DNA from: Escherichia coli
Lineage (GTDB): Bacteria > Pseudomonadota > Gammaproteobacteria > Enterobacterales > Enterobacteriaceae
Assembly: GCF_050920415.1 (NCBI RefSeq)
Contig: NZ_CP169309.1
Reading direction: 5' to 3' (one strand)
Length of the DNA stretch: 64,000 nucleotides
Shown: positions 1 through 64,000 of the stretch, one piece after another
Layout of the letters: each line of letters opens with the position of its first letter
Numbering within the stretch: position 1 is the stretch's first letter
Program-made: the position numbers and the translations under genes
The notes under the pieces: generated by a model
What the model was told of the DNA's origin: nothing
What the model saw: the letters and a program-made list of their open reading frames with translations, nothing else
Databases searched by the model: none

Positions 1-1033
1 CATGTCCGGTGCTTTTCAGCCCCAGTTTCCGCGCCGAATAGCTGGTCAGCAGCCACTGAGTCAGGATACCATCTTTGACGATATCGCGGCGCTCGGTGCG
101 CACACCTTCGCTGTCGAATGGTGTAGATGCCAGTCCTTTCAGCAGATGCGGATGCTCTTCAATGGTCAGCCAATCCGGCAGAATTTGTTTACCCAGCGAA
201 TCCAGCAGGAAGGTGGATTTACGGTAAACCGATCCACCCGCTATCGCCCCCACCAGATGCCCAAAAAGTCCGGTTGCCACTTCATTGGCAAAAATTACCG
301 GCGCTTTCATGGTGGAAAGTTTACGCGGTGACAGGCGCGATAAAGTACGACGAGCACAATCGGCCCCGACCCACTCTGGCGTCTGCAGATCGCTCATCGC
401 GCGACCAATGGTGTAGGCGTAATCACGCTCCATATCGCCATTTTCTTCGGCAATTACGCAGCTTGAGAGTGAATGACGCGTTGAGCAATAACCCTGCAAC
501 ATGCCGTGGCTGTTGCCAAAAACTTTTACGCCGTAGTGGCTGTTAAAACTGCCACCTTCGGTATTGGTAATACGCTTGTCCGCCTGTAATGCTGCCTGTT
601 CTGCGCGAGCCGCCAGTTCAATAGCTTCATCCGGGGAAACTTCCGCAGGGTGAAACAAGTCGAGATCCGGCGCGTCAAAGGCCAGCAGCTCTTTGTCTGC
701 CACGCCGGCACAGGGATCTGGCGAGGTATAACGGGCAATATCCAGCGCTGCCTGTACGGTGCGGGCAATGGCCTGCGGACTTAAATCGGTAGACGATGCG
801 CTGCCTTTGCGGTTCTGGTGATAAACAGTGATCCCCAGCGCGCCATCGCTATTGAATTCGACATTCTCCACTTCGCCATATCGCGTGCTAACGCTAATGC
901 CGGTGGTCTTGCTGACGGCAACTTCCGCACCGTCCGATTTGCCTGAGGCCAACTCCAGCGCAGTGGAAACTGCTTCTTCCAGAATCTTGCGCTGCGCTTC
1001 AACTTGAGAGATTACTTTCATTGCAAGTGCCAT
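1..1033 (-). CDS. pmbA: Metalloprotease PmbA (TldE), 5' portion; gene runs off the left edge
   Basis: Reverse-strand frame from ATG at 1031-1033 translates [20 protein letters not shown]... with no stop before position 1; divergent from yjgA as in E. coli. Not in ORF track because no stop lies inside the window. Confidence 0.85.
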
Positions 1034-1126
1034 AATGTAGAGAGTTTCTCTGAAGTCTAACAGAGAACCGTTTTTCAGTGCGCATCTTAACTGGTAACAT
1101 TAGCCTCTTTTTTTAAGGAGCCTGAG

Positions 1127-1678
1127 ATGACTAAGCAGCCCGAAGACTGGCTCGACGACGTTCCCGGTGATGACATCGAAGACGAAGACGATGAAATTAT
1201 CTGGGTCAGTAAAAGTGAAATTAAACGTGATGCCGAGGAGCTAAAACGCCTTGGCGCAGAAATTGTTGATCTGGGGAAAAACGCGCTGGATAAGATCCCG
1301 TTAGACGCGGATCTGCGCGCGGCTATTGAGCTCGCCCAGCGTATTAAGATGGAAGGTCGCCGCCGCCAGTTGCAGCTCATCGGTAAGATGCTGCGCCAGC
1401 GCGACGTAGAACCGATCCGTCAGGCGCTGGATAAGCTGAAAAACCGCCACAACCAGCAAGTGGTGTTGTTCCATAAACTGGAAAACCTGCGCGATCGTCT
1501 GATCGAGCAAGGTGATGACGCCATCGCTGAAGTATTGAATCTGTGGCCCGATGCCGATCGTCAGCAACTGCGAACTCTGATCCGCAACGCGAAGAAAGAG
1601 AAAGAAGGGAATAAGCCGCCGAAATCCGCGCGCCAGATTTTCCAGTATCTGCGTGAGTTAGCGGAAAACGAAGGGTAA
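1127..1678 (+). CDS. yjgA: Ribosome-associated DUF615 protein YjgA
   Basis: 183 aa [19 protein letters not shown]...; AAGGAG Shine-Dalgarno 7 nt upstream of ATG 1127; acidic N-terminus typical of YjgA. Confidence 0.93.
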
Positions 1679-1704
1679 TTTTCGTTGTTGATGTGAGTAT
1701 GGTT

Positions 1705-1812
1705 TGCCGGATGCGGTGCACCTGTAGGCCTGATAAGACGCATCAAGCGTCGCATCAGGCACTATGCTCAAATGCCGGATGCGGCGTGAACGCCTTATCC
1801 GGCCTACACACA
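1705..1812. repeat. REP/BIME cluster (repetitive extragenic palindromes)
   Basis: Repeated GCCGGATGCGG...CGCATCAGGC...CCTTATCCGGCCTAC motifs in alternating orientation between yjgA and mpl. Confidence 0.85.
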
Positions 1813-1833
1813 CTATATCAGGCTGAGGCCGAA

Positions 1834-3207
1834 TTACTGCGCGGCTTCCGCTTTCTTCGCTAGCCCATCCAGCAGTTTCTGATGAATTCCACCAAAACCG
1901 CCGTTGCTCATCACCAGAATATGGTCGCCAGGCTGAGCGGTTTTCACCACCATATCTGCCAGCGTATCAACATCGCCACTCCAGTGTGCAGGCTGAACGC
2001 AGGCTTCTGCCACTTCTGCGACCTGCCACGGAATATGCGCCGGTTGCAGCAGGAAGACTTCATCGGCACGACCTAATGAAGGTGCCAAATCGTCTTTGCA
2101 GATCCCCATTTTCATGGTGTTTGAGCGCGGTTCCAGCACGGCAATAATGCGCGCCGTACCGCCAACTTTGCCGCGCAGCGCAGCCAGCGTTGCCAGAATC
2201 GCCGTCGGGTGATGGGCAAAATCGTCATACACCGTCACGCCATTTGCTTCACCGCGCAACTCCAGACGACGACGAGCGTTAATAAACGAACCCAGCGCGT
2301 TAGCAGCATCTGCCGGCGCTACGCCAACATGACGGGCCGCCGCAATCGCCATCAGGCCGTTATGCATATTATGTTCGCCCACCAGCGACCATTTCACTTC
2401 GCCCACTTTTTCGCCATCCAGCAAGACTTCCCATTCGGAAGCGTCAGTGGTCAGCTTTTTCGCCTGCCAGTGCCCCTGCTCGCCCACCAGCTCCTGCTCG
2501 CTCCAGCAGCCCATCGCCATGGTTTGTTTCAGGTTGATGTCGTTTTCCGGCCAGATAATACGCCCCTGCCCCGGAACGATACGCACCAGATGGTGGAACT
2601 GTTTCTGGATCGCTTTCAGGTCGTCAAAGATATCGGCATGATCGAACTCAAGGTTGTTGAGGATCAGCGTACGCGGGCAGTAATGGACAAATTTAGAGCG
2701 TTTGTCGAAGAAGGCGCAGTCATACTCATCCGCTTCGATAACAAAGAAGTCGCTTTCGCCTAAACGTGCCGAAACGTCAAAGTTCCCCGGAACACCGCCG
2801 ATCACAAAACCCGGTTTATAGCCACACTGTTCCAGAATCCAGGTCGCCATTCCCGCGGTGGTGGTTTTGCCGTGTGTACCGGCAACGGCCAACACCCAGC
2901 GGTCACGCAGCACAAAATCGTGCAGCCACTGCGGGCCAGACATATAAGGGATGTTTTTTTCCAGTACCGCTTCCACACACGGATTTCCACGGGTCATGGC
3001 GTTGCCAATGATCACCAGATCCGGCTGCGGGTCGAGCTGGCTGGCATCGTAACCCTGAATCAGTTCAATGCCTTGCTTCTCAAGTAAGGTGCTCATCGGC
3101 GGATACACATTGGCGTCCGAACCCGTTACTTCATGGCCTAACTGGCGCGCCAGCATCGCCAGACCGCCCATAAATGTGCCACAAATTCCTAAAATATGAA
3201 TGCGCAT
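1834..3207 (-). CDS. mpl: UDP-N-acetylmuramate:L-alanyl-gamma-D-glutamyl-meso-DAP ligase (murein peptide ligase)
   Basis: 457 aa ORF MRIHILGICGTFMGGLAMLA..., Mur-ligase P-loop GTHGKTTT; expected neighbour of fbp. Confidence 0.95.
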   Translation of the reverse strand: MRIHILGICGTFMGGLAMLARQLGHEVTGSDANVYPPMSTLLEKQGIELIQGYDASQLDPQPDLVIIGNAMTRGNPCVEAVLEKNIPYMSGPQWLHDFVLRDRWVLAVAGTHGKTTTAGMATWILEQCGYKPGFVIGGVPGNFDVSARLGESDFFVIEADEYDCAFFDKRSKFVHYCPRTLILNNLEFDHADIFDDLKAIQKQFHHLVRIVPGQGRIIWPENDINLKQTMAMGCWSEQELVGEQGHWQAKKLTTDASEWEVLLDGEKVGEVKWSLVGEHNMHNGLMAIAAARHVGVAPADAANALGSFINARRRLELRGEANGVTVYDDFAHHPTAILATLAALRGKVGGTARIIAVLEPRSNTMKMGICKDDLAPSLGRADEVFLLQPAHIPWQVAEVAEACVQPAHWSGDVDTLADMVVKTAQPGDHILVMSNGGFGGIHQKLLDGLAKKAEAAQ

Positions 3208-3382
3208 ACGTCACTATCCTTTTTTAATCTGCCGCTCATTTTACGCATATGTCGGGCAAGTGAGAAACGCATTTCAGGATAATCCGTAATTTGCTGGCGC
3301 GATTCACCTGAGCGCGACATTGAGATTATTTGTTAAGATTGTTGCGGTCGCTTTACTCCATAAACATTGCAGGGAAAGTTTT

Positions 3383-4381
3383 ATGAAAACGTTAGGTGAA
3401 TTTATTGTCGAAAAGCAGCACGAGTTTTCTCATGCTACCGGTGAGCTCACTGCTTTGCTGTCGGCAATAAAACTGGGCGCCAAGATTATCCATCGCGATA
3501 TCAACAAAGCAGGACTGGTTGATATCCTGGGTGCCAGCGGTGCTGAGAACGTGCAGGGCGAGGTTCAGCAGAAACTCGACTTGTTCGCTAATGAAAAACT
3601 GAAAGCCGCACTGAAAGCACGCGATATCGTTGCGGGCATTGCCTCTGAAGAAGAAGATGAGATTGTCGTCTTTGAAGGCTGTGAACACGCAAAATACGTG
3701 GTGCTGATGGACCCACTGGATGGCTCGTCCAACATCGATGTTAACGTCTCTGTCGGTACCATTTTCTCCATTTACCGCCGCGTTACGCCTGTTGGTACGC
3801 CGGTAACGGAAGAAGACTTCCTCCAGCCTGGTAACAAACAGGTTGCGGCAGGTTACGTGGTATACGGCTCCTCTACCATGTTGGTTTACACCACCGGATG
3901 CGGTGTTCACGCCTTTACTTACGATCCTTCGCTTGGCGTTTTCTGCCTGTGCCAGGAACGGATGCGCTTCCCGGAGAAAGGCAAAACCTACTCCATCAAC
4001 GAAGGGAACTACATTAAGTTTCCAAACGGGGTGAAGAAGTACATTAAATTCTGCCAGGAAGAAGATAAGTCTACCAACCGCCCGTATACCTCACGTTATA
4101 TCGGTTCACTGGTCGCGGATTTCCACCGTAACCTGCTGAAAGGTGGGATTTATCTCTACCCAAGCACCGCCAGCCACCCGGACGGTAAACTGCGTTTACT
4201 GTATGAGTGCAACCCGATGGCGTTCCTCGCGGAACAAGCGGGCGGTAAAGCGAGCGATGGCAAAGAGCGTATTCTGGATATCATCCCGGAAACCCTGCAC
4301 CAGCGCCGTTCGTTCTTTGTCGGCAATGACCATATGGTTGAAGATGTCGAACGCTTTATCCGTGAGTTCCCGGACGCGTAA
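3383..4381 (+). CDS. fbp: Fructose-1,6-bisphosphatase class I
   Basis: ORF track begins at 3320, but ATG 3383 ([12 protein letters not shown]...) gives the 332 aa Fbp I remember; FBPase motifs present. Confidence 0.95.
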
Positions 4382-4413
4382 TCTCCTGCGCCTCTCCACA
4401 CGGAGAGGCGTTA

Positions 4414-5409
4414 TTATTCCTGCGCAATATTGATTCTTGTCACTGGCGAACTCTGGCGATTCTCCCACAGCACCGTTAATCCACGCTGTAAGGCAATAAA
4501 AATGAACAGCAAAATGCCGATAGCGATTTTCGTCCACCATGAGCTCAGCGTGCCATCAAAGTTTATGTAAGTCTGAATTAGCCCCTGAATCGCCACGCCA
4601 AAAAGCGTCCCTAATACCGTTCCAACGCCGCCGCTCAAAAGTGTACCGCCAATCACCACCGACGCGATAGCGTCCAGTTCCACACCTACGCCCGCCAGCG
4701 CATATCCAGCCTGGGTATAAATCGAGAAGACTATCCCCGCCAGTGTTGCCAGCCCGGTGGAGAGCATATAAATGCGTATAGTGGTGCTGCGAGTGGAAAT
4801 CCCCATCAGGTTCGCCGACGTCGCGTTGCCACCAATGGCATATACCTGATTACCAAAACGGGTACGATGCGCGAGGAATATGCCGATAACTACCACCGCC
4901 AGCATCAGTAGCCCCATCGCACTTAAGCGACCGCCGCCAGGGATTTTCCATGCAAGGCTTGAGAGCGTGTCATAAACAGGATGGTTTATCGGGATCGATT
5001 CTTCCGAAACGAGATAGCTGACGCCGCGCAAAAAGAACATTCCTGCCAGGGTAATGATAAACGCCGGGATCTTCAGGGCGTCGATCAGAAGCCCCATAAA
5101 TGCGCCGAAGGCACAGCCCATCACCAGCACCAGTGGAAACGCCAGCAGCGGCGAGAGGCCGAAATCGCCAATCACTTTTGCCAGAAACACGCCGGTAAAG
5201 GCGATCACCGAACCGACGGAGAGATCGATCCCACCGGAGAGGATCACAAAGGTCATGCCAACGGCGATGATCCCCAGAAAAGCGTTATCGGTCAGGATAT
5301 TGCAGATCACTCTTGTGGAAGCAAAACCGGGAAACTGCGTCAGACAGTAGAGATAACCCAGCACAAAGACGCCGATGGTGATCATAAGCGGCAGGTTACG
5401 TTTTATCAC
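4414..5409 (-). CDS. yjfF: Galactofuranose ABC transporter permease
   Basis: 331 aa polytopic membrane ORF, ABC sugar-permease family; 14 nt overlap with ytfT upstream. Confidence 0.92.
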   Translation of the reverse strand: MIKRNLPLMITIGVFVLGYLYCLTQFPGFASTRVICNILTDNAFLGIIAVGMTFVILSGGIDLSVGSVIAFTGVFLAKVIGDFGLSPLLAFPLVLVMGCAFGAFMGLLIDALKIPAFIITLAGMFFLRGVSYLVSEESIPINHPVYDTLSSLAWKIPGGGRLSAMGLLMLAVVVIGIFLAHRTRFGNQVYAIGGNATSANLMGISTRSTTIRIYMLSTGLATLAGIVFSIYTQAGYALAGVGVELDAIASVVIGGTLLSGGVGTVLGTLFGVAIQGLIQTYINFDGTLSSWWTKIAIGILLFIFIALQRGLTVLWENRQSSPVTRINIAQE

Positions 5410-6418
5410 GGCTACGCACTCCTTTAATCAGACTGATAAAGCGTTGCGACTGAACAATCAGCACGCAAAGCACCACCACTGCTTTCACTACCTGGTTCAT
5501 CTCTGGCGGAAAGCCAGAAAGTAAAATTCCGGTGTTCATCCCCTGAATAATCAGCGCCCCTACCACTGAGAGCAGCAGGTTAAAACGCCCGCCCATCAGC
5601 GATCCACCGCCAATCACCACCGCAAGAATGGCGTCCAGCTCCAGCCATAATCCGGCGTTGTTGGCATCGGCACCGCGAATATCCGCCGCCACGATAATGC
5701 CCGCAATCGCCGCACACAGCCCGCTCAACACATAAGTGAGCATGACGATGATTCGTGTGTTGACTCCGGCATTTTTTGCCGCCCGAATGTTGATACCAAC
5801 GGCTTCGATAAACATCCCCAGTGCCGTTTTGCGGGTCAACAGCCAGAAGAGGAGAAGCGTCAGTACCGCAATAATGACTGGTGTTGGCAGGAACACCAGC
5901 GATCCGCTGCCAAACCATGAGAGATCCGGCGAGTTAAACGTGACGATCTGTCCGGAGGTGATCAGTTGCGCCACGCCGCGCCCGGCGACCATCAGGATCA
6001 GGGTGGCGACAAACGGCTGAATTTTGAGGATCGCTACAAGTATGCCGTTCCACAACCCCGCCAGGATGCCGGTGCCCAGGGCGCTTAACAAAACAATCGG
6101 CAGGCTGAATCCCGCGACCGTCATCGCAGCCGTTGTGGCTCCGGCGATAGCCATCACCGCCCCTACGGAGAGATCGATACCACCGGTGGCGATAACCAGC
6201 GTCATACCGATAGCCAACAGCGCAACGGGTGCCGCACGGTTAAGAATGTCGATGGGGCTACCGAACAAACGCCCATCCTGAAGCACGACCTGCCAGAAAT
6301 GCGGGGCCACCAGGCTATCGACCAGCAGCACCAGCAATAGCGCCGCCAGCTGCGGCATTCCCGTTGGCCAGCGAAAGCGCCTTTTCGGCGGCGTAGTGTC
6401 CGGGAGAGATTGAGGCAT
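5396..6418 (-). CDS. ytfT: Galactofuranose ABC transporter permease
   Basis: ORF track start at 6442 is TTG; AAGGAG Shine-Dalgarno followed by ATG at 6416-6418 gives MPQSLPDTTPPKRR... (340 aa). Confidence 0.9.
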   Translation of the reverse strand: MPQSLPDTTPPKRRFRWPTGMPQLAALLLVLLVDSLVAPHFWQVVLQDGRLFGSPIDILNRAAPVALLAIGMTLVIATGGIDLSVGAVMAIAGATTAAMTVAGFSLPIVLLSALGTGILAGLWNGILVAILKIQPFVATLILMVAGRGVAQLITSGQIVTFNSPDLSWFGSGSLVFLPTPVIIAVLTLLLFWLLTRKTALGMFIEAVGINIRAAKNAGVNTRIIVMLTYVLSGLCAAIAGIIVAADIRGADANNAGLWLELDAILAVVIGGGSLMGGRFNLLLSVVGALIIQGMNTGILLSGFPPEMNQVVKAVVVLCVLIVQSQRFISLIKGVRSRDKT

Positions 6419-6431
6419 CACACAGTTCTCC

Positions 6432-7934
6432 TTACGCCGCAATGGCGTTCATGATCGCCGGAACGGAAAGCTCTGCCAACGGGATCTCCGCAACCTGTTT
6501 GCGATCGCGCATGATAATCACCCGGTCGGCATAGCCCACCAGCTCTTCCAGTTCGGAGGAGATCACCAGCAGCGCCAGACCATCGGCGCATAGCGTTTCG
6601 ATCAGGCGGATGATCTCAGCGTGGGCGCCAACGTCAATGCCACGCGTTGGCTCGTCGAGGATCAGAAATTGCGGCCGGGTCAGTAGCCAGCGTGAGAGCA
6701 GCACTTTTTGCTGATTGCCACCGGAGAGAAACTCAATCGGCTGTTCGCTGGAAGGTGTGCGAATGCCAAGCTGGCGGATAAAGCGTTCGGCAATCTCTTG
6801 CTGTTCTTTGCGCGAAATTGGCCGTAACCAGCCGCGCTGGGCCTGGAGAGCGAGGATGATATTTTCCCGCACCGAGGCGGCGGCGATGATGCCATCGGTT
6901 TTCCTGTCTTCCGGGCAGAAGCCGATACCCAGTACCGAAGCCTGATGTGGCGATCGCAGGGTTTGCTGTTTGCCTTTGATCAACGCCGTGCCGCTGTCAG
7001 CAGGTTTGATCCCGAAGATCACTTCGGCGGTTTCGGTACGTCCTGATCCCAGCAAGCCTGCCAGGCCAACGATCTCGCCGGGGCGTACTTCGAGATCAAA
7101 CGGTGCGATCGTTCCTTTTTTGCCGTAATTTTTGAACGCGGCAACGGGTTTGTCGCTCAGCAATGTTCGTCCGGCACGCTGTAGCGCGTGGGTGTCCAGC
7201 TCGCGCCCCAGCATCATTTTTACCAGTTCGATCTGCGGTAGCTCGCGGGTTTCCCGACAGCCTACGAAACTGCCGTTGCGTAAGACGGTGATCCGATCGC
7301 TGACCTGATAGACCTGATCGAGAAAGTGAGTGACAAAGATCAGGCTGACGCCGCGATCGCGCAATTGACGCATCAGGCCAAACAGTAACTCTACTTCCTG
7401 AGTGTCGAGGCTGGCGGTGGGTTCATCGAGGATCAGCACTTTGGCGGAGAGATCGATGGCCCGGCAAATGGCGACGATTTGCTGCATCGCGACTGAAAAG
7501 CGGTTGAGCGGTTCCCGCACGTCGAGGGAGAAACCGTAAGATGCCATCAGTTCGGTGGCGCGCTTTTCCATCTCTTTACGGCGTAGAAGGCCGAAACGTT
7601 TGGGTTCGCGACCTATGAATAGATTATCAGCGACCGACATATTGGGTAGCAGGTTGACTTCCTGATAGACGGTGCCGATGCCGAGTTGTTGTGCGTGGGC
7701 GGTATTTTTCGGTGAGATAGTCTGGCCTTCCAGCCAGATGGTGCCACGATCGGCGTGGTAGACACCGGTTAATGCTTTGATTAGCGTTGATTTTCCCGCC
7801 CCGTTTTCACCGAGCAGCGCCATAATTTCACCACGGCGCAGGCTGAAATCAACGTTGTCTAACGCTTTGACGCCGGGGAAAAATTTACTTAATCCTTCGG
7901 TGCGGAGGATTTCCTGGTGTTGGTTAGTATTCAT
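6432..7934 (-). CDS. ytfR: Galactofuranose ABC transporter ATP-binding protein (duplicated ABC domains)
   Basis: Start reassigned to ATG 7932-7934 (MNTNQHQEILRTEGL..., 500 aa); two Walker A motifs (GENGAGKST, GLLGSGRTE) and an LSGGNQQK signature. Confidence 0.92.
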   Translation of the reverse strand: MNTNQHQEILRTEGLSKFFPGVKALDNVDFSLRRGEIMALLGENGAGKSTLIKALTGVYHADRGTIWLEGQTISPKNTAHAQQLGIGTVYQEVNLLPNMSVADNLFIGREPKRFGLLRRKEMEKRATELMASYGFSLDVREPLNRFSVAMQQIVAICRAIDLSAKVLILDEPTASLDTQEVELLFGLMRQLRDRGVSLIFVTHFLDQVYQVSDRITVLRNGSFVGCRETRELPQIELVKMMLGRELDTHALQRAGRTLLSDKPVAAFKNYGKKGTIAPFDLEVRPGEIVGLAGLLGSGRTETAEVIFGIKPADSGTALIKGKQQTLRSPHQASVLGIGFCPEDRKTDGIIAAASVRENIILALQAQRGWLRPISRKEQQEIAERFIRQLGIRTPSSEQPIEFLSGGNQQKVLLSRWLLTRPQFLILDEPTRGIDVGAHAEIIRLIETLCADGLALLVISSELEELVGYADRVIIMRDRKQVAEIPLAELSVPAIMNAIAA

Positions 7935-7957
7935 AGTTTCCCCCGTAGTAAAGCGTG

Positions 7958-8062
7958 CGCCAGATAAGACACAACAGCGTCGCATCAGGCATCTCGCACA
8001 ACCGCCGGATGCGGCGTGAATGCCTTATCCGGCGGCCCACAAGTCGGCATCAGGCATTGATG
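7958..8062. repeat. REP/BIME cluster
   Basis: CGCATCAGGCAT...GCCGGATGCGGCGTGAATGCCTTATCCGGCGG...GGCATCAGGCATTGATGCC palindromic units between ytfR and ytfQ. Confidence 0.85.
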
Positions 8063-8066
8063 CCCC

Positions 8067-9023
8067 TCAATACCCCATGTTTTTCTTCTTCTCTAACTCT
8101 TCTTTTGCAGTATCAGGCAGATAAAGGGTGGACTTGGTCAGGGTCAGCTTTTCAGGCAGGGTGCCGTCTTTTTTATATTTCTCCAGCGCATCAAAAGCGG
8201 GGCCTGCCATGTTCGGCGTCAGTTCAACGCTGGCGTTCGCTTCGCCATCAATCATCGCTTTGTAGATGTCCGGCACGCCGTCGATAGAGCCTGTCAGGAT
8301 ATCTTTGCCCGGTTTCAGGCCCGCTTCTTTAATTGCCTGAATTGCACCAATCACCATGTCATCGTTATGGGCGTAAACCATGCAGATGTTTTTGCCGTTG
8401 TTTTCCGCTTTGATAAAGCTCTCCATCACTTCTTTGCCTTTACTACGGGTAAAGTCACCTGACTGCGAGCGGATAATTTTGATATTTGGCGCATTCTTAA
8501 TGGCTTCGGCAAAGCCTTTCTTACGGTCAATGGCGACACTGGCCCCAACGGTGCCCTGCAGCTCCACCACGTTACACGGTTTGCCATTCACTTCTTTTAC
8601 CAGCCAGTCACCGATCAATTTGCCTTCGAGGATGTTGTCGGCAGTGACGGTGGTCATATAGAGAGATTTGTCTTTCACATCGATGGAACGGTCAAGCAAG
8701 AAGACCGGGATTTCGGCATCTTTCGCCTCTTTTAATACCGGCTCCCAACCGGTCGCTACCACCGGAGCGATAAAGATCGCATCCACCCCTTGCGCGACGA
8801 AGGAACGTACCGCTTTAATCTGGTTTTCCTGCTTTTGCTGACCATCGGCAATTTTCAACGTAATTCCGCGCTTTTCGGCTTCACTTTTCGCCACATTGGT
8901 TTCTGCGGCGCGCCAGCCGGATTCCGATCCGACCTGCGAAAATCCAACGGTTAATGGAGCAGCCAACGCCATAGACGACATGGCTGCCGAGACTGCAGAG
9001 ACTACAAGTAAGCGTTTCCACAT
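8067..9023 (-). CDS. ytfQ: Periplasmic galactofuranose-binding protein
   Basis: 318 aa ORF with signal peptide MWKRLLVVSAVSAAMSSMALA; periplasmic sugar-binding fold; heads the ytfQRT-yjfF cluster. Confidence 0.94.
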   Translation of the reverse strand: MWKRLLVVSAVSAAMSSMALAAPLTVGFSQVGSESGWRAAETNVAKSEAEKRGITLKIADGQQKQENQIKAVRSFVAQGVDAIFIAPVVATGWEPVLKEAKDAEIPVFLLDRSIDVKDKSLYMTTVTADNILEGKLIGDWLVKEVNGKPCNVVELQGTVGASVAIDRKKGFAEAIKNAPNIKIIRSQSGDFTRSKGKEVMESFIKAENNGKNICMVYAHNDDMVIGAIQAIKEAGLKPGKDILTGSIDGVPDIYKAMIDGEANASVELTPNMAGPAFDALEKYKKDGTLPEKLTLTKSTLYLPDTAKEELEKKKNMGY

Positions 9024-9332
9024 AGGGTTGTCCTCGTCGGGGTAATTATTATTGGTGAAAAGATGTTCGCGAAAAAACTATAGACAATTCGTTATGTAAC
9101 GGATTGCGTTACATCACACTTCAAAAAAGTAAATAAAACGTTAATCACAAGTTTGTAATCGCTTTCATCTCACTATGAAAAATGCGGCTACGGTTATGGA
9201 TTTTCCTGCTCTGTAAACCTTCTTAAAACTGGCGAAAAAGGAAAATGAAGACGAAAACAAGCGAAGACATTCGGCGCGAGTTGGCTATAATACTCGGCAC
9301 TTGTTTGCCACATATTTTTAAAGGAAACAGAC

Positions 9333-9863
9333 ATGAGCTTACTCAACGTCCCTGCGGGTAAAGATCTGCCGGAAGACATCTACGTTGTTATTGAGATCCC
9401 GGCTAACGCAGATCCGATCAAATACGAAATCGACAAAGAGAGCGGCGCACTGTTCGTTGACCGCTTCATGTCCACCGCGATGTTCTATCCGTGCAACTAC
9501 GGTTACATCAACCACACCCTGTCTCTGGACGGTGACCCGGTTGACGTACTGGTCCCGACTCCGTACCCGCTGCAGCCGGGTTCCGTGATTCGCTGCCGTC
9601 CGGTTGGCGTTCTGAAAATGACCGACGAAGCCGGTGAAGATGCGAAACTGATTGCTGTTCCGCACACCAAGCTGAGCAAAGAATACGATCACATCAAAGA
9701 CGTTAACGATCTGCCTGAACTGCTGAAAGCACAGATCGCTCACTTCTTCGAGCACTACAAAGACCTCGAAAAAGGCAAGTGGGTGAAAGTTGAAGGCTGG
9801 GAAAACGCAGAAGCCGCTAAAGCTGAAATCGTTGCCTCCTTCGAGCGCGCAAAGAATAAATAA
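9333..9863 (+). CDS. ppa: Inorganic pyrophosphatase
   Basis: 176 aa [37 protein letters not shown]...; AGGAAA Shine-Dalgarno; divergent from ytfQ. Confidence 0.97.
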
Positions 9864-9879
9864 GTTCTTCTAGTGCCAT

Positions 9880-9917
9880 AACCCTGAACGCCGGGCTTCG
9901 GTTAGTAAGGGTTTTTT
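9880..9917 (+). terminator. Probable ppa terminator (imperfect hairpin with T6 run)
   Basis: AACCCT...AGGGTT inverted arms followed by TTTTTT at 9912-9917, directly after the ppa stop; stem is imperfect. Confidence 0.4.
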
Positions 9918-10210
9918 ATGCCCGCGATAAATAAACTGTCTATTCCCCTATCATTATTCTCAGCGCTTGCAAGGCTTGAACGGTAAGAACAAGCAAACAC
10001 GACCACCATTTTGCTGTTCATAGCCGCTTGCTGGAAATTAGCCGACCTCACTCATTCTCACCGTTCAAAGCATGCCCCCGTTTTACCCCTACGTAATTGT
10101 GAACGCCAGCAGAGTTTTTTATGCGTTTACGGATATGGAAAGCGGCTCGGAGAGAAAAGCTAAAGATAGGGAAGTTACAAAAAAAATCGCGAGATACATC
10201 GCATAAAACA

Positions 10211-10238
10211 ACGCCACCCGAAGGTGGCGTGCTTTTAT
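10211..10238. terminator. Rho-independent terminator hairpin (ytfP side; symmetric flanks)
   Basis: ACGCCACC-CGAA-GGTGGCGT stem-loop with a T-rich tract on the minus strand just past the ytfP stop and CTTTTATT on the plus strand. Confidence 0.75.
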
Positions 10239-10240
10239 TA

Positions 10241-10582
10241 TTACTTATCCCTGTCTAACCAGTCGCCGCTTTCAATTAGCTTTAATCCATCGACGGGTCG
10301 TTGATAAACGTACATCCATGCACTCCCGTACGGCGTCTGAATCAACTGGCGCGCGTATTCACCGCCCCTGGTGCGCAAGGCATCAAGTTCGGCCAGCGTG
10401 GCGTTGTCAATACGATAAACTTCACCGTGTACTGTTCCGTTCCCCGGAACTGCGCCTGGATAGTGGCCCAGGCTATACAACTGGTAGTTATCGATACTGA
10501 AATCGCCCAGTAACTGGGCATTGGTCATCCAGTGACTGTTGCCTTGTTTGTGGCGTAAACTGCCGTAGACAAATATTCGCAT
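10241..10582 (-). CDS. ytfP: Gamma-glutamylcyclotransferase-family protein YtfP
   Basis: 113 aa ORF MRIFVYGSLRHKQGNSHWM... (YGSL motif of the GGCT fold); adjacent to tamB. Confidence 0.93.
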   Translation of the reverse strand: MRIFVYGSLRHKQGNSHWMTNAQLLGDFSIDNYQLYSLGHYPGAVPGNGTVHGEVYRIDNATLAELDALRTRGGEYARQLIQTPYGSAWMYVYQRPVDGLKLIESGDWLDRDK

Positions 10583-10584
10583 TG

Positions 10585-16133
<5,549 letters not shown>

Positions 16134-16296
16134 TTAAACGGCTTAACAAAAATCCAGTAATATGGATTAAAAAGCAGACTAAACCCCAAATATTTCTTAT
16201 GTTTTACTTTAGACCTATTCACGGTGGTTATTGTGTGCAAATACGTCTCTTGTTACAACCTTAACCCCAATGACCGATTTTCGGGAGAGCGACACC

Positions 16297-16935
16297 ATGA
16301 GTTTATTTGATAAAAAGCATCTGGTTTCCCCCGCCGATGCCCTGCCTGGACGTAACACCCCGATGCCCGTAGCCACGCTGCATGCGGTCAATGGTCACTC
16401 AATGACCAATGTACCTGACGGAATGGAGATTGCCATTTTTGCGATGGGTTGTTTCTGGGGTGTGGAGCGTCTGTTCTGGCAGTTACCCGGCGTTTACAGC
16501 ACCGCCGCAGGTTACACCGGCGGATATACGCCAAACCCCACTTATCGGGAAGTGTGCTCCGGTGATACTGGTCATGCCGAAGCGGTACGCATTGTTTACG
16601 ATCCTTCCGTCATCAGCTATGAGCAGTTGCTACAGGTATTTTGGGAGAATCACGATCCCGCCCAGGGAATGCGTCAGGGCAATGACCACGGCACGCAGTA
16701 TCGTTCAGCGATTTATCCGCTGACCCCAGAACAGGATGCCGCCGCTCGTGCCAGTCTGGAGCGTTTTCAGGCGGCGATGCTTGCCGCCGATGACGATCGT
16801 CACATCACCACGGAAATCGCTAACGCCTCACCATTTTATTATGCCGAAGATGACCACCAGCAATATCTGCATAAAAACCCATATGGTTACTGTGGAATTG
16901 GCGGAATTGGCGTCTGTCTGCCGCCGGAAGCATAG
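16297..16935 (+). CDS. msrA: Peptide methionine sulfoxide reductase A
   Basis: ORF track starts at 16231; ATG 16297 gives [20 protein letters not shown]... (212 aa) with the catalytic GCFWG motif. Confidence 0.95.
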
Positions 16936-16981
16936 CGTTACGGTTACAAATTCAGATTGTTGATAAAGTGAGCTTTGTATA

Positions 16982-17092
16982 TGCCGGATGCGGCGTAAAC
17001 GCCTTGCCAGGCCTACAAAACCCTCAAAATTCAATGCATTGCAGAGACTTCGTAGGCCTGAACAGCATAGCGCATCAGGCAGTTTTGCATTT
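16982..17092. repeat. REP/BIME cluster
   Basis: GCCGGATGCGGCGTAAACGCCTT...AGGCCTAC and GTAGGCCTG...CGCATCAGGC units between msrA and ytfL. Confidence 0.85.
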
Positions 17093-17257
17093 ATCAGTCG
17101 TCTGAATTTTAACCCTCTGGCGACTTTACAGTACCTTACGCTATACTAGCCACTGAAAATGCCGGTTCACTTTCTTCGAATCGGCTTTCAATGTGTATTT
17201 CACACAAATTAATCAACTTCCCCTTCCGAGGATCTGGCCTGAAAGGTCGGATAAGAT

Positions 17258-18601
17258 ATGTTAAACAGTATTTTTGTCATACTCTGCTTGATCGCTGTAA
17301 GTGCGTTCTTCTCGATGTCCGAGATCTCACTTGCCGCTTCACGCAAAATCAAACTAAAACTGCTGGCTGATGAAGGCAATATAAATGCCCAACGCGTTCT
17401 GAATATGCAAGAAAATCCTGGCATGTTCTTTACCGTGGTACAAATCGGTCTTAACGCAGTGGCGATTCTCGGCGGTATTGTCGGTGATGCGGCGTTTTCT
17501 CCAGCTTTTCACAGCCTGTTCTCCCGCTATATGTCGGCGGAACTCTCTGAGCAACTGAGCTTTATTCTCTCTTTCTCGTTAGTAACTGGCATGTTTATCC
17601 TGTTTGCGGATTTAACTCCGAAACGCATCGGTATGATTGCGCCAGAAGCGGTGGCTTTGCGTATCATCAACCCGATGCGCTTCTGCCTGTACGTTTGCAC
17701 CCCGTTGGTGTGGTTCTTCAACGGCCTGGCGAACATGATCTTCCGTATCTTTAAACTGCCAATGGTACGTAAAGATGACATCACTTCTGATGACATCTAT
17801 GCAGTTGTGGAAGCAGGTGCACTGGCGGGCGTGTTACGTAAACAGGAACACGAGCTGATAGAAAACGTCTTTGAGCTGGAATCCCGTACCGTTCCGTCGT
17901 CAATGACACCGCGTGAAAACGTGATTTGGTTTGATCTCCACGAAGATGAGCAAAGTCTGAAGAATAAGGTGGCGGAACATCCGCACTCGAAATTTCTCGT
18001 CTGTAATGAAGATATTGACCACATCATCGGCTATGTCGATTCTAAAGACCTGCTGAACCGCGTGCTGGCTAACCAAAGCCTGGCACTGAACAGCGGCGTA
18101 CAAATTCGCAACACACTGATTGTGCCGGATACATTAACCCTTTCAGAGGCATTGGAAAGTTTTAAAACTGCGGGTGAAGACTTCGCGGTGATCATGAACG
18201 AGTACGCGCTGGTCGTTGGGATCATCACCCTCAACGACGTAATGACCACACTAATGGGCGATCTGGTCGGTCAGGGACTGGAAGAGCAGATTGTCGCCCG
18301 TGATGAGAACTCATGGTTGATTGATGGCGGCACCCCGATTGACGACGTAATGCGTGTGCTGGATATTGATGAGTTCCCGCAGTCAGGCAACTACGAAACC
18401 ATCGGCGGCTTTATGATGTTTATGCTGCGTAAAATCCCGAAACGCACCGACTCGGTGAAATTCGCCGGCTACAAATTTGAAGTGGTGGATATCGATAACT
18501 ACCGCATCGACCAGTTGCTGGTAACGCGGATCGACAGCAAGGCCACCGCCCTTTCGCCCAAACTGCCTGACGTTAAAGATAAAGAAGAAAACGTCGCGTA
18601 A
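17258..18601 (+). CDS. ytfL: Inner-membrane CNNM/CorC-family protein (DUF21-CBS-CorC) YtfL
   Basis: 447 aa ORF with N-terminal TM helices followed by a soluble C-terminal region. Confidence 0.93.
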   Translation: MLNSIFVILCLIAVSAFFSMSEISLAASRKIKLKLLADEGNINAQRVLNMQENPGMFFTVVQIGLNAVAILGGIVGDAAFSPAFHSLFSRYMSAELSEQLSFILSFSLVTGMFILFADLTPKRIGMIAPEAVALRIINPMRFCLYVCTPLVWFFNGLANMIFRIFKLPMVRKDDITSDDIYAVVEAGALAGVLRKQEHELIENVFELESRTVPSSMTPRENVIWFDLHEDEQSLKNKVAEHPHSKFLVCNEDIDHIIGYVDSKDLLNRVLANQSLALNSGVQIRNTLIVPDTLTLSEALESFKTAGEDFAVIMNEYALVVGIITLNDVMTTLMGDLVGQGLEEQIVARDENSWLIDGGTPIDDVMRVLDIDEFPQSGNYETIGGFMMFMLRKIPKRTDSVKFAGYKFEVVDIDNYRIDQLLVTRIDSKATALSPKLPDVKDKEENVA

Positions 18602-18616
18602 CCCCAAGAAACATCA

Positions 18617-18647
18617 ACGGCTCCTGAATCAGGAGCCGTCTTATTTA
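18617..18647 (+). terminator. Rho-independent terminator of ytfL
   Basis: ACGGCTCCTGA-A-TCAGGAGCCGT perfect hairpin followed by CTTATTT. Confidence 0.8.
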
Positions 18648-18663
18648 CTGCATAGCACTTTGG

Positions 18664-18870
18664 TTAAGCCATCTCTGTTTGCAGACGCATAACCTGACGG
18701 TTAACTTCGGACATCACTGACAAATGCAGCTTATCCTTCACTTTTGGGATAAGAATCTTACCCTTATCAAATTCAAAAGCGCCAACGTCCTTGATGTATA
18801 ACCGTCCACGGAACAGGATCTTTACGTACTTCGCCACCTGCAGTGGGTTGTACCGTTGGAAAATTTTCAT
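18664..18870 (-). CDS. ytfK: Small DUF1107 protein YtfK
   Basis: Start set to ATG 18868-18870 ([20 protein letters not shown]..., 68 aa) rather than the ORF-track extension. Confidence 0.88.
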
Positions 18871-19195
18871 TGTTATCTCCTGCTGAGTATTACGCCTTTG
18901 CGGTGCCACAATCGGCCCAACTATTATGAGGCGCAAATTTTAATGCTTAGTGACTATAGACTATCCGGGTAATGTTTCCACCGCGTATAACTTTTTTTAC
19001 CTAAAGGTTACAATTATTCAGAATTATCTTTTTACCGAAGCGCGGTCTTCAGTATAAGCATTCATTTTTCATATGATTTGTGCGCTTGACCGCAAACTGG
19101 CATCACACTTGCGGGAAATTCGATAAATAGCACATATGATTAAAATTCAGACCCCAAGTGGTCGGATCACCTGCATATCATAAGAAGGATACACC

Positions 19196-19750
19196 ATGAC
19201 CCTACGTAAGATTCTGGCACTCACCTGCCTGCTGTTGCCGATGATGGCTTCCGCACATCAGTTTGAAACCGGTCAACGAGTGCCACCGATAGGCATTACC
19301 GATCGGGGCGAGTTGGTGCTTGATAAAGATCAGTTTAGCTACAAAACCTGGAACAGCGCGCAGTTAGTGGGAAAAGTGCGAGTACTGCAACATATTGCTG
19401 GTCGCACCTCTGCAAAAGAGAAAAACGCGACGCTGATTGAAGCGATTAAATCAGCAAAGTTACCGCACGATCGTTACCAGACCACCACCATTGTGAACAC
19501 CGACGACGCGATTCCGGGTTCTGGCATGTTTGTGCGCAGCAGTCTGGAGAGTAATAAAAAGCTTTATCCCTGGTCGCAGTTTATTGTCGATAGCAATGGC
19601 ATCGCGCGCGGTGCCTGGCAGCTAGATGAAGAAAGTTCCGCTGTAGCGGTGCTGGACAAAGACGGTCGAGTGCAATGGGCCAAAGACGGTGCGCTCACTC
19701 AGGAAGAGGTGCAGCAAGTGATGAACCTGCTGCAAAAGTTGCTCAAATAA
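19196..19750 (+). CDS. ytfJ: Periplasmic protein YtfJ
   Basis: 184 aa ORF with signal peptide MTLRKILALTCLLLPMMASA; AAGGAT Shine-Dalgarno. Confidence 0.92.
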   Translation: MTLRKILALTCLLLPMMASAHQFETGQRVPPIGITDRGELVLDKDQFSYKTWNSAQLVGKVRVLQHIAGRTSAKEKNATLIEAIKSAKLPHDRYQTTTIVNTDDAIPGSGMFVRSSLESNKKLYPWSQFIVDSNGIARGAWQLDEESSAVAVLDKDGRVQWAKDGALTQEEVQQVMNLLQKLLK

Positions 19751-19783
19751 TGTTAATAACATAAATTCTGGAAAAATAAATTT

Positions 19784-19810
19784 CCCCTATCGATATATAT
19801 GGGATAGGGG
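19784..19810. terminator. Hairpin terminator between convergent ytfJ and ytfI
   Basis: CCCCTATC-loop-GATAGGGG stem with an A/T-rich tract on the minus-strand side. Confidence 0.6.
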
Positions 19811-19850
19811 AATTAAGTCTCTGAGTTTTTACGCCGAACTCATACTAGTA

Positions 19851-20774
19851 TCAATAACCCTTATTCGCGTTTAACGGTTTTACCTCTTTTTTAAACGCTT
19901 CAATGGTAGATTTATATTTCTTGTGAATCTTGTCTTCGGTATAATTACCGTTTGCGGCCAGATTTGCACTTACAATCGCTTCCACTTGCTCGGTTATTTC
20001 CACTTGTTGGTAACCTGCATTAACCAGAAAATTATAAATAAGAGAGTAATCTTCACCCTGCAAAAAAATATAAGAGCCAGTTCGAAGTTCCTCATCCCCT
20101 CCATAGATTTTAAGAGCAAAGCCCAAAGATTCTATGACCATGGCATAATTTCCATTATTTATTTTCTCGCAAAAATACCATCCTTCACATTCTTTAATGC
20201 TACCTCCTGGCCCTTCAAGTTCAAATTTACCCCGTTTTAATTTGCTTACTACATTCTCCAAATAAGCAGAATCGTAAGATAAGTTACCCGCCGCCTTCCG
20301 AAAATAACCGTTAATCCTTTCAGGTATGTCAGACTGTTTTTTCTGCAAAATATCATAGGCATACAATCTTCTATTTTGTGCTAGTGGAAATTCACGGTTT
20401 TTAAAGTCTATAAATGAGTTATACTCATTTATTGTTATAGGGATTTCTTCGTATTCAAATCCAGTGCCTCGCAATGTCATTGTATATTCGGCACCGTTAT
20501 CTTTAAGGCGGAAGCTGATAAGAAAATTATCCATGGAGTGAACGGTTTCATCTTTTAATGAAAGCACCTGATAACTATTTTTATCGATCTGTGTTGCTCT
20601 AAGAAAGAACTCCCTTAAAATTAACAGACTATCATAATTCGAAATCCAATCCCTTTTCTTAAATGCATGCTGAATATTATTAAAGAAATTATTTGAATGT
20701 ATTTTTGTATGCGATGACTTTACAAATAACTCCACTGCACCAAAAAAATTATTGTGTCTAATCTTGGGTAACAT
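19851..20774 (-). CDS. ytfI: Uncharacterized protein YtfI (AT-rich gene)
   Basis: 307 aa ORF, markedly AT-rich, flanked by AT-rich intergenic DNA; no recognisable domain. Confidence 0.8.
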   Translation of the reverse strand: MLPKIRHNNFFGAVELFVKSSHTKIHSNNFFNNIQHAFKKRDWISNYDSLLILREFFLRATQIDKNSYQVLSLKDETVHSMDNFLISFRLKDNGAEYTMTLRGTGFEYEEIPITINEYNSFIDFKNREFPLAQNRRLYAYDILQKKQSDIPERINGYFRKAAGNLSYDSAYLENVVSKLKRGKFELEGPGGSIKECEGWYFCEKINNGNYAMVIESLGFALKIYGGDEELRTGSYIFLQGEDYSLIYNFLVNAGYQQVEITEQVEAIVSANLAANGNYTEDKIHKKYKSTIEAFKKEVKPLNANKGY

Positions 20775-20986
20775 ATGACAACCTTATTATATTTGGTTAT
20801 TCTATGTCGCCATTAAATATCTTGTTAAAGAAGTAAACTATCAAAAAATGCTCATTATTAAGATATAACTCATTAGCGTTAGAATATTTACACTTTAAAT
20901 ACAATCCCTTTATATCTATAACTTTTTAGGTTGGAAACAAATCAGGATGGCAGAATCAGGAAATACACTGTTTCTGCCATATATAT

Positions 20987-21727
20987 TTAATAAATAGAGA
21001 CTCTGAACCCAGGATTCAGGAACGACTCGCGCGGGGTATAATCCAGCGGTTTACCCTGCCAGTCGTGAACGTGCGCTCCGGCCGCTGCCGCAACTGCGTG
21101 ACCGGCGGCGGTGTCCCAAATATTGGTTGGCCCGAAACGCGGGTAAAGCTGCGCCTGCCCTTCCGCCACCAGGCAGAATTTCAGCGAAGAGCCGATAGAC
21201 GTGGTTTGATGTTCGCCAAGCTGTTGCAGATACTCTTTCAGCTCCGCATCCGCATGGGAACGGCTGATCACCACCAGCGGCGGGCGCGCATCGCGGACCT
21301 GAATCTGCTTGCGTACACCGCACTCTTCTTTCCAGGCTTTGCCGTCTGCCGCGCTGTACATTACGTTCATTACCGGCGCATACACCACACCTAAAATCGG
21401 TTTGCCGTGGTCGATGAGCGCAATATTAACGGTGAATTCACCATTACGTTTAATAAACTCTTTAGTACCATCCAGCGGGTCTACCAGCCAGTAACGCTGC
21501 CAGTGTTGACGGACTTCCCAACCGGGAGGATCTTCTTCAGAAAGGACCGGAATATCCGGTGTCAGCGTACGTAAACCGTCCATGATAACGGTGTGTGCGG
21601 CAATATCCGCTGCCGTTACCGGAGAATTGTCCGCTTTGCTGACGACGTCCATCGGTTTCGTCCCGTCGTAGACCTGCATAATGGCATCGCCTGCATTCCG
21701 TGCAAGCTGGCATACTTGATCTAACAT
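20987..21727 (-). CDS. cysQ: 3'(2'),5'-bisphosphate nucleotidase
   Basis: 246 aa [23 protein letters not shown]...; inositol-monophosphatase-family motifs (DPLDGT, WDTAAG). Confidence 0.95.
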
Positions 21728-21916
21728 TTCTCCACCTCGTCTCTGTGAGCGGTGTTAACTTATTGTTTTACTTATACCCTATCGTTAAAGAATGCGCCAA
21801 CTGTGATAGTGTCATCATTTTCAAAGCGTTAAATTGTGGCATTCTTCACTGTTCTAAAAGTAAGAGGTTTATTCTCCCTTTTCTTTCGAATTCCCGATGA
21901 TAAAAGGATGTCCCTG

Positions 21917-23860
21917 ATGATTAAGTTTAGCGCAACGCTCCTGGCCACGCTGATTGCCGCGAGTGTGAATGCAGCGACGGTCGATCTGCGTATCATGGAA
22001 ACCACTGATTTGCATAGCAACATGATGGATTTCGATTATTACAAAGACACCGCCACGGAAAAATTCGGACTGGTACGTACGGCAAGCCTGATTAACGATG
22101 CCCGCAATGAAGTGAAAAACAGCGTACTGGTCGATAATGGCGATTTGATTCAGGGGAGTCCGCTGGCCGATTACATGTCGGCGAAAGGATTAAAAGCCGG
22201 AGATATTCATCCGGTCTATAAGGCATTGAATACGCTGGACTATACCGTCGGCACACTCGGTAACCACGAGTTTAACTACGGTCTGGATTACCTGAAAAAT
22301 GCACTGGCAGGAGCGAAATTCCCTTATGTAAACGCCAACGTCATTGACGCTAAAACCAAACAGCCCATGTTTACACCGTATTTGATTAAAGACACCGAAG
22401 TGGTCGATAAAGACGGAAAAAAACAGACGCTGAAGATTGGCTATATTGGCGTCGTACCGCCGCAGATTATGGGATGGGATAAAGCTAATTTATCTGGCAA
22501 AGTCACCGTTAACGATATAACGGAAACTGTGCGCAAGTACGTACCTGAAATGCGCGAGAAAGGTGCCGATCTCGTTGTCGTTTTGGCGCATTCTGGTCTC
22601 TCTGCCGATCCGTATAAAGTGATGGCAGAAAACTCAGTTTATTACCTCAGTGAAATTCCGGGCGTTGATGCCATTATGTTTGGCCATGCTCACGCCGTCT
22701 TCCCGAGTAAAGATTTTGCGAATATCAAAGGGGCTGATATCGCCAAAGGCACGCTGAACGGCGTTCCGGCGGTAATGCCGGGCATGTGGGGCGATCATCT
22801 CGGCGTGGTCGATCTGCAACTCAATAATGACAGCGGAAAATGGCAGGTGACGCAGGCGAAAGCGGAAGCACGGCCAATTTACGATATCGCCAATAAAAAA
22901 TCCCTCGCGGCGGAAGACAGCAAGCTGGTAGAAACACTTAAAGCCGATCACAACGCCACACGCCAGTTTGTCAGCAAACCAATCGGTAAATCTGCCGACA
23001 ATATGTATAGCTATTTGGCGCTGGTGCAGGACGATCCGACCGTGCAGGTGGTGAATAATGCACAAAAAGCGTATGTCGAACATTACATTCAGGGCGATCC
23101 GGATCTGGCAAAACTGCCGGTGCTTTCAGCTGCCGCACCGTTTAAAGTCGGTGGTCGCAAAAATGATCCGGCAAGCTATGTGGAGGTGGAAAAAGGTCAG
23201 CTGACTTTCCGTAATGCTGCCGATCTTTATCTCTATCCCAATACGCTGATTGTGGTGAAAGCCAGCGGTAAAGAGGTGAAAGAGTGGCTGGAGTGCTCCG
23301 CCGGACAGTTTAACCAGATTGATCCTAACAGCACGAAACCGCAGTCACTCATCAACTGGGATAGTTTCCGCACCTATAACTTTGACGTCATTGATGGTGT
23401 GAATTATCAGATTGATGTTACTCAGCCCGCCCGCTATGACGGCGAGTGCCAGGTGGTTAATGCCAATGCGGAAAGAATTAAGAACCTGACCTTTAACGGC
23501 AAGCCGATTGATCCGAACGCGATGTTCCTCGTTGCCACCAATAACTATCGCGCTTACGGCGGCAAATTTGCAGGTACGGGCGATAGCCATATCGCTTTTG
23601 CTTCACCGGATGAGAACCGCTCGGTGCTGGCAGCGTGGATTGCAGATGAGTCGAAGCGTGCGGGAGAAATTCACCCGGCGGCAGATAACAACTGGCGTTT
23701 AGCACCGATTCCCGGCGATAAGAAACTGGATATCCGTTTCGAAACCTCTCCGTCAGATAAAGCCGCAGAGTTTATTAAAGAGAAAGGGCAGTATCCGATG
23801 AATAAAGTCGCGACCGATGATATCGGCTTTGCGATTTATCAGGTGGATTTGAGTAAGTAA
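21917..23860 (+). CDS. cpdB: 2',3'-cyclic-nucleotide 2'-phosphodiesterase / 3'-nucleotidase
   Basis: ORF track starts at 21836; ATG 21917 ([19 protein letters not shown]..., 647 aa) with signal peptide and metallophosphoesterase GNHEF motif. Confidence 0.95.
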
Positions 23861-23887
23861 AACACTTTTCCCGTCTATAGATATGAA

Positions 23888-23982
23888 CCGCATCCGGCAT
23901 TTATTGGCGGATGCGGTGCTGCTGCATCTTATCCGCCCTACAGGTCATGAACCGTAGGCCGAATAAGCGCAGCGCATCCGGC
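23888..23982. repeat. REP/BIME cluster
   Basis: CGCATCCGGCA...GCGGATGCGGTG...CCGTAGGCCGAATAAGCGCAGCGCATCCGGC units between cpdB and the ytfH stop. Confidence 0.8.
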
Positions 23983-23984
23983 TG

Positions 23985-24365
23985 TTATGCCGCACGTTCA
24001 TCCCGCACTGCCAACACCTCAGGCAAATTCAACTCAATCCAGTCCGCCAGTGCAGCAACCTTTTCGCTCACCTGCTCGCCCAGCGGCGTGAGGCTGTATT
24101 CCACATGCGGCGGCACCACCGGATAAGAGATACGGTTAAGAAACCCATCCTGCTCTAACGCCTGTAACGACTGCGCAAGCATCTTTTCACTCACCCCACC
24201 CATCTTGCGGCGCAGGTCGCTAAAACGGTGCGTACCTTCGCGAAGCGCGACCAGAATCAATACCCCCCAACGGCTGGTGACGTGTTTCAACACCTCGCGC
24301 GACGGGCACTGTTCGGCGAAGAGGTTACCCTCTTTCAGTTGTTGCGACAGGCTAGCCTGGCTCAT
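23985..24365 (-). CDS. ytfH: HxlR-type winged-helix transcriptional regulator
   Basis: 126 aa ORF MSQASLSQQLKEGNLFAEQCPSREVLKHVTSRWG...; divergent from ytfG. Confidence 0.9.
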   Translation of the reverse strand: MSQASLSQQLKEGNLFAEQCPSREVLKHVTSRWGVLILVALREGTHRFSDLRRKMGGVSEKMLAQSLQALEQDGFLNRISYPVVPPHVEYSLTPLGEQVSEKVAALADWIELNLPEVLAVRDERAA

Positions 24366-24387
24366 TCATACTTACCTTTTTGTACGT

Positions 24388-24404
24388 ACTTACTAAAAGT
24401 AAGT
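24388..24404. promoter_or_regulatory. Perfect palindrome ACTTAC-TAAAA-GTAAGT in the ytfH/ytfG divergent region (candidate operator)
   Basis: 6 bp perfect inverted arms with a 5 bp A/T spacer, centred between the two divergent start codons. Confidence 0.3.
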
Positions 24405-24452
24405 TTAGGTGGTAGCGTATTTAAACACAAGACAAACCGATGGAGGCTTCCC

Positions 24453-25313
24453 ATGATCGCAATTACCGGCGCAACCGGCCAACTTGGTCACCATGTTATT
24501 AACTCCTTACTGAAAACCGTTCCTGCCAGCCAAATAGTGGCTATCGCGCGTAACCCGGCAAAAGCACACGCACTGACAGCACAAGGCATTACTGTACGTC
24601 AGGCTGACTACGGCGATGAAGCCGCACTGACATCTGCGCTTCAGGGTGTGGAAAAACTGCTGCTGATCTCTTCCAGCGAAGTGGGGCAACGTGCCCTGCA
24701 GCATCGAAATGTTATTAATGCCGCTAAGGCGGCGGGCGTGAAATTTATCGCTTATACCAGCCTGCTACATGCTGATACCTCCCCGCTCGGCCTCGCCGAT
24801 GAGCACATCGAGACGGAGAAAATGCTGGCTGTTTCTGGCATCGCTTACACCTTGCTGCGCAACGGCTGGTACACCGAAAACTATCTCGCCAGCGCCCCGG
24901 CAGCACTGGAGCACGGCGTATTTATCGGTGCCGCGGGCGATGGCAAAATTGCCTCAGCTACGCGAGCTGATTATGCGGTAGCTGCGGCGCGCGTAATTAG
25001 CGAAGCAGGTCACGAAGGCAAGGTTTATGAACTGGCAGGTGATAGCGCCTGGACACTGACACAGTTAGCGGCGGAACTCACCAAACAGAGCGGCAAACAG
25101 GTTACCTATCAAAACCTGAGCGAAGCTGATTTCGCCGCGGCGCTGAAAAGCGTCGGTCTGCCTGACGGGCTGGCGGATATGCTGGCAGATTCTGACGTTG
25201 GCGCATCGAAAGGCGGCCTGTTTGATGACAGCAAAACGCTGAGCAAATTGATTGGCCGCCCAACGACAACATTAGCCGAGAGCGTAAGCCATCTTTTTAA
25301 TGTTAATAACTAG
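24453..25313 (+). CDS. ytfG: NAD(P)H:quinone oxidoreductase (NmrA-like)
   Basis: ORF track starts at 24228; GGAGG Shine-Dalgarno then ATG 24453 gives MIAITGATGQLGHHVINSL... (286 aa) with a Rossmann GATGQLG motif. Confidence 0.93.
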   Translation: MIAITGATGQLGHHVINSLLKTVPASQIVAIARNPAKAHALTAQGITVRQADYGDEAALTSALQGVEKLLLISSSEVGQRALQHRNVINAAKAAGVKFIAYTSLLHADTSPLGLADEHIETEKMLAVSGIAYTLLRNGWYTENYLASAPAALEHGVFIGAAGDGKIASATRADYAVAAARVISEAGHEGKVYELAGDSAWTLTQLAAELTKQSGKQVTYQNLSEADFAAALKSVGLPDGLADMLADSDVGASKGGLFDDSKTLSKLIGRPTTTLAESVSHLFNVNN

Positions 25314-25411
25314 TTAATTAAAGTGGCATCCTCCCGTATCCTCTCTGATAATGACGGGATGCGGGGAGCAATCATGTCTGCTTCCTGAACTTTCTTCTGA
25401 CAGACCAATGG

Positions 25412-26386
25412 ATGCCAGTAATGATTAGCGGCGTGCTGTACGCCCTGTTAGCAGGGTTGATGTGGGGGCTTATATTTGTCGGGCCGTTGATCGTGCCGGA
25501 ATACCCGGCGATGTTGCAGTCGATGGGGCGTTATCTGGCGTTAGGGTTAATTGCGCTACCCATTGCCTGGCTGGGGCGCGTGCGTCTGCGTCAGTTAGCG
25601 CGTCGCGACTGGCTTACGGCCTTGATGCTCACTATGATGGGCAACCTTATCTATTACTTCTGTCTTGCCAGTGCCATTCAACGTACTGGCGCGCCTGTTT
25701 CCACGATGATTATCGGCACCCTGCCGGTGGTTATTCCTGTCTTCGCCAATCTGCTTTATAGCCAGCGTGACGGTAAACTCGCGTGGGGGAAACTCGCCCC
25801 GGCGCTGGTTTGTATTGGCATCGGCCTGGCATGTGTAAATATTGCTGAGTTAGACCACGGACTCCCCGATTTTGACTGGGTACGTTATGCCTCAGGCATC
25901 GTACTGGCGCTAGTCTCCGTGGTCTGCTGGGCGTGGTATGCCTTGCGCAACGCCCGTTGGCTGCGGGAAAACCCAGACAAACATCCGATGATGTGGGCGA
26001 CGGCGCAGGCGCTGGTCACGCTGCCGGTTTCGCTCATCGGTTATCTTGTCGCCTGTTACTGGCTGAATACGCAAACGCCGGACTTCTCCCTACCTTTTGG
26101 CCCCCGTCCGCTGGTGTTTATTAGTCTGATGATTGCGATAGCCGTGCTTTGCTCATGGGTTGGCGCACTTTGCTGGAACGTCGCCAGCCAGCGATTACCA
26201 ACGGTGATTCTCGGGCCGCTGATTGTCTTCGAAACGCTGGCAGGTTTGCTGTACACCTTTTTGTTACGCCAGCAAATGCCGCCGCTGATGACGCTGAGCG
26301 GTATCGCGCTGTTAGTGGTTGGCGTGGTCATTGCGGTCAGAGCAAAACCGGAAAAACCCTTAATTGAACCTGTCTCTGAAAGTTGA
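25412..26386 (+). CDS. ytfF: Inner-membrane EamA/DMT-family transporter
   Basis: 324 aa polytopic membrane ORF; the start may be the ATG 9 nt downstream (MISGVLYALLAG...). Confidence 0.88.
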   Translation: MPVMISGVLYALLAGLMWGLIFVGPLIVPEYPAMLQSMGRYLALGLIALPIAWLGRVRLRQLARRDWLTALMLTMMGNLIYYFCLASAIQRTGAPVSTMIIGTLPVVIPVFANLLYSQRDGKLAWGKLAPALVCIGIGLACVNIAELDHGLPDFDWVRYASGIVLALVSVVCWAWYALRNARWLRENPDKHPMMWATAQALVTLPVSLIGYLVACYWLNTQTPDFSLPFGPRPLVFISLMIAIAVLCSWVGALCWNVASQRLPTVILGPLIVFETLAGLLYTFLLRQQMPPLMTLSGIALLVVGVVIAVRAKPEKPLIEPVSES

Positions 26387-26444
26387 CACGCTTGCAGTGA
26401 GTTAAATAAGCCTCTGCTACGTAAGGGTTATAGCATTCACCTTA

Positions 26445-26467
26445 AAGATGCATTTAAAATACATCTT
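26445..26467. promoter_or_regulatory. NsrR operator in the ytfE promoter
   Basis: AAGATGCATTTAAAATACATCTT: 11-1-11 inverted repeat with one mismatch, matching the NsrR box, about 27 nt upstream of the ytfE ATG. Confidence 0.85.
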
Positions 26468-26493
26468 ATCTTATTAAGAATGAGGTATCAGCT

Positions 26494-27156
26494 ATGGCTT
26501 ATCGCGACCAACCTTTAGGTGAACTGGCGCTCTCTATTCCTCGCGCTTCGGCTCTGTTTCGTAAATATGATATGGATTACTGCTGTGGCGGTAAGCAAAC
26601 GCTGGCGCGCGCGGCGGCACGTAAAGAACTGGATGTTGAGGTCATTGAAGCCGAACTGGCAAAGCTTGCTGAACAACCGATTGAGAAAGACTGGCGTAGC
26701 GCCCCACTGGCAGAAATCATCGACCATATCATCGTGCGCTACCACGATCGTCACCGTGAACAACTGCCGGAACTGATTCTGCAAGCGACTAAAGTCGAAC
26801 GCGTTCACGCCGACAAACCGAGCGTGCCAAAAGGGCTGACAAAATACCTGACCATGCTGCATGAAGAGCTTTCCAGCCACATGATGAAAGAAGAGCAGAT
26901 CCTCTTCCCGATGCTCAAACAAGGCATGGGTAGCCAGGCGATGGGGCCAATTAGCGTAATGGAAAGCGAGCACGATGAAGCGGGTGAACTGCTGGAAGTA
27001 ATCAAACACACTACCAATAACGTCACACCGCCGCCGGAAGCCTGCACCACCTGGAAAGCGATGTATAACGGTATTAATGAACTGATTGATGACCTGATGG
27101 AGCACATCAGTCTGGAAAACAATGTGCTGTTCCCGCGCGCGCTGGCGGGTGAGTGA
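26494..27156 (+). CDS. ytfE: Iron-sulfur cluster repair di-iron protein (RIC)
   Basis: 220 aa [36 protein letters not shown]... with hemerythrin-like His/Glu residues; NsrR box upstream. Confidence 0.95.
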
Positions 27157-27188
27157 TCTAAAAGCTGGATGGCATTGCGCCATCCAGC
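27155..27188. terminator. Hairpin terminator between convergent ytfE and cycA
   Basis: GCTGGATGGC-ATTGC-GCCATCCAGC perfect 10 bp stem with TTTTAG on the minus-strand side. Confidence 0.7.
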
Positions 27189-27200
27189 ATGATAAAGCCG

Positions 27201-28613
27201 TTACTTCCGCAGTTCAGCAGTCCGCTTCTTACCAATAAACAACCAGCCCAACCCCAGCGCGATAAACCACAGCGGGGTAACCAGCAGCGCCTGGCGAGTG
27301 TCATCTTCCAGTGTCAGCAGCACGATCACGAACACAAAGAACGCCATACATACCCAGCACATCAGCTTACCGAGCGGCATCTTGTAGATTGATTTCTCAT
27401 GCAGGTGCGGACGCTGTTTGCGATACACCAGGTATGAGCAAAGGATAATCGTCCAGACGAACATAAACAGAATCGCGGAAACAGTCGTGATCATCGTGAA
27501 CGCGCCAATTACACTTGGATTCACATACAACATCACCACGCCGCCGAGCAGACAGATACAAGAGAAGGTCAGCCCTTTCGCTGGTACGGCGCGCTTAGAA
27601 AGTTTAGCGAACGCTTTCGGCGCAACACCTTCCTGGGCCAGACCAAACAGCATACGGCTGGTAGAGAAGACGCCGCTGTTAGCGGAAGACGCCGCAGAGG
27701 TCAGCACCACAAAGTTGATTACGCTGGCAGCCGCAGGCAAACCCACCAATACAAAAAGTTCAACGAACGGGCTTTTCTCCGGGACTACCGAACTCCACGG
27801 CGTCACGGACATAATCACAATCAGCGCGAAGACGTAGAACATAATGATACGGATCGGAATGGAGTTAATCGCACGTGGCAGTGATTTCTCCGGATCTTTC
27901 GTTTCCGCAGCGGTTGTACCGACCAGCTCAATCCCCACGAAAGCGAAAACCGCTATCTGGAATCCGGCAAAGAAGCCACTTAAACCTTTCGGGAACCAGC
28001 CGCCGTCATTCCACAAATGCGCAAACGACGCTTCCACACCGGTCGGTGACTGGAAGTGCATCATGACCATGACCAGGCCGACGACAATCAGTGACACGAT
28101 GGCGACAATTTTGATCATCGCAAACCAGAACTCCATCTCACCGAACATTTTCACGGTAGCGAGGTTGAGCGTCAGCAGCAGCACTATCACCGCCAGCGAG
28201 GCAACCCAGTCGGAGAGATCGGGGAACCAGAACTGAGCATAGGCAGTGATGGCCACCACGTCCGCCATACCGGTAACCACCCAGCAGAACCAGTAGGTCC
28301 AGCCAGTGAAATATCCCGCCCATGGCCCCAGTAAATCGGAAGCGAAGTCACTAAAAGATTTGTATTCCAGATTCGAAAGCAGCAATTCCCCCATTGCCCG
28401 CATCACGAAAAAGAGCATAAAACCGATGATCATATAAACGAAGATGATCGACGGTCCGGCAAGGCTGATTGTTTTACCGGACCCCATAAACAACCCCGTA
28501 CCAATGGCCCCACCAATGGCAATAAGCTGAATATGTCGGTTTGTGAGATTGCGCCGTAGCGACTGTTCAGCCGGAGCCTGATCATCGGCAACGACTTTTA
28601 CCTGATCTACCAT
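27201..28613 (-). CDS. cycA: D-serine/D-alanine/glycine:H+ symporter (APC family)
   Basis: 470 aa ORF MVDQVKVVADDQAPAEQSLRRNLTNRHIQLIAIGGAIGTGLF...; 12-TM amino-acid permease. Confidence 0.95.
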   Translation of the reverse strand: MVDQVKVVADDQAPAEQSLRRNLTNRHIQLIAIGGAIGTGLFMGSGKTISLAGPSIIFVYMIIGFMLFFVMRAMGELLLSNLEYKSFSDFASDLLGPWAGYFTGWTYWFCWVVTGMADVVAITAYAQFWFPDLSDWVASLAVIVLLLTLNLATVKMFGEMEFWFAMIKIVAIVSLIVVGLVMVMMHFQSPTGVEASFAHLWNDGGWFPKGLSGFFAGFQIAVFAFVGIELVGTTAAETKDPEKSLPRAINSIPIRIIMFYVFALIVIMSVTPWSSVVPEKSPFVELFVLVGLPAAASVINFVVLTSAASSANSGVFSTSRMLFGLAQEGVAPKAFAKLSKRAVPAKGLTFSCICLLGGVVMLYVNPSVIGAFTMITTVSAILFMFVWTIILCSYLVYRKQRPHLHEKSIYKMPLGKLMCWVCMAFFVFVIVLLTLEDDTRQALLVTPLWFIALGLGWLFIGKKRTAELRK

Positions 28614-28921
28614 GTTTTTTTCTTCCTGTACCTGTCTGTGTTGTTCAGGCTCTGCGGCCTTTAGTCAGTCTATGATACGACGAATCTGTATCGGGACTCA
28701 TCGATATTAGGTAACAATACGCGGGATGAATACTAAGATTTAGATCTAATGTTAATTTTATGTTTAAAGTGAGTGTCATATCACGGTGATAACGCGAAAC
28801 AGCTCACAAAAATACACGCTTACGTGGTCTTTGCAACACAAAATAGCGCCATTTGGCAAACTGAAGGGTTTATTGCTGAATGCCTGCTCCCCTCTGGCTC
28901 GAGGGGAACAGAATGCGCTGC

Positions 28922-29542
28922 TTAGAGGATTTCCAGCAGTTCGACTTCAAACACCAGGGTGCTGAACGGAGGGATGGACGCGCCTGCGCCACGCTCGCCA
29001 TAGGCCAGTTCCTGCGGGATAGTCAGTTCCCATTTAGAACCTACCGGCATCAGAGTCAGTGCTTCAATCCAGCCAGGGATCACGCCGTTAACCGGGAATT
29101 CAGCTGGCTCGCCACGGGCAACAGAGCTGTCAAACACAGTGCCGTCGATCAGTTTACCGGTGTAATGAACACGAACGCGGTCAGTGCGTGCCGGAATTGC
29201 GCCTTCCCCCTGATTGATCACGCGGAATTGCAGGCCAGATTCGGTGCTATTCACACCTTCTTTTTTGGCGTTTTCTTCCAGGTATTTCACACCTTCAGCA
29301 GCCATCGCCTGGAAACGCTGACGACGAACGGCATCGGCGCGTTCGTGGATTTCACGCAGCGCGCGGTGCACCACATCAACCGGAACAGCCGGATGTTTGC
29401 CTTCCAGCGCATCGGCAATGCCTGCAACCAGGGCTTCTGGCAGCAGCCCTTCCAGGCCTGATTCACTCAGTTGTTGCCCTACCTGCAAACCAATGCCGTA
29501 GCTTGCTTGCGCTTCGATGGTGTCAAAAGTTGGGGTGGTCAT
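28922..29542 (-). CDS. fklB: FKBP-type peptidyl-prolyl cis-trans isomerase
   Basis: ORF track begins at 29701; ATG 29540-29542 gives [18 protein letters not shown]... (206 aa) with a C-terminal FKBP domain. Confidence 0.93.
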
Positions 29543-29759
29543 CGTATTTCCTTTCTTAGGGTATAAAGTAGCGGGCAGCATATCAGCCACACTTCTTTGG
29601 GTAAAACTTTGTCGCGGGAATGATGACAAATCCCGGGGAAAAAGAAACAATAGCAATATCCCGTATGAATATAATAAAGGCGGGTTTACCACGGACATCA
29701 TAGCGTTAGCTTATTCATAGGCTATGATTGAGGAACAAGACGCGGAGCAGGAGGAAACC

Positions 29760-30398
29760 ATGCCCGGGCGCTTTGAACTAAAACCAACCCTGGAGAAAGT
29801 CTGGCACGCGCCGGACAATTTTCGCTTCATGGACCCGCTACCGCCGATGCATCGTCGGGGGATCATTATTGCCGCTATTGTATTGGTGGTCGGATTTCTA
29901 CTCCCGTCGGATGATACGCCAAACGCGCCGGTGGTGACGCGTGAAGCACAGTTAGATATTCAGTCGCAATCACAACCGCCGACAGAAGAACAGCTGCGGG
30001 CGCAATTAGTCACACCACAAAATGATCCTGATCAGGTGGCTCCGGTCGCTCCAGAACCGATACAGGAAGGCCAACCGGAAGAGCAGCCGCAAACCTCGCA
30101 AGTGCAACCTTTCCAGCCAGATAGCGGAATTGACAATCAATGGCGCTCTTATCGTGTCGAACCCGGTAAAACAATGGCGCAGCTGTTCCGCGACCACGGA
30201 CTGCCCGCTACCGATGTCTATGCAATGGCGCAGGTAGAAGGCGCGGATAAGCCACTGAGTAATTTGCAAAATGGGCAGATGGTGAAAATCCGCCAGAACG
30301 CCAGCGGCGTGGTGACGGGCTTAACCATTGATACGGGAAATAATCAACAGGTTCTGTTTACCCGCCAGCCGGATGGCAGTTTTATTCGCGCGCGGTAG
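29760..30398 (+). CDS. ytfB: OapA-domain cell-division/envelope protein YtfB
   Basis: GAGGAA Shine-Dalgarno then ATG 29760 ([19 protein letters not shown]..., 212 aa); TM anchor and Pro/Gln-rich linker. Confidence 0.9.
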
Positions 30399-31029
30399 AT
30401 GAAGGGTCAACCAGAAGCCAGCTAAGGATCGTCTCTTTGATGACCTTACGCCTGGCTTCCAGTGCCTGCGGTGAAACCATACTGATGTGATAAACCAGGC
30501 CAAGCGTATGTTGGTTGATCAAATAATATCCTCCAAGAGCAGCAATATTAATATTCACCTGCAACGGGTCGATATCTGGCTTAAAAATATTGCGCCGTTT
30601 GCCTTCAGCTAATAATGACTCCATTAACTGTAAGTGTGCGTGGTTAATTTCTAAAAGGCGCTGTGATTTTGCATAATGCACCCCTTTACTCTGGTTTTCA
30701 CTATGCACAATTTTTAAAAACCAGGGGTTAGCAATGTAATAATCCCAGGTGAAATCGATAATTTTCTCAATGGCTTTTTGTGGCGGAAGACCTGAGAAAT
30801 CAAGGGATTTTTCTTTTTGCCGAATATCATTCCAGGTATATTCCAGCACTTCGATAAATAAATTTTCTTTATTACCAAAGTGATGATAAACCGTCTGTTT
30901 ACTGCACTCCGCGGCCTTGACGATATTATCGACTCTGGCCCCTTCGTAACCATATTCGGCAAATTCATTAACCGCACATAACAACAGCTTTTCCTTCAGG
31001 CTTTGTACGTTGCTGGTATCAAGATACAT
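30382..31029 (-). CDS. TetR/AcrR-family transcriptional regulator (islet regulator)
   Basis: ORF track start 31089 is GTG; ATG 31027-31029 gives [58 protein letters not shown] (TetR N-terminal HTH), 215 aa. Divergent from the downstream operon; 3' end overlaps the ytfB 3' end by 17 bp. Confidence 0.85.
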
Positions 31030-31151
31030 TCCGCTTCCCCACGTCTTCTTCGTGATGACTATCTTAACCCGATTTGTTAGAAGCTCCACTAAAATGGCTA
31101 AAAACTCGCAATTTCATCGGGTTATCAAATGCTCTGTGATCATTATCGCAT

Positions 31152-31173
31152 ATCAACCAACTAGATGGTTGAT
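31152..31173. promoter_or_regulatory. Candidate TetR operator (22 bp palindrome) in the islet divergent promoter
   Basis: ATCAACCA-ACTAGA-TGGTTGAT: perfect 8 bp inverted arms with a 6 bp spacer, between the regulator start (31029) and the operon start (31241). Confidence 0.4.
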
Positions 31174-31240
31174 CTTTCTTGCCACACATTGCAAGCTAAT
31201 CGTCACTTAAGGAAATAATATTCAAAAAGAGGGTTATTGT

Positions 31241-32032
31241 ATGAAGTCAACACGTCCTGTTGCTGTCATCACTGGAGCCGCACGTGGTATTGGAAAGGGC
31301 TGTGCACTGGAACTTGCGCGTGGCGGATTTAATCTGCTGATTAATGATCGTCCGGATGCCGACAGCGTAGAAAAATTACATGCCACACAACAAGAATGTC
31401 TGGCGGAAGGCGTGGAAGTGATTTGCTTCCCTGCTGATGTTGGCGATCTCTCCCTTCATGAAGAGATGCTCGACGCGGCGCAAAACCAGTGGGGACGTCT
31501 GGACTGTCTACTCAACAACGCAGGCATTTCAGTGAAAAAACGCGGTGACCTCCTCGACCTCGAACCAGACAGCTTCGACCAAAACATTGCCATTAACACC
31601 CGTGCGCCGTTCTTCCTTGCTCAGGCATTCAGTAAGCGATTACTGGCACAGCCGAAACCGGAAGCAGAACTGCCGCACCGCTCGATTATTTTTGTCAGTT
31701 CCATAAACGCCATCATGCTGGCGATGAATCGCGGCGAATATACCATTGCAAAAACTGCCGTCTCCGCCGCAGCTCGTCTGTTTGCCGCTCGCCTTTGCAA
31801 TGAACAAATTGGCGTTTATGAAGTGCGCCCTGGCCTAATCAAAACCGATATGACCATTCCGGCAACGGCTTATTACGACGAACTGATTGCTAAGGGGTTA
31901 GTGCCGTGGGGACGTTGGGGTTATCCGGCTGATATTGCCTCAACGGTCCGCGCGATGGCGGAAGGCAAACTGATTTACACCTGTGGTCAGGCGGTCGCCA
32001 TCGACGGCGGCTTAAGTATGCCGCGCTTCTGA
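31241..32032 (+). CDS. Short-chain dehydrogenase/reductase (SDR) family oxidoreductase
   Basis: 263 aa ORF; TGAARGIG cofactor-binding motif, NNAG, and catalytic Y-x3-K (EYTIAK); AGAGGG Shine-Dalgarno. Confidence 0.85.
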   Translation: MKSTRPVAVITGAARGIGKGCALELARGGFNLLINDRPDADSVEKLHATQQECLAEGVEVICFPADVGDLSLHEEMLDAAQNQWGRLDCLLNNAGISVKKRGDLLDLEPDSFDQNIAINTRAPFFLAQAFSKRLLAQPKPEAELPHRSIIFVSSINAIMLAMNRGEYTIAKTAVSAAARLFAARLCNEQIGVYEVRPGLIKTDMTIPATAYYDELIAKGLVPWGRWGYPADIASTVRAMAEGKLIYTCGQAVAIDGGLSMPRF

Positions 32033-32041
32033 GGCTGAATC

Positions 32042-32884
32042 ATGAGAGATCTGTTACAACGCCCGGATTTATTCAGTATCAATACTGCGACACTGGGCTA
32101 TAAAACGCCGCTACCTGCCATTATTGATGCCTGCGCCGCACGCGGTATTGGCGCGATTGCCCCCTGGCGCAGGGAGTTGCAGGGTGAAGATCTCCAGCAA
32201 ATCGCCCGCCAGCTTGCTGCCAGTAACATGAGCGTTTCCGGTTTGTGTCGTAGCACCTATTACACCGCGCCGACGCTGACGGAACGCAAACTGGCGATTG
32301 ATGATAACCGCCGGGCGCTGGACGACGCCGCTGTACTGAACGCCGCCTGTTATATGCAGGTGGTTGGCGGTCTGCCAATGGGAACAAAAGATCTGTACGA
32401 AGCACGGGAACAGGTGAAACAAGGGATTCGCCAGTTGCTGCCACATTCGAAAGAGGTCGGCGTGCCAATTGCACTGGAGCCACTGCACCCGATGACTGCT
32501 GCCGATCGTTCTTGTCTGTGCACATTACGTCAGGCGCTGGACTGGTGTGATGAACTCGATCCCGATGGCGAATTTGGCCTCGGCGTGGCGGTAGATGTCT
32601 ACCATGTCTGGTGGGACCCGGATCTCGCCAGTCAGATCCTGCGTGCCGGAAAACGCATCCTCGCGTTTCATGTTTCCGACTGGCTGGTGCCAACCACCGA
32701 TTTAGTCAATGATCGGGGAATGCCGGGAGATGGCGTCATTAATATTCCCTCTATTCGTCGGCTGGTTGAAAACGCCGGATTTAATGGCGCTATTGAACTG
32801 GAAATATTCTCGCCGTACTGGTGGCAGAAAGATATTAACAGCACGCTGGATATTAGCGTCGATCGCATCGCGCATTATTGCTAA
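32042..32884 (+). CDS. Sugar-phosphate isomerase/epimerase-like TIM-barrel enzyme (xylose-isomerase-like fold)
   Basis: 280 aa ORF with the LEP / FHVSD signature pattern typical of this fold; 9 nt downstream of the SDR stop. Confidence 0.7.
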   Translation: MRDLLQRPDLFSINTATLGYKTPLPAIIDACAARGIGAIAPWRRELQGEDLQQIARQLAASNMSVSGLCRSTYYTAPTLTERKLAIDDNRRALDDAAVLNAACYMQVVGGLPMGTKDLYEAREQVKQGIRQLLPHSKEVGVPIALEPLHPMTAADRSCLCTLRQALDWCDELDPDGEFGLGVAVDVYHVWWDPDLASQILRAGKRILAFHVSDWLVPTTDLVNDRGMPGDGVINIPSIRRLVENAGFNGAIELEIFSPYWWQKDINSTLDISVDRIAHYC

Positions 32885-32893
32885 GGAATGATC

Positions 32894-33670
32894 ATGAGTG
32901 ACCAACCCGTTCTGTTCAGCAGAGCGGCGGCTTCCTGCCGCCTGACATTGAACCGTGAAGATAAATGTCATGCTATTAATGAAGAAATGATCGAATCTCT
33001 CGACCATTATTTAAATGAAATTGAAAACGACACCACATTACGATTAGTCGAATTAACGGCAACCGGCGATAAATTCTTTTGTGCGGGCGGCGATATTAAA
33101 TCGTGGTCAGCCTATTCGCCATTAGATATGGGCAGAAAATGGATTAAACGCGGCAATGACGTTTTTAATCGCCTGCGCAATTTACCTCAATTAACGGTTG
33201 CGAATCTCAACGGTCATACTATCGGCGGTGGTATTGAACTTGCCTTGTGCTGCGATATTCGTATTGCCCGCCCCAGTGCGAAATTCTCTAATCCGGAAGT
33301 AATGCTCGGCATGGTGCCTGGCTGGATGGGCATTGAACGCGTGCTTAATCAGGTCGGTCCGGTGGTCGGTCGCCAGATGCTGATGCTGGGTAAACGCCTG
33401 ACGGCGCAGGAAGCTCAGGCGGCGAATTTAATTGATGAAGTGGTAGAAAAAGAACAGGTGGAAAGCTGGATGGCGAATCAGTTAGCGCAGCTGGAAAAAT
33501 GCGGTCCGGTGGCGCTCGCACATATCAAGCAACTGATTCTGGCTCTAGAAAATAAACATGCTGATTACCCGCACCAGTTACTGGCTGGATTAATGTCCGC
33601 CACTCAGGATTGCCAGCAGGCGACGCGCGCATTTGCCGAAAAAAGTAGCGTGAGCTTCCAAAATCAATAA
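32894..33670 (+). CDS. Enoyl-CoA hydratase/isomerase (crotonase) family protein
   Basis: Crotonase hallmarks FFCAGGDIKSW and GHTIGGGIELALCCDIRIA; ATG 32894 is preferred over 32888 on Shine-Dalgarno spacing. Confidence 0.85.
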   Translation: MSDQPVLFSRAAASCRLTLNREDKCHAINEEMIESLDHYLNEIENDTTLRLVELTATGDKFFCAGGDIKSWSAYSPLDMGRKWIKRGNDVFNRLRNLPQLTVANLNGHTIGGGIELALCCDIRIARPSAKFSNPEVMLGMVPGWMGIERVLNQVGPVVGRQMLMLGKRLTAQEAQAANLIDEVVEKEQVESWMANQLAQLEKCGPVALAHIKQLILALENKHADYPHQLLAGLMSATQDCQQATRAFAEKSSVSFQNQ

Positions 33671-33679
33671 GGAAATTGT

Positions 33680-35221
33680 ATGCGTAAGATAACAACCGCC
33701 GAGACACTGGCGGCGCAAATTCAGGACGGCGCAACCATTGCCATTAGCGGTAATGGCGGCGGCATGGTGGAAGCGGACCATATTCTGGCTGCTATTGAAG
33801 CGCGTTTCCTGCAAACCGGACACCCGCGCGATCTGACATTAATCCACTCGCTGGGCATTGGCGATCGCGACTGCAAAGGCACTAACCGCTTCGCTCATGC
33901 AGATATGCTCAAACGCATCATTGCCGGACATTTTACCTGGTCGCCCAAGATGCAGGATCTGGTGAAAAACAATGCTATTGAAGCCTACTGCTTCCCTGGT
34001 GGCGTAATTCAGGCACTGCTGCGGGAGATCGGTGCCGGACGTCCAGGGCTTTTTACCCACGTTGGACTGGGATCGTTTGTTGATCCGCGCAACGGCGGCG
34101 GTAAGTCGAACGCCAGCACCACTGAGGATCTGGTAGAACTGATTGAAATCGACGGTGAAACCAAACTTCGTTATCGCCCTTTCAAAGTGGATTACGCGAT
34201 TTTGCGTGGCACTTATGCTGATCCGCGTGGCAACGTCAGCCTCGAAGAAGAGGCGATTGATATGGATAGCTATTCCATGGCGCTGGCAGCACACAACAGC
34301 GGCGGCAAAGTGTTCGTACAGGTGCGCGATGTGCTGGAAGCTGGTGCCATTGAACCACGCCGGGTCAAATTACCGGGCATTCTGGTTGATGGCATCGTTG
34401 AACACCGCGAACAACCACAAACCTATCTTGGCGGTTACGATCTGACCATTAGCGGTCAGCATCGCCGTCTAAGTTCTAACGACGCAATTGAACTGGTTAG
34501 TCATCCGGTGCGCCGCCTGATTGCCCGTCGGGCAGCACGCGAACTGGTAGCTGGCGCTTCAACCAACTTTGGCTTTGGCATTCCCGGCGGCATTCCTGGG
34601 GTTGCACTGCGCGAAGGCGTGCCTTATCAAAGTTTATGGCTGAGCGTCGAGCAAGGCGTGCATAACGGTATGATGCTGGATGATGCTCTGTTCGGCTGCG
34701 CCCGTAACGCCGATGCCATTATTCCATCACTCGATCAATTCGAATTCTACAGTGGCGGAGGGATCGATATCACCTTCCTCGGCATGGGAGAGATGGATCA
34801 GCATGGTAACGTCAACGTCTCCCATCTCAATGGCAATCTCATTGGCCCCGGCGGATTTCTCGAAATTGCGCAAAACGCCCGTAAAGTGGTGTTCTGTGGC
34901 ACGTTCGACGCCAAAGGTAGCAAGATTGATGTAACACCAGATGGCTTGCATATCGCCCAGTCAGGTCAAATCCCTAAACTGGTTACCCAGGTGGAAAAAA
35001 TCACTTTTAGCGCCGCCTACGCACAGCAAAGCGGTCAGGAAGTGTTGTATATCACTGAACGTGCAGTATTCCAGTTAACGGCAGAAGGCGTTGAATTAAT
35101 TGAAATCGCGCCGGGTGTGGAGATTGAACGCGACATTCTGCCGCATATGGCTTTCCGTCCAATTATCAATCAGCCACGCCTGATGGAAAGTAGCCTGTTT
35201 ACGCCGATGGAGGATGCATGA
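33680..35221 (+). CDS. Fused family-I CoA-transferase (acyl-CoA:acetate/3-ketoacid CoA-transferase-like)
   Basis: 513 aa ORF about the size of fused alpha/beta family-I CoA-transferases, with glycine-rich loops (ISGNGGG, SGGGIDITFLGMGE); AAGGA Shine-Dalgarno. Confidence 0.7.
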   Translation: MRKITTAETLAAQIQDGATIAISGNGGGMVEADHILAAIEARFLQTGHPRDLTLIHSLGIGDRDCKGTNRFAHADMLKRIIAGHFTWSPKMQDLVKNNAIEAYCFPGGVIQALLREIGAGRPGLFTHVGLGSFVDPRNGGGKSNASTTEDLVELIEIDGETKLRYRPFKVDYAILRGTYADPRGNVSLEEEAIDMDSYSMALAAHNSGGKVFVQVRDVLEAGAIEPRRVKLPGILVDGIVEHREQPQTYLGGYDLTISGQHRRLSSNDAIELVSHPVRRLIARRAARELVAGASTNFGFGIPGGIPGVALREGVPYQSLWLSVEQGVHNGMMLDDALFGCARNADAIIPSLDQFEFYSGGGIDITFLGMGEMDQHGNVNVSHLNGNLIGPGGFLEIAQNARKVVFCGTFDAKGSKIDVTPDGLHIAQSGQIPKLVTQVEKITFSAAYAQQSGQEVLYITERAVFQLTAEGVELIEIAPGVEIERDILPHMAFRPIINQPRLMESSLFTPMEDA

Positions 35222-37299
35222 GTCAGCTTGATGACACCCTCCTTGATGCGCTGACGCACGTCACTTTCCCGAAGGGTTTTGTGTCAGCAGAGCCAGCGTC
35301 AATTGTCACGGTTGAAGATGTCGATTACCCGATCTGGCAAGTTGATGCGCTAGTCGTTGGTAGCGGCGCGGCAGGGCTGCGCGCAGCGGTTGAACTTAAG
35401 CGCCGCCAGCAAAATGTGCTGATCGCCACCGCCGGGTTATATATGGGGACATCGGCATGTTCTGGTTCCGATAAACAGACGCTGTTTACCGCCGCTACCG
35501 CGGGCAACGGCGATAACTTCGCTAAACTGGCGGAAGCACTGGCGAGCGGTGGGGCGATGGATCACGACACCGCTTATGTCGAAGCGGTAGGTTCTCTGCA
35601 CACTCTTGGCGGGTTGCAATATCTTGGTCTGGAATTACCGGAAGATCGCTATGGCGCAATTCTTCGTTATCAAACCGACCATGACGAAGCCGGGCGAGCA
35701 ACCTCGTGTGGGCCGCGTACTTCTCGCCTAATGGTGAAAGTATTGCTGGAGGAAGTGCAGCGTCTTGCCATACCACTACTGACCAGTGCAACGGTGATTA
35801 AGCTCCTGCATCAGCACGGAGAGAATGGCGAAGATCGCGTTGCGGGGGCTATTCTCGCAACCGGTTCCCGCGCCTATAACCCTTGGGGGCTGGCTATTGT
35901 GACGGCGCCCAATGTGGTACTGGCAACGGGCGGACCGGGCGAGCTTTATCGCGACAGTGTTTATCCACATAAATGCTTCGGCTCGCTGGGGCTGGCGCTG
36001 GAAGAAGGTCTGACGCTAACCAATCTGACCGAAAGCCAGTTTGGTATAGGCACGCCGCGCAGCACGTTTCCGTGGAATTTGTCCGGCACCTATGTACAGG
36101 TGATCCCATATATCTATTCCGTGGATGCCGGGGGCAACGAGTATAACTTCCTCGCAGATTACTATCGCACCACCCAGGAGCTGGCTTCAAACATCTTCCG
36201 TAAAGGCTATCAGTGGCCGTTTCACGCCACACGAGTGATGGATTTTGGCTCCAGCTTGTTAGATATGGCAGTAGCGCAAGAGCAGCAATCAGGGCGTCAG
36301 GTATTTATGGATTTCAATCGCAATCCTGAACCTGTGCCGGGTGACCTGCCGTTCTCATTAGATCGACTGGACGACGACGTTCGCGCGTATCTGGAAAATA
36401 ACGACGCTCTGGCACCATCGCCCATCGAACGACTGCAACGAATGAATCCGCTGTCTATCTCGCTGTATAAGATGCACGGTTACGATCTCACCACGCAGCC
36501 ATTGCAGTTTGCCATGAATAATCAGCATATGAATGGCGGCATTGAAGTGGATATCTGGGGGCAAACCTCCCTGTCCGGCTGTTTCGCCGTGGGGGAAGTT
36601 GCTGGCACACACGGCGTCACTCGCCCTGGTGGTGCGGCATTGAATGCCGGGCAGGTTTTTGCTGTTCGTCTGGCACGTTTTATTGGTTGCACGCAAAAGC
36701 GGTCCGTTGAGGATGATGTCGCGCAGCTAGTAGCCTCACCTCTGCATACAATCAGAGAAGTTATCGCTCAGGCACTGGCAAACGAGAACGGAATGACGCT
36801 GGCAACGGTAAAAGAAAAAATCCAGGCGCGAATGTCTGATTACGCGGGATTTATTTGCCATGCTGATAAAGTTCGTCACGCCGCCCGTGACGCCATGCTG
36901 TTAAATGAATTTGCGCAGCAACATGGTCTAACTATCAACCACGCCGGTGAAATTGCCGAGCTATTTATGTGGCGGCATATGGCATTAACATCCGCTGCGG
37001 TGTTAAGCCAGCTATCACATTATATTGATGCTGGCGGTGGTAGTCGTGGAGCGCGGATGATTATTGATCCACAAGGAGAATATCTTCCACAAACTCGTCG
37101 CGGCGCAATCGAAGATTGGCGTTTTCGCTCTGAACAAGCTGAAGATAAAAATCACAGACTAACTCTCTCCTTTTCACAAGGTTTATTTATTAATGAAATT
37201 AAGTTCTTGAGAAACTTACCGCATATTAAAGGTATTTACTTTGAGAAGAATTGGCCTGATTTTCTTAACGGAACAATTTATCAGACACGGCATGAATAA
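35218..37299 (+). CDS. FAD-binding flavoprotein of the fumarate reductase / succinate dehydrogenase / L-aspartate oxidase superfamily
   Basis: 693 aa ORF; N-terminal dinucleotide-binding motif DALVVGSGAAGLRAAVEL; ATG overlaps the CoA-transferase stop (ATGA); the last ~300 nt are AT-rich. Confidence 0.75.
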   Translation: MSQLDDTLLDALTHVTFPKGFVSAEPASIVTVEDVDYPIWQVDALVVGSGAAGLRAAVELKRRQQNVLIATAGLYMGTSACSGSDKQTLFTAATAGNGDNFAKLAEALASGGAMDHDTAYVEAVGSLHTLGGLQYLGLELPEDRYGAILRYQTDHDEAGRATSCGPRTSRLMVKVLLEEVQRLAIPLLTSATVIKLLHQHGENGEDRVAGAILATGSRAYNPWGLAIVTAPNVVLATGGPGELYRDSVYPHKCFGSLGLALEEGLTLTNLTESQFGIGTPRSTFPWNLSGTYVQVIPYIYSVDAGGNEYNFLADYYRTTQELASNIFRKGYQWPFHATRVMDFGSSLLDMAVAQEQQSGRQVFMDFNRNPEPVPGDLPFSLDRLDDDVRAYLENNDALAPSPIERLQRMNPLSISLYKMHGYDLTTQPLQFAMNNQHMNGGIEVDIWGQTSLSGCFAVGEVAGTHGVTRPGGAALNAGQVFAVRLARFIGCTQKRSVEDDVAQLVASPLHTIREVIAQALANENGMTLATVKEKIQARMSDYAGFICHADKVRHAARDAMLLNEFAQQHGLTINHAGEIAELFMWRHMALTSAAVLSQLSHYIDAGGGSRGARMIIDPQGEYLPQTRRGAIEDWRFRSEQAEDKNHRLTLSFSQGLFINEIKFLRNLPHIKGIYFEKNWPDFLNGTIYQTRHE

Positions 37300-37319
37300 T
37301 ATTGCAAAGGTTAATCACT

Positions 37320-37796
37320 ATGCGAAATATAATCAGATCTATTAATTCATTGCTTTCCACATTGAACATTACCATTTTGGCAATTATTGTGATGTGCGTT
37401 ACATGGCAAGTAGTAGCACGATTTATCTTTAAAAGCCCCAGCATTTTTACAGATGAACTTAGTCGTTTACTATTTATTTGTCTTGGACTTTTTGGTGGTG
37501 CTTATACTGCCGGACAAAACCGACATCTGGCCATTGATCTTCTGCCAATGATGCTAAAAGGAAAATCCCGACGTTATTTATTCTTATGTATTCAGGCCAT
37601 TGTTATTCTTTTTGCCTCTATCATTATGGTTTATGGTGGCGGGTTATTAACACTGGACACATTTGATTCAGGGCAAACTTCTCCGGCTTTAGGCTGGCAG
37701 ATGGGATATATTTACATGAGCATTCCAATAAGTGGCATCCTTATTATTATATACACCATAGATACAGTTTTAACCGAACTTAAACAACCACTCTAA
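37320..37796 (+). CDS. TRAP transporter small permease (DctQ-like)
   Basis: ORF track start 37302 is TTG; ATG 37320 with AAGG Shine-Dalgarno gives a ~158 aa four-TM protein; strongly AT-rich. Confidence 0.8.
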   Translation: MRNIIRSINSLLSTLNITILAIIVMCVTWQVVARFIFKSPSIFTDELSRLLFICLGLFGGAYTAGQNRHLAIDLLPMMLKGKSRRYLFLCIQAIVILFASIIMVYGGGLLTLDTFDSGQTSPALGWQMGYIYMSIPISGILIIIYTIDTVLTELKQPL

Positions 37797-37818
37797 AATA
37801 AGTAGGGATGGAGAAAAC

Positions 37819-39120
37819 ATGGATTACTGGTTACCGATCATTGTGTTATTTGGTGCTTTCTTTTTTATGTTGGCATTAGGTGTTCCTATTGTCTATGCTA
37901 TTGGTTTATCAACACTGGCATCAATTACTACACAACTCGATTTCAACTCAGCGTTAAGTGTGGTTTCCCAAAAGTTAGCCTCCGGGTTAGATAGTTTTAC
38001 GTTGTTGGCAATCCCATTTTTTATTTTGTCTGGCAACATTATGAATCACGGAGGAATAGCGCGACGATTAATCAACTTTGCCCGAATTCTCGGCGGTCGT
38101 CTGCCAGGCTCACTTGCCCACTGTAATATTCTTGCCAATATGCTGTTCGGGGCAATTTCTGGTTCAGCCGTGGCTTCGGCGGCTGCGATGGGCGGCGTCA
38201 TGCATCCGCAACAGGTTAAAGAGGGCTACGACCCGGCATTCAGTACTGCAGTTAACGTTGCCTCTGCCCCGACGGGTTTGCTTATTCCACCCAGTAATAC
38301 GTTAATCGTCTATTCACTGGTCAGTGGTGGTACTTCTATTGCCGCACTGTTCCTGGCAGGATATGTCCCGGGAATTTTATTGGGCCTGGCGCTGATGACT
38401 GTGGCTGGTATTATCGCGGTACGCCGGGGTTATCCAAAACCAGAACGTCCGACTTTGCGCCAGGCTGGAGTGGCAATATGGATGGCGATCCCCAGTATTT
38501 TCCTGATTGTATTAATTATGGGTGGTGTACTAAGCGGTATTTTTACCCCGACAGAAGCATCTGCAATTGCGGTAATTTATACCCTTTTCCTTGCACTGGT
38601 TCTTTATCGTGAAATATCAGTTAAAGATTTACCTAAGATATTTCTGGAGTCCGTCATTACCACTGCAATTGTCTTGTTGTTAATTGGTTCTTCAATGGGA
38701 ATGTCATGGGCAATGTCAAACGCTGACGTTCCCTTCCTGATTCTCGATTTGCTTAACACTATTTCTGACAATCCAATAATCATCCTGCTTATTATCAATA
38801 TTATCCTGTTGATTATCGGCACATTTATGGATATGACACCGGCAGTACTGATTTTTACGCCGATATTTTTACCCGTTGTCACCGAACTGGGTATGGACCC
38901 GATTCACTTTGGTATTGTCATGGTACTGAACATGTGTATCGGTATTTGTACTCCGCCTGTAGGCAGTGTGTTATTTGTCGGTTGTAGTGTATCTAAATTA
39001 CCGATTAATAAAATTATCAAACCTATGCTGCCATTCTATGCCGTGATGGTATTGGTGCTGGCAATGGTTACCTATATTCCGCAAATCAGTATGGCATTGC
39101 CAAGAGCACTGGGCTACTGA
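37819..39120 (+). CDS. TRAP transporter large permease (DctM-like)
   Basis: 433 aa polytopic membrane ORF MDYWLPIIVLFGAFFFMLALGVPIVYAIGL...; AT-rich. Confidence 0.88.
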   Translation: MDYWLPIIVLFGAFFFMLALGVPIVYAIGLSTLASITTQLDFNSALSVVSQKLASGLDSFTLLAIPFFILSGNIMNHGGIARRLINFARILGGRLPGSLAHCNILANMLFGAISGSAVASAAAMGGVMHPQQVKEGYDPAFSTAVNVASAPTGLLIPPSNTLIVYSLVSGGTSIAALFLAGYVPGILLGLALMTVAGIIAVRRGYPKPERPTLRQAGVAIWMAIPSIFLIVLIMGGVLSGIFTPTEASAIAVIYTLFLALVLYREISVKDLPKIFLESVITTAIVLLLIGSSMGMSWAMSNADVPFLILDLLNTISDNPIIILLIINIILLIIGTFMDMTPAVLIFTPIFLPVVTELGMDPIHFGIVMVLNMCIGICTPPVGSVLFVGCSVSKLPINKIIKPMLPFYAVMVLVLAMVTYIPQISMALPRALGY

Positions 39121-39172
39121 TATGCATTAACTGGCGGCACCTGCCGCCATATTTATTAGAAAAGGAACATCT

Positions 39173-40144
39173 ATGAAAATAAAAGTATCCGCTGGCATTA
39201 TCGGTGCTGTTCTTATGCTATCCGCAAGCCAGTCCTGGGCAGTAACATTAAAACTTAGCCATAATCAGGATAAATCTCATCCTGTTCATAAAGCGATGGA
39301 GTTCTTTGCGAAAAAGAGCAAAGAGTACTCTAACGGTGATATTACTATTCGTATTTATCCAAATGGAACATTGGGTACTCAACGAGAAACAATGGAGCTG
39401 ATTCGTTCTGGTGCTATTCCGCTGGTAAAAACCAATGCGGCGGAGATGGAAGCCTTCGAGAGTTCGTATAAAATATTTAGCCTGCCTTATTTGTTCCGCG
39501 ATCGTGATCATTATTATCAGGTCATGCAAGGCGATATCGGAAGGAAAATCCTCGACTCAACGAAAAGCAAAGGTTATTTCGGGCTGACTTTCTATGATGG
39601 AGGCGCCCGCAGTTTCTACGGTAATAAACCGGTACTGAAACCAGACGATCTGAAAGGCATGAAAGTCCGTGTCCAGCCAAGTCCTGGCGCAGTTGAAATG
39701 ATCAAAGTCATGGGCGGTAACCCGACGCCACTGGATTACGGCGAGCTGTATACGGCCTTACAGCAGGGCGTGGTCGATATGGCAGAAAACAGCGTGATGG
39801 CACTGACCACTATGCGTCACGGTGAAGTGGCAAAATCCTTTAGCCTTGATGAGCACACCATGGTGCCCGATGTGGTTCTGATGAGTAATGCTGCATTTGA
39901 TAAACTCAGCCCTGAAAATCAGGCAGTTATATTAAAAGCAGCGAAAGAATCGATGAGTTACATGAAGGAGTTATGGAGCGAGCAAGAGAAACAAGAATTT
40001 GCAAAACTGGATAAAATGGGCGTAAAAGTCTACCCGGTTGATAAAGCACCGTTTATCGAGAAAGTACAACCGATGTACGCAAACTTCGCTAAAGATAACC
40101 CTGCCCTTGCCCCAATGCTGGCTGATATTCAGGCGGCTAAGTAA
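39173..40144 (+). CDS. TRAP transporter periplasmic solute-binding protein (DctP-like)
   Basis: 323 aa ORF with signal peptide MKIKVSAGIIGAVLMLSASQSWA; last gene of the operon. Confidence 0.88.
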   Translation: MKIKVSAGIIGAVLMLSASQSWAVTLKLSHNQDKSHPVHKAMEFFAKKSKEYSNGDITIRIYPNGTLGTQRETMELIRSGAIPLVKTNAAEMEAFESSYKIFSLPYLFRDRDHYYQVMQGDIGRKILDSTKSKGYFGLTFYDGGARSFYGNKPVLKPDDLKGMKVRVQPSPGAVEMIKVMGGNPTPLDYGELYTALQQGVVDMAENSVMALTTMRHGEVAKSFSLDEHTMVPDVVLMSNAAFDKLSPENQAVILKAAKESMSYMKELWSEQEKQEFAKLDKMGVKVYPVDKAPFIEKVQPMYANFAKDNPALAPMLADIQAAK

Positions 40145-40201
40145 TTACCTTCATGGGGCTGCTTATTGTGGCCCTTATCGATATCAGCAAGTGCTCGCTA
40201 T

Positions 40202-40236
40202 AAAAGCAAAACGCCGACCAATGGTCGGCGTTTTTA
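40202..40236. terminator. Bidirectional rho-independent terminator (islet operon / rplI)
   Basis: ACGCCGACCA-A-TGGTCGGCGT perfect hairpin flanked by AAAAGCAAA upstream and TTTTT downstream; sits between the convergent TRAP binding-protein gene and rplI. Confidence 0.85.
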
Positions 40237-40255
40237 CGTCTCGTTGAATAACGAA

Positions 40256-40717
<462 letters not shown>

Positions 40718-40746
40718 TCAAAGTCGTATTAATGGACCGTGACCGA

Positions 40747-41293
<547 letters not shown>

Positions 41294-41299
41294 CAGAAA

Positions 41300-41713
<414 letters not shown>

Positions 41714-42022
41714 TTATTCAGCCTCCTGTCTGGGTCAGCCGAATCCCGGGGAGGCAAGGAACGTGTTAAAGGTCGGCTGAAAAATGACGCGTTATAGTAC
41801 TGACATACCCCGTTAAACTCAAGGCCAGCCGACAAATAAATCTCATCTTTCACCAAATCGTACTAACACGCTGATTTGAAGTTCATCACACTTCATCATG
41901 GTGTTTTTTTGAACAACTGCATCAGAAATGGTCACCATCAACTTCTTTATCATTGATTAAAATTAAATCAGAAGATCACCACAAGAGGAGAGCACACAAA
42001 GTCAGCCGTCGAGGAGGTATCT

Positions 42023-42298
42023 ATGTTCAGCCGTGTTTTAGCCCTTCTGGCTGTGCTTTTGCTAAGTGCAAATACATGGGCAGCCATTGAAATTAATAAC
42101 CACCAGGCCAGAAATATGGACGATGTGCAAAGCTTAGGCGTGATTTATATCAATCATAATTTCGCCACTGAAAGCGAAGCGCGTCAGGCATTAAATGAAG
42201 AGACAAATGCGCAGGGCGCAACGTACTACCACGTGATTCTGATGCGGGAACCGGGGAGTAACGGCAACATGCACGCCAGCGCGGATATTTATCGCTAG
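42023..42298 (+). CDS. yjfY: DUF1471 (YdgH/BhsA/McbA-family) small periplasmic protein
   Basis: 91 aa ORF with signal peptide MFSRVLALLAVLLLSANTWA; GAGGAGG Shine-Dalgarno. Confidence 0.9.
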   Translation: MFSRVLALLAVLLLSANTWAAIEINNHQARNMDDVQSLGVIYINHNFATESEARQALNEETNAQGATYYHVILMREPGSNGNMHASADIYR

Positions 42299-42338
42299 CA
42301 CCAGGTATAACCAACGAAACATTGCCATAGTTTGCTTT

Positions 42339-42363
42339 GCCCCCTTCTCAGGGGGCTTTTTTT
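42339..42363 (+). terminator. Rho-independent terminator of yjfY
   Basis: GCCCCC-TTCTCA-GGGGGC hairpin followed by TTTTTTT. Confidence 0.85.
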
Positions 42364-42426
42364 GAAAAACGGCTGCGGACTTAGACCAGTTATCTCCCGA
42401 AGAAGGAAATTTCCGCAGCGCGTGTT

Positions 42427-43113
42427 TTACTTCTGCCCGTAATAGGCGTTAGGACCGTGCTTACGCATGAAGTGTTTATTCATGAGATAGCTGTCGATGT
42501 GATTCAGTTGTGGGTTAATGCCGCGGGCAATCCACGCCATTTTCGCCACTTCTTCCATCACCACCGCGTTATGCACCGCATCGTGAGCATCTTTCCCCCA
42601 GGCGAACGGCCCGTGCTGATACACCACAATTCCCGGCGTATGCAGCGGCTCGGCGTCACCCAGCGTTTCGATAATCACTTTGCCTGTGTTTAGCTCGTAT
42701 TCCCCCTGCACTTCTTCTTCACTTAACCCACGCGTACACGGGATATCGCCAAAGAAGTAGTCAGCATGCGTGGTGCCTAATGCCGGGATCGCCAGCCCCG
42801 CTTGCGCCCATGCGGTGGCATGCGTGGAATGGGTATGGACAATGCCGCCAAGCGACGGATAACGACGGTAGAGTTCAAGATGCGTCGCAGTGTCGGAAGA
42901 CGGACGATACTCCCCTTCCACCACCTTGCCGCTAATATCAACCACCACCATATCGTCTGCTTTCATGGTTTCGTAGGCGACACCGCTGGGCTTGATCACC
43001 ACCAGCCCGCGTTCGCGGTCAATGGCGCTGACGTTACCCCAGGTAAAGGTCACCAGCCCGTAACGCGGCAGATCCATGTTGGCTTCAAATACCTGCTGTT
43101 TCAGCTTTTGCAT
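42427..43113 (-). CDS. ulaF: L-ribulose-5-phosphate 4-epimerase
   Basis: 228 aa class-II aldolase-fold [32 protein letters not shown]...; last gene of the ula operon. Confidence 0.95.
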
Positions 43114-43967
43114 TATGCCGCCTCCACCATGCCTGCTTTAGCCATGCGCGCTTTCACCCAATCACGCGCTTTCGCCACTTCTGCCGCCGGGTCTTCCGCC
43201 GTTTCGCTCCACATCTCAATCAGGTACGGCCCGCAATAGCCACTCTGTTTGAGCGTTTCAAAGCAACGTTCGAAATCCACCACACCCTCGCCAAACGGCA
43301 CGTTTTTGAAGACGCCTGGTTTAGTGTCTTTCACATGCACCGCGACGATATGCCCGATTCCGGCCTGCAATTCCATCTGCACGTCGTTGTCCCACGCCGA
43401 CAAGTTGCCGATATCCGGGTAGAGCTGGAACCACGGGTTGTTAAGATAGTGCGCGTAACCCAGCGCCTTGCTGATGGAGTTCATCAACGGGTAATCCATG
43501 ATCTCCATTGCCAGCGTCACCTGCGCGCGGCTCGCCATCTCAACGCTCTCTTTCAGGCCGTCACGGAAACGACGACGCGTTTCGTTATTGGCTTCCTGAT
43601 AGTAAACGTCGTAGCCCGCCAGTTGGATCACGCGAATACCGACATCCTGGGCGAACTGGATAGCTTTTCGCATAATCTCAAGCCCCTGCGCCCGCACTGC
43701 GTCATCTTCGCTGCCCAGCGGGAAACGACGATGAGCAGAAAGGCACATGGATGGTACGCGCACGCCGGTTTCAACAATCGCGTTCACCAGCGCCAGACGC
43801 TGCTCGCGGCTCCAGTCAAGGCGCGAGAGGCGATCGTCCGTTTCATCTACCGACATCTCGACAAAATCGAAGCCTAACGTTTTTGCCAGTTGCAGCCGTT
43901 CCAGCCAGCACTCCCCGGCGGGGAGCGCTTTTTCGTAGATGCCAAGCGGGATTTGTTTGGACAACAT
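43113..43967 (-). CDS. ulaE: L-ribulose-5-phosphate 3-epimerase
   Basis: 284 aa TIM-barrel [30 protein letters not shown]...; 1 nt overlap with ulaF. Confidence 0.95.
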
Positions 43968-43976
43968 ATCCGCTCC

Positions 43977-44627
43977 TTAGCCCCACAGTTCGGCGATGGA
44001 ACGTTTGAACTGACGCGCGGCTTCAACCGGAGAGGCGGCATCACGGATACTACGCCCAGCGATAAACACATGAATCGGAATGCCTTTGAACAGCGGCAGG
44101 TCTTCCAGCGCCAGGCCACCGGTGACGGTGACTTTGAAGCCCATATCGGAAAGACGTTTGATCGCGGTGATATCCGCTTCGCCCCACGCCACGCCTGCGG
44201 CCTGCGCGTCACGGCTGCGGTGATAAACCACCTGCTGGATACCTGCGTCGCGCCACTGCTGCGCCTGTTCCCAGGTCCAGTAACCGGTCAGTTCGATCTG
44301 CACGTCGCCATTAAACTCTTTTGCCACGTCCAGCGCGCCTTTGGCGGTGTTGATATCTGCACAGCAAATTACGGTCACCCAGTCAGCGTTGGCTTCAAAG
44401 CACATACGAGAAAGGATTTTTCCGGCATCGGCGATTTTGGCGTCTGCCAGCACGATTTTGTGCGGATAAAGCGCTTTCAGATCGCGAACCGCACGCACAC
44501 CTTCGCCCACGCACAGAATGGTGCCCACTTCGATAATGTCGACTTCTTCGGCAATCAGGCGAGTAGTTTCGTAGGCGCTAGCCATAGTCTGGTTGTCCAG
44601 CGCGACTTGCAACATCGGTAATGACAT
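43977..44627 (-). CDS. ulaD: 3-keto-L-gulonate-6-phosphate decarboxylase
   Basis: ORF track starts at 44780; ATG 44625-44627 gives [15 protein letters not shown]... (216 aa). Confidence 0.95.
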
Positions 44628-44640
44628 TTTCAATTCCTTC

Positions 44641-45105
44641 TTAAGCAGCCGCGTTGGTGCGGTCAATGAGATCCAGGATTTCCTGCTCGGTACGGCAGGC
44701 GCGTAAACGGTCGAAATTCTCTTCATCTTCAAACAGGTTGACGATCTGCATGATGCCCACTTCCTGATGCGTGTTGGCATCGACCGCCGCCATCGTGATG
44801 AGGATATCCACCGGGTCGTTATCTTCGTGGTTGAACTCCAGCGGCTTTTTCAGCGTCACCAGCGCAAAACCGGTTTTCTTAACGCCCTCTTCCGGGCGAC
44901 CATGCGGCATTGCCAGGCCCGGTGCGAGCACAAAGTACGGACCGTGCTGTTCAACCGCATCCAGAATCGCCTGGTAGTAACGCGGCTCTACCACATCTGC
45001 CGCCACCAGCAGGTCAACGCCGATTTTCACTGCGTCCTGCCATGTCTCAGCTTCAGCCTGCAGACGGATAGATTTATTCTCCGCCAGCGAATCACGTAAT
45101 TTCAT
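44641..45105 (-). CDS. ulaC: Ascorbate-specific PTS enzyme IIA
   Basis: 154 aa [32 protein letters not shown]... Confidence 0.95.
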
Positions 45106-45114
45106 AGGGCGCCC

Positions 45115-45420
45115 TTACTTCACGTCCTGCGGGAAATGTTCTTTGATCACTTCCAGCAGTTTCGGGCCAAAGTCAGCAGGAGAGAGCATGTTGCGCACGC
45201 CAACGACATATTTGTTGCCGGTCACGGTGATCTCGCCCGCGATGTGCGTAGAAGCGATGATGATATCCGCGCCGCTCAACTCGCTTTTGTATTCACCAAC
45301 CGCGCAGCTGTTTACCGTATGGTCGATGTTCGACTGGGTTAAAAACTGGTCCACTTTCATTTTCATGATCATGGAACTGCCTTGTCCGTTACCACACACA
45401 GCCAGAATACGTACGGTCAT
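45115..45420 (-). CDS. ulaB: Ascorbate-specific PTS enzyme IIB
   Basis: ATG 45418-45420 gives [19 protein letters not shown]... (101 aa) with the CGNG phosphocysteine motif. Confidence 0.95.
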
Positions 45421-45435
45421 AATCAAAACTCCTTA

Positions 45436-47187
<1,752 letters not shown>

Positions 47188-48252
47188 ATGAGTAAAGTGA
47201 AAAGTATCACCCGTGAATCCTGGATCCTGAGCACTTTCCCGGAGTGGGGTAGCTGGCTGAATGAAGAAATTGAACAAGAACAGGTAGCTCCTGGCACATT
47301 CGCGATGTGGTGGCTAGGCTGTACCGGGATCTGGCTGAAATCTGAAGGTGGCACCAACGTTTGCGTCGATTTCTGGTGTGGTACTGGCAAACAAAGTCAC
47401 GGTAACCCACTAATGAAACAGGGTCACCAGATGCAGCGCATGGCTGGCGTGAAAAAACTGCAACCGAACCTGCGTACCACCCCATTTGTTCTTGATCCGT
47501 TTGCGATTCGCCAGATCGACGCGGTACTGGCAACTCACGATCACAACGATCATATCGACGTCAACGTCGCTGCTGCCGTGATGCAGAACTGCGCTGATGA
47601 CGTGCCATTTATCGGGCCGAAAACCTGCGTGGATTTGTGGATTGGCTGGGGTGTGCCGAAAGAACGTTGCATCGTGGTCAAACCGGGCGATGTCGTTAAA
47701 GTGAAAGACATTGAAATTCATGCCCTTGACGCGTTTGACCGTACTGCACTGATCACTTTGCCTGCCGATCAAAAAGCGGCTGGCGTACTGCCAGACGGCA
47801 TGGACGATCGCGCGGTAAACTACCTGTTCAAAACGCCGGGCGGTACCCTGTATCACAGTGGCGATTCCCACTACTCTAACTACTATGCGAAGCACGGTAA
47901 CGAGCATCAGATCGACGTGGCATTAGGTTCATACGGTGAAAACCCACGTGGTATCACCGACAAAATGACCAGTGCTGATATCCTGCGTATGGCAGAAGCG
48001 CTGAATACAAAAGTGGTTATCCCGTTCCACCATGATATCTGGTCAAACTTCCAGGCCGATCCGCAAGAGATCCGCGTACTGTGGGAGATGAAAAAAGATC
48101 GCCTGAAGTATGGCTTCAAGCCGTTTATCTGGCAGGTCGGTGGCAAATTTACCTGGCCGCTGGATAAAGACAACTTCGAGTACCACTATCCACGCGGTTT
48201 TGACGATTGCTTCACCATTGAACCGGATCTGCCGTTCAAGTCGTTCCTGTAA
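47188..48252 (+). CDS. ulaG: L-ascorbate-6-phosphate lactonase (metallo-beta-lactamase fold)
   Basis: ATG 47188 gives [21 protein letters not shown]... (354 aa) with HDHNDH metal-binding motif. Confidence 0.95.
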
Positions 48253-48359
48253 TCTGTCGTTTATACCGGATGGCGTGGAGAAGTTCGCGCTATCCGGCGT
48301 AGTATTTCCTGGCTATTTCAAATATCATCTAAAAAAATCAAATTTTATCGGAATAGCTC

Positions 48360-49115
48360 ATGACTGAAGCACAAAGACATCAAATTCTCCTGGAAATGCT
48401 CGCACAATTGGGCTTTGTGACCGTTGAGAAAGTCGTTGAGCGTCTGGGAATTTCGCCTGCTACCGCTCGACGCGATATCAATAAACTTGACGAAAGCGGC
48501 AAACTGAAAAAAGTGCGCAATGGCGCAGAAGCCATTACCCAGCAGCGCCCACGCTGGACGCCGATGAATCTGCATCAGGCGCAGAACCATGATGAAAAAG
48601 TACGTATCGCTAAAGCAGCCTCGCAGCTGGTTAATCCGGGCGAAAGCGTCGTCATCAACTGCGGTTCCACCGCGTTTCTGCTTGGGCGGGAAATGTGTGG
48701 CAAGCCAGTGCAAATCATTACTAATTATCTACCGCTGGCGAATTACCTGATCGATCAGGAGCATGACAGCGTGATTATCATGGGCGGCCAATACAACAAA
48801 AGCCAGTCCATCACCTTAAGTCCACAGGGCAGCGAAAACAGTCTCTATGCCGGGCACTGGATGTTTACCAGCGGCAAAGGACTGACCGCAGAAGGGTTGT
48901 ATAAAACCGATATGCTGACGGCAATGGCAGAGCAGAAGATGTTGAGCGTGGTAGGGAAACTGGTGGTACTGGTTGATAGCAGTAAGATCGGCGAACGTGC
49001 GGGGATGCTCTTTAGTCGTTCAGATCAAATCGATATGCTGATCACCGGCAAAAATGCTAACCCGGAAATCCTGCAACAACTGGAAGCGCAAGGGGTCAGC
49101 ATTCTGCGTGTTTAA
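48360..49115 (+). CDS. ulaR: DeoR-family repressor of the ula regulon
   Basis: 251 aa [46 protein letters not shown] (HTH) with a DeoR C-terminal sugar-phosphate-binding domain. Confidence 0.95.
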
Positions 49116-49861
49116 AGATGCTGGCGGAAAAATGTCACGGCGGTCTCTAACGCCTCGGGCGTAATGCGGTGACGCACGCCTGGCTGCCATGAACAGGTTA
49201 GCTGTTTATCCCGTCCCACCTCGCTTAAGGCCTGCTGCAAACGTAGTGATTCGTCGGCGGGGACGACATCATCGTCAAGGCCATGCCATAAGAGCAGAGG
49301 TCTGTTTCCCAACTCTTCCAGGTGGTTTGTCGCTTCCCACTCTGCCAGTGGCGCGATAATGTTATTAAATTCGTTCTGCTGTCCTGTCGTTTCAGATATC
49401 AGCGGTGGAAACAGTGAACGGGCGAGTGATGTAAAATAGCCCGATCCCATCATGCTGGCGGTACATTTCACCGTGGGGTAGCGAGCGGTAATTCCCAGAG
49501 CCGTCATCGCGCCCATCGATGCACCACCGATTGCCAGACGGTCATCAAGCAGCCAGTTTTCTTCAGCTACTGCCGCACGTAAAGTAATGAATTCCTGCAT
49601 ACTTTGTAGCAAGATTTGCCAAAATTGATTTAACCGCCGCGCTGCGTCGCCCCTAAAACGGCTACCGTGATCGGGCGCATCCGGCATGATCACCCGCAAA
49701 CCAGCCTGCGCCAGCGCAACGGCAAAATAGCTATACACCAGACTGGACGAAGTAAAGCCGTGATAAAAAATCACGCACGGTAACGGGGTATCTTTTTGCC
49801 CGACAGGATAAGCATGAAGAACGGGAATATCTGCCAGCACGCGCGAGTCTATTTCAATCAT
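49112..49861 (-). CDS. yjfP: Alpha/beta-hydrolase esterase YjfP
   Basis: 249 aa ORF with nucleophile-elbow GASMG; convergent 4 nt overlap with ulaR. Confidence 0.93.
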
Positions 49862-50042
49862 CTGTCTCTCCTTTTTGTCTGGTATGACATGAAGAAATCC
49901 TTAGCACAAGTTTCTGCTGGCGGTATTAGTTCATAATGTTGAGATGTGGGTTACGCTTTCATCACGTTTTCATTCGAAAATCGCGTACCAGGTAACAATT
50001 CGGGAACATTCCCCCAAAGTTAAATTAATAAGGCACTACACT

Positions 50043-50372
50043 ATGGTTAGCAGGAAACGTAATAGCGTTATTTACCGGTTTGCCAGTTTATTATTGGTGT
50101 TGATGTTAAGTGCCTGTAGCGCACTGCAAGGTACGCCACAGCCAGCACCGCCAGTAACGGACCATCCGCAAGAGATTCGCCGCGACCAGACGCAAGGGTT
50201 ACAGCGAATAGGTAGCGTAAGCACGATGGTTCGGGGTTCTCCGGATGACGCATTAGCAGAAATCAGAGCGAAAGCTGTCGCTGCAAAAGCTGATTATTAC
50301 GTTGTCGTCATGGTGGACGAAACCATCGTGACAGGACAGTGGTATTCACAAGCCATTTTGTACCGTAAATAA
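50043..50372 (+). CDS. bsmA: Biofilm stress and motility protein A (DUF1471 lipoprotein)
   Basis: ORF track starts at 49944; ATG 50043 gives MVSRKRNSVIYRFASLLLVLMLSACSA... (109 aa) with a lipobox LSAC. Confidence 0.9.
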   Translation: MVSRKRNSVIYRFASLLLVLMLSACSALQGTPQPAPPVTDHPQEIRRDQTQGLQRIGSVSTMVRGSPDDALAEIRAKAVAAKADYYVVVMVDETIVTGQWYSQAILYRK

Positions 50373-50520
50373 ATCAGACAACTTACATAGTCAGCTTTAC
50401 ATTGCTTTGCGTCCCTATGCGTTTACCTGTGCACAATAAATTACCAGCTGGAAGCTCGGGCGTTTATTACCGCGATGGAATGCCCTGCAACATGTGGGGA
50501 AACGAAAAATGGAGCTGACG

Positions 50521-50796
50521 ATGAAACAATTACTTGCCTCACCCTCGCTGCAATTAGTGACTTATCCTGCGAGCACCACGGCACAGTCTGCAGAATTCGC
50601 CAGTGCTGACTGCGTAACGGGCCTGAATGAAATAGGTCAGATCTCGGTTAGCAATATTTCAGGGGATCCGCAGGACGTGGAACGTATCGTGGCGTTAAAG
50701 GCCGATGAACAAGGTGCATCATGGTACCGCATTATTACCATGTACGAAGACCAGCAGCCTGATAACTGGCGCGTACAGGCGATCCTGTATGCGTGA
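50521..50796 (+). CDS. yjfN: DUF1471 small periplasmic protein YjfN
   Basis: GGAG Shine-Dalgarno then ATG 50521 gives MKQLLASPSLQLVTYPASTTAQSA... (91 aa); C-terminus resembles yjfY and bsmA. Confidence 0.88.
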   Translation: MKQLLASPSLQLVTYPASTTAQSAEFASADCVTGLNEIGQISVSNISGDPQDVERIVALKADEQGASWYRIITMYEDQQPDNWRVQAILYA

Positions 50797-50820
50797 GTGT
50801 CATCTACAGCAAATGAACAA

Positions 50821-50856
50821 TGCCGGATGCGGCACCTGTGCCTTATCCGGCCAACA
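50821..50856. repeat. REP element
   Basis: TGCCGGATGCGGCACCTGTGCCTTATCCGGCCAAC palindromic unit after yjfN. Confidence 0.8.
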
Positions 50857-50945
50857 GTTCCTGAAATTTCATTGTGTTAGTTGATAACACGTAATGCTGC
50901 TGTTGCCATTATAAGACGCGCTAGCATCACATCTGGCTGACTCGT

Positions 50946-52571
50946 TTATAAACATACTCCCCCCGTCGCCCGCAGCAATAAATCATTCTGGATCTGCTCT
51001 GACAACCGCACGCCGCCGCGCGTATCAAACATCATCTGACACCACGCCTGCGCCATTGGCGGAGAGGCATATTTCAACATTTGCGCGCCGCAACCCAGCA
51101 GGAATAGCTGACGAGTAATCTCTCGCCCCATTTCTTCAGCTGGCTTACGCAGTTGCTGCTGCAAACGACGAACCGCGCGATCAAAATAGCGATCCTGTCC
51201 TTTCACTTCCACAAATGCTTCTGTCAGCAAATCGTATACCCCAGCCTGCTTATTGAGAACGCGCAGCACATCGAGGCACATAATATTGCCAGAACCTTCC
51301 CAGATGCTGTTCACTGGCATTTCCCGATAAAGTCGCGGTAGTTCGCTCTCTTCGCAATAGCCAATACCGCCCAGCACCTCCATCGCTTCAGCCACAAACG
51401 GAATGCCACGTTTGCAGATAACAAATTTCGCCGCAGGCGTAAATAAGCGCGCCCACAGGGCTTCTTTGGCATCGGCACGCCGATCCCACGCTCGCGCAAG
51501 ACGAAACAGCAACGCTGTTTGCCCTTCAAGTTGGAGCGCCATGCGGCTTAAGACATGACGCATCAAAGGCTGTTGGATCAATGGATTACCAAAAACATGG
51601 CGTTGATGGGCATGATAAATCGCCAGCGAAAATGCACGGCGCATCATGGCATGGCTACCCAGGGCGCAATCAAAACGCGTCATCCCACCCATTTTCAGGA
51701 TCAGACGAACTCCTTCCCCTTCCTGCCCCAACAACCAGCCAATGGCATCCTGAAACTCCACTTCGCAGCTGGCGTTAGAGCGATTACCCAGCTTATCTTT
51801 CAGCCGCTCGAGGCGAATCGCGTTGCGTTGCCCGTCAGGCAAAAAGCGCGGCACAAAAAAGCAGGACAAACCGCCCGTAGTCTGCGCCAGCACCAGATGC
51901 GCATCGCTTTGCGGCACCGAGAAAAACCATTTATGCCCCACCAGCCGATAAGAGCCATCGTCCAGACGCTCTGCGCGGGTAGTGTTGCTCATCACATCGG
52001 AACCGCCCTGCTTTTCCGTCATGCCCATGCCAATCAACAAACCGCGTTTTTGCCCACCTGGCAATAAGTGGGAATCGTAGCGATCGCTCAACAGCGGCGT
52101 GGTCCAGTCCTGAAACGGCGCGGGTAACATCTGTAACAGCAATGGCGTGGCGGCAAAGGTCATGGTTATCGGACATAACGACCCTGCCTCAACCTGTGCG
52201 TGCAACATAAAACGCGCCGCGCGCGCCACAAATGCGCCGGAGCGAGCGTCTTCTTCCCAGGCAAGATTGTGCACCCGATTGGTACATAGCGCCTGCATCA
52301 GCAAGTGCCAGGCGGGGTGAAAACGCACATCGTCCAGACGGCGTCCTTGCGCATCGTAGCGCAATAATTCAGGCGGATTCACATTCGCCAGCCGCCCCAG
52401 TTCAAGAGATTCAGCCGTTCCTAACTGCTGACCAATACTGGCGAGAAAATCGCTATCCCAGCCAGCACCTTCACGCGTTACCGCTTCGCAGAGCGCGCCA
52501 TCAGACAGGTATAAGTTGCTGTTATTTAATGGTATAGGTTGATTAAAAACGGTGTGAGTTTGCCAGTGCAC
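50946..52571 (-). CDS. aidB: Acyl-CoA-dehydrogenase-like adaptive-response protein AidB
   Basis: ACAD-fold ORF; start taken at GTG 52569-52571 (..HWQTHTVFNQPIPLNN.., 541 aa) to match the length I remember; an in-frame ATG at 52584-52586 would add 5 residues. Confidence 0.9.
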   Translation of the reverse strand: MHWQTHTVFNQPIPLNNSNLYLSDGALCEAVTREGAGWDSDFLASIGQQLGTAESLELGRLANVNPPELLRYDAQGRRLDDVRFHPAWHLLMQALCTNRVHNLAWEEDARSGAFVARAARFMLHAQVEAGSLCPITMTFAATPLLLQMLPAPFQDWTTPLLSDRYDSHLLPGGQKRGLLIGMGMTEKQGGSDVMSNTTRAERLDDGSYRLVGHKWFFSVPQSDAHLVLAQTTGGLSCFFVPRFLPDGQRNAIRLERLKDKLGNRSNASCEVEFQDAIGWLLGQEGEGVRLILKMGGMTRFDCALGSHAMMRRAFSLAIYHAHQRHVFGNPLIQQPLMRHVLSRMALQLEGQTALLFRLARAWDRRADAKEALWARLFTPAAKFVICKRGIPFVAEAMEVLGGIGYCEESELPRLYREMPVNSIWEGSGNIMCLDVLRVLNKQAGVYDLLTEAFVEVKGQDRYFDRAVRRLQQQLRKPAEEMGREITRQLFLLGCGAQMLKYASPPMAQAWCQMMFDTRGGVRLSEQIQNDLLLRATGGVCL

Positions 52572-52654
52572 TGTGTCTCCCTCCATCAATGGCAGTCACC
52601 CTTAGTATGGTCACTGCCATGGATTCCTGACAGAAAGAGATTGCTAAAACATTC

Positions 52655-53818
52655 TTACCCAGCAATGTAATGCGGAACGAAACGTGAGGTGTCTTTGGTG
52701 ATCAGCGTGTTATCTTCACGGATTCCCATTCCGCACGCTTCATCATCGACAATCCAGCTACCGATGAGTGTGTAGCTATCGCCAAATCGCGGCAGAGGTT
52801 GAAACGCCTGATAGATCATCGGTTCATCGGCGTAATCACCCTCAGCGTGGTCAACGACGTTATTCTGACCGTCGAAAATGGTGACGTTTCCGCCTTCGCG
52901 TGAGTAGATCGGTTTACGCACATAGCTTTCGCCAGCGGCAATCTGCGGTTTTTCGCCATCAAACCAGGATGCAAGTAGGTTAGGATGACCAGGAAAGAAG
53001 CGCCAAAGCAGCGGCATTAACCCTTTGTTGCTCAAGATACTTTTCCATAACGGCTCCACCCATTGCTCGCGGCGCTTGCGCAGCAGAGGACCGTTATCGT
53101 CACGCATCATCCATTCCAGCGGATACAGCTTAAATGCACGCTGGATGACATTATCATCAAGATCGGTCAGTACACCGCCGACGCCCAAACCGAGATCTTC
53201 AATGTAGATAAACCGTGACTCCTGCCCAGCCTGCTGAGCGCAGTCCTGCAAGTACAGCACAGTACTCCTGTCTTCGTCGGTATCCTGACAACAGCAGAAA
53301 TAAAACGGTTCCCGACTGTAAAGCTCGCTAAAACGCGAAATCAGGCGTTCCTGAATGGCATTGTACTGATCGGCATCACGCGGAATAATGCCGCTACGCC
53401 GCGCATCTTCCAGCCACAGCCACTGGAAATAAGCCGATTCATACAACGAGGTTGGCGTATCGGCGTTGTACTCCAGCAGCTTCACCGGCGCATTGCCACA
53501 CCAGGCAAAATCCATCCGACCATACAGCGAAGGATCGCGTGCGCGCCAGCTTTCAGCGATCACATCCCAGTACAGCGGGGGGATCGCCAGTTGCGTCAGG
53601 ATTTCTTCGTCTTGAACCGCACGATCCACCACCTCAAGGCACATCTGATGCAGTTCCGCAGTTGGTTTTTCGATCTGCTCTTCTATCTGACGCAGAGTAA
53701 AGCGGTAAGCCCGACTCTCATCCCAATAGATTTCATTGTCGATGATATGAAAGTCGAAACCGTTGTCGGCGGCGATCTGGTCCAGATCCCGTCGTACAGG
53801 AACGTTGTGTCTCAGCAT
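52655..53818 (-). CDS. yjfC: Glutathionylspermidine-synthase-like ATP-grasp protein YjfC
   Basis: 387 aa ORF MLRHNVPVRRDLDQIAADNGFDFHIIDNEIYWDES...; last gene of the yjfI-yjfC cluster. Confidence 0.92.
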   Translation of the reverse strand: MLRHNVPVRRDLDQIAADNGFDFHIIDNEIYWDESRAYRFTLRQIEEQIEKPTAELHQMCLEVVDRAVQDEEILTQLAIPPLYWDVIAESWRARDPSLYGRMDFAWCGNAPVKLLEYNADTPTSLYESAYFQWLWLEDARRSGIIPRDADQYNAIQERLISRFSELYSREPFYFCCCQDTDEDRSTVLYLQDCAQQAGQESRFIYIEDLGLGVGGVLTDLDDNVIQRAFKLYPLEWMMRDDNGPLLRKRREQWVEPLWKSILSNKGLMPLLWRFFPGHPNLLASWFDGEKPQIAAGESYVRKPIYSREGGNVTIFDGQNNVVDHAEGDYADEPMIYQAFQPLPRFGDSYTLIGSWIVDDEACGMGIREDNTLITKDTSRFVPHYIAG

Positions 53819-53820
53819 GA

Positions 53821-54459
53821 TTAGCCTCCCCAGTGCCCACGGGCGCTGGAAGAACGACCATAGCCGCCGCGAGAAACAGTTGACGCTTTTCTGGTGGTAA
53901 AGCCGCCCGAGGAGTAAGACTCTTTTTTGCCAGAACCGGAGCGCCAGGAGTAATCACCGGAAGTATTGCGCCAGACGGGGCGGGAAGCAAATGAGGATCC
54001 ACCGCTGTTATAAACGAACGGCTCATCGCGATCTTTACGAATAACCCGGCTTAATAAAAATCCAGAAATGACCGGGATCCAACTCTGTTCAACATTGTCG
54101 TAGTAGCAATTTTCGTACTTAGACTGACAATTCTGCTGAGTCATATTCTTCGGAACATCGGCATAAAATGCCGCTTTGGCATTGTTCCAGCCATGAGCAC
54201 AGATATCTGAATTATTACCGTCATCAATACAATCCTGCACTGTCGAGTAAAACGTTCCGTCACCGTCGTTATCGACATCACCACTATCGCCACAACCTTT
54301 CAATACAAAAAAAGCTGCACCGCCCATTAGCGCCAACGTTAAGTATTTTTGTGCGTAGCGATTGCGTCGCGGCTCAAAAGGATTATTAGGTCTTCCAATG
54401 CGACTGATCGCTCCGTGACCAATTTTACTGTTATTTCTTGATTTGCGTTTTCTGGCCAT
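53821..54459 (-). CDS. yjfM: DUF1190 protein YjfM
   Basis: 212 aa ORF with basic N-terminus MARKRKSRNNSK..., one TM segment and a Gly/Ser/Tyr-rich tail. Confidence 0.9.
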   Translation of the reverse strand: MARKRKSRNNSKIGHGAISRIGRPNNPFEPRRNRYAQKYLTLALMGGAAFFVLKGCGDSGDVDNDGDGTFYSTVQDCIDDGNNSDICAHGWNNAKAAFYADVPKNMTQQNCQSKYENCYYDNVEQSWIPVISGFLLSRVIRKDRDEPFVYNSGGSSFASRPVWRNTSGDYSWRSGSGKKESYSSGGFTTRKASTVSRGGYGRSSSARGHWGG

Positions 54460-54468
54460 GATCGTCCA

Positions 54469-54867
54469 TTACCATGTCATACAAGCTGCGTTAAAAATAC
54501 CGCCAGCCAGCGCGGCGGTTCCCATAAACATTCCTGCTGCGGTATTGTGATTAATAATTTTTTCGCTTAATGCTGGCATATAAAGTCTGACGCCAGCAAA
54601 AACGAGTAACTGAATCACCAGTGCGATCCCGCCCCAGGCAAAATAATCCGGAATACTCACCGCATTGATTGCCGCACTAGATAATGGGATCACGTAACCC
54701 AACAATGTACCACTGAACGCCAGTGCCGCCGCGGTATTATTGTTTTTAATTAACTGCCATTCGTTGTGCGGTGTAATTTTGGAGTAGATAAACAGAAAAA
54801 TAATCACCATAGCCACGCCAATAAAAAAATAGGCGCTAAAGGCAAGAAGTGAATCCAGTATATGCAT
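54469..54867 (-). CDS. yjfL: DUF350 inner-membrane protein YjfL
   Basis: 132 aa hydrophobic ORF with about four TM helices. Confidence 0.9.
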   Translation of the reverse strand: MHILDSLLAFSAYFFIGVAMVIIFLFIYSKITPHNEWQLIKNNNTAAALAFSGTLLGYVIPLSSAAINAVSIPDYFAWGGIALVIQLLVFAGVRLYMPALSEKIINHNTAAGMFMGTAALAGGIFNAACMTW

Positions 54868-54884
54868 CGTAAACGTCCTTGTAA

Positions 54885-55544
54885 TTAACCAATAATATGA
54901 AGTGATGTCAGTGGGATATCAACACCCAGTGCGCGCGAAAATAACCACTCCGGCTCGCCGAGATCGTTAAAAGATTCCTCACCATTTAACAGCAAATATT
55001 CACAGGTATCTTCGGTCACCTGCCGTTCATAGCCCATGGTAAAATTATGCACTTCCCATTTGGCGTGGTTTTGATTTTCAACTTTTTCCAGCATATAGAC
55101 GGGTTCGATATTCCCCGGTTCTTCGCTGTTAAAAAATCGCTGCCAGCGTTTTTCCTGCCAGTTTAATGTCATTGCCCCCATCGCTTTGGCGTTGATCGCT
55201 TCGCGCCAGTGGCTCTCTTTGCTGATACCGTAGCTCTCTTCATAGACAAAGAGCTTTATATCATCAATGTCATCAATATCTTCGCCGCCGGTGGTATTGA
55301 TTTGCAGAAATTCATCGCCCGAAGTGTAGTAGCGGAAAATCTGACTACCGCCGCCCAGATCGATGTGGCTGACAGCGGCTACCGTAAATTCTTCACCCGG
55401 CAGCGCAATCAGCAATTCATCTTCCAGCAAACGAAACGCTAACGTGTCGAGCGTAAAGCCGCTATTGAGATGAAGTCCCAGCGGGCCACGTGCGGTTACA
55501 GGTTTATCATCCTTACCAAACAGACGCTTGAAAAAACTTGTCAT
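54885..55544 (-). CDS. yjfK: DUF2491 protein YjfK
   Basis: 219 aa ORF MTSFFKRLFGKDDKPVTARGPLGLHLNSG...; start overlaps the stop of the upstream channel-like gene (ATGA). Confidence 0.9.
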   Translation of the reverse strand: MTSFFKRLFGKDDKPVTARGPLGLHLNSGFTLDTLAFRLLEDELLIALPGEEFTVAAVSHIDLGGGSQIFRYYTSGDEFLQINTTGGEDIDDIDDIKLFVYEESYGISKESHWREAINAKAMGAMTLNWQEKRWQRFFNSEEPGNIEPVYMLEKVENQNHAKWEVHNFTMGYERQVTEDTCEYLLLNGEESFNDLGEPEWLFSRALGVDIPLTSLHIIG

Positions 55545-56611
55545 ATGCTTCCCTCAATGTCCTGCCATACCACTTCTTCAGCCAAAATACGGTTATTGCC
55601 AATAAGATGCAGCCACATACCGCCTTTAACTTCCGTTGCAATGACTGGATTCAGTTCCATTCCCCTACCATTTTTACAACTGCTTATTCCCAGGACGGTG
55701 GCATCATGATGAAGTTTCATATAATGCATCAATGCGCCATAACGCATCGAGGTAACCCGTTCAGGAATCGGTAAAACAAACCCCGTATCCCCCAGCATTG
55801 GATTCATAATCGATGCCACTGATTGAGATGAACCGGGATCTTGTATTGAACGGGAAAGTTGTTCTGCTGAAATATTTCGCACTATTTCAATACGTTGACA
55901 ATGAACCTCTAATAAACGAGCGTAGCGTTCATCTTCCAGATAAGCGACGATATGGCATCTTTCAGGAATAAAATCCGCCAGGGATAGTGCGGTCGTGAAC
56001 GTCTGCTCATCTGTTTGCGAAAAGATGATGACACTTTGGCAATTTGCCAGTCCCATGCGGGTATGTTCATGCGGATCATTAAAATTACTAATACGAATGA
56101 AATCGACCCAATTATTTCCAGGCATCGGATGTTGAATATCATCCCGCTCACACAAAAGTACCCGGCCAAATGCTCTTCGGGAATCAAACAACAATAATGA
56201 AATCATCTTTTCAGTCTGATGCCCGCGCCATCCAATGACCAGCATATGGTTGCGCAAATTGCTGTAGTCGCCCATTCCCGTCATTCCTTTCGCCAATATG
56301 TCTTGCACTAATGCAATGACTTTTCCCATTAAAGCGCCAAATAAACCAACACTCACAGGAATCTGCCAGAGCGCTGTGAACAGACGTCCCCCAACCGTTT
56401 GGGGTGTGATATCACCAAACCCCAGCGTTGATCCCACAACCGAGCAGTAATAAATAAAATTACTCAGTTGACCTACCAACGCCTCTTCATGCAACGCAGT
56501 TAACACCAGATAACAAAACAGATACTGTCCTGTAAATAATCCAGTCAATGCCGGCCAGGTAAGCCTGGAAAGGTGACGTCGGCAGGTTTTAATGATCCAG
56601 GAGAAGAACAT
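55541..56611 (-). CDS. Two-TM potassium-channel-like protein with C-terminal RCK/TrkA-N-like domain
   Basis: 356 aa ORF: TM1 (LTGLFTGQYLFCYLVLTAL), pore helix with selectivity-filter-like TLGFGD, TM2 (LFTALWQIPVSVGLFGALMG), then an RCK-type segment starting HMLVIGWRGHQTEK. Start ATG shares its A with the yjfJ TAA stop; stop overlaps the yjfK ATG. Confidence 0.8.
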   Translation of the reverse strand: MFFSWIIKTCRRHLSRLTWPALTGLFTGQYLFCYLVLTALHEEALVGQLSNFIYYCSVVGSTLGFGDITPQTVGGRLFTALWQIPVSVGLFGALMGKVIALVQDILAKGMTGMGDYSNLRNHMLVIGWRGHQTEKMISLLLFDSRRAFGRVLLCERDDIQHPMPGNNWVDFIRISNFNDPHEHTRMGLANCQSVIIFSQTDEQTFTTALSLADFIPERCHIVAYLEDERYARLLEVHCQRIEIVRNISAEQLSRSIQDPGSSQSVASIMNPMLGDTGFVLPIPERVTSMRYGALMHYMKLHHDATVLGISSCKNGRGMELNPVIATEVKGGMWLHLIGNNRILAEEVVWQDIEGSI

Positions 56612-57309
56612 TACTCGCCCTGTTGGCGTTGCAGTCTTGCTAATACATCCTGGGCGCTACTTTTGTTGCTACCGCCAATTCCGGCTTCCGCCAGTTTTTC
56701 ATCAAGATCGCGACCATCTGCCACTTTTTCCAGCTGTGCGGCAGCATCCAGGCGAGCTTGACGTTCGGCCTGACGCGTTTGCAGACGCTTTAAGGATTCT
56801 GCCGCTGTCGAAACGCTGGAAGATGCGCCAACAGTAGAGGTCGTTACGGCCTGTTGTGCACGCTGCATGGCTTCAGTAGCTTTAACGACTTCCATTTGTT
56901 GCTCAAATTGAGCGATACGCTGTGCTGTCGCTGTAACCGCTTTTTCCACACCATCGCGAGAGACCTCCAGATTCGACAACACTTGCTCTTCAGCGGTAAT
57001 GAGATTCTCAAGACGGGCGATTTCTTCAGCAACTTCGTTAATCAACGACGGATTAACATTCTTGCTTAACGCTTCCAGCGCGCGAGCTTCCAGACTGGCT
57101 TTACGCTCACGTAAATCTTTCAGTTTATCGTTGCTCAATTTCACTCTTGCCAGTAGATCGACACGTGATTTACCGGCCTTATCCAGTTCTGCTTTGGCAT
57201 CGCGTATATGCTGTTCAAGCATTCTAACGCCCTGTGCTTCTTCAATGGATTCTTCCGCTTGCGAGATCACCGATTTACCCAGCGTAAATAAAGTTTTTAA
57301 AATTCCCAT
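56611..57309 (-). CDS. yjfJ: PspA/IM30 (ESCRT-III-like) family protein YjfJ
   Basis: 232 aa predicted coiled-coil ORF MGILKTLFTLGKSVISQAEESIEEAQGVRMLEQHIRDAKAELDKA... Confidence 0.92.
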   Translation of the reverse strand: MGILKTLFTLGKSVISQAEESIEEAQGVRMLEQHIRDAKAELDKAGKSRVDLLARVKLSNDKLKDLRERKASLEARALEALSKNVNPSLINEVAEEIARLENLITAEEQVLSNLEVSRDGVEKAVTATAQRIAQFEQQMEVVKATEAMQRAQQAVTTSTVGASSSVSTAAESLKRLQTRQAERQARLDAAAQLEKVADGRDLDEKLAEAGIGGSNKSSAQDVLARLQRQQGE

Positions 57310-57327
57310 AAATACCTGTCCTTGTAA

Positions 57328-57729
57328 TTAGTGTGAATATTCTTCTGTAATTTCAGCAAGATCCAAAGCGTTATCTACCAGCGTGGTTATTTCCAGCAGG
57401 ATATCTTCAAGAGAAGATTTAAGCGATAACGCCCCGAAAACAATGTAATACTCTTCCTCTTGCACGCTGGAGATCCCTACCGATGACAACGGCATCATCT
57501 TCTGATTTCTTAATAAGAAGGTATTAAATTCATCTGGATTGCTGATACTACTTACCGGACAAATAAAGGTTTCGATAATCATTTGGCGGGAAGTAAAAAG
57601 AATATTGATTTGCAAATCGCCATAATCATTCATTTTAATAATTAATGCGTTTTCATTATTTGTTATATCAATATTTTGTTCAGGTACAGTTTGCAGCGCC
57701 GTCGCCAGCGCCAACGGATTCCATGTCAT
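57328..57729 (-). CDS. yjfI: DUF2170 protein YjfI
   Basis: 133 aa ORF MTWNPLALATALQTVPEQNIDITNNENALIIKMNDYG...; first gene of the cluster. Confidence 0.9.
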   Translation of the reverse strand: MTWNPLALATALQTVPEQNIDITNNENALIIKMNDYGDLQINILFTSRQMIIETFICPVSSISNPDEFNTFLLRNQKMMPLSSVGISSVQEEEYYIVFGALSLKSSLEDILLEITTLVDNALDLAEITEEYSH

Positions 57730-57807
57730 ATATTATTCCATATAAATTAAGTTTAAATATTAATAAAATGAATATTTGTAGTACGTAATTATCTTACCAG
57801 CTATAGA

Positions 57808-57840
57808 CAAAAAAAAACCATCCAAATATGGATGGTTTTT
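57808..57840. terminator. Bidirectional hairpin terminator after rlmB
   Basis: AACCATCCA-AATA-TGGATGGTT perfect stem flanked by A9 upstream and T5 downstream; a T-run follows on the minus strand after the rlmB stop. Confidence 0.85.
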
Positions 57841-57855
57841 CATAATTCAGAGAAA

Positions 57856-58587
57856 TTAGCTACGCTGGCGTACCGCTTCAAATAAGCAAATGCCTGTCGC
57901 CACAGAAACGTTCAGCGAAGAAACACTTCCTGCCATTGGGATGCTGATCAACTCATCGCAATGTTCACGGGTCAGGCGACGCATGCCTTCACCTTCTGCG
58001 CCCATCACCAGTGCCAGCCGTCCGGTCATTTTGCTCTGATAGAGCGTATGATCCGCCTCTCCTGCCGTACCGACGATCCAAATATTCTCTTCCTGCAACA
58101 TACGCATGGTGCGCGCCAGGTTAGTCACCCGAATCAGCGGAACGCTTTCTGCCGCGCCGCAGGCCACTTTTTTCGCCGTGGCGTTGAGCTGTGCGGAGCG
58201 ATCTTTCGGCACAATCACCGCATGAACGCCAGCGGCGTCCGCGCTGCGCAGGCACGCGCCGAGGTTGTGCGGATCGGTCACACCGTCGAGGATCAGCAGG
58301 AACGGTTGATCGAGCGAAGCGATCAGATCCGGCAGATCGTTTTCCTGATACTGACGTCCTGGCTTCACACGGGCGATAATGCCCTGATGCACGGCACCGT
58401 CGCTTTTCTCGTCGAGATATTGGCGGTTTGCCAGCTGGATAACCACGCCCTGGGACTCAAGGGCGTGAATCAGCGGCAACAGACGTTTATCTTCACGGCC
58501 TTTTAAAATAAAGACTTCCTGAAAACGTTCAGGGGCGCGCTCCAGCAGGGCCTGCACTGCGTGGATGCCGTAAATCATTTCACTCAT
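57856..58587 (-). CDS. rlmB: 23S rRNA (guanosine-2'-O)-methyltransferase (SpoU/TrmH family)
   Basis: 243 aa [36 protein letters not shown]...; downstream of rnr. Confidence 0.95.
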
Positions 58588-58609
58588 TAATGTACTCGTT
58601 GTTTACGTT

Positions 58610-58712
58610 TTGCCTGATGCGCTACGCTTATCAGGCCTACATGATCCCTGCAATGTATTGAATTTGCGTGATTATGTAGGCCGGATAAGGCGTTCACGCC
58701 GCATCCGGCATG
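58610..58712. repeat. REP/BIME cluster
   Basis: GCCTGATGCGCTACGCTTATCAGGCCTAC ... GTAGGCCGGATAAGGCGTTCACGCCGCATCCGGCA units between rnr and rlmB. Confidence 0.85.
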
Positions 58713-58767
58713 AACAAAGCGCATTTTGTCAGCAATCTGACCCTCTTCTGTTTGAAGGGGGTAATGA

Positions 58768-61209
58768 TCACTCTGCCACTTTTTTCTTCGCCGCACGCTT
58801 CGCTTTAGTTGCAGCGGCTATTTTCTGCGTTTTCGCCGATGGCTTTTTCGCTTTTCTCGCGTCTTTCTTCGCCGCTTTCGGCTTCGGTTTTTTCTCGCCA
58901 CGGAAGGCGCTGTCTGGCTCAAAGTTTACCTTTTTACCGACCTGGCGACGCTTGCCACCTTTTTTACCTGCATCGCCTTTTTTCGCTTTCTCGCGCGCGG
59001 TTTTACCGACGTTGCGCGGTGCGCGTTCGCTGGAGATCAGGCTAAAGTCGATTTTGCGCTCGTCCATATTAACCGCTTCGACGCGCACTTCCACGCGATC
59101 GCCCAGGCGATAAGTCTGGCCGCTGGATTCACCCATCAGGCGTTGTCCTACCTGGTCAAAGCGATAGTAGTCATTGTCCAGAGAAGAGACATGGACCAGA
59201 CCATCGATGAACAAGTCATCCAGGCGAACAAAGAAGCCAAAACCAGTGACGCTGGAAATCACGCCTTTAAAGACGTTACCTACCTGGTCGAGCATGAAGT
59301 CACACTTCAGCCAGTCAGCCACATCGCGCGTTGCTTCGTCGGCACGACGTTCCGCCATCGAACAGTGCTGACCCAGTTGCAGCATTTCTTCCATCGAATA
59401 ATGGTAGCCGCCGGTTTCAGTGGTGTTGCCCTGATGCCCCTGCTCTTTCGCCAGCAGATACTTAATGGCGCGGTGTAGCGTCAGATCAGGATAACGACGA
59501 ATCGGCGAAGTAAAGTGCGCATAGGACTGCAATGCCAGACCGAAGTGACCGCGGTTTTCCGGATCGTAAATCGCTTGTTTCATCGAGCGCAACAGCATGG
59601 TTTGCAGCATTTCTGCGTCAGGACGGTCAGCAACCGATTCCAGCAGTTCCGCGTAGTCACGCGGTTCCGGCTTGTTACCGCCAGGCAATTCCAGCCCCAG
59701 TTCCGCCAGCACTGAACGGAAAGAGGTTATCGCTTCAGTGCTCGGCTTGTCGTGAATACGGAACAGTGCCGGTTCTTTGGCCTTCTCAACGAAACGCGCC
59801 GCCGAGATATTCGCCAGAATCATGCACTCTTCAATTAACTTGTGTGCGTCGTTACGCTGGGTCTGTTCGATACGCTCAATACGGCGTTCAGCGTTGAAAA
59901 TGAACTTCGCTTCTTCGCTCTCAAACGAGATCCCGCCGCGTTCTTCACGGGCTTTATCCAGCACTTTATAGAGGTTATGCAGCTCTTCGAGGTGCTTAAC
60001 CAGCGGGGAGTACTGCTCGCGCAGATCCTGATCGCCCTGCAGAATATGCCAGACTTTGGTGTAGGTCAGACGCGCGTGAGAGCTCATCACCGCTTCATAG
60101 AATTTGTAGCCCGTCAGGCGACCTTTCGACGAAATGGTCATCTCACACACCATACACAGGCGGTCTACCTGCGGGTTGAGCGAGCACAGGCCGTTAGAGA
60201 GCACTTCCGGCAGCATCGGGATAACCTGCGAAGGGAAGTACACCGACGTGCCACGGTTACGCGCTTCCCTGTCCAGCGGCGTTGGCGGACGCACATAGTA
60301 GCTGACGTCGGCAATCGCGACCCATAAACGCCAGCCGCCGCCGCGTTTTTTCTCGCAGTAAACTGCATCGTCAAAGTCACGGGCGTCTTCGCCATCAATG
60401 GTGACCAGCGGTAAATCGCGCAGATCGACACGGCCAGCTTTCGCCTCTTCCGGCACTTCTTCTTTCAGCCCGGCAACCTGTTGCTCAACAGCCTGCGGCC
60501 AGATGTACGGAATTTCATGGGTACGCAGGGCGATATCAACCGCCATGCCGGTGCCCATATTATCGCCCAGCACTTCGACGATTTTACCCACTGCTTTGGT
60601 ACGGCGAGTCGGGCGTTGGGTCAGTTCAACCACCACCACAAAGCCCATCCGCGCGCCCATGATCTGATCGGGCGGGATTAAGATATCGAAGCTCAAACGA
60701 CTGTCGTCAGGAACCACAAAGCCGACACCCGCTTCGGTAAAGTAGCGACCAACAATCTGGCTGGTTTTTGGCACCAGTACGCGGACAATACGCGCTTCAC
60801 GGCGGCCTTTACGGTCAGCGCCCAGCGGCTGCGCCAGCACCTGATCGCCATGAATGCATGTTTTCATCTGCTCGCTGGAGAGATACAAATCATCTTTACG
60901 TCCTTCAACCCGCAGAAAGCCGTAGCCATCACGGTGGCCAATAACGGTACCTTTCACCAGGTCGAGGCGTTCCGGCAGCGCATAGCACTGACGGCGAGTA
61001 AAGACCAGTTGACCATCGCGCTCCATCGCGCGCAGGCGGCGACGCAGGCCTTCAAGCTGCTCTTCGCCTTCAATGTGCAGTTCTACCGCCAGCTCATCAC
61101 GGCTGGCCGGTTTTTCACGTTTGGTTAAATGTTCGAGGATAAATTCCCGACTAGGGATGGGATTCGCGTATTTTTCAGCTTCGCGTTCCTGGAAAGGATC
61201 TTGTGACAT
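58768..61209 (-). CDS. rnr: Ribonuclease R
   Basis: ORF track starts at 61251; ATG 61207-61209 gives [20 protein letters not shown]... (813 aa) with RNB and S1 domains and a Lys-rich C-terminal tail. Confidence 0.95.
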
Positions 61210-61247
61210 CTCGGTTCCTCCGTTGTCATCTCTGATGAAGATTTTCG

Positions 61248-61673
61248 TCACTCCACCAGCAATAATTTATAAAGCGGTTGATTCTCTTCAACCAAATCGG
61301 CAAGCGTGTAGTTATCCAGTTCCGTAAGAAAACTTTGCACGGCCTTAGAAAGTGCCTGTTTCAACCGACAGGCAGGTGTAATGTGGCAAAACTCACTGCT
61401 GCAATTCACCAGCGATAAGGGCTCCAGCTCGCGCACCACATCACCAATACGTATCGCACTCGCCGGTTTACCCAGACGAATGCCGCCATTTTTTCCACGA
61501 ACAGCAGTCACGTAGCCGGCACGACTAAGTTGATTGATTATTTTGACCATATGATTACGGGAGACGCCGTAGACGTCAGTCACTTCAGAAATACTGGTCA
61601 TCCGCCCTTCTGGCAATGACGCCATGTAGATCAGCGCACGTAATCCGTAATCAGTGAAACTCGTTAACTGCAC
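61248..61673 (-). CDS. nsrR: Nitric-oxide-sensing Rrf2-family repressor NsrR
   Basis: 141 aa ORF (GTG start) [31 protein letters not shown]... with a C-x6-C-x5-C cluster ligand motif. Confidence 0.93.
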
Positions 61674-61877
61674 ATCAACCTCAAAAGGGAAAGCGGGAAA
61701 AAATACATTTATATTGATGATAAACCAGCCACAAGCTGTGTCGCTAATTTATTTCAGTTCGGGGAAGGAAAAAAGCGAGGATTTAACACTGTGTCGGATA
61801 GCATAATGGCTAACCCGACACAGCAATGTATCACACTGTTAGCCCGGCAGGCAAAATATCTGCCAGGCGTACCAGAA

Positions 61878-63179
<1,302 letters not shown>

Positions 63180-63279
63180 TCAAAATCACCGTTTGCTTAA
63201 AAATGGATTCTACCATCGCTTTTTCAGAGTTACAGCACTTTTTGCACTCAAAAATGACCTCGATCAGTCTGTTTTTTGT

Positions 63280-63477
63280 TCAGCCAATCGTTTTCCTCAA
63301 CATGTAGTAGACCACAACGCCCGCAACCACAAGTCCACCGCCAAAACGACGTAAAATATTATCGGGCAAATTGGTCATCGCAGCGATCATCTTCTTCCAT
63401 GCCTTCGGGTAAAGCATCGGCCCTAAACCTTCCAGCACCAAAACCAGGGCAAGCGCCAGCCAGATTGTCGAATTCAT
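63280..63477 (-). CDS. yjeT: DUF2065 small membrane protein YjeT
   Basis: 65 aa ORF MNSTIWLALALVLVLEGLGPMLYPKAWKKMIAAM...; between hflC and purA. Confidence 0.88.
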   Translation of the reverse strand: MNSTIWLALALVLVLEGLGPMLYPKAWKKMIAAMTNLPDNILRRFGGGLVVAGVVVYYMLRKTIG

Positions 63478-63558
63478 TCATTATCCTTATAGAAAAAGAA
63501 AACCACCGACATCCCTGAGGATGCGGTGGCTTTATTGACCTGTACCGCAGTCGTTATA

Positions 63559-64000
63559 TTAACGCGTTGCGGAAGTCGGCGTCTTCATGTAGCGGAAGAA
63601 ATCGCTGTCCGGGCTCATGACCATCACGTCCTGATTGCCGGAGAAGCTGTTCTCATAAGCACGCAGGCTACGGATGAATGCGTAGAAGTCCGGATCTTTA
63701 CTGAATGCATCAGCAAACAGTTTAGCTGCTTCTGCATCGCCTTCACCACGCATGATGCGGCCCTGACGCTCAGCTTCTGCCAACGTTCTGGTCACTTCAT
63801 AGTCGGCAGTCGCGCGCAGTTTTTCCGCTTCTTCCTGACCTTGTGAACGGTGACGACGTGCTACCGCTTCACGCTCGGCGCGCATACGGTTGTAGATCGC
63901 TTCAGACACCTCGGTCGGCAGGTTGATCTGCTTGATACGCACATCGACAACTTCAATACCCAGCGCCGCCATACTGTTCGGGTTGATGACCGGTACTTTA
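63559..64000 (-). CDS. hflC: Modulator of FtsH protease HflC, 3' portion; 5' end lies beyond the right edge
   Basis: Reverse-strand frame ending ...FFRYMKTPTSATR at 63559 with no in-window start; band-7/SPFH sequence upstream of yjeT-purA. Confidence 0.88.
   Translation of the reverse strand, partial: KVPVINPNSMAALGIEVVDVRIKQINLPTEVSEAIYNRMRAEREAVARRHRSQGQEEAEKLRATADYEVTRTLAEAERQGRIMRGEGDAEAAKLFADAFSKDPDFYAFIRSLRAYENSFSGNQDVMVMSPDSDFFRYMKTPTSATR

Follow-up and report, generated by a model that had tools for sequence, protein, structure and literature searches.

The convergent genes ppa, encoding inorganic diphosphatase, and ytfP, encoding a protein of the gamma-glutamylcyclotransferase family, are separated by 377 bp (9864-10240) in the stretch of Escherichia coli DNA analyzed here (the window, 64 kb in all), with ytfQ and tamB as neighbors of the locus (Table 1). 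This is the spacing given in the initial annotation, ppa ending at 9863 and ytfP at 10241. Positions 5000-25000 of the window are 100% identical to E. coli MFDS1022581 (NZ_CP169399.1), in whose annotation the ppa-ytfP interval has no gene. The same region is an outlier in the species: NZ_CP169399.1 is the sole record at least 99% identical to it over 20 kb, with 98.4% for the runner-up among 5,426 genomes.

Table 1. Features in and around the ppa-ytfP spacer, by position in the window. Scar alleles are spacers with the same chpB remnant as the window; chpSB alleles have an intact chpS-chpB operon.
Feature	Position	Strand	Basis and remarks
ytfQ	8067-9023	-	Neighbor of the locus
ppa (inorganic diphosphatase), CDS	9333-9863	+	176-aa ORF; annotated ppa in NZ_CP169399.1; left spacer boundary
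Likely ppa intrinsic terminator	9880-9917	+	Interrupted hairpin followed by T run; in scar and chpSB alleles
ORF with non-ATG start, 49 aa	9902-10051	-	ORF listing
Probable distal chpB relic	9940-9970	-	Stop TAG (complement of 9940-9942), last codons, 201-nt deletion junction, codons ~41-46
Core chpB relic	9971-10069	-	ChpB codons ~7-40 (F7 to F40); in-frame stops, small indels
ORF with non-ATG start, 50 aa	10011-10163	+	ORF listing
9-nt filler GCATGCCCC	10070-10078		Alignments; second deletion junction, replacing 312 nt of K-12
Segment common to scar and chpSB alleles	10079-10187		In K-12, lies between ytfP terminators and chpS operator
Two tandem terminator-like hairpins downstream of ytfP	10230-10211, 10203-10188	-	Terminator scan; T run after each
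ytfP (gamma-glutamylcyclotransferase family), CDS	10241-10582	-	113-aa ORF; annotated ytfP in NZ_CP169399.1; right spacer boundary
tamB	10585-14361	-	Neighbor of the locus

The elements still at work in the spacer are terminators, serving the two convergent units on either side. The hairpin following ppa has a weak predicted fold (-12.4 kcal/mol, z-score -0.49, with the stem at 9880-9913 and then U5), so the case for its being a terminator is made by its position and T run. The pair downstream of ytfP (10188-10230) has a predicted fold of -24.5 kcal/mol (z = -4.66). As to coding potential, the initial annotation gave the longest open reading frame of the spacer as one of 47 codons, beginning at 10121. 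There is an ATG ORF at this position, but it encodes 45 aa (46 codons including the stop), and it is slightly exceeded by two ORFs with other start codons (Table 1). It extends 18 nt into ytfP, and is not conserved, since K-12 has ATG CGT TAA at the same spot; a small protein was considered here and rejected, given the overlap with the 3′ end of ytfP and the K-12 stop at codon three.

In K-12, the interval holds chpS-chpB (also chpBI/chpBK), a type II toxin-antitoxin (TA) module of the MazEF/PemIK family. The gene order ppa-chpB-chpS-ytfP, given in the initial annotation, is indeed that annotated in the K-12 derivative TOP10 and in strain Ec387, with spacers of 886 and 887 bp, respectively. 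Also as initially proposed, the spacer has no intact ChpS or ChpB ORF; by tblastn, neither gene is intact there or elsewhere in the 64 kb. K-12 ChpS has no match in the spacer, and its best matches elsewhere in the window have E-values of at least 5; below E = 1 there is a single match of any kind, to 24 residues of ChpB (10046-9975), interrupted by a stop. The component parts of a TA module are missing accordingly. The antitoxin gene (ChpS is of the MazE/AbrB type, encoded upstream of the toxin) is wholly deleted in the alignment. Of the toxin (ChpB, 116 aa, with a PemK/MazF fold), residues ~7-46 and the last residues are left, with stops and indels. An autoregulated promoter/operator is lacking as well: the K-12 palindrome GTTATAC-N3-GTATAAC (GTTATACTTTGTATAAC) upstream of chpS, presumably the operator, falls with the ribosome-binding site inside 312 nt that the window does not have. 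A promoter scan found no promoter-like site in the spacer, and an Rfam scan of 9000-11000 at E ≤ 1 matched no family.

From this absence the initial annotation took the spacer for an apparent empty site. While the module is indeed absent, the site is not unoccupied, since 9971-10069 matches the 5′ part of chpB. The relic is visible in pairwise alignment and in blastn with short words; a three-way MAFFT alignment had misplaced a large gap, masking it. The K-12 spacer and the window align as three collinear blocks: 9864-9936, the ppa terminator region (93% identical); 9971-10069 (76.2% over 101 bp, blastn E = 1.9e-13 within the window); and 10079-10230 (86% over 153 bp, compared with 91-93% to other E. 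coli scar alleles). At the protein level, ChpB residues 15-38 align at 54% identity across an internal stop (tblastn, E = 0.007), and in a 28-Gb database a 156-bp query specific to the relic-bearing spacer matches annotated chpB in chpSB-positive genomes (76%, E = 1e-8). The initial annotation had proposed pairwise alignment as a check, with chpBS-like sequence in the interval as the outcome that would count against its reading. Such sequence is found for chpB, which contradicts an empty site on those terms; none is found for chpS. What is present has the properties of a pseudogene relic, with homology at the syntenic position, flanks collinear with K-12, in-frame stops and several frameshifting indels.

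The relic probably continues beyond its core. Positions 9940-9970 can be aligned only under the two-deletion model described below, and are alone too short for significance; within them, the junction of the modelled 201-nt deletion would lie at about 9945-9950, in a degenerate TGGTGG. In two sister alleles (AR437 and that at locus L013), the sequence TGG(T/C)GGAATA matches the K-12 chpB end, with 24/28 and 23/28 identities, respectively. Because the chpB end is recognizable in sister alleles (as TGG(T/C)GGAATA(A/G)), the relic is taken to extend over ~9940-10069 on the minus strand.

Nearer to ytfP (10079-10240), the spacer has a different character, being mosaic. Here the chpSB-positive strain Ec387 matches the window at polymorphic sites where K-12 differs; K-12 (TOP10 locus L001, 2489-2650) is 86% identical to the window over this part, with a different second hairpin (GCGAGTCGTCTCGC) and a different sequence beside the ytfP stop. 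Such a pattern implies that recombination has had breakpoints within the spacer.

The 377-bp spacer is very probably the deletion scar of a chpS-chpB operon formerly resident at this position, with ~130 nt of dead chpB left in it (hereafter, the scar). The absence of chpSB reflects old deletional decay, not a never-filled site or a clean excision. Two deletions would account for it. The first would be an in-frame loss of 201 nt within chpB (nt 140-340), with TGGTGG repeats at both ends, which would have taken residues ~48-114, most of the MazF/PemK fold. The second would have removed 312 nt, from just after GGGGTAAAACG to chpB nt 18, leaving the 9-nt filler; with it would have gone chpB codons 1-6, the whole of chpS, the ribosome-binding site, and the palindrome GTTATACTTTGTATAAC. 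The K-12 spacer without both modelled segments is 373 nt long, and aligns end to end with the 377-nt spacer of the window at 79% identity. The exact end points of the first deletion, and the assignment of 9940-9970, are those of a model alignment of short, diverged sequence. Because of the stops, the frameshifts, and the loss of sequence immediately upstream of chpS, the relic encodes nothing. Of chpS nothing is left, and that it was once present is deduced solely from the orthologous arrangement.

Loss of the antitoxin from an active TA pair would be lethal. For this reason the toxin was probably disabled before the antitoxin was lost, and the first deletion, in removing most of the fold, would have done so. 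We infer both this order and the age of the scar from sequence comparison, and recombination between species could mimic an ancient origin.

The opposite direction of change, in which this spacer had always been without chpSB and the module was inserted into a similar sequence in K-12-like strains, is extremely improbable. It would agree with the lack of an intact TA gene in the spacer, with the general view of TA modules as horizontally acquired accessory elements (PMC7167474), and with the occurrence of bare spacers in other genera. It does not explain why significant chpB-derived sequence should lie at the orthologous position, oriented and flanked as in K-12. Nor would simple insertion convert the scar into the K-12 allele: chpSB-positive genomes cover just 84% of a 901-bp query spanning the spacer, so a replacement would be needed. 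The bare spacers themselves argue against it too. In many genomes of Citrobacter, Enterobacter, Klebsiella, Kluyvera, Raoultella, and Salmonella, ppa and ytfP are separated by 100-170 bp with nothing between them, and this is how a truly empty site looks; the 377-bp E. coli allele, ~200-270 bp longer and with relic sequence in it, is not one.

In other members of the family the spacer has a varied content. Across Enterobacteriaceae it is a cargo hotspot (loci L016-L089, ~3340-6000 of each), bare in most genera. The cargo includes an Hcp/TssD-like gene with a C-terminal extension in Citrobacter youngae and Salmonella arizonae, a methyl-accepting chemotaxis protein gene in Silvania, Enterobacter soli, and Pluralibacter, a NadS/HigA-like pair in a Pluralibacter MAG, and unannotated membrane-protein ORFs in Enterobacter cloacae and E. 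mori. Citrobacter sedlakii has a 347-bp spacer with a weak ChpB-like match (locus L032, 3430-3471; residues 63-76, 71%, E = 1e-4), which may be an independent chpB relic. A closer donor for the E. coli relic was sought among the chpB orthologues of other genera, and none was found.

The chpB gene that decayed here need not have been one like that of K-12. At 24% divergence from all intact Escherichia chpB genes, the relic could descend from a divergent allele. One version of this idea is that a divergent chpB-like (MazF-family) allele was acquired separately and decayed more recently. The relic is 75-78% identical to every intact Escherichia chpB, and the proteins encoded by these are themselves 91-97% identical to K-12 ChpB. 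Divergent donors do exist: chpSB with 64-78% amino acid identity in ChpB occupies the same spacer in Lelliottia, Enterobacter asburiae, Pseudocitrobacter, Kluyvera, and an unclassified Enterobacteriaceae isolate. None of these more distant orthologues is matched by the relic in blastn searches, however; its matches (76-77% identity) are to Escherichia chpB only, from which it follows that the scar arose from an Escherichia-type chpB. Directly outside the module, the sequence also runs on as in the K-12 allele, and scars are deeply diverged (80-96% identity) between E. coli types and E. albertii, which indicates age whoever the donor was. A separate and more recent acquisition is thus unlikely.

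The deletion scar is widespread. The chpS-chpB module is variable among E. coli, in line with the initial annotation, which regarded TA modules as variable accessory elements: it is intact in 3,100 of the 5,426 complete E. coli genomes (57%), and in all but one of these it is 98-100% identical to K-12. The scar, counted where at least 80% of the scar query was covered, is found in 2,324 (43%), including carriers of esiB; the latter are a subset of 188 genomes (3.5% of the total). These two classes leave ~4 of the 5,426 unaccounted for. The window's own version of the scar is rare, with just 20 genomes at 95% identity or more. The scar query cross-matches chpB; in the 100%-identical strain MFDS1022581, it has a single chromosomal site. 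In the whole collection, chpSB was found on just 3 plasmid records. One strain with an unusual locus is HH45 (H100; NZ_CP116411.1, 4261412-4261512), where 17% of the K-12 chpB-chpS query is matched, under an annotated PemK/MazF-family toxin gene. Here the locus is possibly in another state of decay, or has another allele.

All eight scar alleles examined (the window, AR437, Z1323HEC0067, FDAARGOS_1301, G749, CFT073, “E. coli SCPM-O-B-8794,” and the E. albertii type strain) have the same two junctions; the scar has a single origin. Its core is 80-96% identical between scar types, while ppa and ytfP of the same strains are 95-99.8% and 95-100% identical, respectively. This faster divergence fits neutral drift of an old relic. 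Intact chpSB is found at the same position in E. whittamii, E. coli E69, and two other Escherichia species. The scar is either old enough to be common to E. coli and E. albertii, probably having arisen before or near their divergence, or was exchanged between them by recombination. Since then it would have drifted neutrally, with the intact allele persisting in other lineages.

The distribution over species (scar in E. coli and E. albertii; intact operon in E. coli, E. whittamii, and two other Escherichia species) invites a further interpretation, that the intact and scar alleles are a very old trans-speciation polymorphism maintained by balancing selection on ChpB, for example between a defence benefit and a cost, and not by drift and recombination. 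In a variant of this, the hairpin-forming fragment would have gained a structural role. We regard such selection as improbable.

The hairpin in question comes from chpB itself. The 5′ third of the Escherichia gene (~nt 19-119; TOP10 locus L001, 2065-2185, minus strand) forms a long hairpin, which the scar (9971-10075, minus strand) keeps, and even tightens. The chpB fragment might have been kept for a function of its own, its ~30-bp minus-strand hairpin acting as a structural element of RNA or DNA (an insulator or terminator separating the convergent ppa and tamAB-ytfP units, for instance) or as a small RNA. The minus strand of 9937-10078 has a predicted fold of -47.9 kcal/mol (z = -2.8; -2.3 and -3.9 in other E. 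coli scar alleles), and both deletions stop just outside this region. Every one of the eight scar alleles retains the stem: six changes, each on one side only, leave the pairing intact, and eight G-U pairs work on the minus (chpB-sense) strand only. Despite this, no pair has a compensatory double change among the eight, the hairpin is weakened in the E. albertii scar (z = 0.08), and the core containing it is the fastest-evolving segment of the locus. It lies downstream of the two strong ytfP terminators, in a spacer with neither an Rfam match nor a promoter-like site. Intact K-12 chpB has this hairpin too (z = -3.1), which shows that the scar inherited it and was not where it evolved; in other genera, chpB does not have it. 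Retention for function is therefore very unlikely, and we regard the hairpin as a peculiarity of Escherichia chpB that the scar took over, which does not count as evidence of function. As a separate possibility, a conserved RNA element of chpB was considered and rejected, as the hairpin is limited to Escherichia chpB and shows no covariation. The spacer is an ordinary, non-functional relic between two terminators.

Other elements have entered the scar-bearing spacer at its ytfP end. In CFT073 (locus L091, 6133-8167; equivalent to 10203-10240 of the window), esiB lies in a scar allele, with the full chpB scar present. The gene has entered at the first ytfP terminator hairpin, a copy of which stands on either side of it (AACGCCACCCGCAGGTGGC and AACGCCACCCGAAGGTGGCGT). 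In strains Z1323MEC0001 (locus L008, 2130-3581) and N50 (locus L009, 2814-5064), a P2-like prophage, with an integrase, an HTH repressor, and a Cox-family protein, is found inside the ytfP hairpin, adjoining the scar; in Z1323MEC0001 the junction falls within the first hairpin. With both esiB and prophage located here, the hairpin is an attachment point for phage as well as for esiB. N50 has a second peculiarity: a fragment of its scar (equivalent to 10007-10069 of the window) is not beside ppa, but directly downstream of a beta-glucoside PTS / GH1 / licT operon (locus L009, 1-2564). This arrangement points to another insertion, or a rearrangement, on the side of ppa.

The three states of the locus are not new. 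Pastorello et al. (2013, mBio, PMC3735183) reported for the ytfP-ppa locus of 47 genomes that 53% had chpBS, 15% had esiB, and 32% had neither, with short repeats flanking esiB. The window belongs to the same allele class as their “neither” state, and the corresponding figures for the 5,426 genomes here are 57% with chpSB, 3.5% with esiB, and 43% with the scar, esiB carriers included. The searched text of their paper makes no mention of a chpB remnant; the present analysis shows one and the same chpB scar in the “neither” and the esiB states. Decay of TA modules in E. coli is likewise a known theme. TA loci of this species occupy conserved positions, and some are degenerating by deletion or nonsense mutation (reviewed in PMC7167474); examples include ccdO157 (Mine et al., 2009, and Fiedoruk et al., 2015, both as cited in that review). 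The present case resembles these, as they are summarized there, in its conserved position and in decay by deletion and nonsense mutation in part of the species. It differs from them, to the extent of that summary, in that the product of decay is nearly fixed as a single scar allele and is common to E. albertii. Compared with K-12 chpS-chpB, the window has the same ytfP-ppa position, orientation, and continuous flanks, but no antitoxin gene or operator and a toxin gene reduced to ~130 nt with stops and frameshifts; it is no longer a TA module.

To the published three-state polymorphism, the present analysis makes minor additions: the anatomy of the relic, the 57/43 dimorphism that is close to complete, and the occurrence of the scar in E. 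albertii as well. Around 43% of complete E. coli genomes, as well as the E. albertii type strain, have an unannotated chpB relic between ppa and ytfP, which should not be taken as an empty insertion site when the movement of TA modules is reconstructed. The direction of change at this locus is loss by deletion, fitting the published view of chromosomal TA decay. Other cargo (esiB, a P2-like prophage) has repeatedly entered at the ytfP terminator hairpin. With 57% of genomes intact, 43% with the scar, and the latter shared with E. albertii, the locus might serve as a small case study of long-lived presence/absence variation.

Follow-up and report, generated by a model that had tools for sequence, protein, structure and literature searches.

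The ytfI islet of Escherichia coli: a probably old AT-rich insertion between ytfJ and cysQ that encodes a weakly constrained orphan protein

In the window, the 64-kb stretch of E. coli DNA that was analysed, a single gene stands between two core genes, ytfJ and cysQ, and is enclosed with two hairpins in an AT-rich islet (Table 1). The gene is the orthologue of K-12 ytfI (b4215; WP_000937655.1, 312 aa), which occupies the same slot in the same orientation, co-directional with cysQ, and shares with it the junctions, the flanking hairpins and full-length homology. Against a protein cluster of 312 aa (P0002), YtfI of the window aligns with 78% identity across 97% of the query (E = 3.5e-149). RefSeq names the K-12 allele 'protein YtfI' and the window allele 'hypothetical protein'; compared with the former, the latter is rare, is 307 aa long and differs in its C-terminal tail. 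An AAGG Shine-Dalgarno sequence stands 7 nt 5' of the ATG, and the start codon, the Shine-Dalgarno sequence and the N-terminus are conserved among alleles.

Table 1. Features of the ytfJ-ytfI-cysQ region, in positions of the window.
Feature	Position	Strand	Description
ytfI islet	19747..20986	.	1240 bp, ~33% GC; delimited by alignment with K-12 (filled), ATCC 8739 (empty) and outgroup junctions
ytfI CDS	19851..20774	-	307 aa, 35.6 kDa, pI 7.0; rare allele
ytfI upstream/promoter region	20775..20946	-	~27% GC, the most AT-rich part of the islet; presumed H-NS nucleation region
Hairpin 3' of the cysQ stop	20947..20980	-	Presumed cysQ terminator or 3'-end stabiliser
Hairpin between the convergent ytfJ and ytfI stops	19782..19812	.	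Presumed terminator of ytfI (possibly also of ytfJ)
ytfJ, core flanking gene	19196..19750	+	Last codons rebuilt by the insertion
cysQ, core flanking gene	20987..21727	-	Stop codon TAA

The base composition of the islet sets it apart from its surroundings. With a GC content of 0.332 (33.2%), positions 19751-20986 form the minimum among all 1236-bp stretches of the 64 kb, for which the mean is 0.508 (sd 0.041) and of which 0.08% are as low. The initial annotation had described the ytfI ORF and both adjoining intergenic regions as AT-rich by comparison with ytfJ and cysQ, and the computed values agree: GC is 0.346 in the ORF (GC3 0.318), 0.320 at 19751-19850 and 0.274 in the 212 bp at 20775-20986, against 0.512 in ytfJ (GC3 0.568) and 0.549 in cysQ (GC3 0.583). 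Codon usage gives the same picture, in that a GC3 of 32% in ytfI stands against 57-58% in its neighbours and rare codons make up 10.7% of the gene as compared with 2-5% of theirs, while the residues F, Y, I, N and K account for 38% of YtfI and for 18-28% of the neighbouring proteins. The AT-rich stretch had been placed at 19751-20986, which is close to the true insert of 19747-20986 obtained by alignment of the junctions.

Three allele types of ytfI can be distinguished. Between the window and K-12 alleles the islet DNA is 85% identical and the protein 76-78% identical, and the homology covers both intergenic regions as well as the gene. The third type occurs in a genome labelled E. coli SCPM-O-B-8794 (locus L004), which resembles the cryptic clades; its junctions are the same, and it is 77% identical to the window allele in DNA and 69% in protein, with flanks at ~91%. 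Among 5426 complete E. coli genomes, ytfI is found in 1622 (~30%) and a contiguous empty junction in 3795; the K-12 type accounts for ~1600 genomes and the window type (at least 95% identical) for 20. The initial annotation had proposed a survey of related genomes, and ytfI proves on this evidence to be a presence/absence polymorphism, carried by ~30% of E. coli, rather than a fixed gene. The window strain itself is unusually divergent, with only 94.5-95.5% identity to K-12 in each of the three alignable blocks, and positions 19100-21800 are 100% identical to E. coli strain MFDS1022581 (NZ_CP169399.1).

Outside E. coli, the junction was surveyed by searching a single genome of each GTDB species for YtfJ, after which CysQ and YtfI were located at each locus. 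In ~75 other species representatives of the Enterobacteriaceae, ytfJ and cysQ lie tail to tail with a gap of 1-30 bp or an overlap; these empty-site taxa include Salmonella, Citrobacter, Klebsiella, Raoultella, Enterobacter, Kluyvera, Kosakonia, E. whittamii and two further Escherichia species. The junction is likewise empty in three cryptic Escherichia lineages. ATCC 8739, an E. coli strain with the empty site, has an 11-bp overlap between ytfJ and cysQ, and in empty-site genomes a 2701-bp query corresponds to a span of only 1456 bp. Since ytfJ and cysQ are contiguous in ~75 species, in the cryptic lineages and in 3795 E. coli genomes, the filled state is derived and ytfI is an insertion.

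The limits of the insertion are visible at nucleotide level. Compared with the ancestral-type junction (…TTGCTCAATAAATAG…), homology of the window stops at ~19746 and restarts at ~20987. All filled alleles end ytfJ in ...LLQKLLK*, as against ...LLHKL(L/I)NK* at empty sites, and cysQ stops with TAA in the window, where other genera and the cryptic clades, at their empty junctions of ancestral type, have TGA. The empty junction of E. coli (TTAATTAATAAATAG; …AAATTAATTAATAAATAG) could be either the ancestral state or the scar of a secondary loss, and under both readings ~4 changes in 19 nt are required. Neither an integrase nor a tRNA nor an IS element was found. A 10-nt inverted repeat (I20; 19793-19802 and 20977-20986) is not conserved in K-12, so that no conserved terminal repeats are present, and no convincing target-site duplication was seen, at most 3-4 bp being possibly duplicated at the junction. 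The sequence TTAATAA recurs at the two ends of the islet, and CTGC..CAT may form a microhomology, but in AT-rich DNA neither is distinguishable from chance, and both were set aside. An origin from a mobile element was also rejected, there being no phage match by tblastn. Four YtfI matches came from the plasmid collection, all in E. coli entries that measure 0.66-4.9 Mb and appear to be either chromosomes under a wrong label or replicons of very large size. At the same junction, accessory cargo unrelated to ytfI is carried in E. albertii, Citrobacter youngae and Kluyvera.

The suggestion of the initial annotation that the gene was horizontally acquired is borne out by the ancestral empty site in ~75 species together with the foreign composition; these two lines carry the argument, because no donor, integrase or target-site duplication was found. 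On this reading, a single-gene xenogeneic islet of ~1.24 kb entered the 11-bp 3' overlap of ytfJ and cysQ once, in an ancestral Escherichia. The insert parted the two genes, remade the final codons of ytfJ together with the cysQ stop, and brought with it two stable hairpins, one after cysQ and one between ytfJ and ytfI, which may act as terminators.

The age of the insertion can be gauged from the divergence of the three allele types. Between the window and K-12, dS is 0.37 for ytfI, 0.14 for ytfJ and 0.19 for cysQ; between the window and the third allele type the corresponding values are 0.85, 0.71 and 0.54, and between K-12 and the third type 0.71, 0.56 and 0.66. The dS of ytfI is thus 1.1-2.6 times that of its flanks in the same pairs, and its dN (0.135-0.19) is 10-35 times theirs (0.004-0.017). 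The additional divergence of the islet DNA is mainly in dN, and the time over which the alleles have diverged in place is therefore about equal to the age of these Escherichia lineages. Common junctions and a dS in ytfI that roughly tracks the flanks point to one old insertion, from which at least three allele lineages have since diverged. The co-divergence is only approximate, ytfI having about twice the dS of its flanks between the window and K-12. That the gene is old, as had been supposed from its composition, is accordingly supported by three allele lineages with the same junctions and dS of 0.37-0.85 against 0.14-0.71 in the flanks.

Recombination and loss have overlaid this history. E. 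coli 2013C-4282 and STN0717-20, which carry the window-type allele, are 99-100% identical to the window over ~15750-25250, whereas in the 2 kb to the left of this block they are 95-99% identical to K-12 and 94-96% identical to the window. This mosaic identity implies that the islet moves in ~10-kb haplotype blocks by homologous recombination in the flanking core genes. K-12 (filled) and ATCC 8739 (empty) are nearly identical in their flanks (ytfJ dS 0.024), from which it follows that gain or loss has also been recent, within phylogroups. The islet is also destroyed on occasion, by one route seen in ETEC1738, in which IS1 stands in place of ytfI and the 3' end of ytfJ.

The islet contains two stable hairpins. 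The one 3' of the cysQ stop, the arms of which form inverted repeat I8, folds at -17 kcal/mol (z = -4.8), with none of 200 shuffled sequences as stable. No identical run shared by the three allele lineages, which elsewhere diverge by 15-23%, is longer than its 34 nt. A role as terminator of cysQ or stabiliser of its 3' end is probable; because the insertion broke the ancestral overlap of ytfJ and cysQ, such an element would have had to be supplied by the islet. The hairpin between the convergent stops has a G+C-rich stem of 10 bp (inverted repeat I18, 100% complementary), folds at -20.6 kcal/mol on the minus strand (z = -3.2) and at -19.2 kcal/mol on the plus strand (z = -2.3), and is followed on the minus strand by the U-rich run AUUUAUUUUU. 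It is kept in the K-12 and L004 alleles, and presumably terminates ytfI and possibly ytfJ. No RNA family was found within the islet by an Rfam scan. Upstream of ytfI, a promoter-like TTAACA-18-TAGAAT at 20828-20799 on the minus strand was discounted, its hexamers not being conserved in K-12 and the number of such sites not exceeding that in shuffled sequence.

Binding of H-NS to ytfI has been described for the K-12 allele. In the ChAP-seq study of Higashi et al. (2016), K-12 ytfI is used to illustrate inserted segments that are particular to a strain and to which H-NS binds (PMC4720273, S10 Fig). In K-12 the binding reaches from ytfI to cpdB, cysQ, ytfJ and ytfK, while strains SE11 and SE15, which are without ytfI, show no such binding (PMC4720273). 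In the window islet, the H-NS motif TCGATAAATT (at most two mismatches) occurs at 6 sites, or ~4.9 per kb as compared with 1.5 per kb window-wide, an enrichment of ~3-fold. The ~33% GC islet of the window would, to judge from its composition, likewise be bound and silenced by H-NS, with binding spreading to its neighbours as in K-12. Like the H-NS-silenced xenogeneic islets of E. coli and Salmonella (PMC4720273), it is AT-rich, absent from relatives and elevated in dN; it differs from them in being very small, in holding a single gene, in sitting at a tail-to-tail gene overlap and in having no association with an integrase, tRNA or IS element.

Beyond its use as an H-NS example, ytfI appears in the literature only as a disputed sigma-32 ChIP peak and in lists of overexpression or stress genes; a search on b4215 returned nothing relevant. 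The sigma-32 signal is the top 'disputed' ChIP-chip peak in K-12 (PMC3870955). One possible reading, which is ours and not that of the cited study, is that the peak may be an artefactual or promiscuous signal of an AT-rich H-NS region. Overexpression of ytfI from the ASKA collection raised tolerance to HOCl, ytfI being one of 23 unrelated genes to do so (PMC8228696). This is the only phenotype reported for ytfI and is non-specific.

The ORF shows the marks of a real coding gene. Across the three allele pairs its dN/dS is 0.37, 0.22 and 0.27 (Fisher p 1e-7 to 1e-20), and at the composition of ytfI a stop-free run of 307 codons has a chance of 6e-12, yet the ORF is intact in all three lineages. 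The low dN/dS and the intact ORFs together indicate a real, weakly constrained protein, and purifying selection on ytfI, weak as it is, is thereby shown and implies that YtfI has some role. Constraint is unevenly distributed: dN/dS is ~0.1-0.3 over codons 1-140 and ~0.4-0.8 over codons 140-300, and nowhere exceeds 1. With no transmembrane or hydrophobic segment and no signal peptide, YtfI would be a soluble cytoplasmic protein of ~35.6 kDa with a more constrained N-terminal than C-terminal half.

Homologues of YtfI are confined to its own alleles. A word-indexed search of 5.8 billion sequences returned none outside Escherichia/Shigella, all 17 matches being E. coli or Shigella YtfI alleles or fragments, and truncated forms occur commonly among the protein clusters. 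When 1.84 billion representatives were searched exhaustively with a profile, only YtfI fragments came back besides one spurious match, a 1441-aa TPR-repeat protein that was rejected as a relative since the similarity consists of 13 repeat-amplified stretches. Searches of Pfam gave no match above threshold (DUF4844, E = 0.11), NCBIfam gave nothing, PHROG nothing significant and PADLOC-DB 2.0 no significant match, its sole match being to Cas6b over 40 residues (14.4 bits, E = 0.006). The best PDB match by profile search, a nitrogenase (E = 0.44), was rejected. The LisH motif (PF08513) scores 19.9 bits (E = 7e-4) at residues 244-257 (SLIYNFLVNAGYQQ), below the gathering threshold of 21.6; LisH is a eukaryotic dimerisation motif, for which YtfI offers no supporting context, and the match is of value as a lead only. 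The LisH-like helix lies within a stretch in which the majority of columns do not vary among alleles. Among the ORFan genes of Enterobacteriaceae, which likewise have no homologue beyond one genus and are short, AT-rich, fast-evolving and under weak purifying selection, ytfI is longer than is typical (307 aa) and has been kept in three deep allele lineages.

Secondary-structure predictions give a mixed alpha/beta protein. AlphaFold2 models of the full length (pLDDT 38) and of the C-terminal 136 aa (pLDDT 51) are both too poor to use, and Foldseek against the PDB with the latter gave a best E of 0.41 and TM of at most 0.25. The initial annotation had reported no recognisable catalytic motif and an unknown function. 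The former is upheld by the Pfam, NCBIfam and PDB searches, none with a match above threshold, and the latter by the lack of any family or solved-structure match; the structure prediction that it had proposed yielded models of too low a confidence to be informative. Because no catalytic or family signature is present, it is possible, and here offered as a tentative suggestion, that YtfI works through binding to a partner, not as a catalyst, and does so only once silencing by H-NS is relieved.

Other readings of the islet have to be weighed against an old insertion with a functional gene. The ORF might be a functionless passenger, silenced by H-NS, with selection keeping only the cis-acting hairpins that end cysQ and ytfJ. 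The most conserved element of the islet is indeed the 34-nt cysQ hairpin and not the coding sequence, the dN of ytfI is 10-35 times that of its neighbours, and the gene is dispensable in 70% of genomes and often truncated in the protein clusters. A passenger would not be expected, however, to retain a dN/dS significantly below 1 in each of the three pairs, a 307-codon frame open across lineages 15-23% divergent, or a conserved start codon, Shine-Dalgarno sequence and N-terminus, and this explanation is considered unlikely.

A second alternative assigns ytfI to a new family of conflict genes, with a part, for example, in phage defence, abortive infection or immunity. Balancing selection would hold it at intermediate frequency, and this would account for a polymorphism of such long standing, for allele lineages that run so deep and for the faster evolution of the C-terminal half. 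In keeping with this are the frequency of ~30%, the filled and empty states in near-identical backgrounds, the three deep allele lineages, the rise of dN/dS from 0.1-0.3 in the N-terminal half to 0.4-0.8 in the C-terminal half, and a junction that behaves as a variable hotspot, with unrelated cargo in E. albertii, C. youngae and Kluyvera. The comparison with known conflict genes is less favourable: there is no meaningful PADLOC match and no PHROG match, no nuclease, NTPase, TIR, Sir2 or toxin motif was found in YtfI, no region has a dN/dS above 1, no partner gene accompanies ytfI, which is silenced by H-NS in K-12, and neither phage nor genuine plasmid copies were seen. A role in conflict thus seems rather improbable. 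The same low probability is attached to a broader proposal, in which YtfI would found an Escherichia-restricted family with a new fold, kept as a balanced polymorphism in conflict or in an H-NS-gated stress response, and the ytfJ/cysQ junction would be an integrase-free integration hotspot across genera that takes up small cargo of unrelated kinds.

That ytfI is not foreign at all, being an ancestral enterobacterial gene or one born de novo in Escherichia that became AT-rich in place and was lost elsewhere, draws on the failure to identify a donor in 15 billion proteins and on the co-divergence of the alleles with their flanks, but appears close to refuted by the outgroup junctions, as it needs dozens of independent precise losses that each restored the 11-bp overlap, as a gene born de novo would still have to come with 1.24 kb of DNA that was absent from this site in the ancestor, and as a GC3 of 32% against ~57% in the genome is beyond drift over the observed dS.

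The locus is, in all likelihood, the product of one old, integrase-free insertion of foreign AT-rich DNA, which would be silenced by H-NS; it persists as a recombining presence/absence polymorphism and encodes a genuine, weakly constrained orphan protein. Much of this is already known, since the gene, its strain-specific distribution and its binding by H-NS have previously been published or annotated in RefSeq. The present analysis adds proof from outgroups that the empty site is ancestral, and shows that three allele lineages co-diverge with their flanks, that the islet lies in a recombinant haplotype block, that the hairpin after cysQ is invariant, that the protein is strictly an orphan and that the ytfJ/cysQ junction of E. 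albertii, Citrobacter youngae and Kluyvera holds cargo unrelated to ytfI.

The ytfI islet by itself opens no long-standing question, being a textbook example of a small AT-rich accessory islet targeted by H-NS, with its K-12 allele already published as an illustration (PMC4720273). It does offer a clean natural system, in which a single insertion, a defined ancestral empty site and three deep allele lineages can be compared across ~1600 filled and ~3800 empty genomes, and in which purifying selection acts on a gene with no homologue in ~15 billion proteins. For E. coli and its relatives, it is thereby a tractable case for the roles of orphan genes, for the divergence of xenogeneic DNA under H-NS and for the rebuilding of terminators at convergent gene ends.

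The window strain, E. coli MFDS1022581, shares only ~95% identity with K-12 in every aligned block of the window, which is an unusual divergence for a genome labelled E. coli. Around ytfI, ordinary E. coli strains carry a block of ~10 kb that is 99-100% identical to that of the window strain and, for this reason, comparison of the sequences indicates inter-lineage recombination in this region. Other differences from K-12 include the absence of the chpS-chpB toxin-antitoxin module, for which K-12 has ~650 bp between ytfP and ppa, and the presence of a block that is not found in K-12, where ~1.1 kb with yjfZ lies instead. This block carries genes for an SDR, a xylose-isomerase-like TIM barrel, an enoyl-CoA hydratase, a CoA-transferase and an FAD-binding oxidoreductase, together with a TRAP transporter (DctQ, DctM, DctP), and within its oxidoreductase ORF lies the patch whose GC content is the second lowest in the window.

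The most conserved element of the AT-rich ytfI islet is a hairpin directly downstream of cysQ. No difference is present in the hairpin among the three ytfI allele lineages, whereas the remainder of the islet diverges by 15-23%, and the hairpin may have a role beyond that of a simple terminator. On the other side of cysQ, the intergenic region with cpdB strongly matches the Rfam family for the sRNA ES239 (RF02756; 119.5 bits, E = 2.5e-23); the match is 5'-incomplete, being truncated where the searched stretch stops.

A visible route of islet loss is provided by E. coli ETEC1738, in which a copy of IS1 stands in place of ytfI and of the ytfJ 3' end, and only the last ~150 bp of the islet, adjoining cysQ, remain. 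In other species, namely E. albertii, Citrobacter youngae and Kluyvera, the tail-to-tail junction of ytfJ and cysQ is occupied by unrelated cargo, including in C. youngae a membrane protein with a tail rich in Cys/Gly; the junction therefore looks like a recurrent insertion hotspot.

Features of the window and of ytfJ/cysQ loci in other genomes (L-numbers, with their own coordinates)
Feature	Location	Size, GC	Content
Region without chpS-chpB	window ~9936-10079		
Near-identical block	window ~15750-25250	~10 kb	ytfI and surroundings
Hairpin	window 20947-20980	34 nt	
ES239 match	window 21794-21900, minus strand		sRNA
Block not in K-12	window 30782-40203	9.4 kb	enzymes, transporter
Low-GC patch	window 36651-37201	~39-41% GC	
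ETEC1738 replacement	L086 2246-2943		IS1
E. albertii NBRC 107761 insert	L009 4550-6062	1.5 kb, 33% GC	385-aa pentapeptide-repeat ORF
C. youngae ATCC 29220 insert	L028 4550-6681	2.1 kb	TIGR04222 membrane protein, radical SAM/SPASM enzyme
Kluyvera insert	L063 and L066, 4550-5463	0.9 kb	S11 D-Ala-D-Ala-carboxypeptidase-like ORF

Follow-up and report, generated by a model that had tools for sequence, protein, structure and literature searches.

Genes and inverted repeats in the ytfH-qorB spacer

The window, by which we denote the complete 64-kb stretch of Escherichia coli DNA analysed here (64,000 nucleotides), contains the gene order cpdB, ytfH, ytfG/qorB and ytfF, as outlined in Table 1. The regulator gene ytfH and the quinone oxidoreductase gene qorB are transcribed divergently from a spacer of exactly 87 bp (24366-24452).

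Table 1 Genes, predicted regulatory elements and variable spacer positions at the ytfH-qorB locus (base counts from 78 aligned Enterobacteriaceae spacers).
Feature	Position	Strand	Description
cpdB	21836-23860	+	phosphodiesterase
ytfH	23985-24365	-	start codon 24363-24365; 126-aa HxlR/DUF24-family winged-helix regulator; RefSeq name ytfH
Conserved block (phylogenetic footprint)	24365-24405		holds both candidate operator sites
Candidate operator site 1	24370-24387		ACTTAC-CTTTTT-GTACGT; 6-bp spacer; adjoins the ytfH start; one mismatch to ACTTAC-N6-GTAAGT
Variable position	24373		T/A; inside the left half-site of site 1
Probable ytfH Shine-Dalgarno sequence	24375-24378	-	AAGG; embedded in site 1; read from the sequence
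Variable position	24384		A in 53, G in 25; palindromy of GTACGTAC not maintained
Candidate operator site 2	24388-24404		ACTTAC-TAAAA-GTAAGT; half-site centres 11 bp apart; perfect 7-bp arms
Variable position	24401		A in 28, T in 49; GTTAGT right arm (one mismatch) in the 49
Variable position	24404		T/C; right arm ends in Y
Putative extended -10 of the qorB promoter	24410-24418	+	TGgTAGCGT; -10 hexamer 24413-24418
Probable qorB transcription start region	24424-24426	+	AAC; 99-100% conserved; 6-8 nt past the -10 hexamer; predicted from position and conservation
qorB Shine-Dalgarno sequence	24442-24445	+	GGAG; 88-99% conserved; 7 nt before the ATG
ytfG/qorB	24453-25313	+	286-aa NmrA-type NAD(P)H:quinone oxidoreductase; Pfam NmrA and NAD_binding_10; RefSeq name qorB
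ytfF	25412-26386	+	EamA transporter

The palindrome ACTTAC-TAAAA-GTAAGT, which the initial annotation had reported between ytfH and ytfG as a perfect palindrome and a plausible YtfH operator, lies at 24388-24404, and both the position and the sequence given there were correct. It is better described by 7-bp arms (ACTTACT/AGTAAGT) enclosing a 3-bp centre, AAA. The left half-site occurs in an additional copy, TACTTAC at 24369-24375, 18 bp upstream of that of the palindrome, which had been overlooked. Together with the hexamer GTACGT (24382-24387) this copy makes up a second, imperfect inverted repeat, ACTTAC-CTTTTT-GTACGT. In the following, this repeat is termed site 1 and the palindrome site 2. 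A second short palindrome noted before, GTACGTAC at 24382-24389, overlaps site 2 by 2 bp. The hexamer centres are separated by 11 bp in site 2 and by 12 bp in site 1, in line with the dyads of DUF24-type regulators: these span about 15-18 bp, have half-site centres separated by about 10-12 bp and lie in the promoter region of the target and/or the regulator gene; both dyads of the window are located between the divergent ytfH and qorB genes. The centres of sites 1 and 2 are approximately 17.5 bp apart, corresponding to a non-integral number of helical turns.

Taken by itself, the palindrome is suggestive, not significant. Perfect inverted repeats in which 7-bp arms flank a spacer of 0-5 bp number 31 in the 64-kb window, or about 0.04 per 88 bp, and such a repeat is also present in about 3.3% of shuffled versions of the spacer. 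Since the palindrome alone is expected in about 3% of cases by shuffling, the case made here rests on the comparative data. A scan of the 64-kb window with the operator dyads revealed no further operator site above chance level. Matches with two mismatches were obtained at 57273-57289 and 62457-62474 (ATTTACCCAGCGTAAAT and AGTTACGTACGGATAAGT); they are probably chance, because their number equals the shuffle prediction.

Concerning the surroundings of the spacer, the gap separating cpdB from the ytfH 3' end (23880-23985) is occupied by G+C-rich palindromic repeats of the REP/BIME-like GCATCCGGC...GCCGGATGC type, with a weak, sub-threshold match to the Rfam family naRNA4 at 23903-23937 (22 bits versus a gathering score of 59.5; E = 0.19). 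The segment from cpdB through ytfH to qorB (21836-25313) shows 90-95% identity to more than 99% of the complete E. coli genomes and at least 99% identity to 4-12 genomes only, whereas the ytfE-cycA-fklB segment beside it (26500-29500) is 95-99% identical to most genomes. In addition, the YtfH protein of the window is 98% identical to proteins of Pseudocitrobacter and Escherichia whittamii and 94% identical to the typical E. coli protein. Judged by sequence comparison, the cpdB-ytfH-qorB block looks like a recombined or imported allele. The operator block is unaltered within this apparently imported segment.

Conservation of the tandem dyads

A YtfH protein scan with one genome per species gave 80 loci from Escherichia, Salmonella, Citrobacter, Klebsiella, Raoultella, Enterobacter, Kosakonia, Leclercia, Atlantibacter and others. 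In 77 of the 80, ytfH faces a divergently transcribed ytfG orthologue, with approximately 88 bp between the two genes, and the conservation counts were derived from an alignment of 78 Enterobacteriaceae spacers. Most columns of the block 24365-24405 are 97-100% identical; the mean information content amounts to 1.83 bits per column at 24366-24405 versus 1.17 in the remaining spacer, and the first ytfH codons as well as positions 24419-24441 diverge freely. Within site 2, 13 of the 17 columns are invariant. Further downstream, TGnTAGYGT (24410-24418), AAC (24424-24426) and GGAG (24442-24445) are likewise conserved. The initial annotation had stated that an absence of the palindrome from orthologous intergenic regions would speak against an operator; the element is conserved in these regions, and the proposal is not refuted on this account.

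The description as a perfect palindrome is valid for the window and does not extend to its relatives, among which site 2 is perfect in only 28 of the 78 species. The element is more adequately described as two imperfect inverted repeats in tandem. The separate palindrome GTACGTAC had to be given up: its position 24384 is G in 25 of the 78 species, and distant homologues read GTRNGT followed by ACTTAC. GTACGTAC merely marks where the two sites meet and is no element of its own, and the palindrome is site 2 of a predicted tandem operator composed of two adjacent imperfect inverted repeats.

Three loci have lost the divergent ytfG, two from Lelliottia (L061 and L071) and one from Enterobacteriaceae bacterium RIT714 (L078), and have kept an intact ytfH together with site 2; site 1 is decayed in L061 and L071. 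L061 carries ACTAAC-TAAAA-GTTAGT, which is re-symmetrised and again a perfect palindrome. These ytfG-less loci suggest that site 2 may be the core, autoregulatory site. The start codon of E. coli ytfH is not conserved in many genomes of Enterobacter, Kosakonia, Phytobacter, Atlantibacter and others, where the gene likely starts at an ATG within GTATGAAAA that overlaps the left half of site 1; by this shift of the start the N-terminus of YtfH would differ between the genera. One locus of the scan (L076, CACSKA010000007.1) is labelled Chryseobacterium sp. 18061 and shows a typical enterobacterial ytfH-ytfG arrangement with 85% YtfH identity and the same spacer. It closely resembles its companion L062 from the same project, labelled 'Citrobacter sp. 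18056', and the assembly is probably mislabelled or contaminated.

More distant YtfH relatives, of 40-69% identity, were collected from 1.8 billion representative proteins without use of a profile, and contigs were obtained for ten of them. All eight distinct relatives with 53-69% identity for which upstream DNA was obtained, those in an unrelated context set aside, share the layout ACTTAC-N6-GTRNGT-ACTTAC-N5-GTWAGY-N8-TAnnnT (in the orientation of the window), and seven of these eight loci are divergent from an NmrA-type gene, the contig of the eighth (L087) being too short to tell. The spacers vary among these homologues, both in site 1 (CTTTTT, CAAAAA, CTTTAT, TTTTTT, CTTCAG and AAGAAT) and in site 2 (TAAAA, CAAAA, TTTAA, GAAAG and CTTTT), and the hexamers are constant, which is the signature of protein half-sites. 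In L083 site 2 reads CTTTC-N5-GAAAG, a change of both arms by which the symmetry is preserved. The motif is absent in two relatives that are not located beside an NmrA gene (L088 with 52% and L215 with 47% identity) and which mark the edge of the subfamily. Upstream of its HxlR gene, L215 contains TTTTGGTAAG twice, as a direct repeat 18 bp apart; the GGTAAG therein resembles the YtfH half-site, and the spacing is the same as that of the two ACTTAC copies of the window. This direct repeat may represent a related operator in a different arrangement.

In a complementary, motif-first approach, metagenome contigs were searched with the pattern ACTTAC-N6-GTNNGTACTTAC-V-N4-GTNAG, in which V leaves out the common enterobacterial version. 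The search delivered 120 loci with a G+C content ranging from 33% to 75%. A divergent YtfH-like gene (52-87% identity) is present at 103 of the 104 motif loci with at least 450 nt on the left; where the right flank reaches 950 nt or more, a YtfG-like gene is present at 91 of 94 loci. At the lone exception, L208, the YtfH-like gene is about 780 nt away and the target is a distant NAD(P)-binding gene. In the 106 unique motif-anchored sequences the flanking columns stay below 0.3 bits, and the positions left free by the pattern repeat the enterobacterial degeneracy, namely W in the column matching 24401 and Y in that matching 24404. Half-sites kept next to the regulator gene with free spacers were found in all three data sets, namely the 78 species, the eight loci reached through the protein and 103 of the 104 loci reached through the motif.

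Both sites are perfect (ACTTAC-N6-GTAAGT-ACTTAC-N5-GTAAGT) in L104, L163 and L208, and these loci show the E. coli GTACGT to be a degenerate right half of site 1. The motif is also kept where the NmrA gene is replaced. The same operator and a YtfH-like regulator stand next to an SDR-like gene in L124 and next to a gene of unassigned identity in L104 and L163, and the YtfH-type module has been re-used with other reductase-type genes.

Promoter geometry and direction of regulation

In the 78 species T24410, G24411, T24413, A24414 and T24418 are invariant. In the 106 metagenome sequences the TAnnnT columns, which correspond to 24413-24418 of the window, reach 1.16, 1.73 and 1.17 bits exactly 8 nt past the right arm. 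As the -10 box was absent from the query pattern, this result is independent evidence of a fixed distance between the right arm and the promoter of the NmrA gene. If the -10 hexamer occupies 24413-24418 and transcription begins near 24425, site 2 would cover approximately -37 to -21 of the qorB promoter, over the -35 and spacer region, which would be the position of a repressor. The -35 match of this putative promoter is poor (3/6), and a consensus promoter and terminator scan of 23850-24600 returned nothing, no sigma-70 promoter being called in the spacer. In a SELEX study the qorB/ytfH spacer was among the sites bound in vitro by the sigma-70 holoenzyme (PMC3946193). The ytfH promoter was not located, since the positional enrichment of TAnnnT and TTG on the minus strand of the 106 anchored sequences gave no clear peak.

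[quoted passage not shown] The preprint states that YtfH was without previous binding data; elsewhere the protein appears in lists of those E. coli K-12 transcription factors whose function is unknown (PMC9308461; PMC4797297). The de-repression is consistent with YtfH repressing qorB, and dCas9 placed near a divergent promoter could exert local effects of its own on qorB. Apart from the preprint, the literature search on qorB/ytfG regulation and on HxlR-NmrA pairs found nothing useful.

An alternative reading, which we regard as unlikely, accepts the YtfH sites and takes YtfH as an activator (like HxlR for hxlAB and HypR for hypO) or as a dual regulator, the signal converting the bound protein into an activating form. 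HxlR and HypR belong to the same Pfam family and are positive regulators, oxidised HypR remains on the DNA (PMC3351151; PMC7835342), and the weak -35 element of qorB would be typical of an activated promoter. However, the activating site of HypR is located at -53 to -95 (PMC3351151), whereas 8 nt separate the end of site 2 from the conserved -10 box, and the approximately 24-fold increase of qorB upon knock-down of ytfH is the opposite of what the loss of an activator should cause.

We give a similarly low probability to the explanation that the block is bound by another transcription factor, or is conserved merely as core promoter or ribosome-binding sequence, with YtfH acting elsewhere. It is true that CCTT (24375-24378) in site 1 can be the Shine-Dalgarno sequence of ytfH, that the ytfH ATG overlaps the Shine-Dalgarno part of site 1 in many Enterobacter-like species, and that RNA polymerase holoenzyme selects the spacer in vitro (PMC3946193). 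On the other hand, in the distant homologues site 1 and the ytfH start are separated by anything from about -2 to 112 nt, and therefore ribosome binding cannot explain the conservation of ACTTAC; moreover, dyad symmetry combined with variable spacers is not a trait of promoter or ribosome-binding elements. Against another factor stands the persistence of the hexamers at 53-69% regulator identity and from 33 to 75% G+C, where a YtfH homologue is the sole constant neighbour. As the linkage is exclusive to ytfH-like genes, a different transcription factor as the binder seems unlikely.

A hairpin in the 5' leader of ytfH, formed by the 7-bp stem or by pairing of 24370-24379 with 24395-24404 and masking the ytfH ribosome-binding site, is very improbable. 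Although the minimum-free-energy fold of the minus strand pairs ACUUACUUUU with AAAAGGUAAGU and includes the ytfH Shine-Dalgarno sequence, the folding energies of the two strands do not surpass those of shuffled sequences (z = 0.56 and -0.82), no Rfam match covers the spacer, and transcription of ytfH may not even begin upstream of the repeats. Covariation was not observed either: 24373/24401 is T-T or A-A in 54 and 24391/24401 mismatched in 50 of the 78 species. Finally, a functionless chance feature of an A+T-rich spacer, as conceivable as it is from the shuffling result and the 31 comparable repeats, is already refuted by the near-invariance over 78 species, distant homologues and metagenomes, which is incompatible with neutral sequence.

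YtfH as the predicted ligand and its relation to known DUF24/HxlR regulators

YtfH belongs to the HxlR-type winged helix-turn-helix family PF01638 (residues 29-115, E = 2.8e-32, 110.9 bits versus a cutoff of 20.8). The closest solved structure is that of the Salmonella YtfH orthologue (1YYV), followed by HxlR, YtcD, HypR and YodB. The protein contains a single cysteine, Cys20 in the motif CPSR, which aligns with the N-terminal cysteine of HxlR and PG_0823 and thus takes the place of the reactive cysteine at the start of helix alpha-1, which is Cys6 in YodB, Cys14 in HypR and Cys11 in HxlR. Cys20 is invariant in all 109 homologues associated with the motif and the sole cysteine of the aligned part in 80 of them; the putative recognition-helix segment GGVSEKMLAQ is highly conserved throughout the set. 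In HxlR the corresponding Cys11 is a conserved family residue that senses electrophiles and oxidants (PMC7835342).

With good confidence we take the tandem ACTTAC/GTAAGT dyads as the predicted YtfH operator, by which qorB would be repressed through promoter overlap, with probable autoregulation and release via Cys20. The initial proposal of a YtfH operator tied to ytfG is well supported by the footprint in Enterobacteriaceae, the hexamers retained at 53-69% identity, the 103 of 104 loci, the overlap with the promoter defined by the -10 box and the CRISPRi de-repression, with binding itself predicted from sequence. A YtfH dimer would bind each inverted repeat, its two recognition helices being placed about one helical turn apart, and YtfH on site 2 would exclude RNA polymerase and keep qorB off. 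Given the shortness of the spacer, these sites would very probably limit ytfH transcription as well. A quinone, another electrophile or an oxidant would then modify Cys20, YtfH would be released and the quinone reductase induced, in analogy to YodB, QsrR, QorR and HypR; this redox control is suggested by the invariant Cys20 and by the family precedent. Sequence, conservation, linkage to ytfH-like genes and position relative to the conserved -10 box are direct observations, from which we infer binding by YtfH, its stoichiometry, the autoregulation and the inducing signal.

A close comparison is offered by YodB of Bacillus subtilis, a sensor of quinones and diamide with its box upstream of azoR1. 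YodB shares PF01638 with YtfH, its structure 5HS7 matches YtfH with E = 4.6e-9, and its N-terminal sensing cysteine is found at the same alignment position. YodB represses a quinone- or azo-reducing enzyme, as YtfH would by our reading, and both operators are short A/T-rich dyads with half-sites about one turn apart, the YodB operator being TACT-N7-AGTA (PMC8063818). In contrast to YodB, the half-site is ACTTAC instead of TACT, one cysteine stands in place of Cys6 and Cys101, and there are two tandem sites between divergent genes.

The literal sequence TACT-N7-AGTA occurs once in the 64-kb window, at 24387-24401. We did not assign this match to the YodB boxes; its axis (24394) is displaced by 2 bp from that of the conserved dyad (24396), and the 49 of 78 species with GTTAGT no longer contain it. 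The YtfH element would act like a YodB box and yet is not one, the resemblance going no further.

HypR (YybR) and HxlR of B. subtilis have the same fold and family as YtfH, and their structures (4A5N/4A5M and 7BZD/7BZE, respectively) match it. HypR recognises a 7-2-7 inverted repeat, which occurs at the hypR promoter too (PMC3351151); this box and that of YodB are precedents in the family for operator dyads of 15-16 bp. HxlR is an activator as well (PMC7835342). Both act from upstream of the promoter, HypR from -53 to -95, whereas the sites assigned to YtfH overlap it and the knock-down values in the preprint supplement indicate repression.

For QsrR, the quinone-sensing YodB-family repressor of Staphylococcus aureus, thiol S-quinonisation on the N-terminal cysteine and a DNA complex with the two recognition helices in consecutive major grooves have been described, as cited in PMC8063818. 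By analogy, QsrR is most likely the mechanistic model for the one-cysteine YtfH. Its operator sequence probably differs from the YtfH half-site, and QsrR controls a multi-gene regulon. [quoted passage not shown] Judged by these analogies, YtfH-qorB would belong functionally with YodB-azoR1, QorR-QorA and QsrR, as a module of a thiol-sensing DUF24 repressor beside a quinone-detoxifying reductase. It is set apart from them by the ACTTAC half-site, the two tandem dyads approximately 17.5 bp apart, the single-cysteine sensor and the occurrence in genomes of 33-75% G+C.

The YtfH-qorB link as such was recently reported on the basis of expression data, which are the only functional datum on YtfH in the literature searched; no account of the cis-element was found there. 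This link now gains a testable cis-element in the form of two ACTTAC/GTAAGT dyads over the qorB promoter. Furthermore, the operator model provides a position-specific motif for finding further regulon members and, by analogy, points to Cys20 as the sensor residue. The arrangement is of a useful and ordinary repressor-operator type, solid, testable and unsurprising, and through it the pairing of DUF24 regulator and quinone reductase, familiar from Gram-positive bacteria, is extended to enterobacteria and many environmental bacteria, with no new mechanism. More tentatively, the data taken together may be read such that YtfH and its relatives form a widespread and ancient one-cysteine sensor module, present from 33 to 75% G+C, with obligate tandem dyads whose centres are 17.5 bp apart, so that two dimers would sit on nearly opposite faces of the DNA as a cooperative dimer of dimers, with one half-site also serving as the -35 element. 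Such an arrangement, if true, would have no described counterpart in YodB, QsrR or HypR, and it could provide E. coli with a dedicated, switch-like response to quinones and electrophiles, apart from the known electrophile and redox regulators NemR, SoxR and MarR.

Follow-up and report, generated by a model that had tools for sequence, protein, structure and literature searches.

Our results show that the ytfE gene of this Escherichia coli strain is preceded by an inverted repeat that is almost certainly the operator at which the trans-acting [4Fe-4S] protein NsrR represses the ytfE promoter, with NO lifting the repression. All positions below refer to the window, that is, the whole stretch of 64,000 nucleotides that was analysed. 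The operator, the regulated gene and the repressor gene lie in the window as follows.

26445..26467, no strand assigned: NsrR operator, an 11-1-11 inverted repeat AAGATGCATTT-A-AAATACATCTT (repeat, matrix score, K-12 identity)
26494..27156, + strand: ytfE, the regulated gene, intact, 220 aa (NF008221, Pfam, K-12 identity)
61248..61673, - strand: nsrR, intact, 141 aa, GTG start (NF008240, K-12 identity, RefSeq annotation in the matching genome)

The sequence AAGATGCATTTAAAATACATCTT occupies positions 26445-26467. A repeat finder placed its arms at 26445-26455 and 26457-26467, each of 11 nt and separated by a 1-nt spacer. The arms are complementary at 10 of 11 positions (91%); the one exception is C at 26451, which faces A at 26461. 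This was the sole short inverted repeat that the finder reported within 26300-26600. Its 3' end is 26 nt from the ytfE ATG (26494), which confirms the near-perfect 11-1-11 repeat upstream of the ytfE start that an earlier note on this DNA had described. The half-sites, AAGATGCATTT inverted around a 1-bp spacer, satisfy the consensus gATGyAT-N5-ATrCATc of Rodionov et al. (2005). When up to three mismatches were allowed, the 64-kb window held no second match to the 23-mer, and 100 shuffles that preserved the dinucleotides yielded no match at all.

The motif score of the operator is exceptional. We used a reverse-complement-symmetrised weight matrix derived from 25 distinct other sites of the published 27-site CFT073 table, from which the ytfE site had been left out. 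With this leave-one-out matrix the operator scored 30.0 bits, while the 25 training sites reached only 12.3-26.2 bits in-sample, all of them below the operator. The runner-up position in the 64-kb window had 12.2 bits. In 200 random 64-kb sequences, the per-sequence maxima averaged 13.8 bits and the highest was 21.0 bits. The NsrR motif scan of the window, which the earlier note had named as a check, hence puts the site far above background. As judged from the sequence, the window has a single full NsrR site, 26445-26467, and its quality is exceptional. Isolated NsrR half-site-like 11-mers with at most one mismatch occur three times in the window, namely the two ytfE arms and one further 11-mer. 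This count is at chance level, as 34 of 100 shuffles contained three or more matches. The further 11-mer, AAGCTGCATTT at 18722-18732 on the - strand, is a lone half-site-like sequence with one mismatch, and its frequency fits chance.

The identification as an NsrR operator is further supported by comparison with known sites. The ytfE operator of K-12 (Bodenmiller and Spiro, 2006; Partridge et al., 2009, both as cited in PMC5320621) has the same 23 bp as the window, and K-12 MG1655 is identical to the window from 26440 through to the ytfE ATG. An exact match to K-12 over these 23 bp is not significant alone, because the whole 107-bp ytfF-ytfE intergenic region has only four substitutions (at 26393, 26435, 26438 and 26439). 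In strain CFT073, the ytfE site AAGATGCATTTAAAATGCATCTT has the same gene, position and 11-1-11 architecture, and shares 22 of 23 bases with the window. The difference is at operator position 17, where CFT073 has G, giving a perfect palindrome, while the window has A and hence one arm mismatch. Of the 27 11-1-11 NsrR sites predicted in CFT073, the ytfE site had the best PatSer score; it lies under an NsrR ChIP-seq peak whose summit precedes the start codon by 50 bp, and nitrate raised the expression of ytfE 69.6-fold (Mehta et al., 2015, PMC5320621). The operators of hmp, hcp, ygbA and yeaR in E. coli share the 11-1-11 consensus and the repressor with the window site but are more degenerate, at 20-26 bits versus 30 bits for the ytfE site under the same matrix. 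None of these four genes lies within the window.

The operator has already been described in E. coli, in line with the statement of the earlier note that ytfE and NsrR form a known regulatory pair. Rodionov et al. (2005, PMC1274295), who derived the consensus mentioned above, found the ytfE (dnrN) site conserved across enterobacteria, and cited S. Spiro (personal communication) for the involvement of the inverted repeat in the repression of ytfE by NsrR. In EHEC, the ytfE promoter has served as an NsrR-dependent NO reporter (PMC7336997). According to literature cited in PMC9052748, NsrR no longer represses once its cluster is nitrosylated, and the targets that are induced consistently are ytfE, hmp and hcp. 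By analogy with published results on nearly identical sequences of other E. coli strains, the present site may be expected to be occupied in vivo, ytfE to be induced by NO or nitrate, and the Fe-S cluster of NsrR to react as described there.

Both partners of the pair, ytfE and nsrR, are intact at the level of sequence. YtfE matches the NCBIfam equivalog NF008221 with 416.5 bits (cutoff 254) and contains the Pfam domains ScdA_N (PF04405) and Hemerythrin (PF01814). It is identical to the K-12 protein at 218 of 220 residues, with I141L and D203E as the only differences, and retains C30, C31, H84, H105, H129, E133, H160, H204 and E208. We take the His and Glu residues among these to be the di-iron ligands, as in the YtfE structure. 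YtfE has been described as a di-iron RIC protein, and also as an NO-generating nitrite reductase.

The nsrR gene was found at 61248-61673, as the earlier note had placed it. Its product matches NF008240 with 292.8 bits (cutoff 182) over residues 1-141, and the Pfam family Rrf2 with 129.5 bits. All 141 residues are identical to those of K-12 NsrR, and the gene differs from its K-12 counterpart by two nucleotides in 426, both synonymous. Loss of the Fe-S ligand cysteines had been proposed as a further check; none is lost, since Cys91, Cys96 and Cys102 are all present, as is Asp8, and all four residues can be aligned with Streptomyces NsrR structures. The three cysteines align with the three Cys to Ala positions of the apo variant of Streptomyces NsrR (5N08; the holo form is 5N07), and the next-best structure matches to the NsrR of the window are IscR structures. 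Hence, the earlier note's claim of a validation that both partners are intact stands for sequence integrity, and for nothing beyond it. Searching for autoregulation, we found no NsrR site 5' of nsrR among the top 15 positions of the window, which apart from the operator all score at most 12.2 bits.

The same operator core is found in many other bacteria. We scanned one genome per bacterial species with a 19-nt core, GATGYATTTNAAATRCATC, and obtained at least 120 matching stretches in these contigs. Adjacent genes were counted at the 118 loci with a callable open reading frame beside the site among the matches listed; the classes overlap at divergent genes. The core lies beside ytfE at at least 34 of these 118 loci, beside a flavohaemoglobin gene (Globin, FAD and NAD domains) at at least 32, beside nsrR at at least 23, beside a truncated globin gene at at least 17 and beside a tehB homologue at at least 4. 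At most loci, the neighbour of the core is ytfE, hmp, nsrR or a truncated globin gene, and this association is the signature to be expected of the NsrR regulon.

Conservation of the 19-nt core itself is circular, because the loci were chosen by that core. Five positions of the operator were left free by the pattern, namely the outer AA, the outer TT and the central A, and these are invariant in the 33 ytfE-linked enterobacterial loci listed. Most of these 33 loci also have 28 nt from the end of the core to the ATG, while the DNA further upstream diverges freely among them. Independent evidence comes only from what lay outside the selection pattern, namely the positions left free, the distance to the ATG and the identity of the adjacent genes.

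In Legionella, Methylobacter, Nitrosomonas, Endozoicomonas, Virgibacillus and others, the core lies directly 5' of nsrR, often in a divergent arrangement with a gene for a truncated globin or a flavohaemoglobin (loci L003, L022, L024, L030, L037, L047, L049, L055, L064, L067 and L070 are among them). This implies autoregulation in those species. In the scan of the window, no such site preceded nsrR.

Within E. coli, the ytfE promoter region is present in 5,415 of 5,426 complete genomes. Three matches were on plasmid-labelled E. coli records, and some genomes have two copies. Among 5,413 complete genomes with the region, an exact 41-mer around the operator was found with the A allele in 3,433 and with the G allele, the perfect palindrome, in 888. 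Operator position 17 (26461) is thus A, as in K-12, in at least 63% and G in at least 16% of the complete E. coli genomes. Across the 33 enterobacterial species, A and G are about equally common at this position, a pattern compatible with neutrality as well as with a polymorphism that is maintained. It is conceivable, though we consider it rather doubtful, that the A/G variation tunes the affinity of NsrR and thereby sets lineage-specific basal ytfE levels and NO thresholds. If true, such tuning might matter, because YtfE produces NO from nitrite and so feeds back on NsrR (PMC9052748).

In the mechanism that we propose, a dimer of [4Fe-4S] NsrR, the product of 61248-61673, would act in trans on the two 11-bp half-sites. 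The operator would overlap or abut the core promoter, where the bound dimer would bar RNA polymerase from initiating at ytfE. NO would then nitrosylate the NsrR cluster held by Cys91, Cys96 and Cys102 (and Asp8, by homology), and the nitrosylated protein would lose DNA binding, leaving ytfE derepressed. Repression by occlusion is the best-supported mechanism. We infer the exact overlap with the -10 and -35 elements, because full-text literature searches retrieved no mapped ytfE transcription start (a paper on in vitro start sites by ROSE does not include ytfE) and a simple consensus scan called no canonical sigma-70 promoter in 26300-26560. Candidate -10 elements were sought by sigma-70 hexamer scoring over 34 aligned ytfE upstream regions. 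The features of the promoter region that bear on this geometry are listed here.

26422..26434, + strand: AAGGGTTATAGC-like block just 5' of the operator, conserved across 33 enterobacterial species
26455..26460, + strand: candidate -10 hexamer TAAAAT inside the operator, the best positionally fixed -10-like hexamer in the 34 aligned ytfE upstream regions
26467..26472, + strand: alternative candidate -10 hexamer TATCTT abutting the 3' edge of the operator, the second-best -10-like position in the 34 sequences
26482..26485, + strand: ytfE Shine-Dalgarno sequence GAGG, 8 nt 5' of the ATG, read from the sequence and kept in the 34-sequence alignment

The conservation of TAAAAT is no independent evidence for a -10 element, because the hexamer belongs to the search pattern. 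The hexamer at 26467-26472, which is TATCTT here and TATATT in most other enterics, is conserved outside that pattern. The block at 26422-26434, AAGGGTTATAGC in the window, has the consensus AAAGGGkTATAkC and precedes the operator by about 10 nt; the last base of its TATAGC-like hexamer is C instead of T. This block may be a weak -10 element or an activator site. Possibly, its conserved TATAGC at 26429-26434 is a third -10 candidate, which would place the operator at about +4 to +26. With any of the three -10 candidates, the operator would sit where a bound dimer blocks either the binding or the escape of the polymerase.

Citrobacter, Enterobacter, Kluyvera and others have a CRP-like TGTGA-N6-TCACA sequence centred 30 nt 5' of the TATAGC-like hexamer, a class-II-like spacing. 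Escherichia has no CRP-like site upstream of ytfE; instead, ytfF abuts the region.

An alternative explanation might be that another regulator, either a different Rrf2 protein such as IscR or some other factor, is the main protein to bind the palindrome, and that NsrR controls ytfE only indirectly. The Rrf2-family fold is shared, with IscR structures as the next-best matches to NsrR, and the conserved block 10 nt upstream of the operator suggests that other factors may act at the promoter. Yet, the operator outscores all 25 training NsrR sites under a matrix from which ytfE was excluded, an NsrR ChIP-seq peak covers the CFT073 site that differs by one base, and in several phyla this core is found upstream of hmp, nsrR and globin genes, as is typical of the NsrR regulon. 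In view of the ChIP-seq peak and of the link to the whole regulon, there is no need to assume that another Rrf2 protein binds, and we regard this explanation as very improbable. The operator also appears to lack the CC/GG signature that we take to mark IscR type-2 sites.

Even less credible is that the repeat has no operator function, being either a chance AT-rich palindrome or simply part of the core promoter with TAAAAT as its -10. The operator is indeed AT-rich and holds a good -10-like hexamer, and isolated half-sites occur in the window at chance frequency (three, against three or more in 34 of 100 shuffles). In contrast, the full 23-mer had no counterpart with up to three mismatches in any of 100 shuffles, and its 30 bits compare with a random maximum of 21. 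Moreover, the outer AA and TT and the central A do not vary among 33 species, in which the flanks do diverge, and the core is linked to NO-response genes. The matrix score and the conservation effectively refute a chance palindrome. Equally little credence is due to the idea that the repeat works in the RNA, forming a hairpin in the 5' leader of ytfE that affects stability or translation. A start 5' of 26445, for instance from the conserved TATAGC block, would put the repeat in the transcript, and the minimum-free-energy fold does contain a short stem from both arms. However, the energy of this fold is -8.8 kcal/mol, compared with -7.72 on average for shuffled sequences (z = -0.49), and an equally good or better fold was obtained for 55 of the 200 shuffles. 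The 1-nt spacer is too short for a loop. Furthermore, the natural variants C/T at position 7 and A/G at position 17 are not compensatory, since the four haplotypes include both mismatched combinations. We rejected the RNA hairpin on the basis of this z-score and of the non-compensatory variants. The preferred explanation is that the palindrome is a DNA site for NsrR at the ytfE promoter.

The earlier note had also pointed out that nsrR lies about 35 kb from ytfE in the same window. The distance, about 34.8 kb, is right, but the linkage has no functional meaning. NsrR acts in trans on sites chromosome-wide, and in K-12 the gap between the two genes is about 25 kb. The gene order ytfF-ytfE-cycA is common to K-12 and the window, in an orientation that is the reverse of the K-12 chromosome. 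Most of the increase to about 35 kb here is due to a 9.4-kb accessory island; an extra gene between yjfK and yjfJ adds to it. The accessory segment at 30785-40199 is absent from K-12 and replaces yjfZ/ytfA between ytfB and rplI. Its annotation comprises a TetR/AcrR regulator, a 3-ketoacyl-ACP reductase, a sugar-phosphate isomerase/epimerase, an enoyl-CoA hydratase, an acyl-CoA:acetate/3-ketoacid CoA transferase, an FAD-dependent oxidoreductase and a three-gene TRAP transporter; the segment resembles an accessory island with catabolic functions. The gene between yjfK and yjfJ (55541-56611, - strand), for which the annotation gives a potassium channel family protein, has no K-12 counterpart. The window also contains several RNA features that score above the Rfam gathering score.

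1727-1804, - strand: naRNA4 (REP-derived), one copy
7958-8034, - strand: naRNA4 (REP-derived), another copy
17139-17196, + strand: STnc450
21794-21916, - strand: ES239 sRNA
41693-41777, - strand: RpsF leader

The DNA of the window is 94-97% identical to that of K-12. Over 10 kb, it is 100% identical to NZ_CP169399.1 (strain MFDS1022581, Korea), in which RefSeq annotates ytfE and nsrR. When 10 kb were compared with 5,426 complete E. coli genomes, this genome was the only one with at least 99% identity, while 341 genomes had 95-99% and 5,078 had 90-95% identity. By these comparisons, for example over 20000-30000, the strain, or this region of it, belongs to a rare divergent lineage, and yet nsrR differs from K-12 by only two synonymous bases.

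The NsrR operator of ytfE is an already known feature, a textbook site, and its presence here adds little. Its use is that of a positive control for motif-based annotation, not a discovery. An unchanged operator and only two synonymous changes in nsrR, within otherwise divergent DNA, would fit strong purifying selection on the regulatory pair. The NsrR-ytfE circuit of the NO-stress response thus seems to be intact in a strain that, in the region of the window, is unusually divergent from most E. coli.

Follow-up and report, generated by a model that had tools for sequence, protein, structure and literature searches.

A nine-gene unit between ytfB and rplI of Escherichia coli as a candidate operon for the catabolism of a hexuronate-type sugar acid

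Introduction

What is the function of the nine-gene unit between ytfB and rplI in Escherichia coli, and how did it come to lie there? An intact, repressor-controlled form is present in more than half of the E. coli strains and is absent from K-12. An initial annotation of the 64-kb stretch of DNA analyzed here (64,000 nt; "the window") described the unit as an accessory islet with an unknown substrate and a pathway that could not be named. We followed up these statements computationally. With about half of our confidence, we read the locus as an operon under TetR repression that serves the catabolism of a hexuronate-type sugar acid, either D-glucuronate or a close ring-shaped polyhydroxy-carboxylate. 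Overall, it is an interesting, uncharacterized catabolic operon of ordinary scale.

Results and Discussion

Organization of the unit

The list of open reading frames contained a divergent TetR gene followed by eight co-directional genes. The features are as follows:

30382..31029, minus strand: TetR-family repressor gene (RefSeq start; longest ORF to 31089); Pfam TetR_N 3e-13, TetR_C_29 4e-30; RefSeq
31154..31171, no strand: candidate TetR operator, CAACCA-N6-TGGTTG as an inverted repeat some 70 nt before the start codon of the SDR gene
31241..32032, plus strand: SDR, 263 aa; 420 bits against NCBIfam PRK12745 and about 117 bits against KduD models; PDB 4da9/4one E 1e-56
32042..32884, plus strand: xylose-isomerase-like metal TIM-barrel protein, 280 aa; Pfam AP_endonuc_2 3e-37
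32894..33670 (alternative start 32888), plus strand: crotonase-fold enoyl-CoA hydratase, 258 aa; matched by 72 enoyl-CoA hydratase models of NCBIfam (best 1e-44)
33680..35221, plus strand: fused alpha-beta family-I CoA-transferase of the YdiF/Pct type, 513 aa; PDB 2ahu (E. coli YdiF) 4.5e-116
35218..37299, plus strand: soluble flavoprotein of SdhA/FrdA/NadB fold, 693 aa; Pfam FAD_binding_2 1e-25; AlphaFold2 pLDDT 88.5
37320..37796 (alternative start 37302), plus strand: TRAP small membrane subunit DctQ; NCBIfam YiaM 9e-10; RefSeq; G+C 36.7%
37819..39120, plus strand: TRAP large membrane subunit DctM; TIGR00786 461 bits, above cut-off
39132..39149, plus strand: GC-rich hairpin and T-rich tail within the 52 nt between dctM and dctP; 7-bp stem, 6 GC pairs (terminator-like scan)
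39173..40144, plus strand: TRAP solute-binding protein, DctP family, 323 aa; TIGR00787 248 bits; Sec signal peptide ending SWA
40208..40234, no strand: bidirectional intrinsic terminator; 12-bp stem, 7 GC pairs, A-run before and T-run after
40256-40705, minus strand: rplI, downstream of the unit and convergent

The NCBIfam and Pfam searches supported all families named in the initial annotation, and its gene content and operon-like packing were borne out by the ORF list, the family searches and the measurement of junctions. From the SDR gene to dctP, the junctions are 9, 9, 9, -4, 20, 22 and 52 nt, the fourth being an ATGA overlap of the CoA-transferase stop codon and the flavoprotein start codon. 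None of the nine reading frames is interrupted. For the identical sequence of E. coli MFDS1022581, RefSeq lists the same set of nine genes, flanked by ytfB and rplI. Such a gene content cannot have arisen by chance. In comparison with the common E. coli allele, dN/dS was 0.02-0.06 for eight genes (0.034 for the TetR gene) and 0.165 for the flavoprotein gene, the last ~280 nt of which are mosaic between alleles. Judged by sequence comparison, the five enzymes are conserved and under strong purifying selection.

The proposed strong bidirectional terminator was recovered at the downstream end of the unit, where it is shared with the convergent rpsF-priB-rpsR-rplI operon; the hairpin in the dctM-dctP spacer is possibly a partial terminator or an mRNA-stabilizing element. 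At the other end, there is a 17-nt overlap between the ytfB stop and the 3' end of the TetR gene, which encodes 215 aa counted from the RefSeq start at 31029. The inverted repeat, which lies between the divergent TetR gene and the eight genes that could be transcribed together, is the sole match in the 64-kb window with one mismatch allowed. It occurs once per locus in 9 loci of this type, and it is invariant across Escherichia and Klebsiella intergenic regions that average 78% identity elsewhere.

The enzymes

No database name, solved structure or paper that we found assigns the cluster to a pathway, and the statement that no pathway could be named thus stood: the names in NCBIfam, UniProt, NCBI and JGI are all generic, the PDB relatives are function-unannotated structural-genomics entries, and literature searches for the cluster found nothing. 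The SDR contains the TGxxxGIG and YxxxK motifs. The TIM-barrel protein is predicted to be a keto-sugar isomerase, epimerase or dehydratase; it matched S. meliloti SMc04130 (PDB 3ju2/3qc0, functionally unannotated) over residues 11-280 with E 2e-85 and 290 bits, and IolO, Hyi and IolI only weakly. The crotonase translation holds GGGIELAL and NPEVMLG, which we take, from the motif of rat ECH, to be the two catalytic Glu motifs. The CoA-transferase is classified as FadX/PcaIJ-type by NCBIfam and is 40% identical to YdiF, with E324 at the position of the catalytic Glu333.

The flavoprotein shares its fold and the FAD_binding_2 domain with the SdhA/FrdA/NadB class, and its best Foldseek matches were SdhA/FrdA (15-18% identity, TM 0.6-0.67). 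FrdA H355 and R390, which hold the substrate carboxylate, correspond to H437 and R469. In contrast, the His for covalent FAD attachment is lacking (G77), the hinge His232 is replaced by G276 and the catalytic Arg287 by S345, the C-terminus carries an additional region, and the operon encodes neither an Fe-S nor a membrane partner. By homology, the protein is a member of a large uncharacterized family (417 representative clusters at E<=1e-30), in which the hinge His and the catalytic Arg of FrdA/NadB are missing, and represents a new kind of flavoprotein.

The transporter slot

The transporter slot, the last in the operon, is the only variable part of the unit and is occupied by the TRAP system, by an E. 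coli MFS protein or by a Klebsiella/Salmonella MFS protein. The BL21-type MFS protein is 47.6% identical to K-12 ExuT, versus 27% to DgoT, GarP and LgoT. JGI names the MFS protein "hexuronate transporter-like". The Klebsiella/Salmonella MFS protein is a distinct ExuT-like protein (48% to ExuT, 51% to the E. coli MFS protein). Because all three alternatives in one slot are related to hexuronate transporters, the substrate is not wholly unknown, as had been stated, but can be narrowed to a hexuronate-like acid.

The TRAP binding protein appears to be of the glucuronate-binding type. Its best PDB matches were 4ovr, 4x8r, 4n8y, 4n15 and 4n91, and 4N91 and 4MHF, which are among its top PDB relatives, bind D-glucuronate/D-galacturonate (PMC7660916). 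It is 56-58% identical to binding proteins of V. cholerae and A. veronii, the genes of which are neighbored by genes for UxaC, a UxuB-type dehydrogenase, UxuA, KdgK, Eda, GH2 and a GntR regulator. The ligand-contact positions of STM3169 (N35, Q36, R150, R170, N210 and D237; also named for Apre_1383) are identical in the binding proteins of this unit and of the Vibrio type.

Related loci in other bacteria

The SDR, the TIM-barrel protein and the flavoprotein also occur together without the CoA genes, namely in Brenneria, and together with a Gfo/Idh/MocA dehydrogenase in Phytobacter, Pseudescherichia, Mangrovibacter, Lentisphaeria, Opitutia and a betaproteobacterium. Genes for KdgK-like kinases lie beside flavoprotein-family members in 10 loci, and genes for Eda-like aldolases likewise in 10. 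The combination of flavoprotein, CoA-transferase and crotonase recurs in a betaproteobacterium, a Desulfobacterales MAG and a Clostridia MAG. At two further flavoprotein-family loci (L009 and L065), the best PDB matches of the TRAP binding proteins were the same set of uronate binders.

A possible route and its relation to known pathways

Most likely, a glucuronate-like acid is imported and degraded by an undescribed route that combines CoA chemistry with the new kind of flavoprotein. The imported acid would relieve TetR repression. The SDR, the metal TIM-barrel protein and the FrdA-like flavoprotein would form a module for keto-sugar-acid chemistry, which recurs elsewhere without CoA genes, and may catalyze oxidation of a hydroxyl or reduction of a keto group, keto-enol isomerization or dehydration, and a flavin-dependent redox reaction beside the carboxylate. 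The YdiF-type transferase would convert the acid, or an intermediate, to its CoA thioester; the thioester would acidify the alpha-proton and allow the hydratase-type crotonase to eliminate or add the beta-hydroxyl. Transferase and crotonase together would thus be a CoA-dependent surrogate for a sugar-acid dehydratase. Because the transferase would pass the CoA on to the next substrate molecule, neither a ligase nor a thiolase or lyase would be needed, and the noted absence of the latter two, which is real, is unproblematic if CoA is recycled in this way. Elsewhere, the genome encodes the core lower pathway of the KDG/Entner-Doudoroff type, which the product probably joins.

Besides the SdhA/FrdA/NadB flavoprotein class, four known systems are closest. 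With the Ashwell system (ExuT, UxaC, UxuB/UxuA, UxaB/UxaA, KdgK/Eda; ExuR/UxuR), the unit shares the MFS alternative 48% identical to ExuT, the similarity of its TRAP binding protein to those of Vibrio/Aeromonas uxa/uxu clusters and, judging from the KdgK- and Eda-like neighbors of flavoprotein homologs, a 2-keto-3-deoxy acid as the likely end point. However, its enzymes are not homologous to UxaC, UxuA/B or UxaA/B, its regulator is of the TetR type, and no described uronate route contains a counterpart of its CoA-transferase, crotonase or flavoprotein. The pairing of a keto-sugar-acid isomerase with an SDR reductase resembles KduI/KduD or DhuI/DhuD, which convert 5-keto-4-deoxyuronate to KDG, and is in line with the matches of the SDR to KduD models; yet the isomerase would be a TIM-barrel rather than a cupin or RpiB-like protein, and the higher-scoring PRK12745 model places the SDR in another equivalog. 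The carnitine operon caiTABCDE of E. coli likewise has a CoA-transferase instead of a ligase, a crotonase dehydratase, a flavoenzyme and no thiolase, a logic by which CoA would be handed from product to substrate. It differs in that CaiB is a family-III transferase and CaiA has an acyl-CoA dehydrogenase fold, whereas the unit has a family-I YdiF-type transferase and an SdhA/FrdA fold and adds an SDR and a TIM-barrel protein. Lastly, relatives of the TIM-barrel protein and the flavoprotein cluster with levoglucosan- or inositol-dehydrogenase-like Gfo/Idh/MocA proteins and TetR_C_29 regulators, as in keto-glycoside/levoglucosan-type pathways that pair Gfo/Idh/MocA with xylose-isomerase-like TIM-barrel proteins. 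By analogy, this suggests oxidation to a ketone followed by isomerization or elimination. The E. coli unit, in contrast, has an SDR instead of Gfo/Idh/MocA, imports an acid and adds CoA enzymes, and its flavoprotein family is undescribed in those pathways.

Several observations count against a hexuronate. None of the five enzymes is tied to a uronate by a curated model. To our knowledge, no established route of uronate catabolism proceeds via CoA thioesters of sugar acids; we infer this step. Hexuronate genes are usually controlled by the GntR-type regulators ExuR/UxuR, and not by a TetR protein, and the flavoprotein lacks both the catalytic Arg of FrdA and an electron-transfer partner in the operon. 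Many close flavoprotein homologs of Rhizobium/Rhodobacteraceae (52-57% identity) lie beside neutral-sugar ABC transporters, LacI regulators and GMC oxidoreductases, and therefore the family is not confined to imported uronates. The Brenneria three-enzyme module adjoins a PcaK-like aromatic-acid transporter. Finally, E. coli already possesses ExuT-UxaC-UxuAB/UxaAB, so the operon looks redundant if its ligand is plain D-glucuronate, as the residues of the binding protein suggest.

Alternative explanations

Transporter and enzymes might instead have separate functions, with the TRAP or ExuT-like system adding high-affinity glucuronate uptake for UxaC/UxuAB and the five enzymes using another substrate that is made intracellularly or otherwise imported. 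We consider this unlikely. The ligand-contact residues are indistinguishable from those of ordinary glucuronate-cluster binding proteins, the transporters are swapped freely while the enzymes stay constant, the TRAP genes are lower in G+C than the enzyme genes, and the glucuronate TRAP system of S. Typhimurium stands alone without enzymes (PMC7660916). However, only 20 nt separate the flavoprotein gene from dctQ, and neither a terminator nor a promoter-like site was found there; across three genera, the one slot that follows these enzymes is filled by three non-identical hexuronate-type transporters; and other flavoprotein-family loci independently carry uronate-type TRAP binding proteins. Moreover, in common E. 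coli alleles the TRAP/MFS breakpoint falls inside the flavoprotein gene, and the transporter is therefore inherited as part of the unit. Slightly less likely still is a substrate of the quinate/shikimate type, namely a hydroaromatic or cyclitol carboxylate from plants that is shaped like a pyranuronate. The SDR would then form a ring ketone, the TIM-barrel protein would remove water in the manner of dehydroshikimate dehydratase or IolE, the flavoprotein would (de)saturate the ring like KstD-type desaturases, and the CoA genes would serve the carboxyl side. Dehydroshikimate dehydratase and inosose-type enzymes belong to the TIM-barrel family, and among the Sinorhizobium orthologs of the closest homolog, some are automatically named "3-dehydroshikimate dehydratase", but these names are unreviewed. 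The PcaK-like protein of Brenneria is an aromatic-acid/H+ symporter type, related clusters hold inositol-dehydrogenase-like Gfo/Idh/MocA genes, and in K-12 the gene of YdiF, the closest characterized CoA-transferase paralog, adjoins ydiB (quinate/shikimate dehydrogenase) and aroD. In Sinomonas, an SDR and FAD_binding_2 desaturases aromatize hydroxy-cyclohexanecarboxylate. Nevertheless, the three types of transporter seen in Escherichia, Klebsiella and Salmonella all belong to the hexuronate type and not to the shikimate or aromatic-acid type, quinate and its saturated derivatives offer no beta-hydroxyl to the crotonase, and a literature search for a tie between quinate/shikimate and CoA-transferase clusters found nothing.

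Two further explanations were considered. An anaerobic electron sink by reductive dehydroxylation, like that of carnitine (cai) or caffeate, with an excreted rather than catabolized product, is improbable in our view. The CoA-transferase would activate a beta-hydroxy acid, the crotonase would dehydrate it, the FrdA-like flavoprotein would reduce the enoyl compound, and the CoA would be passed on. This would fit a transferase in place of a ligase, the missing thiolase and lyase, the translational coupling of the transferase and flavoprotein genes, and the fumarate-reductase fold with its retained carboxylate-binding His/Arg; on chemical reasoning, a uronyl-CoA is also formally a 3-hydroxyacyl-CoA. 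But the Arg that donates the proton in fumarate reductases is missing from the flavoprotein, the unit encodes no electron-donor partner, the SDR and the TIM-barrel protein would have no role in such a cycle, and the kinase and aldolase genes at related loci point to assimilation. The automatic NCBIfam/RefSeq names (3-ketoacyl-ACP reductase, enoyl-CoA hydratase, acetate/3-ketoacid CoA-transferase) and the relationship of the CoA-transferase to Staphylococcus FadX and E. coli YdiF would instead indicate a beta-oxidation-like module for short-chain fatty acids or ketone bodies. We give this very little credence: the unit contains no thiolase and no acyl-CoA dehydrogenase, it holds a sugar-type TIM-barrel protein and hexuronate-type transporters, and in many bacteria the SDR, TIM-barrel and flavoprotein genes lie without CoA genes beside sugar kinases, aldolases and LacI regulators.

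Ancestry of the locus and its remnant in K-12

Of 5426 complete E. coli genomes, 3126 (58%) contain the enzyme core, and a synteny comparison located it between ytfB and rplI in Klebsiella and Salmonella as well. A search for hallmarks of mobility at the locus (tRNA, integrase, flanking repeats) found none. The term "accessory islet" thus overstated horizontal acquisition; as judged from synteny, the locus is ancestral between ytfB and rplI in Escherichia, Klebsiella and Salmonella and has been deleted in the K-12 lineage. The statement that K-12 has yjfZ and ytfA at this position was correct, the order in MG1655 being rplI-yjfZ-ytfA(pseudogene)-ytfB, and so was the suspicion that ytfA is a truncated TetR-like fragment: it comprises only 403 bp from the 3' end of the TetR gene (30382-30784 of the window). 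MG1655 also retains a 102-bp fragment of the SDR gene with 81% identity, and its homology restarts at 40203, just before the terminator. Because these ytfA and SDR fragments persist and an intermediate form exists that has the complete operon plus yjfZ, K-12 carries a decayed remnant of the locus.

Gene content and layout of the unit

The interval between ytfB (29760-30398, plus strand) and rplI (40256-40705, minus strand) is filled by nine intact genes in the ORF listing. Family assignments were checked with NCBIfam, Pfam and PDB sequence searches.

Genes of the unit between ytfB and rplI (window coordinates, strand, product; source of the assignment in brackets)
30382-31029, minus: TetR-family gene, RefSeq start, with the longest ORF extending to 31089 (ORF listing, Pfam)
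31241-32032, plus: SDR (ORF listing, NCBIfam)
32042-32884, plus: xylose-isomerase-like TIM-barrel (ORF listing, Pfam)
32894-33670, plus: crotonase (ORF listing, NCBIfam)
33680-35221, plus: fused family-I CoA-transferase (ORF listing, NCBIfam, PDB search)
35218-37299, plus: flavoprotein, 693 aa (ORF listing, Pfam)
37320-37796, plus: TRAP dctQ (ORF listing, NCBIfam)
37819-39120, plus: TRAP dctM (ORF listing, NCBIfam)
39173-40144, plus: TRAP dctP (ORF listing, NCBIfam)

From the SDR gene through dctP, the plus-strand spacers measure 9, 9, 9, -4 (an ATGA overlap), 20, 22 and 52 nt. A hairpin with a 12-bp stem at 40208-40234, which has an A-run and a T-run on its sides, ends both the unit and the convergent rplI operon. 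The gene content and layout described in the initial annotation were thus confirmed in every detail, by the family searches and by E. coli MFDS1022581, in which the identical sequence carries the same annotation.

The 52-nt spacer between dctM and dctP holds a GC-rich hairpin with a T-rich tail (39132-39149). It may act as a partial terminator, or as a stabiliser controlling how much binding protein is made relative to the membrane subunits. The ytfB and TetR genes are convergent and their 3' ends overlap by 17 nt (30382-30398); the overlap is kept in K-12 (ytfA/ytfB), Klebsiella and Salmonella. An Rfam search of 29500-41500 yielded no RNA element.

The regulator matches the Pfam families TetR_N (3.2e-13, residues 19-61) and TetR_C_29 (4e-30, residues 83-201), and its predicted architecture is that of the TetR family, namely an N-terminal HTH followed by an all-helical C-terminal ligand domain. 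The region between the TetR and SDR genes contains the inverted repeat CAACCAACTAGATGGTTG (CAACCA-N6-TGGTTG) at 31154-31171. This palindrome is invariant in E. coli and Klebsiella, whereas the surrounding sequence is just 78% conserved. It occurs as a single copy per islet locus, and, with one mismatch allowed, it is the sole match in the 64-kb window. The palindrome is the obvious candidate operator.

Distribution and age of the unit

The segment from the CoA-transferase to the flavoprotein gene was found in 3126 of 5426 complete E. coli genomes (about 58%), including BL21, EPEC E2348/69 and ST131. Two forms exist, which differ in the genes that follow the flavoprotein gene: the TRAP genes are present in 1445-1480 of the 5426 genomes, and an alternative single MFS gene, also carried by BL21 and EPEC E2348/69, in 1686-1693. 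The TetR gene and the five enzyme genes also lie between ytfB and rplI in Klebsiella grimontii/oxytoca and Salmonella enterica (both MFS form) and in Klebsiella huaxiensis (TRAP form).

The unit is an old, selectively maintained enterobacterial operon that was lost from part of E. coli. Four observations lead to this conclusion, rather than to a recent islet: the synteny in Klebsiella and Salmonella, the lack of mobility hallmarks, the host-like G+C content of the enzyme genes (49-55%; the TRAP genes alone deviate, with 37-45%) and the low dN/dS values. Between the window and the common E. coli allele, dN/dS is 0.02-0.06 in eight genes and 0.165 in the flavoprotein gene. A horizontally acquired island was rejected because the same site is occupied in the two other genera, the ORF listing contains no integrase or mobility ORFs, the search for a tRNA at the unit found none, and the only flanking repeats are short and at chance level. 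Of the proposed "accessory islet", the absence from K-12 therefore stands, but a recent import does not. A decaying or non-functional locus was also rejected, on the grounds of dN/dS values of 0.02-0.17 and of intact reading frames across thousands of genomes.

The core genes flanking the unit (24300-46300) are about 93-97% identical to MS10495, a typical E. coli chromosome, and only 2-14 of the 5426 complete genomes match the unit at 99% or more. Therefore, the window represents a deeply divergent Escherichia lineage that is labelled E. coli. The dS of ytfB is 0.196.

The K-12 remnant

The ytfB-rplI region of MG1655, which has the order rplI-yjfZ-ytfA(pseudogene)-ytfB, was compared with the window using blastn. 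From the ytfB side, homology ends at window position 30784, and ytfA thus corresponds to the last 403 bp of the TetR gene, encoding the C-terminal ligand domain. Homology is picked up again at 40203, immediately before the terminator. The initial annotation placed only yjfZ and a short remnant gene, ytfA, at this position in K-12 and raised the possibility that ytfA is a truncated TetR-like fragment; both points were borne out by the MG1655 record and the alignment. yjfZ has no counterpart in the window; strain WGI31CT is a natural intermediate, in which the full operon (MFS form) is followed by yjfZ. K-12 most plausibly reached its present state when an ancestor with yjfZ lost everything from the TetR N-terminus through the transporter. 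In addition, K-12 keeps a 102-bp SDR relic between ytfA and yjfZ (MG1655 4427.4-4427.7 kb, 81% identical to window 31330-31431), which is unannotated in the record.

O157:H7-type genomes contain the remnant, with its TetR part interrupted by an IS609 insertion (tnpA and insQ/tnpB). The end of the locus next to rplI is a hotspot for insertions. In B2-type strains (EPEC E2348/69, positions 10006-11766 of the retrieved locus L003), a frameshifted HipA-family toxin and an HTH antitoxin are encoded between the MFS gene and rplI, and the Klebsiella and Salmonella loci have an extra EamA-family gene before rplI.

The transporter slot and the predicted substrate

Three different transporters were found in the position after the flavoprotein gene, i.e. 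the TRAP system, the E. coli MFS protein and the Klebsiella/Salmonella MFS protein. TRAP transporters of the DctPQM type consist of a DctP-family solute-binding protein (SBP) with a signal peptide, a small subunit with four transmembrane segments and a large subunit with twelve. The window transporter has all three components: matches were obtained to TIGR00787 (248 bits), TIGR00786 (461 bits) and the YiaM-type small subunit (9e-10), and a signal peptide is readable in the translation.

The closest relatives of the SBP outside the islet, at 55-61% identity, are found in Vibrio, Photobacterium, Aeromonas, Plesiomonas, Morganella and others. Those of V. cholerae and A. veronii are encoded in glucuronate clusters with UxaC, a UxuB-type dehydrogenase, UxuA, KdgK, Eda, a GH2 glycosidase and a GntR regulator; the islet SBP lies away from uxa/uxu genes. 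Its PDB relatives 4ovr, 4x8r and 4n8y presumably have uronate ligands. The best PDB matches include 4N91, 4MHF and 4N15, and the top matches of the TRAP SBPs at two loci of the flavoprotein family, one with the order SDR-flavoprotein-TIM-TRAP (L009) and one from a Bacillota MAG (L065), come from the same set of uronate binders. 4N91, 4MHF and 4N15 are glucuronate or glucuronate/galacturonate binders, or their template (PMC7660916). In the Salmonella glucuronate SBP STM3169 the ligand is contacted by N35, Q36, E74, R150, R170, N210 and D237 (PMC7660916). The islet SBP has N31, Q32, Q70 (with E72 two residues on), R146, R166, N206 and D233 at these positions, as mapped by a constant four-residue offset and not with the STM3169 sequence. 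By the same offset, the carboxylate-binding Arg of TRAP SBPs is present as R166 (R170 in STM3169), together with R146 and N206 (R150 and N210). At every mapped contact position the islet SBPs are identical to those of Vibrio and Aeromonas. The islet SBP is a candidate for the subgroup of glucuronate-binding TRAP SBPs, which is defined by ligand contacts as in Apre_1383/STM3169 and by uxa/uxu genes in the same cluster.

The E. coli MFS protein, which is absent from the window, is 47.6% identical to K-12 ExuT (425 bits) and 27% identical to DgoT, GarP and LgoT. Judged by these identities, its closest characterised paralogue is ExuT and not one of the other ACS-family sugar-acid transporters. The Klebsiella/Salmonella MFS is a distinct protein, 51% identical to that of E. 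coli and about 48% to ExuT; between the loci compared (L002, L005 and L099), the flanking enzymes are 77-90% identical.

Since three non-identical relatives of hexuronate transporters occupy one slot in three genera, a hexuronate-like acid is the most probable substrate. The initial annotation had called the substrate unknown; the databases indeed leave it unassigned, but the transporter slot narrows it to this class of acids.

The exchange of transporters extends into the 3' end of the flavoprotein gene (36800-37320), and the gene is mosaic over its final ~280 nt. The common TRAP and MFS alleles of this gene are 99% identical to about nt 1800 and 59-65% identical thereafter, which places the breakpoint of the transporter swap inside the gene. 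Although TRAP genes follow it, the allele of the window ends in an MFS-like tail, which shares 77% of its amino acids with BL21 and 57% with the common TRAP allele; this combination points to a second, different junction.

The enzymes of the unit

The CoA-transferase is a fused enzyme of the YdiF/Pct type, in which both the PcaI- and the PcaJ-type halves were matched by NCBIfam. In family-I CoA-transferases, a catalytic glutamate forms an enzyme-CoA thioester. The islet protein is 40% identical to YdiF and keeps the catalytic Glu333 as E324; its fused alpha/beta domains and this glutamate place it in family I. The gene of YdiF, its closest characterised paralogue, directly follows ydiN (MFS), ydiB (quinate/shikimate dehydrogenase) and aroD in K-12 and precedes ydiO (1772.5-1778.3 kb). 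Here, too, a YdiF-type transferase is found beside ring-acid enzymes for no evident reason.

The crotonase was matched by many hydratase models (1e-30 to 1e-44, NCBIfam) and contains the motifs GGGIELAL and NPEVMLG, which we take to be the two catalytic Glu motifs relative to rat ECH. The protein has both catalytic glutamates of true hydratases, a type characterised by these two residues and by oxyanion-hole motifs. The SDR falls into the uninformative PRK12745 equivalog, with KduD models scoring far lower. The TIM-barrel protein matches its closest solved homologue, S. meliloti SMc04130 (PDB 3ju2), strongly and over the full length (E 2e-85); SMc04130 itself has no assigned function. SMc04130 is encoded behind a TetR_C_29 regulator with Gfo/Idh/MocA dehydrogenases, DUF993 and an enolase-like protein, and adjoins a sugar ABC transporter. 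This cluster is a related orphan pathway; its region contains three or four Gfo/Idh/MocA dehydrogenases and a CUT1 sugar ABC transporter, and no flavoprotein.

The flavoprotein is the most unusual component of the unit. FAD_binding_2 is its only Pfam domain. A Foldseek search of the PDB with its AlphaFold model (pLDDT 88.5) retrieved SdhA, FrdA, NadB and AprA, and no enzyme of assigned function was closer than these; the closest, SdhA, FrdA and NadB, showed 15-18% identity and TM values of 0.6-0.67. The active site was mapped by alignment to E. coli FrdA and NadB and by an alignment of 24 family members. H437 and R469 correspond to the H355/R390 pair of FrdA for the substrate carboxylate and are invariant in the family alignment. 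The covalent-FAD His, the hinge His232 and the catalytic Arg287 of FrdA are replaced by G77, G276 and S345, respectively, and the columns of G276 and S345 are also invariant. Because of these replacements, the protein is not a fumarate reductase, succinate dehydrogenase or L-aspartate oxidase.

Genomic neighbourhoods of the flavoprotein family

The flavoprotein family comprises 417 representative clusters (50% identity) at E<=1e-30, and 80 genome loci were inspected. The closest relative outside Escherichia, in Brenneria, has the arrangement TetR-SDR-TIM-flavoprotein-MFS without the CoA genes. A 383-aa Gfo/Idh/MocA dehydrogenase is added in Phytobacter, Pseudescherichia, Mangrovibacter, a Lentisphaeria MAG, an Opitutia MAG and a betaproteobacterium. 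Loci of Rhizobium and Rhodobacteraceae contain a sugar ABC transporter, two GMC oxidoreductases, a Dabb protein, a LacI regulator and a levoglucosan-dehydrogenase-like enzyme, and ten of them a KdgK-like kinase. The flavoprotein recurs with a YdiF-type transferase and a crotonase in a betaproteobacterium (with acyl-CoA dehydrogenase, EtfAB and TRAP genes), a Desulfobacterales MAG and a gut MAG of the Clostridia. The picture that emerges is of a portable SDR/TIM/flavoprotein module, probably for keto-sugar(-acid) chemistry. In Escherichia, Klebsiella and Salmonella its TIM-barrel and flavoprotein genes are separated by an inserted CoA-transferase/crotonase pair.

Phycisphaerae MAGs (loci L064, L071, L077, L083 and L087) contain a distant subfamily of 37-41% identity, next to an SDR, an Eda-like 261-aa protein, an OYE/GltD-fusion oxidoreductase and a 504-aa protein without a family match, and at some loci also uvrA and mtnA. 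This subfamily probably has a different function and was left out of the evidence for the role of the unit.

Proposed pathway and its alternatives

Exact-sequence cluster look-ups gave only generic names for the proteins of the unit, and NCBIfam had no specific equivalog apart from PRK12745. No paper on the cluster was found in a full-text literature search, nor in searches on quinate/shikimate with CoA-transferase and on glucuronate with CoA enzymes; searches on a PDB code and on S. meliloti locus tags gave nothing useful. The earlier statement that the enzymes match no nameable pathway thus held, as did the statement that the unit has no thiolase (ORF listing, NCBIfam). The Ashwell hexuronate pathway (UxaC, UxuB/UxaB, UxuA/UxaA) is different, as no islet protein matches its models, and the uxaC, uxaA and exuT genes of K-12 are located at other sites of the chromosome.

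Elimination of the beta-hydroxyl from sugar acids is otherwise performed by metal-dependent sugar-acid dehydratases. In the model that we prefer as the most likely mechanism, a hexuronate-like acid would be imported and TetR repression relieved. The SDR, the TIM-barrel protein and the flavoprotein would contribute an oxidation or reduction, a keto-enol isomerisation or dehydration, and a flavin-dependent step beside the carboxylate. The transferase would make the CoA thioester, and, as a uronyl- or aldonyl-CoA is formally a 3-hydroxyacyl-CoA, a true hydratase-type crotonase could eliminate its beta-hydroxyl. The transferase would then pass the CoA onward, which is proposed to account for the absence of a ligase, thiolase and lyase. 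The product would join a KDG/Entner-Doudoroff-type lower pathway encoded elsewhere; the steps may occur in another order. Several partial schemes fit, and no single stoichiometrically closed pathway with a necessary step for all five enzymes was derived. A bolder reading, which we consider rather unlikely, is a second, undescribed enterobacterial hexuronate route, in which the acid is converted to its CoA thioester and beta-elimination by the crotonase replaces the metal-dependent dehydratases, and in which a new class of FrdA/NadB-fold flavoenzymes lacking the catalytic Arg, widespread in Proteobacteria, PVC bacteria and Firmicutes, performs a novel redox step on a keto-sugar acid.

The transporter might be functionally independent of the enzymes, which is improbable, or the substrate might be a hydroaromatic acid of the quinate/shikimate type, which has a slightly smaller chance again; the transporter evidence and the tight packing of the genes speak against both. 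A reductive electron-sink cycle of the carnitine type is quite improbable as a separate explanation, and it overlaps with the preferred hexuronate model, from which it differs only in the fate of the product. The beta-oxidation cycle comprises an acyl-CoA dehydrogenase, a hydratase, a 3-hydroxyacyl-CoA dehydrogenase and a thiolase. Its ordinary form was rejected, as the unit contains no thiolase or ACAD-fold gene; plain short-chain beta-oxidation, which the transporter evidence and the gene packing also oppose, is very improbable.

The interpretation in the initial annotation was essentially right overall. The best description of the unit is an uncharacterised operon of hexuronate type, ancestral and widespread but deleted in K-12, which is a variant of a familiar kind of system and not a categorically new one. 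It is of interest above all for its undescribed family of flavoproteins and for the CoA-dependent chemistry of sugar acids that it may encode. Acids of the glucuronate type (glucuronides, glycosaminoglycans, pectin, xylan) are among the major carbon sources from the gut and the host. Should the hexuronate assignment hold, the operon would provide a second route for them, relevant to colonisation, and a first handle on a flavoprotein family met repeatedly at carbohydrate-acid loci in bacteria of marine, soil and gut origin. Knowledge built on K-12 misses the unit, and for this reason its five enzymes have no assigned function; BL21 and K-12 are a natural plus/minus pair for it.

Follow-up and report, generated by a model that had tools for sequence, protein, structure and literature searches.

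An old convergent overlap between ytfB and the TetR-family regulator gene ytfA in Escherichia coli, probably a by-product of stop-codon loss

Results

Gene content of the locus

The window (the whole 64,000-nucleotide stretch of E. coli contig NZ_CP169309.1 that was analysed) reads tamA ... ytfE-cycA-fklB-ytfB, then a regulator with an eight-gene operon, then rplI-rpsR-priB-rpsF-ula. The features of the locus, in window coordinates, are:

29760-30398, + strand: ytfB (cell division protein YtfB, OapA/LysM-like), 212 aa; ORF list, RefSeq and Pfam
30382-30398: tail-to-tail overlap of ytfB and ytfA, 17 bp; sequence and junction alignments
30382-31029, - strand: ytfA, TetR/AcrR-family regulator, 215 aa; ORF list, RefSeq and Pfam
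30399-30413: probable shortened remnant of a former spacer, now coding for the YtfA tail (..VDPSS); junction alignments
30414-30459, + strand: imperfect 19-pair hairpin, GAAGCCAGCUAAGGAUCGUC-UCUUU-GAUGACCUUACGCCUGGCUUC, in ytfA codons 191-206
30560-30650, + strand: approximate equivalent of a K-12 Rho-termination region, mapped from a peak of Adams et al. 2021
31152-31173: perfect inverted repeat, ATCAACCA-N6-TGGTTGAT, in the divergent intergenic region between ytfA and the operon; candidate YtfA operator
31241-40144, + strand: 'islet' operon of eight genes; RefSeq annotation of an identical genome

YtfB carries the Pfam domains OapA_N (residues 23-50) and LysM_OapA (residues 127-211 of 212), its last residues falling inside the latter. 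YtfA consists of a TetR_N domain (PF00440, residues 19-61, E = 2e-13) followed by TetR_C_29 (PF17938, residues 83-201, E = 2.8e-30), and its nearest solved structure is 3npi, with which the alignment stops at residue 207. The name ytfA has been applied to this TetR-family regulator by Colclough 2019 (PMC6790063), as well as in the K-12 annotation; the same study reported the gene in some E. coli and in all examined strains of E. fergusonii and E. albertii.

The operon encodes five enzymes (an SDR, a sugar-phosphate isomerase/epimerase-like protein, an enoyl-CoA hydratase, a CoA transferase and an FAD-dependent oxidoreductase) and a TRAP transporter made up of a small permease, a large permease and a substrate-binding protein. 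Its gene order is the same beside ytfA homologues in other genera. The core of the candidate operator, AACCAACTAGATGGTT, is kept in Salmonella, Citrobacter, Lelliottia and Leminorella, and nearly kept beside YtfA homologues of ~60% identity. With a TetR helix-turn-helix joined to a C-terminal domain, a divergent operon and an intergenic palindrome that may serve as operator, YtfA is likely to be the repressor of the operon at 31241-40144.

The overlap at the junction

The ytfB stop codon is a TAG at 30396-30398 on the + strand, while the ytfA stop is a TAA on the - strand, read as TTA at 30382-30384 on the + strand (sequence and ORF list). Each stop falls within the coding sequence of the opposite gene. 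Across the 17 bp, ytfB reads F(part)-I-R-A-R-stop and ytfA reads S(part)-T-A-R-E-stop. The original prediction of a 17-bp convergent overlap between ytfB and the TetR gene thus agrees with the sequence, the ORF list and the RefSeq gene ends in a 100%-identical genome, NZ_CP169399, in which ytfB occupies 14061-14699 and the TetR/AcrR gene 14683-15330.

Both genes are genuine, as indicated by full-length Pfam domains, homologues across genera and RefSeq annotation. For ytfA, the raw ORF list leaves two possible starts, a GTG at 31089 or an ATG at 31029; RefSeq adopts the ATG, giving 215 aa, and the choice leaves the overlap unaffected. An alternative stop or start assignment, raised at the outset as a way of removing the overlap, was not found. 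As the overlap is set by two stop codons in well-supported frames, no other gene model abolishes it.

The variable region and its boundary

We compared window positions 29700-31300 with 5426 complete E. coli genomes by megablast. Matches were obtained in 5416 of these, only 3141 of which contained the whole of ytfA together with the start of the operon; about 40% of complete E. coli genomes lack the ytfA-operon block or have it in truncated form. In K-12, which is islet-free, yjfZ stands in place of the operon and ytfA is without its promoter and N-terminal 82 codons. The last 133 ytfA codons are kept, along with an identical 17-bp overlap. In MG1655 coordinates, the ytfA pseudogene b4205 lies at 4427694-4428095 and ytfB (b4206) at 4428079-4428717, such that the two share 4428079-4428095. 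The K-12 deletion breakpoint lies inside ytfA, at about window position 30784, and in other strains IS200/IS605 and IS1 elements have inserted at about 30489.

Since K-12 retains both the overlap and 133 codons of ytfA, the boundary of the variable region lies within ytfA and not at ytfB. The notion that the overlap marks the junction of the islet with the core genome is therefore contradicted by an islet-free strain with the identical overlap, and the 3' end of ytfA is effectively core in E. coli. The genes annotated between ytfB and rplI are the regulator, the enzymes and the TRAP transporter, with neither an integrase nor a tRNA gene nor any other mobility gene among them. A mobile genomic island is supported neither by this annotation nor by the K-12 boundary, which lies inside ytfA rather than at the flanking core gene.

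Junction alleles within E. coli

Representatives of the junction were aligned, and the 5426 complete E. coli genomes were counted with 121-nt junction probes. Three alleles were distinguished:

Allele A: 17-bp overlap; YtfA of 215 aa; 4985-5007 of the 5426 genomes
Allele B: spacer of 0 bp, the stops abutting (TGA/TTA); YtfA ending ..SWLLVNPARG*, 212 aa; 389 genomes
Allele C: spacer of 12 bp; YtfA ending ..SWLLVNPRM*, 211 aa; 10 genomes

Allele C was first seen on a metagenomic contig whose fklB-cycA segment is 98.4% identical to that of K-12, which identifies it as E. coli. The ytfA sequences of the three alleles differ at 18-26% of nucleotides (74-82% identity), a divergence within one species that implies exchange of the block by recombination. 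Relative to allele A, allele C is 92% identical in ytfB and about 75% identical in ytfA, suggesting a recombination breakpoint close to the junction. When a donor of allele B was sought, no locus compared exceeded about 82% nucleotide identity.

The C-terminal FIRAR of YtfB is invariant across all of these alleles.

Junctions in other species and genera

A YtfB profile scan of species-representative genomes yielded 80 loci, in each of which the ytfB and ytfA stops were located. The 17-bp overlap was found in two E. coli representatives, E. albertii, E. whittamii and Escherichia sp. E1V33, the last with ytfA truncated as in K-12. The remaining loci (Citrobacter, Enterobacter, Lelliottia, Kosakonia and others) contain ytfB with no ytfA within 4 kb, as do Salmonella arizonae and diarizonae. 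YtfB stops at one and the same residue in nearly all 80 loci, be ytfA present or absent. The original prediction had allowed that the junction reshaped one of the two C-termini. For YtfB this fails, its FIRAR end being constant with or without ytfA, and so does the attribution to an insertion event; the suggestion holds for the regulator, in which the change is one of stop-codon loss across a tiny pre-existing spacer.

Further junctions were taken from the contigs of ytfA homologues. Salmonella enterica and one Citrobacter metagenome-assembled genome (MAG) share the synteny, the 17-bp overlap and a YtfA of 215 aa. Two other forms have spacers:

Entomohabitans: spacer of +15 bp; YtfA ending ..SWLLVAK*, 209 aa
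Lelliottia RWM.1: spacer of +11 bp; YtfA ending ..SWLLEAQ*, 209 aa

In Leminorella and four homologues of about 58-66% identity, the regulator and operon occur at unrelated loci, and the proteins measure 207-209 aa. Measured from the ytfB stop, the conserved W-S codons of ytfA lie 19 nt away in all overlapping forms; in allele B the interval is 27 nt, and where a spacer exists it is 29-36 nt. The tail-to-tail arrangement of ytfA with ytfB in Escherichia, Salmonella enterica, a Citrobacter, Lelliottia and Entomohabitans upholds the long co-residence of the two genes that the overlap had been taken to imply.

Transcript ends

The absence of both a spacer and a canonical hairpin-plus-U terminator between ytfB and ytfA, as first proposed, was confirmed by a terminator scan. 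Across 29400-31400 the scan returned four weak canonical sites against 2.0 +/- 1.5 expected from shuffles, and none on the + strand between the ytfB stop and 31152. The only - strand candidate past the ytfA stop, at 30367-30345, is weak, with 3 GC pairs.

Published data from K-12 indicate where ytfB transcription ends. Adams et al. 2021 (PMC7815308) reported a region of Rho termination that lies on the strand of ytfB and is classed as antisense to ytfA, with a peak at MG1655 4427873 on the minus strand (Rho score 9.65, p = 8e-39; their supplementary file 2). Without bicyclomycin, coverage was 219 upstream of this peak and 39 downstream; with the drug it was 185 and 318 (Adams et al. 2021, PMC7815308). 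Through the MG1655 annotation and a gap-free alignment, the peak lies 206 nt beyond the ytfB stop (4428079) and maps to window ~30604, at the coarse resolution of a method that uses 800-nt windows. The loss of transcription past ytfB is thus bicyclomycin-sensitive in a strain where ytfA is a promoterless pseudogene.

The position of the peak, antisense to ytfA, means that in K-12 ytfB transcripts run into ytfA and are ended there by Rho. This agrees with the read-through that had been anticipated from the lack of a terminator, with Rho stopping the transcript. Neither transcript would then end at the junction itself, and ytfB read-through would be halted by Rho about 200 nt downstream, as in K-12. 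A rut-like excess of C over G was sought downstream of the hairpin in 50-nt bins over 30399-30850 and was not seen, C being about equal to G.

The hairpin within ytfA

The hairpin at 30414-30459 spans 46 nt and begins 15 nt past the ytfB stop. In a fold of the 72 nt following that stop its minimum free energy is -29.4 kcal/mol (z -4.1), and 0 of 200 shuffles were as stable. It has no U-tract on either strand, and an intrinsic terminator at the junction was rejected, as the sequence that comes next is CAGUGCCUG. Moreover, the hairpin lies within the ytfA frame about 30 nt before the ytfA stop, and so cannot end a complete ytfA mRNA.

We gauged whether the YtfA peptide accounts for the structure by synonymous recoding, in which the peptide was held fixed, codons were resampled (1500-3000 times) and the fraction that equalled or exceeded the native sequence in folding stability was recorded:

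Window (allele A), ytfA beside ytfB: 0/3000
K-12, ytfA beside ytfB: 0.007
E. coli allele B, ytfA beside ytfB: 0
E. coli allele C, ytfA beside ytfB: 0.04
Salmonella enterica, ytfA beside ytfB: 0.0007
Citrobacter MAG, ytfA beside ytfB: 0
Entomohabitans, ytfA beside ytfB: 0
Lelliottia, ytfA beside ytfB: 0.003
Five homologues at other loci, ytfA not beside ytfB: 0.13-0.86

Leminorella, whose YtfA is 82% identical to that of the window and lies at another locus, gave a fraction of 0.33-0.55. The lineages bearing the hairpin are related to one another and are not independent.

In a covariation test on the hairpin over 13 lineages, 88.7% of cells in the alignment are paired, and double changes occur at one pair only, which takes the forms CG, GC, UA and UG through synonymous third positions. 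The overall covariation score was matched by 2 of 500 shuffles. This covariation in aligned sequences may be regarded as suggestive, not as proof. The hairpin codons show nearly as much synonymous diversity as other ytfA codons (0.35 vs 0.39, rank 38 of 192 windows). A strand test counted 30 G.U cells against 14 A.C cells, but 13 of the 30 derive from a single invariant pair, and the G.U pairs do not tell the two strands apart.

Species lacking ytfA have a GC-rich, mostly U-less hairpin within a few nucleotides of the ytfB stop. In the available part of supplementary file 1 of Adams et al. 2021, the K-12 Term-seq 3' ends include none from MG1655 4426606 to 4428652.

Discussion

Origin of the overlap

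The ytfB/ytfA overlap is real, old and an ordinary case of its kind, and was already present in the K-12 reference annotation. We consider it likely that it arose through loss of the ytfA stop codon and 3' extension of the ytfA frame, as a neutral by-product and not as a device. Relatives without the overlap (+15, +12, +11 and 0) possess a shorter YtfA, of 209-212 aa as opposed to 215 aa. The short tail occurs in all distant homologues and is therefore ancestral, making the overlap the derived state.

The sequence of events may be pictured as follows. Firstly, ytfA would have lain tail-to-tail against ytfB for a long time, with almost no spacer. Secondly, in the lineage of the common Escherichia/Salmonella allele, the spacer would have shrunk and the ytfA stop codon would have been lost with it. 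Translation of ytfA would then have extended 14 nt into the antisense of the final ytfB codons, where the new stop would be supplied by the antisense of the Phe-Ile codons TT(T/C)-A, TTT-A giving TAA and TTC-A giving TGA. As the Phe-Ile dipeptide guarantees an antisense stop, read-through in this frame ends there, hence the constant 17 bp.

The acquired tail bears the marks of such a passive origin. Its residues vary with the synonymous sites of ytfB: the window has TARE, K-12 and E. albertii have TAHE, E. whittamii has TARG and Salmonella has IWRE. YtfA residues from about 208 to 215 lie beyond both TetR_C_29 (which ends at 201) and the 3npi alignment (which ends at 207). Judged by its sequence, the tail is outside the TetR fold, weakly constrained and not conserved.

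The direction of spacer change is one that we infer by parsimony from a handful of lineages of a patchy, recombining islet. That three genera show the -17 state could be due to transfer or to parallel events instead of one ancient deletion, and the constant 19-nt geometry across those genera could betray some constraint on the overlap itself.

Alternative explanations

The strongest of the alternatives takes up that last point and holds that the overlap is maintained by selection for cross-regulation of ytfB and ytfA, whether by transcriptional interference, RNase III cleavage of the sense/antisense duplex or collision-dependent termination. The identical 17-bp geometry in Escherichia, Salmonella and Citrobacter despite diverged tail sequences, the strong hairpin at the junction and the documented K-12 read-through of the ytfB strand antisense to ytfA would all be in keeping with such coupling. 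Head-on collision of RNA polymerases at convergent genes, reportedly a proposed mechanism of termination, counts on the same side. However, antisense read-through needs no overlap and would be equal with a 12-bp spacer, and the length of 17 bp has a mechanical cause, since the Phe-Ile codons always supply an antisense stop. The K-12 lineage, furthermore, has lost ytfA function while keeping ytfB. Alleles with 0-bp and 12-bp spacers within E. coli, together with spacers of +11 to +15 in other genera, show the overlap to be dispensable. We regard selected coupling as improbable.

Under a second alternative, the islet landed beside ytfB and the insertion or recombination junction both created the overlap and altered a C-terminus. 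The patchiness of the ytfA-operon block lends this some appeal: many Citrobacter and Enterobacter species lack the block, as do Salmonella arizonae and diarizonae, and it is missing or truncated in the E. coli fraction given above. Very divergent alleles also coexist in E. coli, which speaks for horizontal exchange, and allele C combines a ytfB close to that of allele A with a far more distant ytfA. Yet islet-free K-12 retains the overlap with much of ytfA, the block is without an annotated integrase, tRNA or mobility gene, the ytfA-ytfB adjacency is kept in at least five genera, and YtfB has the same C-terminus whether ytfA is present or not. Exchanged alleles, moreover, bring their own junction type, and the junction is accordingly older than the exchange. 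An insertion scar is thus largely refuted, and we hold it to be very unlikely.

That the overlap is an annotation artefact, the product of a wrong frame or end through sequencing error or a false ORF, has a negligible likelihood: the over-long TetR ORF in the raw list (GTG start at 31089) illustrates how mechanical ends can mislead, but the two stops are fixed by frames with full-length Pfam domains, the same junction sequence recurs in about 5000 independent complete genomes, and PGAP and the curated MG1655 record annotate the overlap identically.

A possible dual use of the hairpin

Rho-terminated mRNAs have been described that carry protective stem-loops without a U-tract, placed immediately before rut sites (Dar & Sorek 2018, PMC6061677). 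By analogy, the stem-loop at 30414-30459 may protect the 3' end of ytfB mRNA, acting against exonucleases on a transcript terminated by Rho. The segment would then be a selected dual-use sequence, encoding the last helix of YtfA on one strand and forming the protective 3' structure of ytfB mRNA on the other, kept where ytfA abuts ytfB (Escherichia, Salmonella, Citrobacter, Lelliottia and Entomohabitans) and absent at other loci. Against a selected role stand the K-12 Term-seq listing with no 3' end at the stem-loop, the scarcely reduced synonymous diversity, covariation that comes down to essentially one base pair, G.U pairs that favour neither strand, the lack of a C-over-G skew downstream and the kinship of the lineages that bear the hairpin. 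We advance this proposal tentatively, believing it somewhat more apt to be wrong than right, and would place a selected role for the hairpin between that level and an even chance.

Were the dual use real, the 3'-end signals of a core gene would be hosted within, and travel with, an exchangeable accessory gene, and the survival of the ytfA 3' end in islet-free E. coli could find an explanation.

Significance and comparison with known systems

For biology at large the overlap matters little, short convergent overlaps being common; in K-12, 75 gene pairs overlap convergently, ytfB/ytfA among them (Huvet & Stumpf 2014, PMC4161906). Its value is more local. The picture of the locus is corrected, in that the regulator is ytfA and the boundary of the variable region lies inside this gene, not at ytfB. 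The junctions also provide a clean natural series for the birth of an overlap (+15, +12, +11, 0, -17), three states of which segregate within one species. The only mildly novel point, offered as an idea and a lead, is that ytfB 3'-end formation, by stem-loop and Rho, may be embedded antisense in ytfA.

Set against the transcripts described by Dar & Sorek 2018 (PMC6061677), ytfB is alike in having a U-less stem-loop past its stop codon, with bicyclomycin-sensitive termination about 150 nt downstream in K-12. Unlike in those transcripts, its stem-loop and termination zone lie in opposing coding sequence and not in an intergenic 3' UTR, its stem-loop coincides with no steady-state 3' end listed in the Term-seq data of Adams et al. 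2021, and a C-rich, G-poor tract is not evident. Bidirectional intrinsic terminators offer another comparison. Like them, the hairpin at 30414-30459 is palindromic, is situated at convergent gene ends and could fold in both transcripts; unlike them, it is flanked by neither an A-tract nor a U-tract.

The b4205/b4206 pair of K-12 resembles that of the window in its identical 17-bp overlap, its ytfA 3' sequence and its ytfB. It differs in that ytfA is truncated and the operon replaced by yjfZ, whereas the window holds an intact 215-aa regulator and the full operon. Among known systems, the stop-loss convergent pairs of Huvet & Stumpf 2014 (PMC4161906) share with ytfB/ytfA the short run of shared last codons, the moved stop and the non-overlapping orthologues. 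Nothing essential differs between those pairs and ours; in ytfB/ytfA, the states from +15 through +12, +11 and 0 to -17 can all be observed, with an end point fixed by Phe-Ile.

Divergence and replacement of ytfA in E. coli

At least three deeply divergent alleles of ytfB and its tail-to-tail neighbor ytfA, a TetR/AcrR-family regulator, are carried within E. coli, as was seen when window positions 29760-31300 were compared with loci L004, L005 (an allele-B strain), L006, and L097 (a metagenomic contig with allele C). Nucleotide identity between alleles ranged from 76 to 96% for ytfB and from 74 to 93% for ytfA, on backgrounds in which fklB and cycA were near-identical. The window carries a rare allele (18 records at ≥99% identity), and this allele is a mosaic: positions 31188-31286 matched L005 at 97 of 98 bases and L004 at 82 of 97. 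No donor of allele B was found among the loci compared.

Comparison of window positions 30784-40144 with the two K-12 loci (L002 and L101) revealed a replacement. In K-12 and many other strains ytfA lacks its N-terminal third and the 9-kb operon is missing altogether, with yjfZ, a DUF2686 gene absent from the window, in their place; the K-12 type of ytfA truncation also occurs in Escherichia sp. E1V33. Some K-12-type strains have a ytfA remnant interrupted by an IS200/IS605 element (tnpA with a TnpB/InsQ pseudogene) and IS1A, and in an O111 strain a portion of the remnant has moved beside espL2. These rearrangements, at the equivalent of window position ~30489, lie in:

L003, 4834-7853: altered ytfA remnant
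L007, 2630-3938: altered ytfA remnant

Sequence context of ytfB

A terminator scan flagged a feature within ytfB, at codons ~14-22:

29799-29825, plus strand: hairpin followed by a T-run (GTCTGGCACGCGCCGGAC AATTTTCGC)

The K-12 Term-seq data of Adams et al. (2021; PMC7815308) include a strong ORF-internal 3' end at 4428652 on the minus strand, with scores of 32337 and 96021 in two conditions, and the hairpin and T-run fall at this same place. Close to the 5' end of ytfB, transcription may end prematurely or be attenuated.

Beyond the other end of the gene, the first ~70 nt past the ytfB stop were compared in ytfA-less loci among L013-L087, which were retrieved by a YtfB profile scan. In ytfA-less Enterobacteriaceae, GC-rich REP-like palindromes (e.g. 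GCCGGGTAAGGCGAAGCCGCCACCCGGC) follow ytfB almost directly, and a convergent gene, finishing ..GGTGGGTGAATAA on the opposite strand, ends ~50-60 nt downstream of ytfB and ~1.1 kb before rplI.

One further match, L086 (NZ_VLXZ01000236.1, a 267-bp contig of an Alkalicoccobacillus porphyridii assembly), showed 99% protein identity to E. coli ytfB; it almost certainly reflects E. coli DNA contaminating the assembly.

The operon and its candidate operator

The operon and the intergenic region separating it from the divergent ytfA comprise:

31152-31173: perfect inverted repeat, ATCAACCA-N6-TGGTTGAT
31241-40144, plus strand: operon encoding an SDR, an AP_endonuc_2-type isomerase/epimerase, an enoyl-CoA hydratase, a CoA transferase, a 693-aa FAD-dependent oxidoreductase, and the small and large permeases and substrate-binding protein of a TRAP transporter

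The inverted repeat is likely the YtfA operator. Its core, AACCAACTAGATGGTT, is kept in Salmonella, Citrobacter, Lelliottia, and Leminorella, and a near-match, AACCAACTATTTGGTT, occurs at the other-locus homologues (~60% identical). Salmonella, Citrobacter, Lelliottia, Entomohabitans, and Leminorella all carry the operon genes in this order together with ytfA, and the same arrangement recurs at unrelated loci that hold more distant homologues. In some sources the regulator is labeled 'KstR2'.
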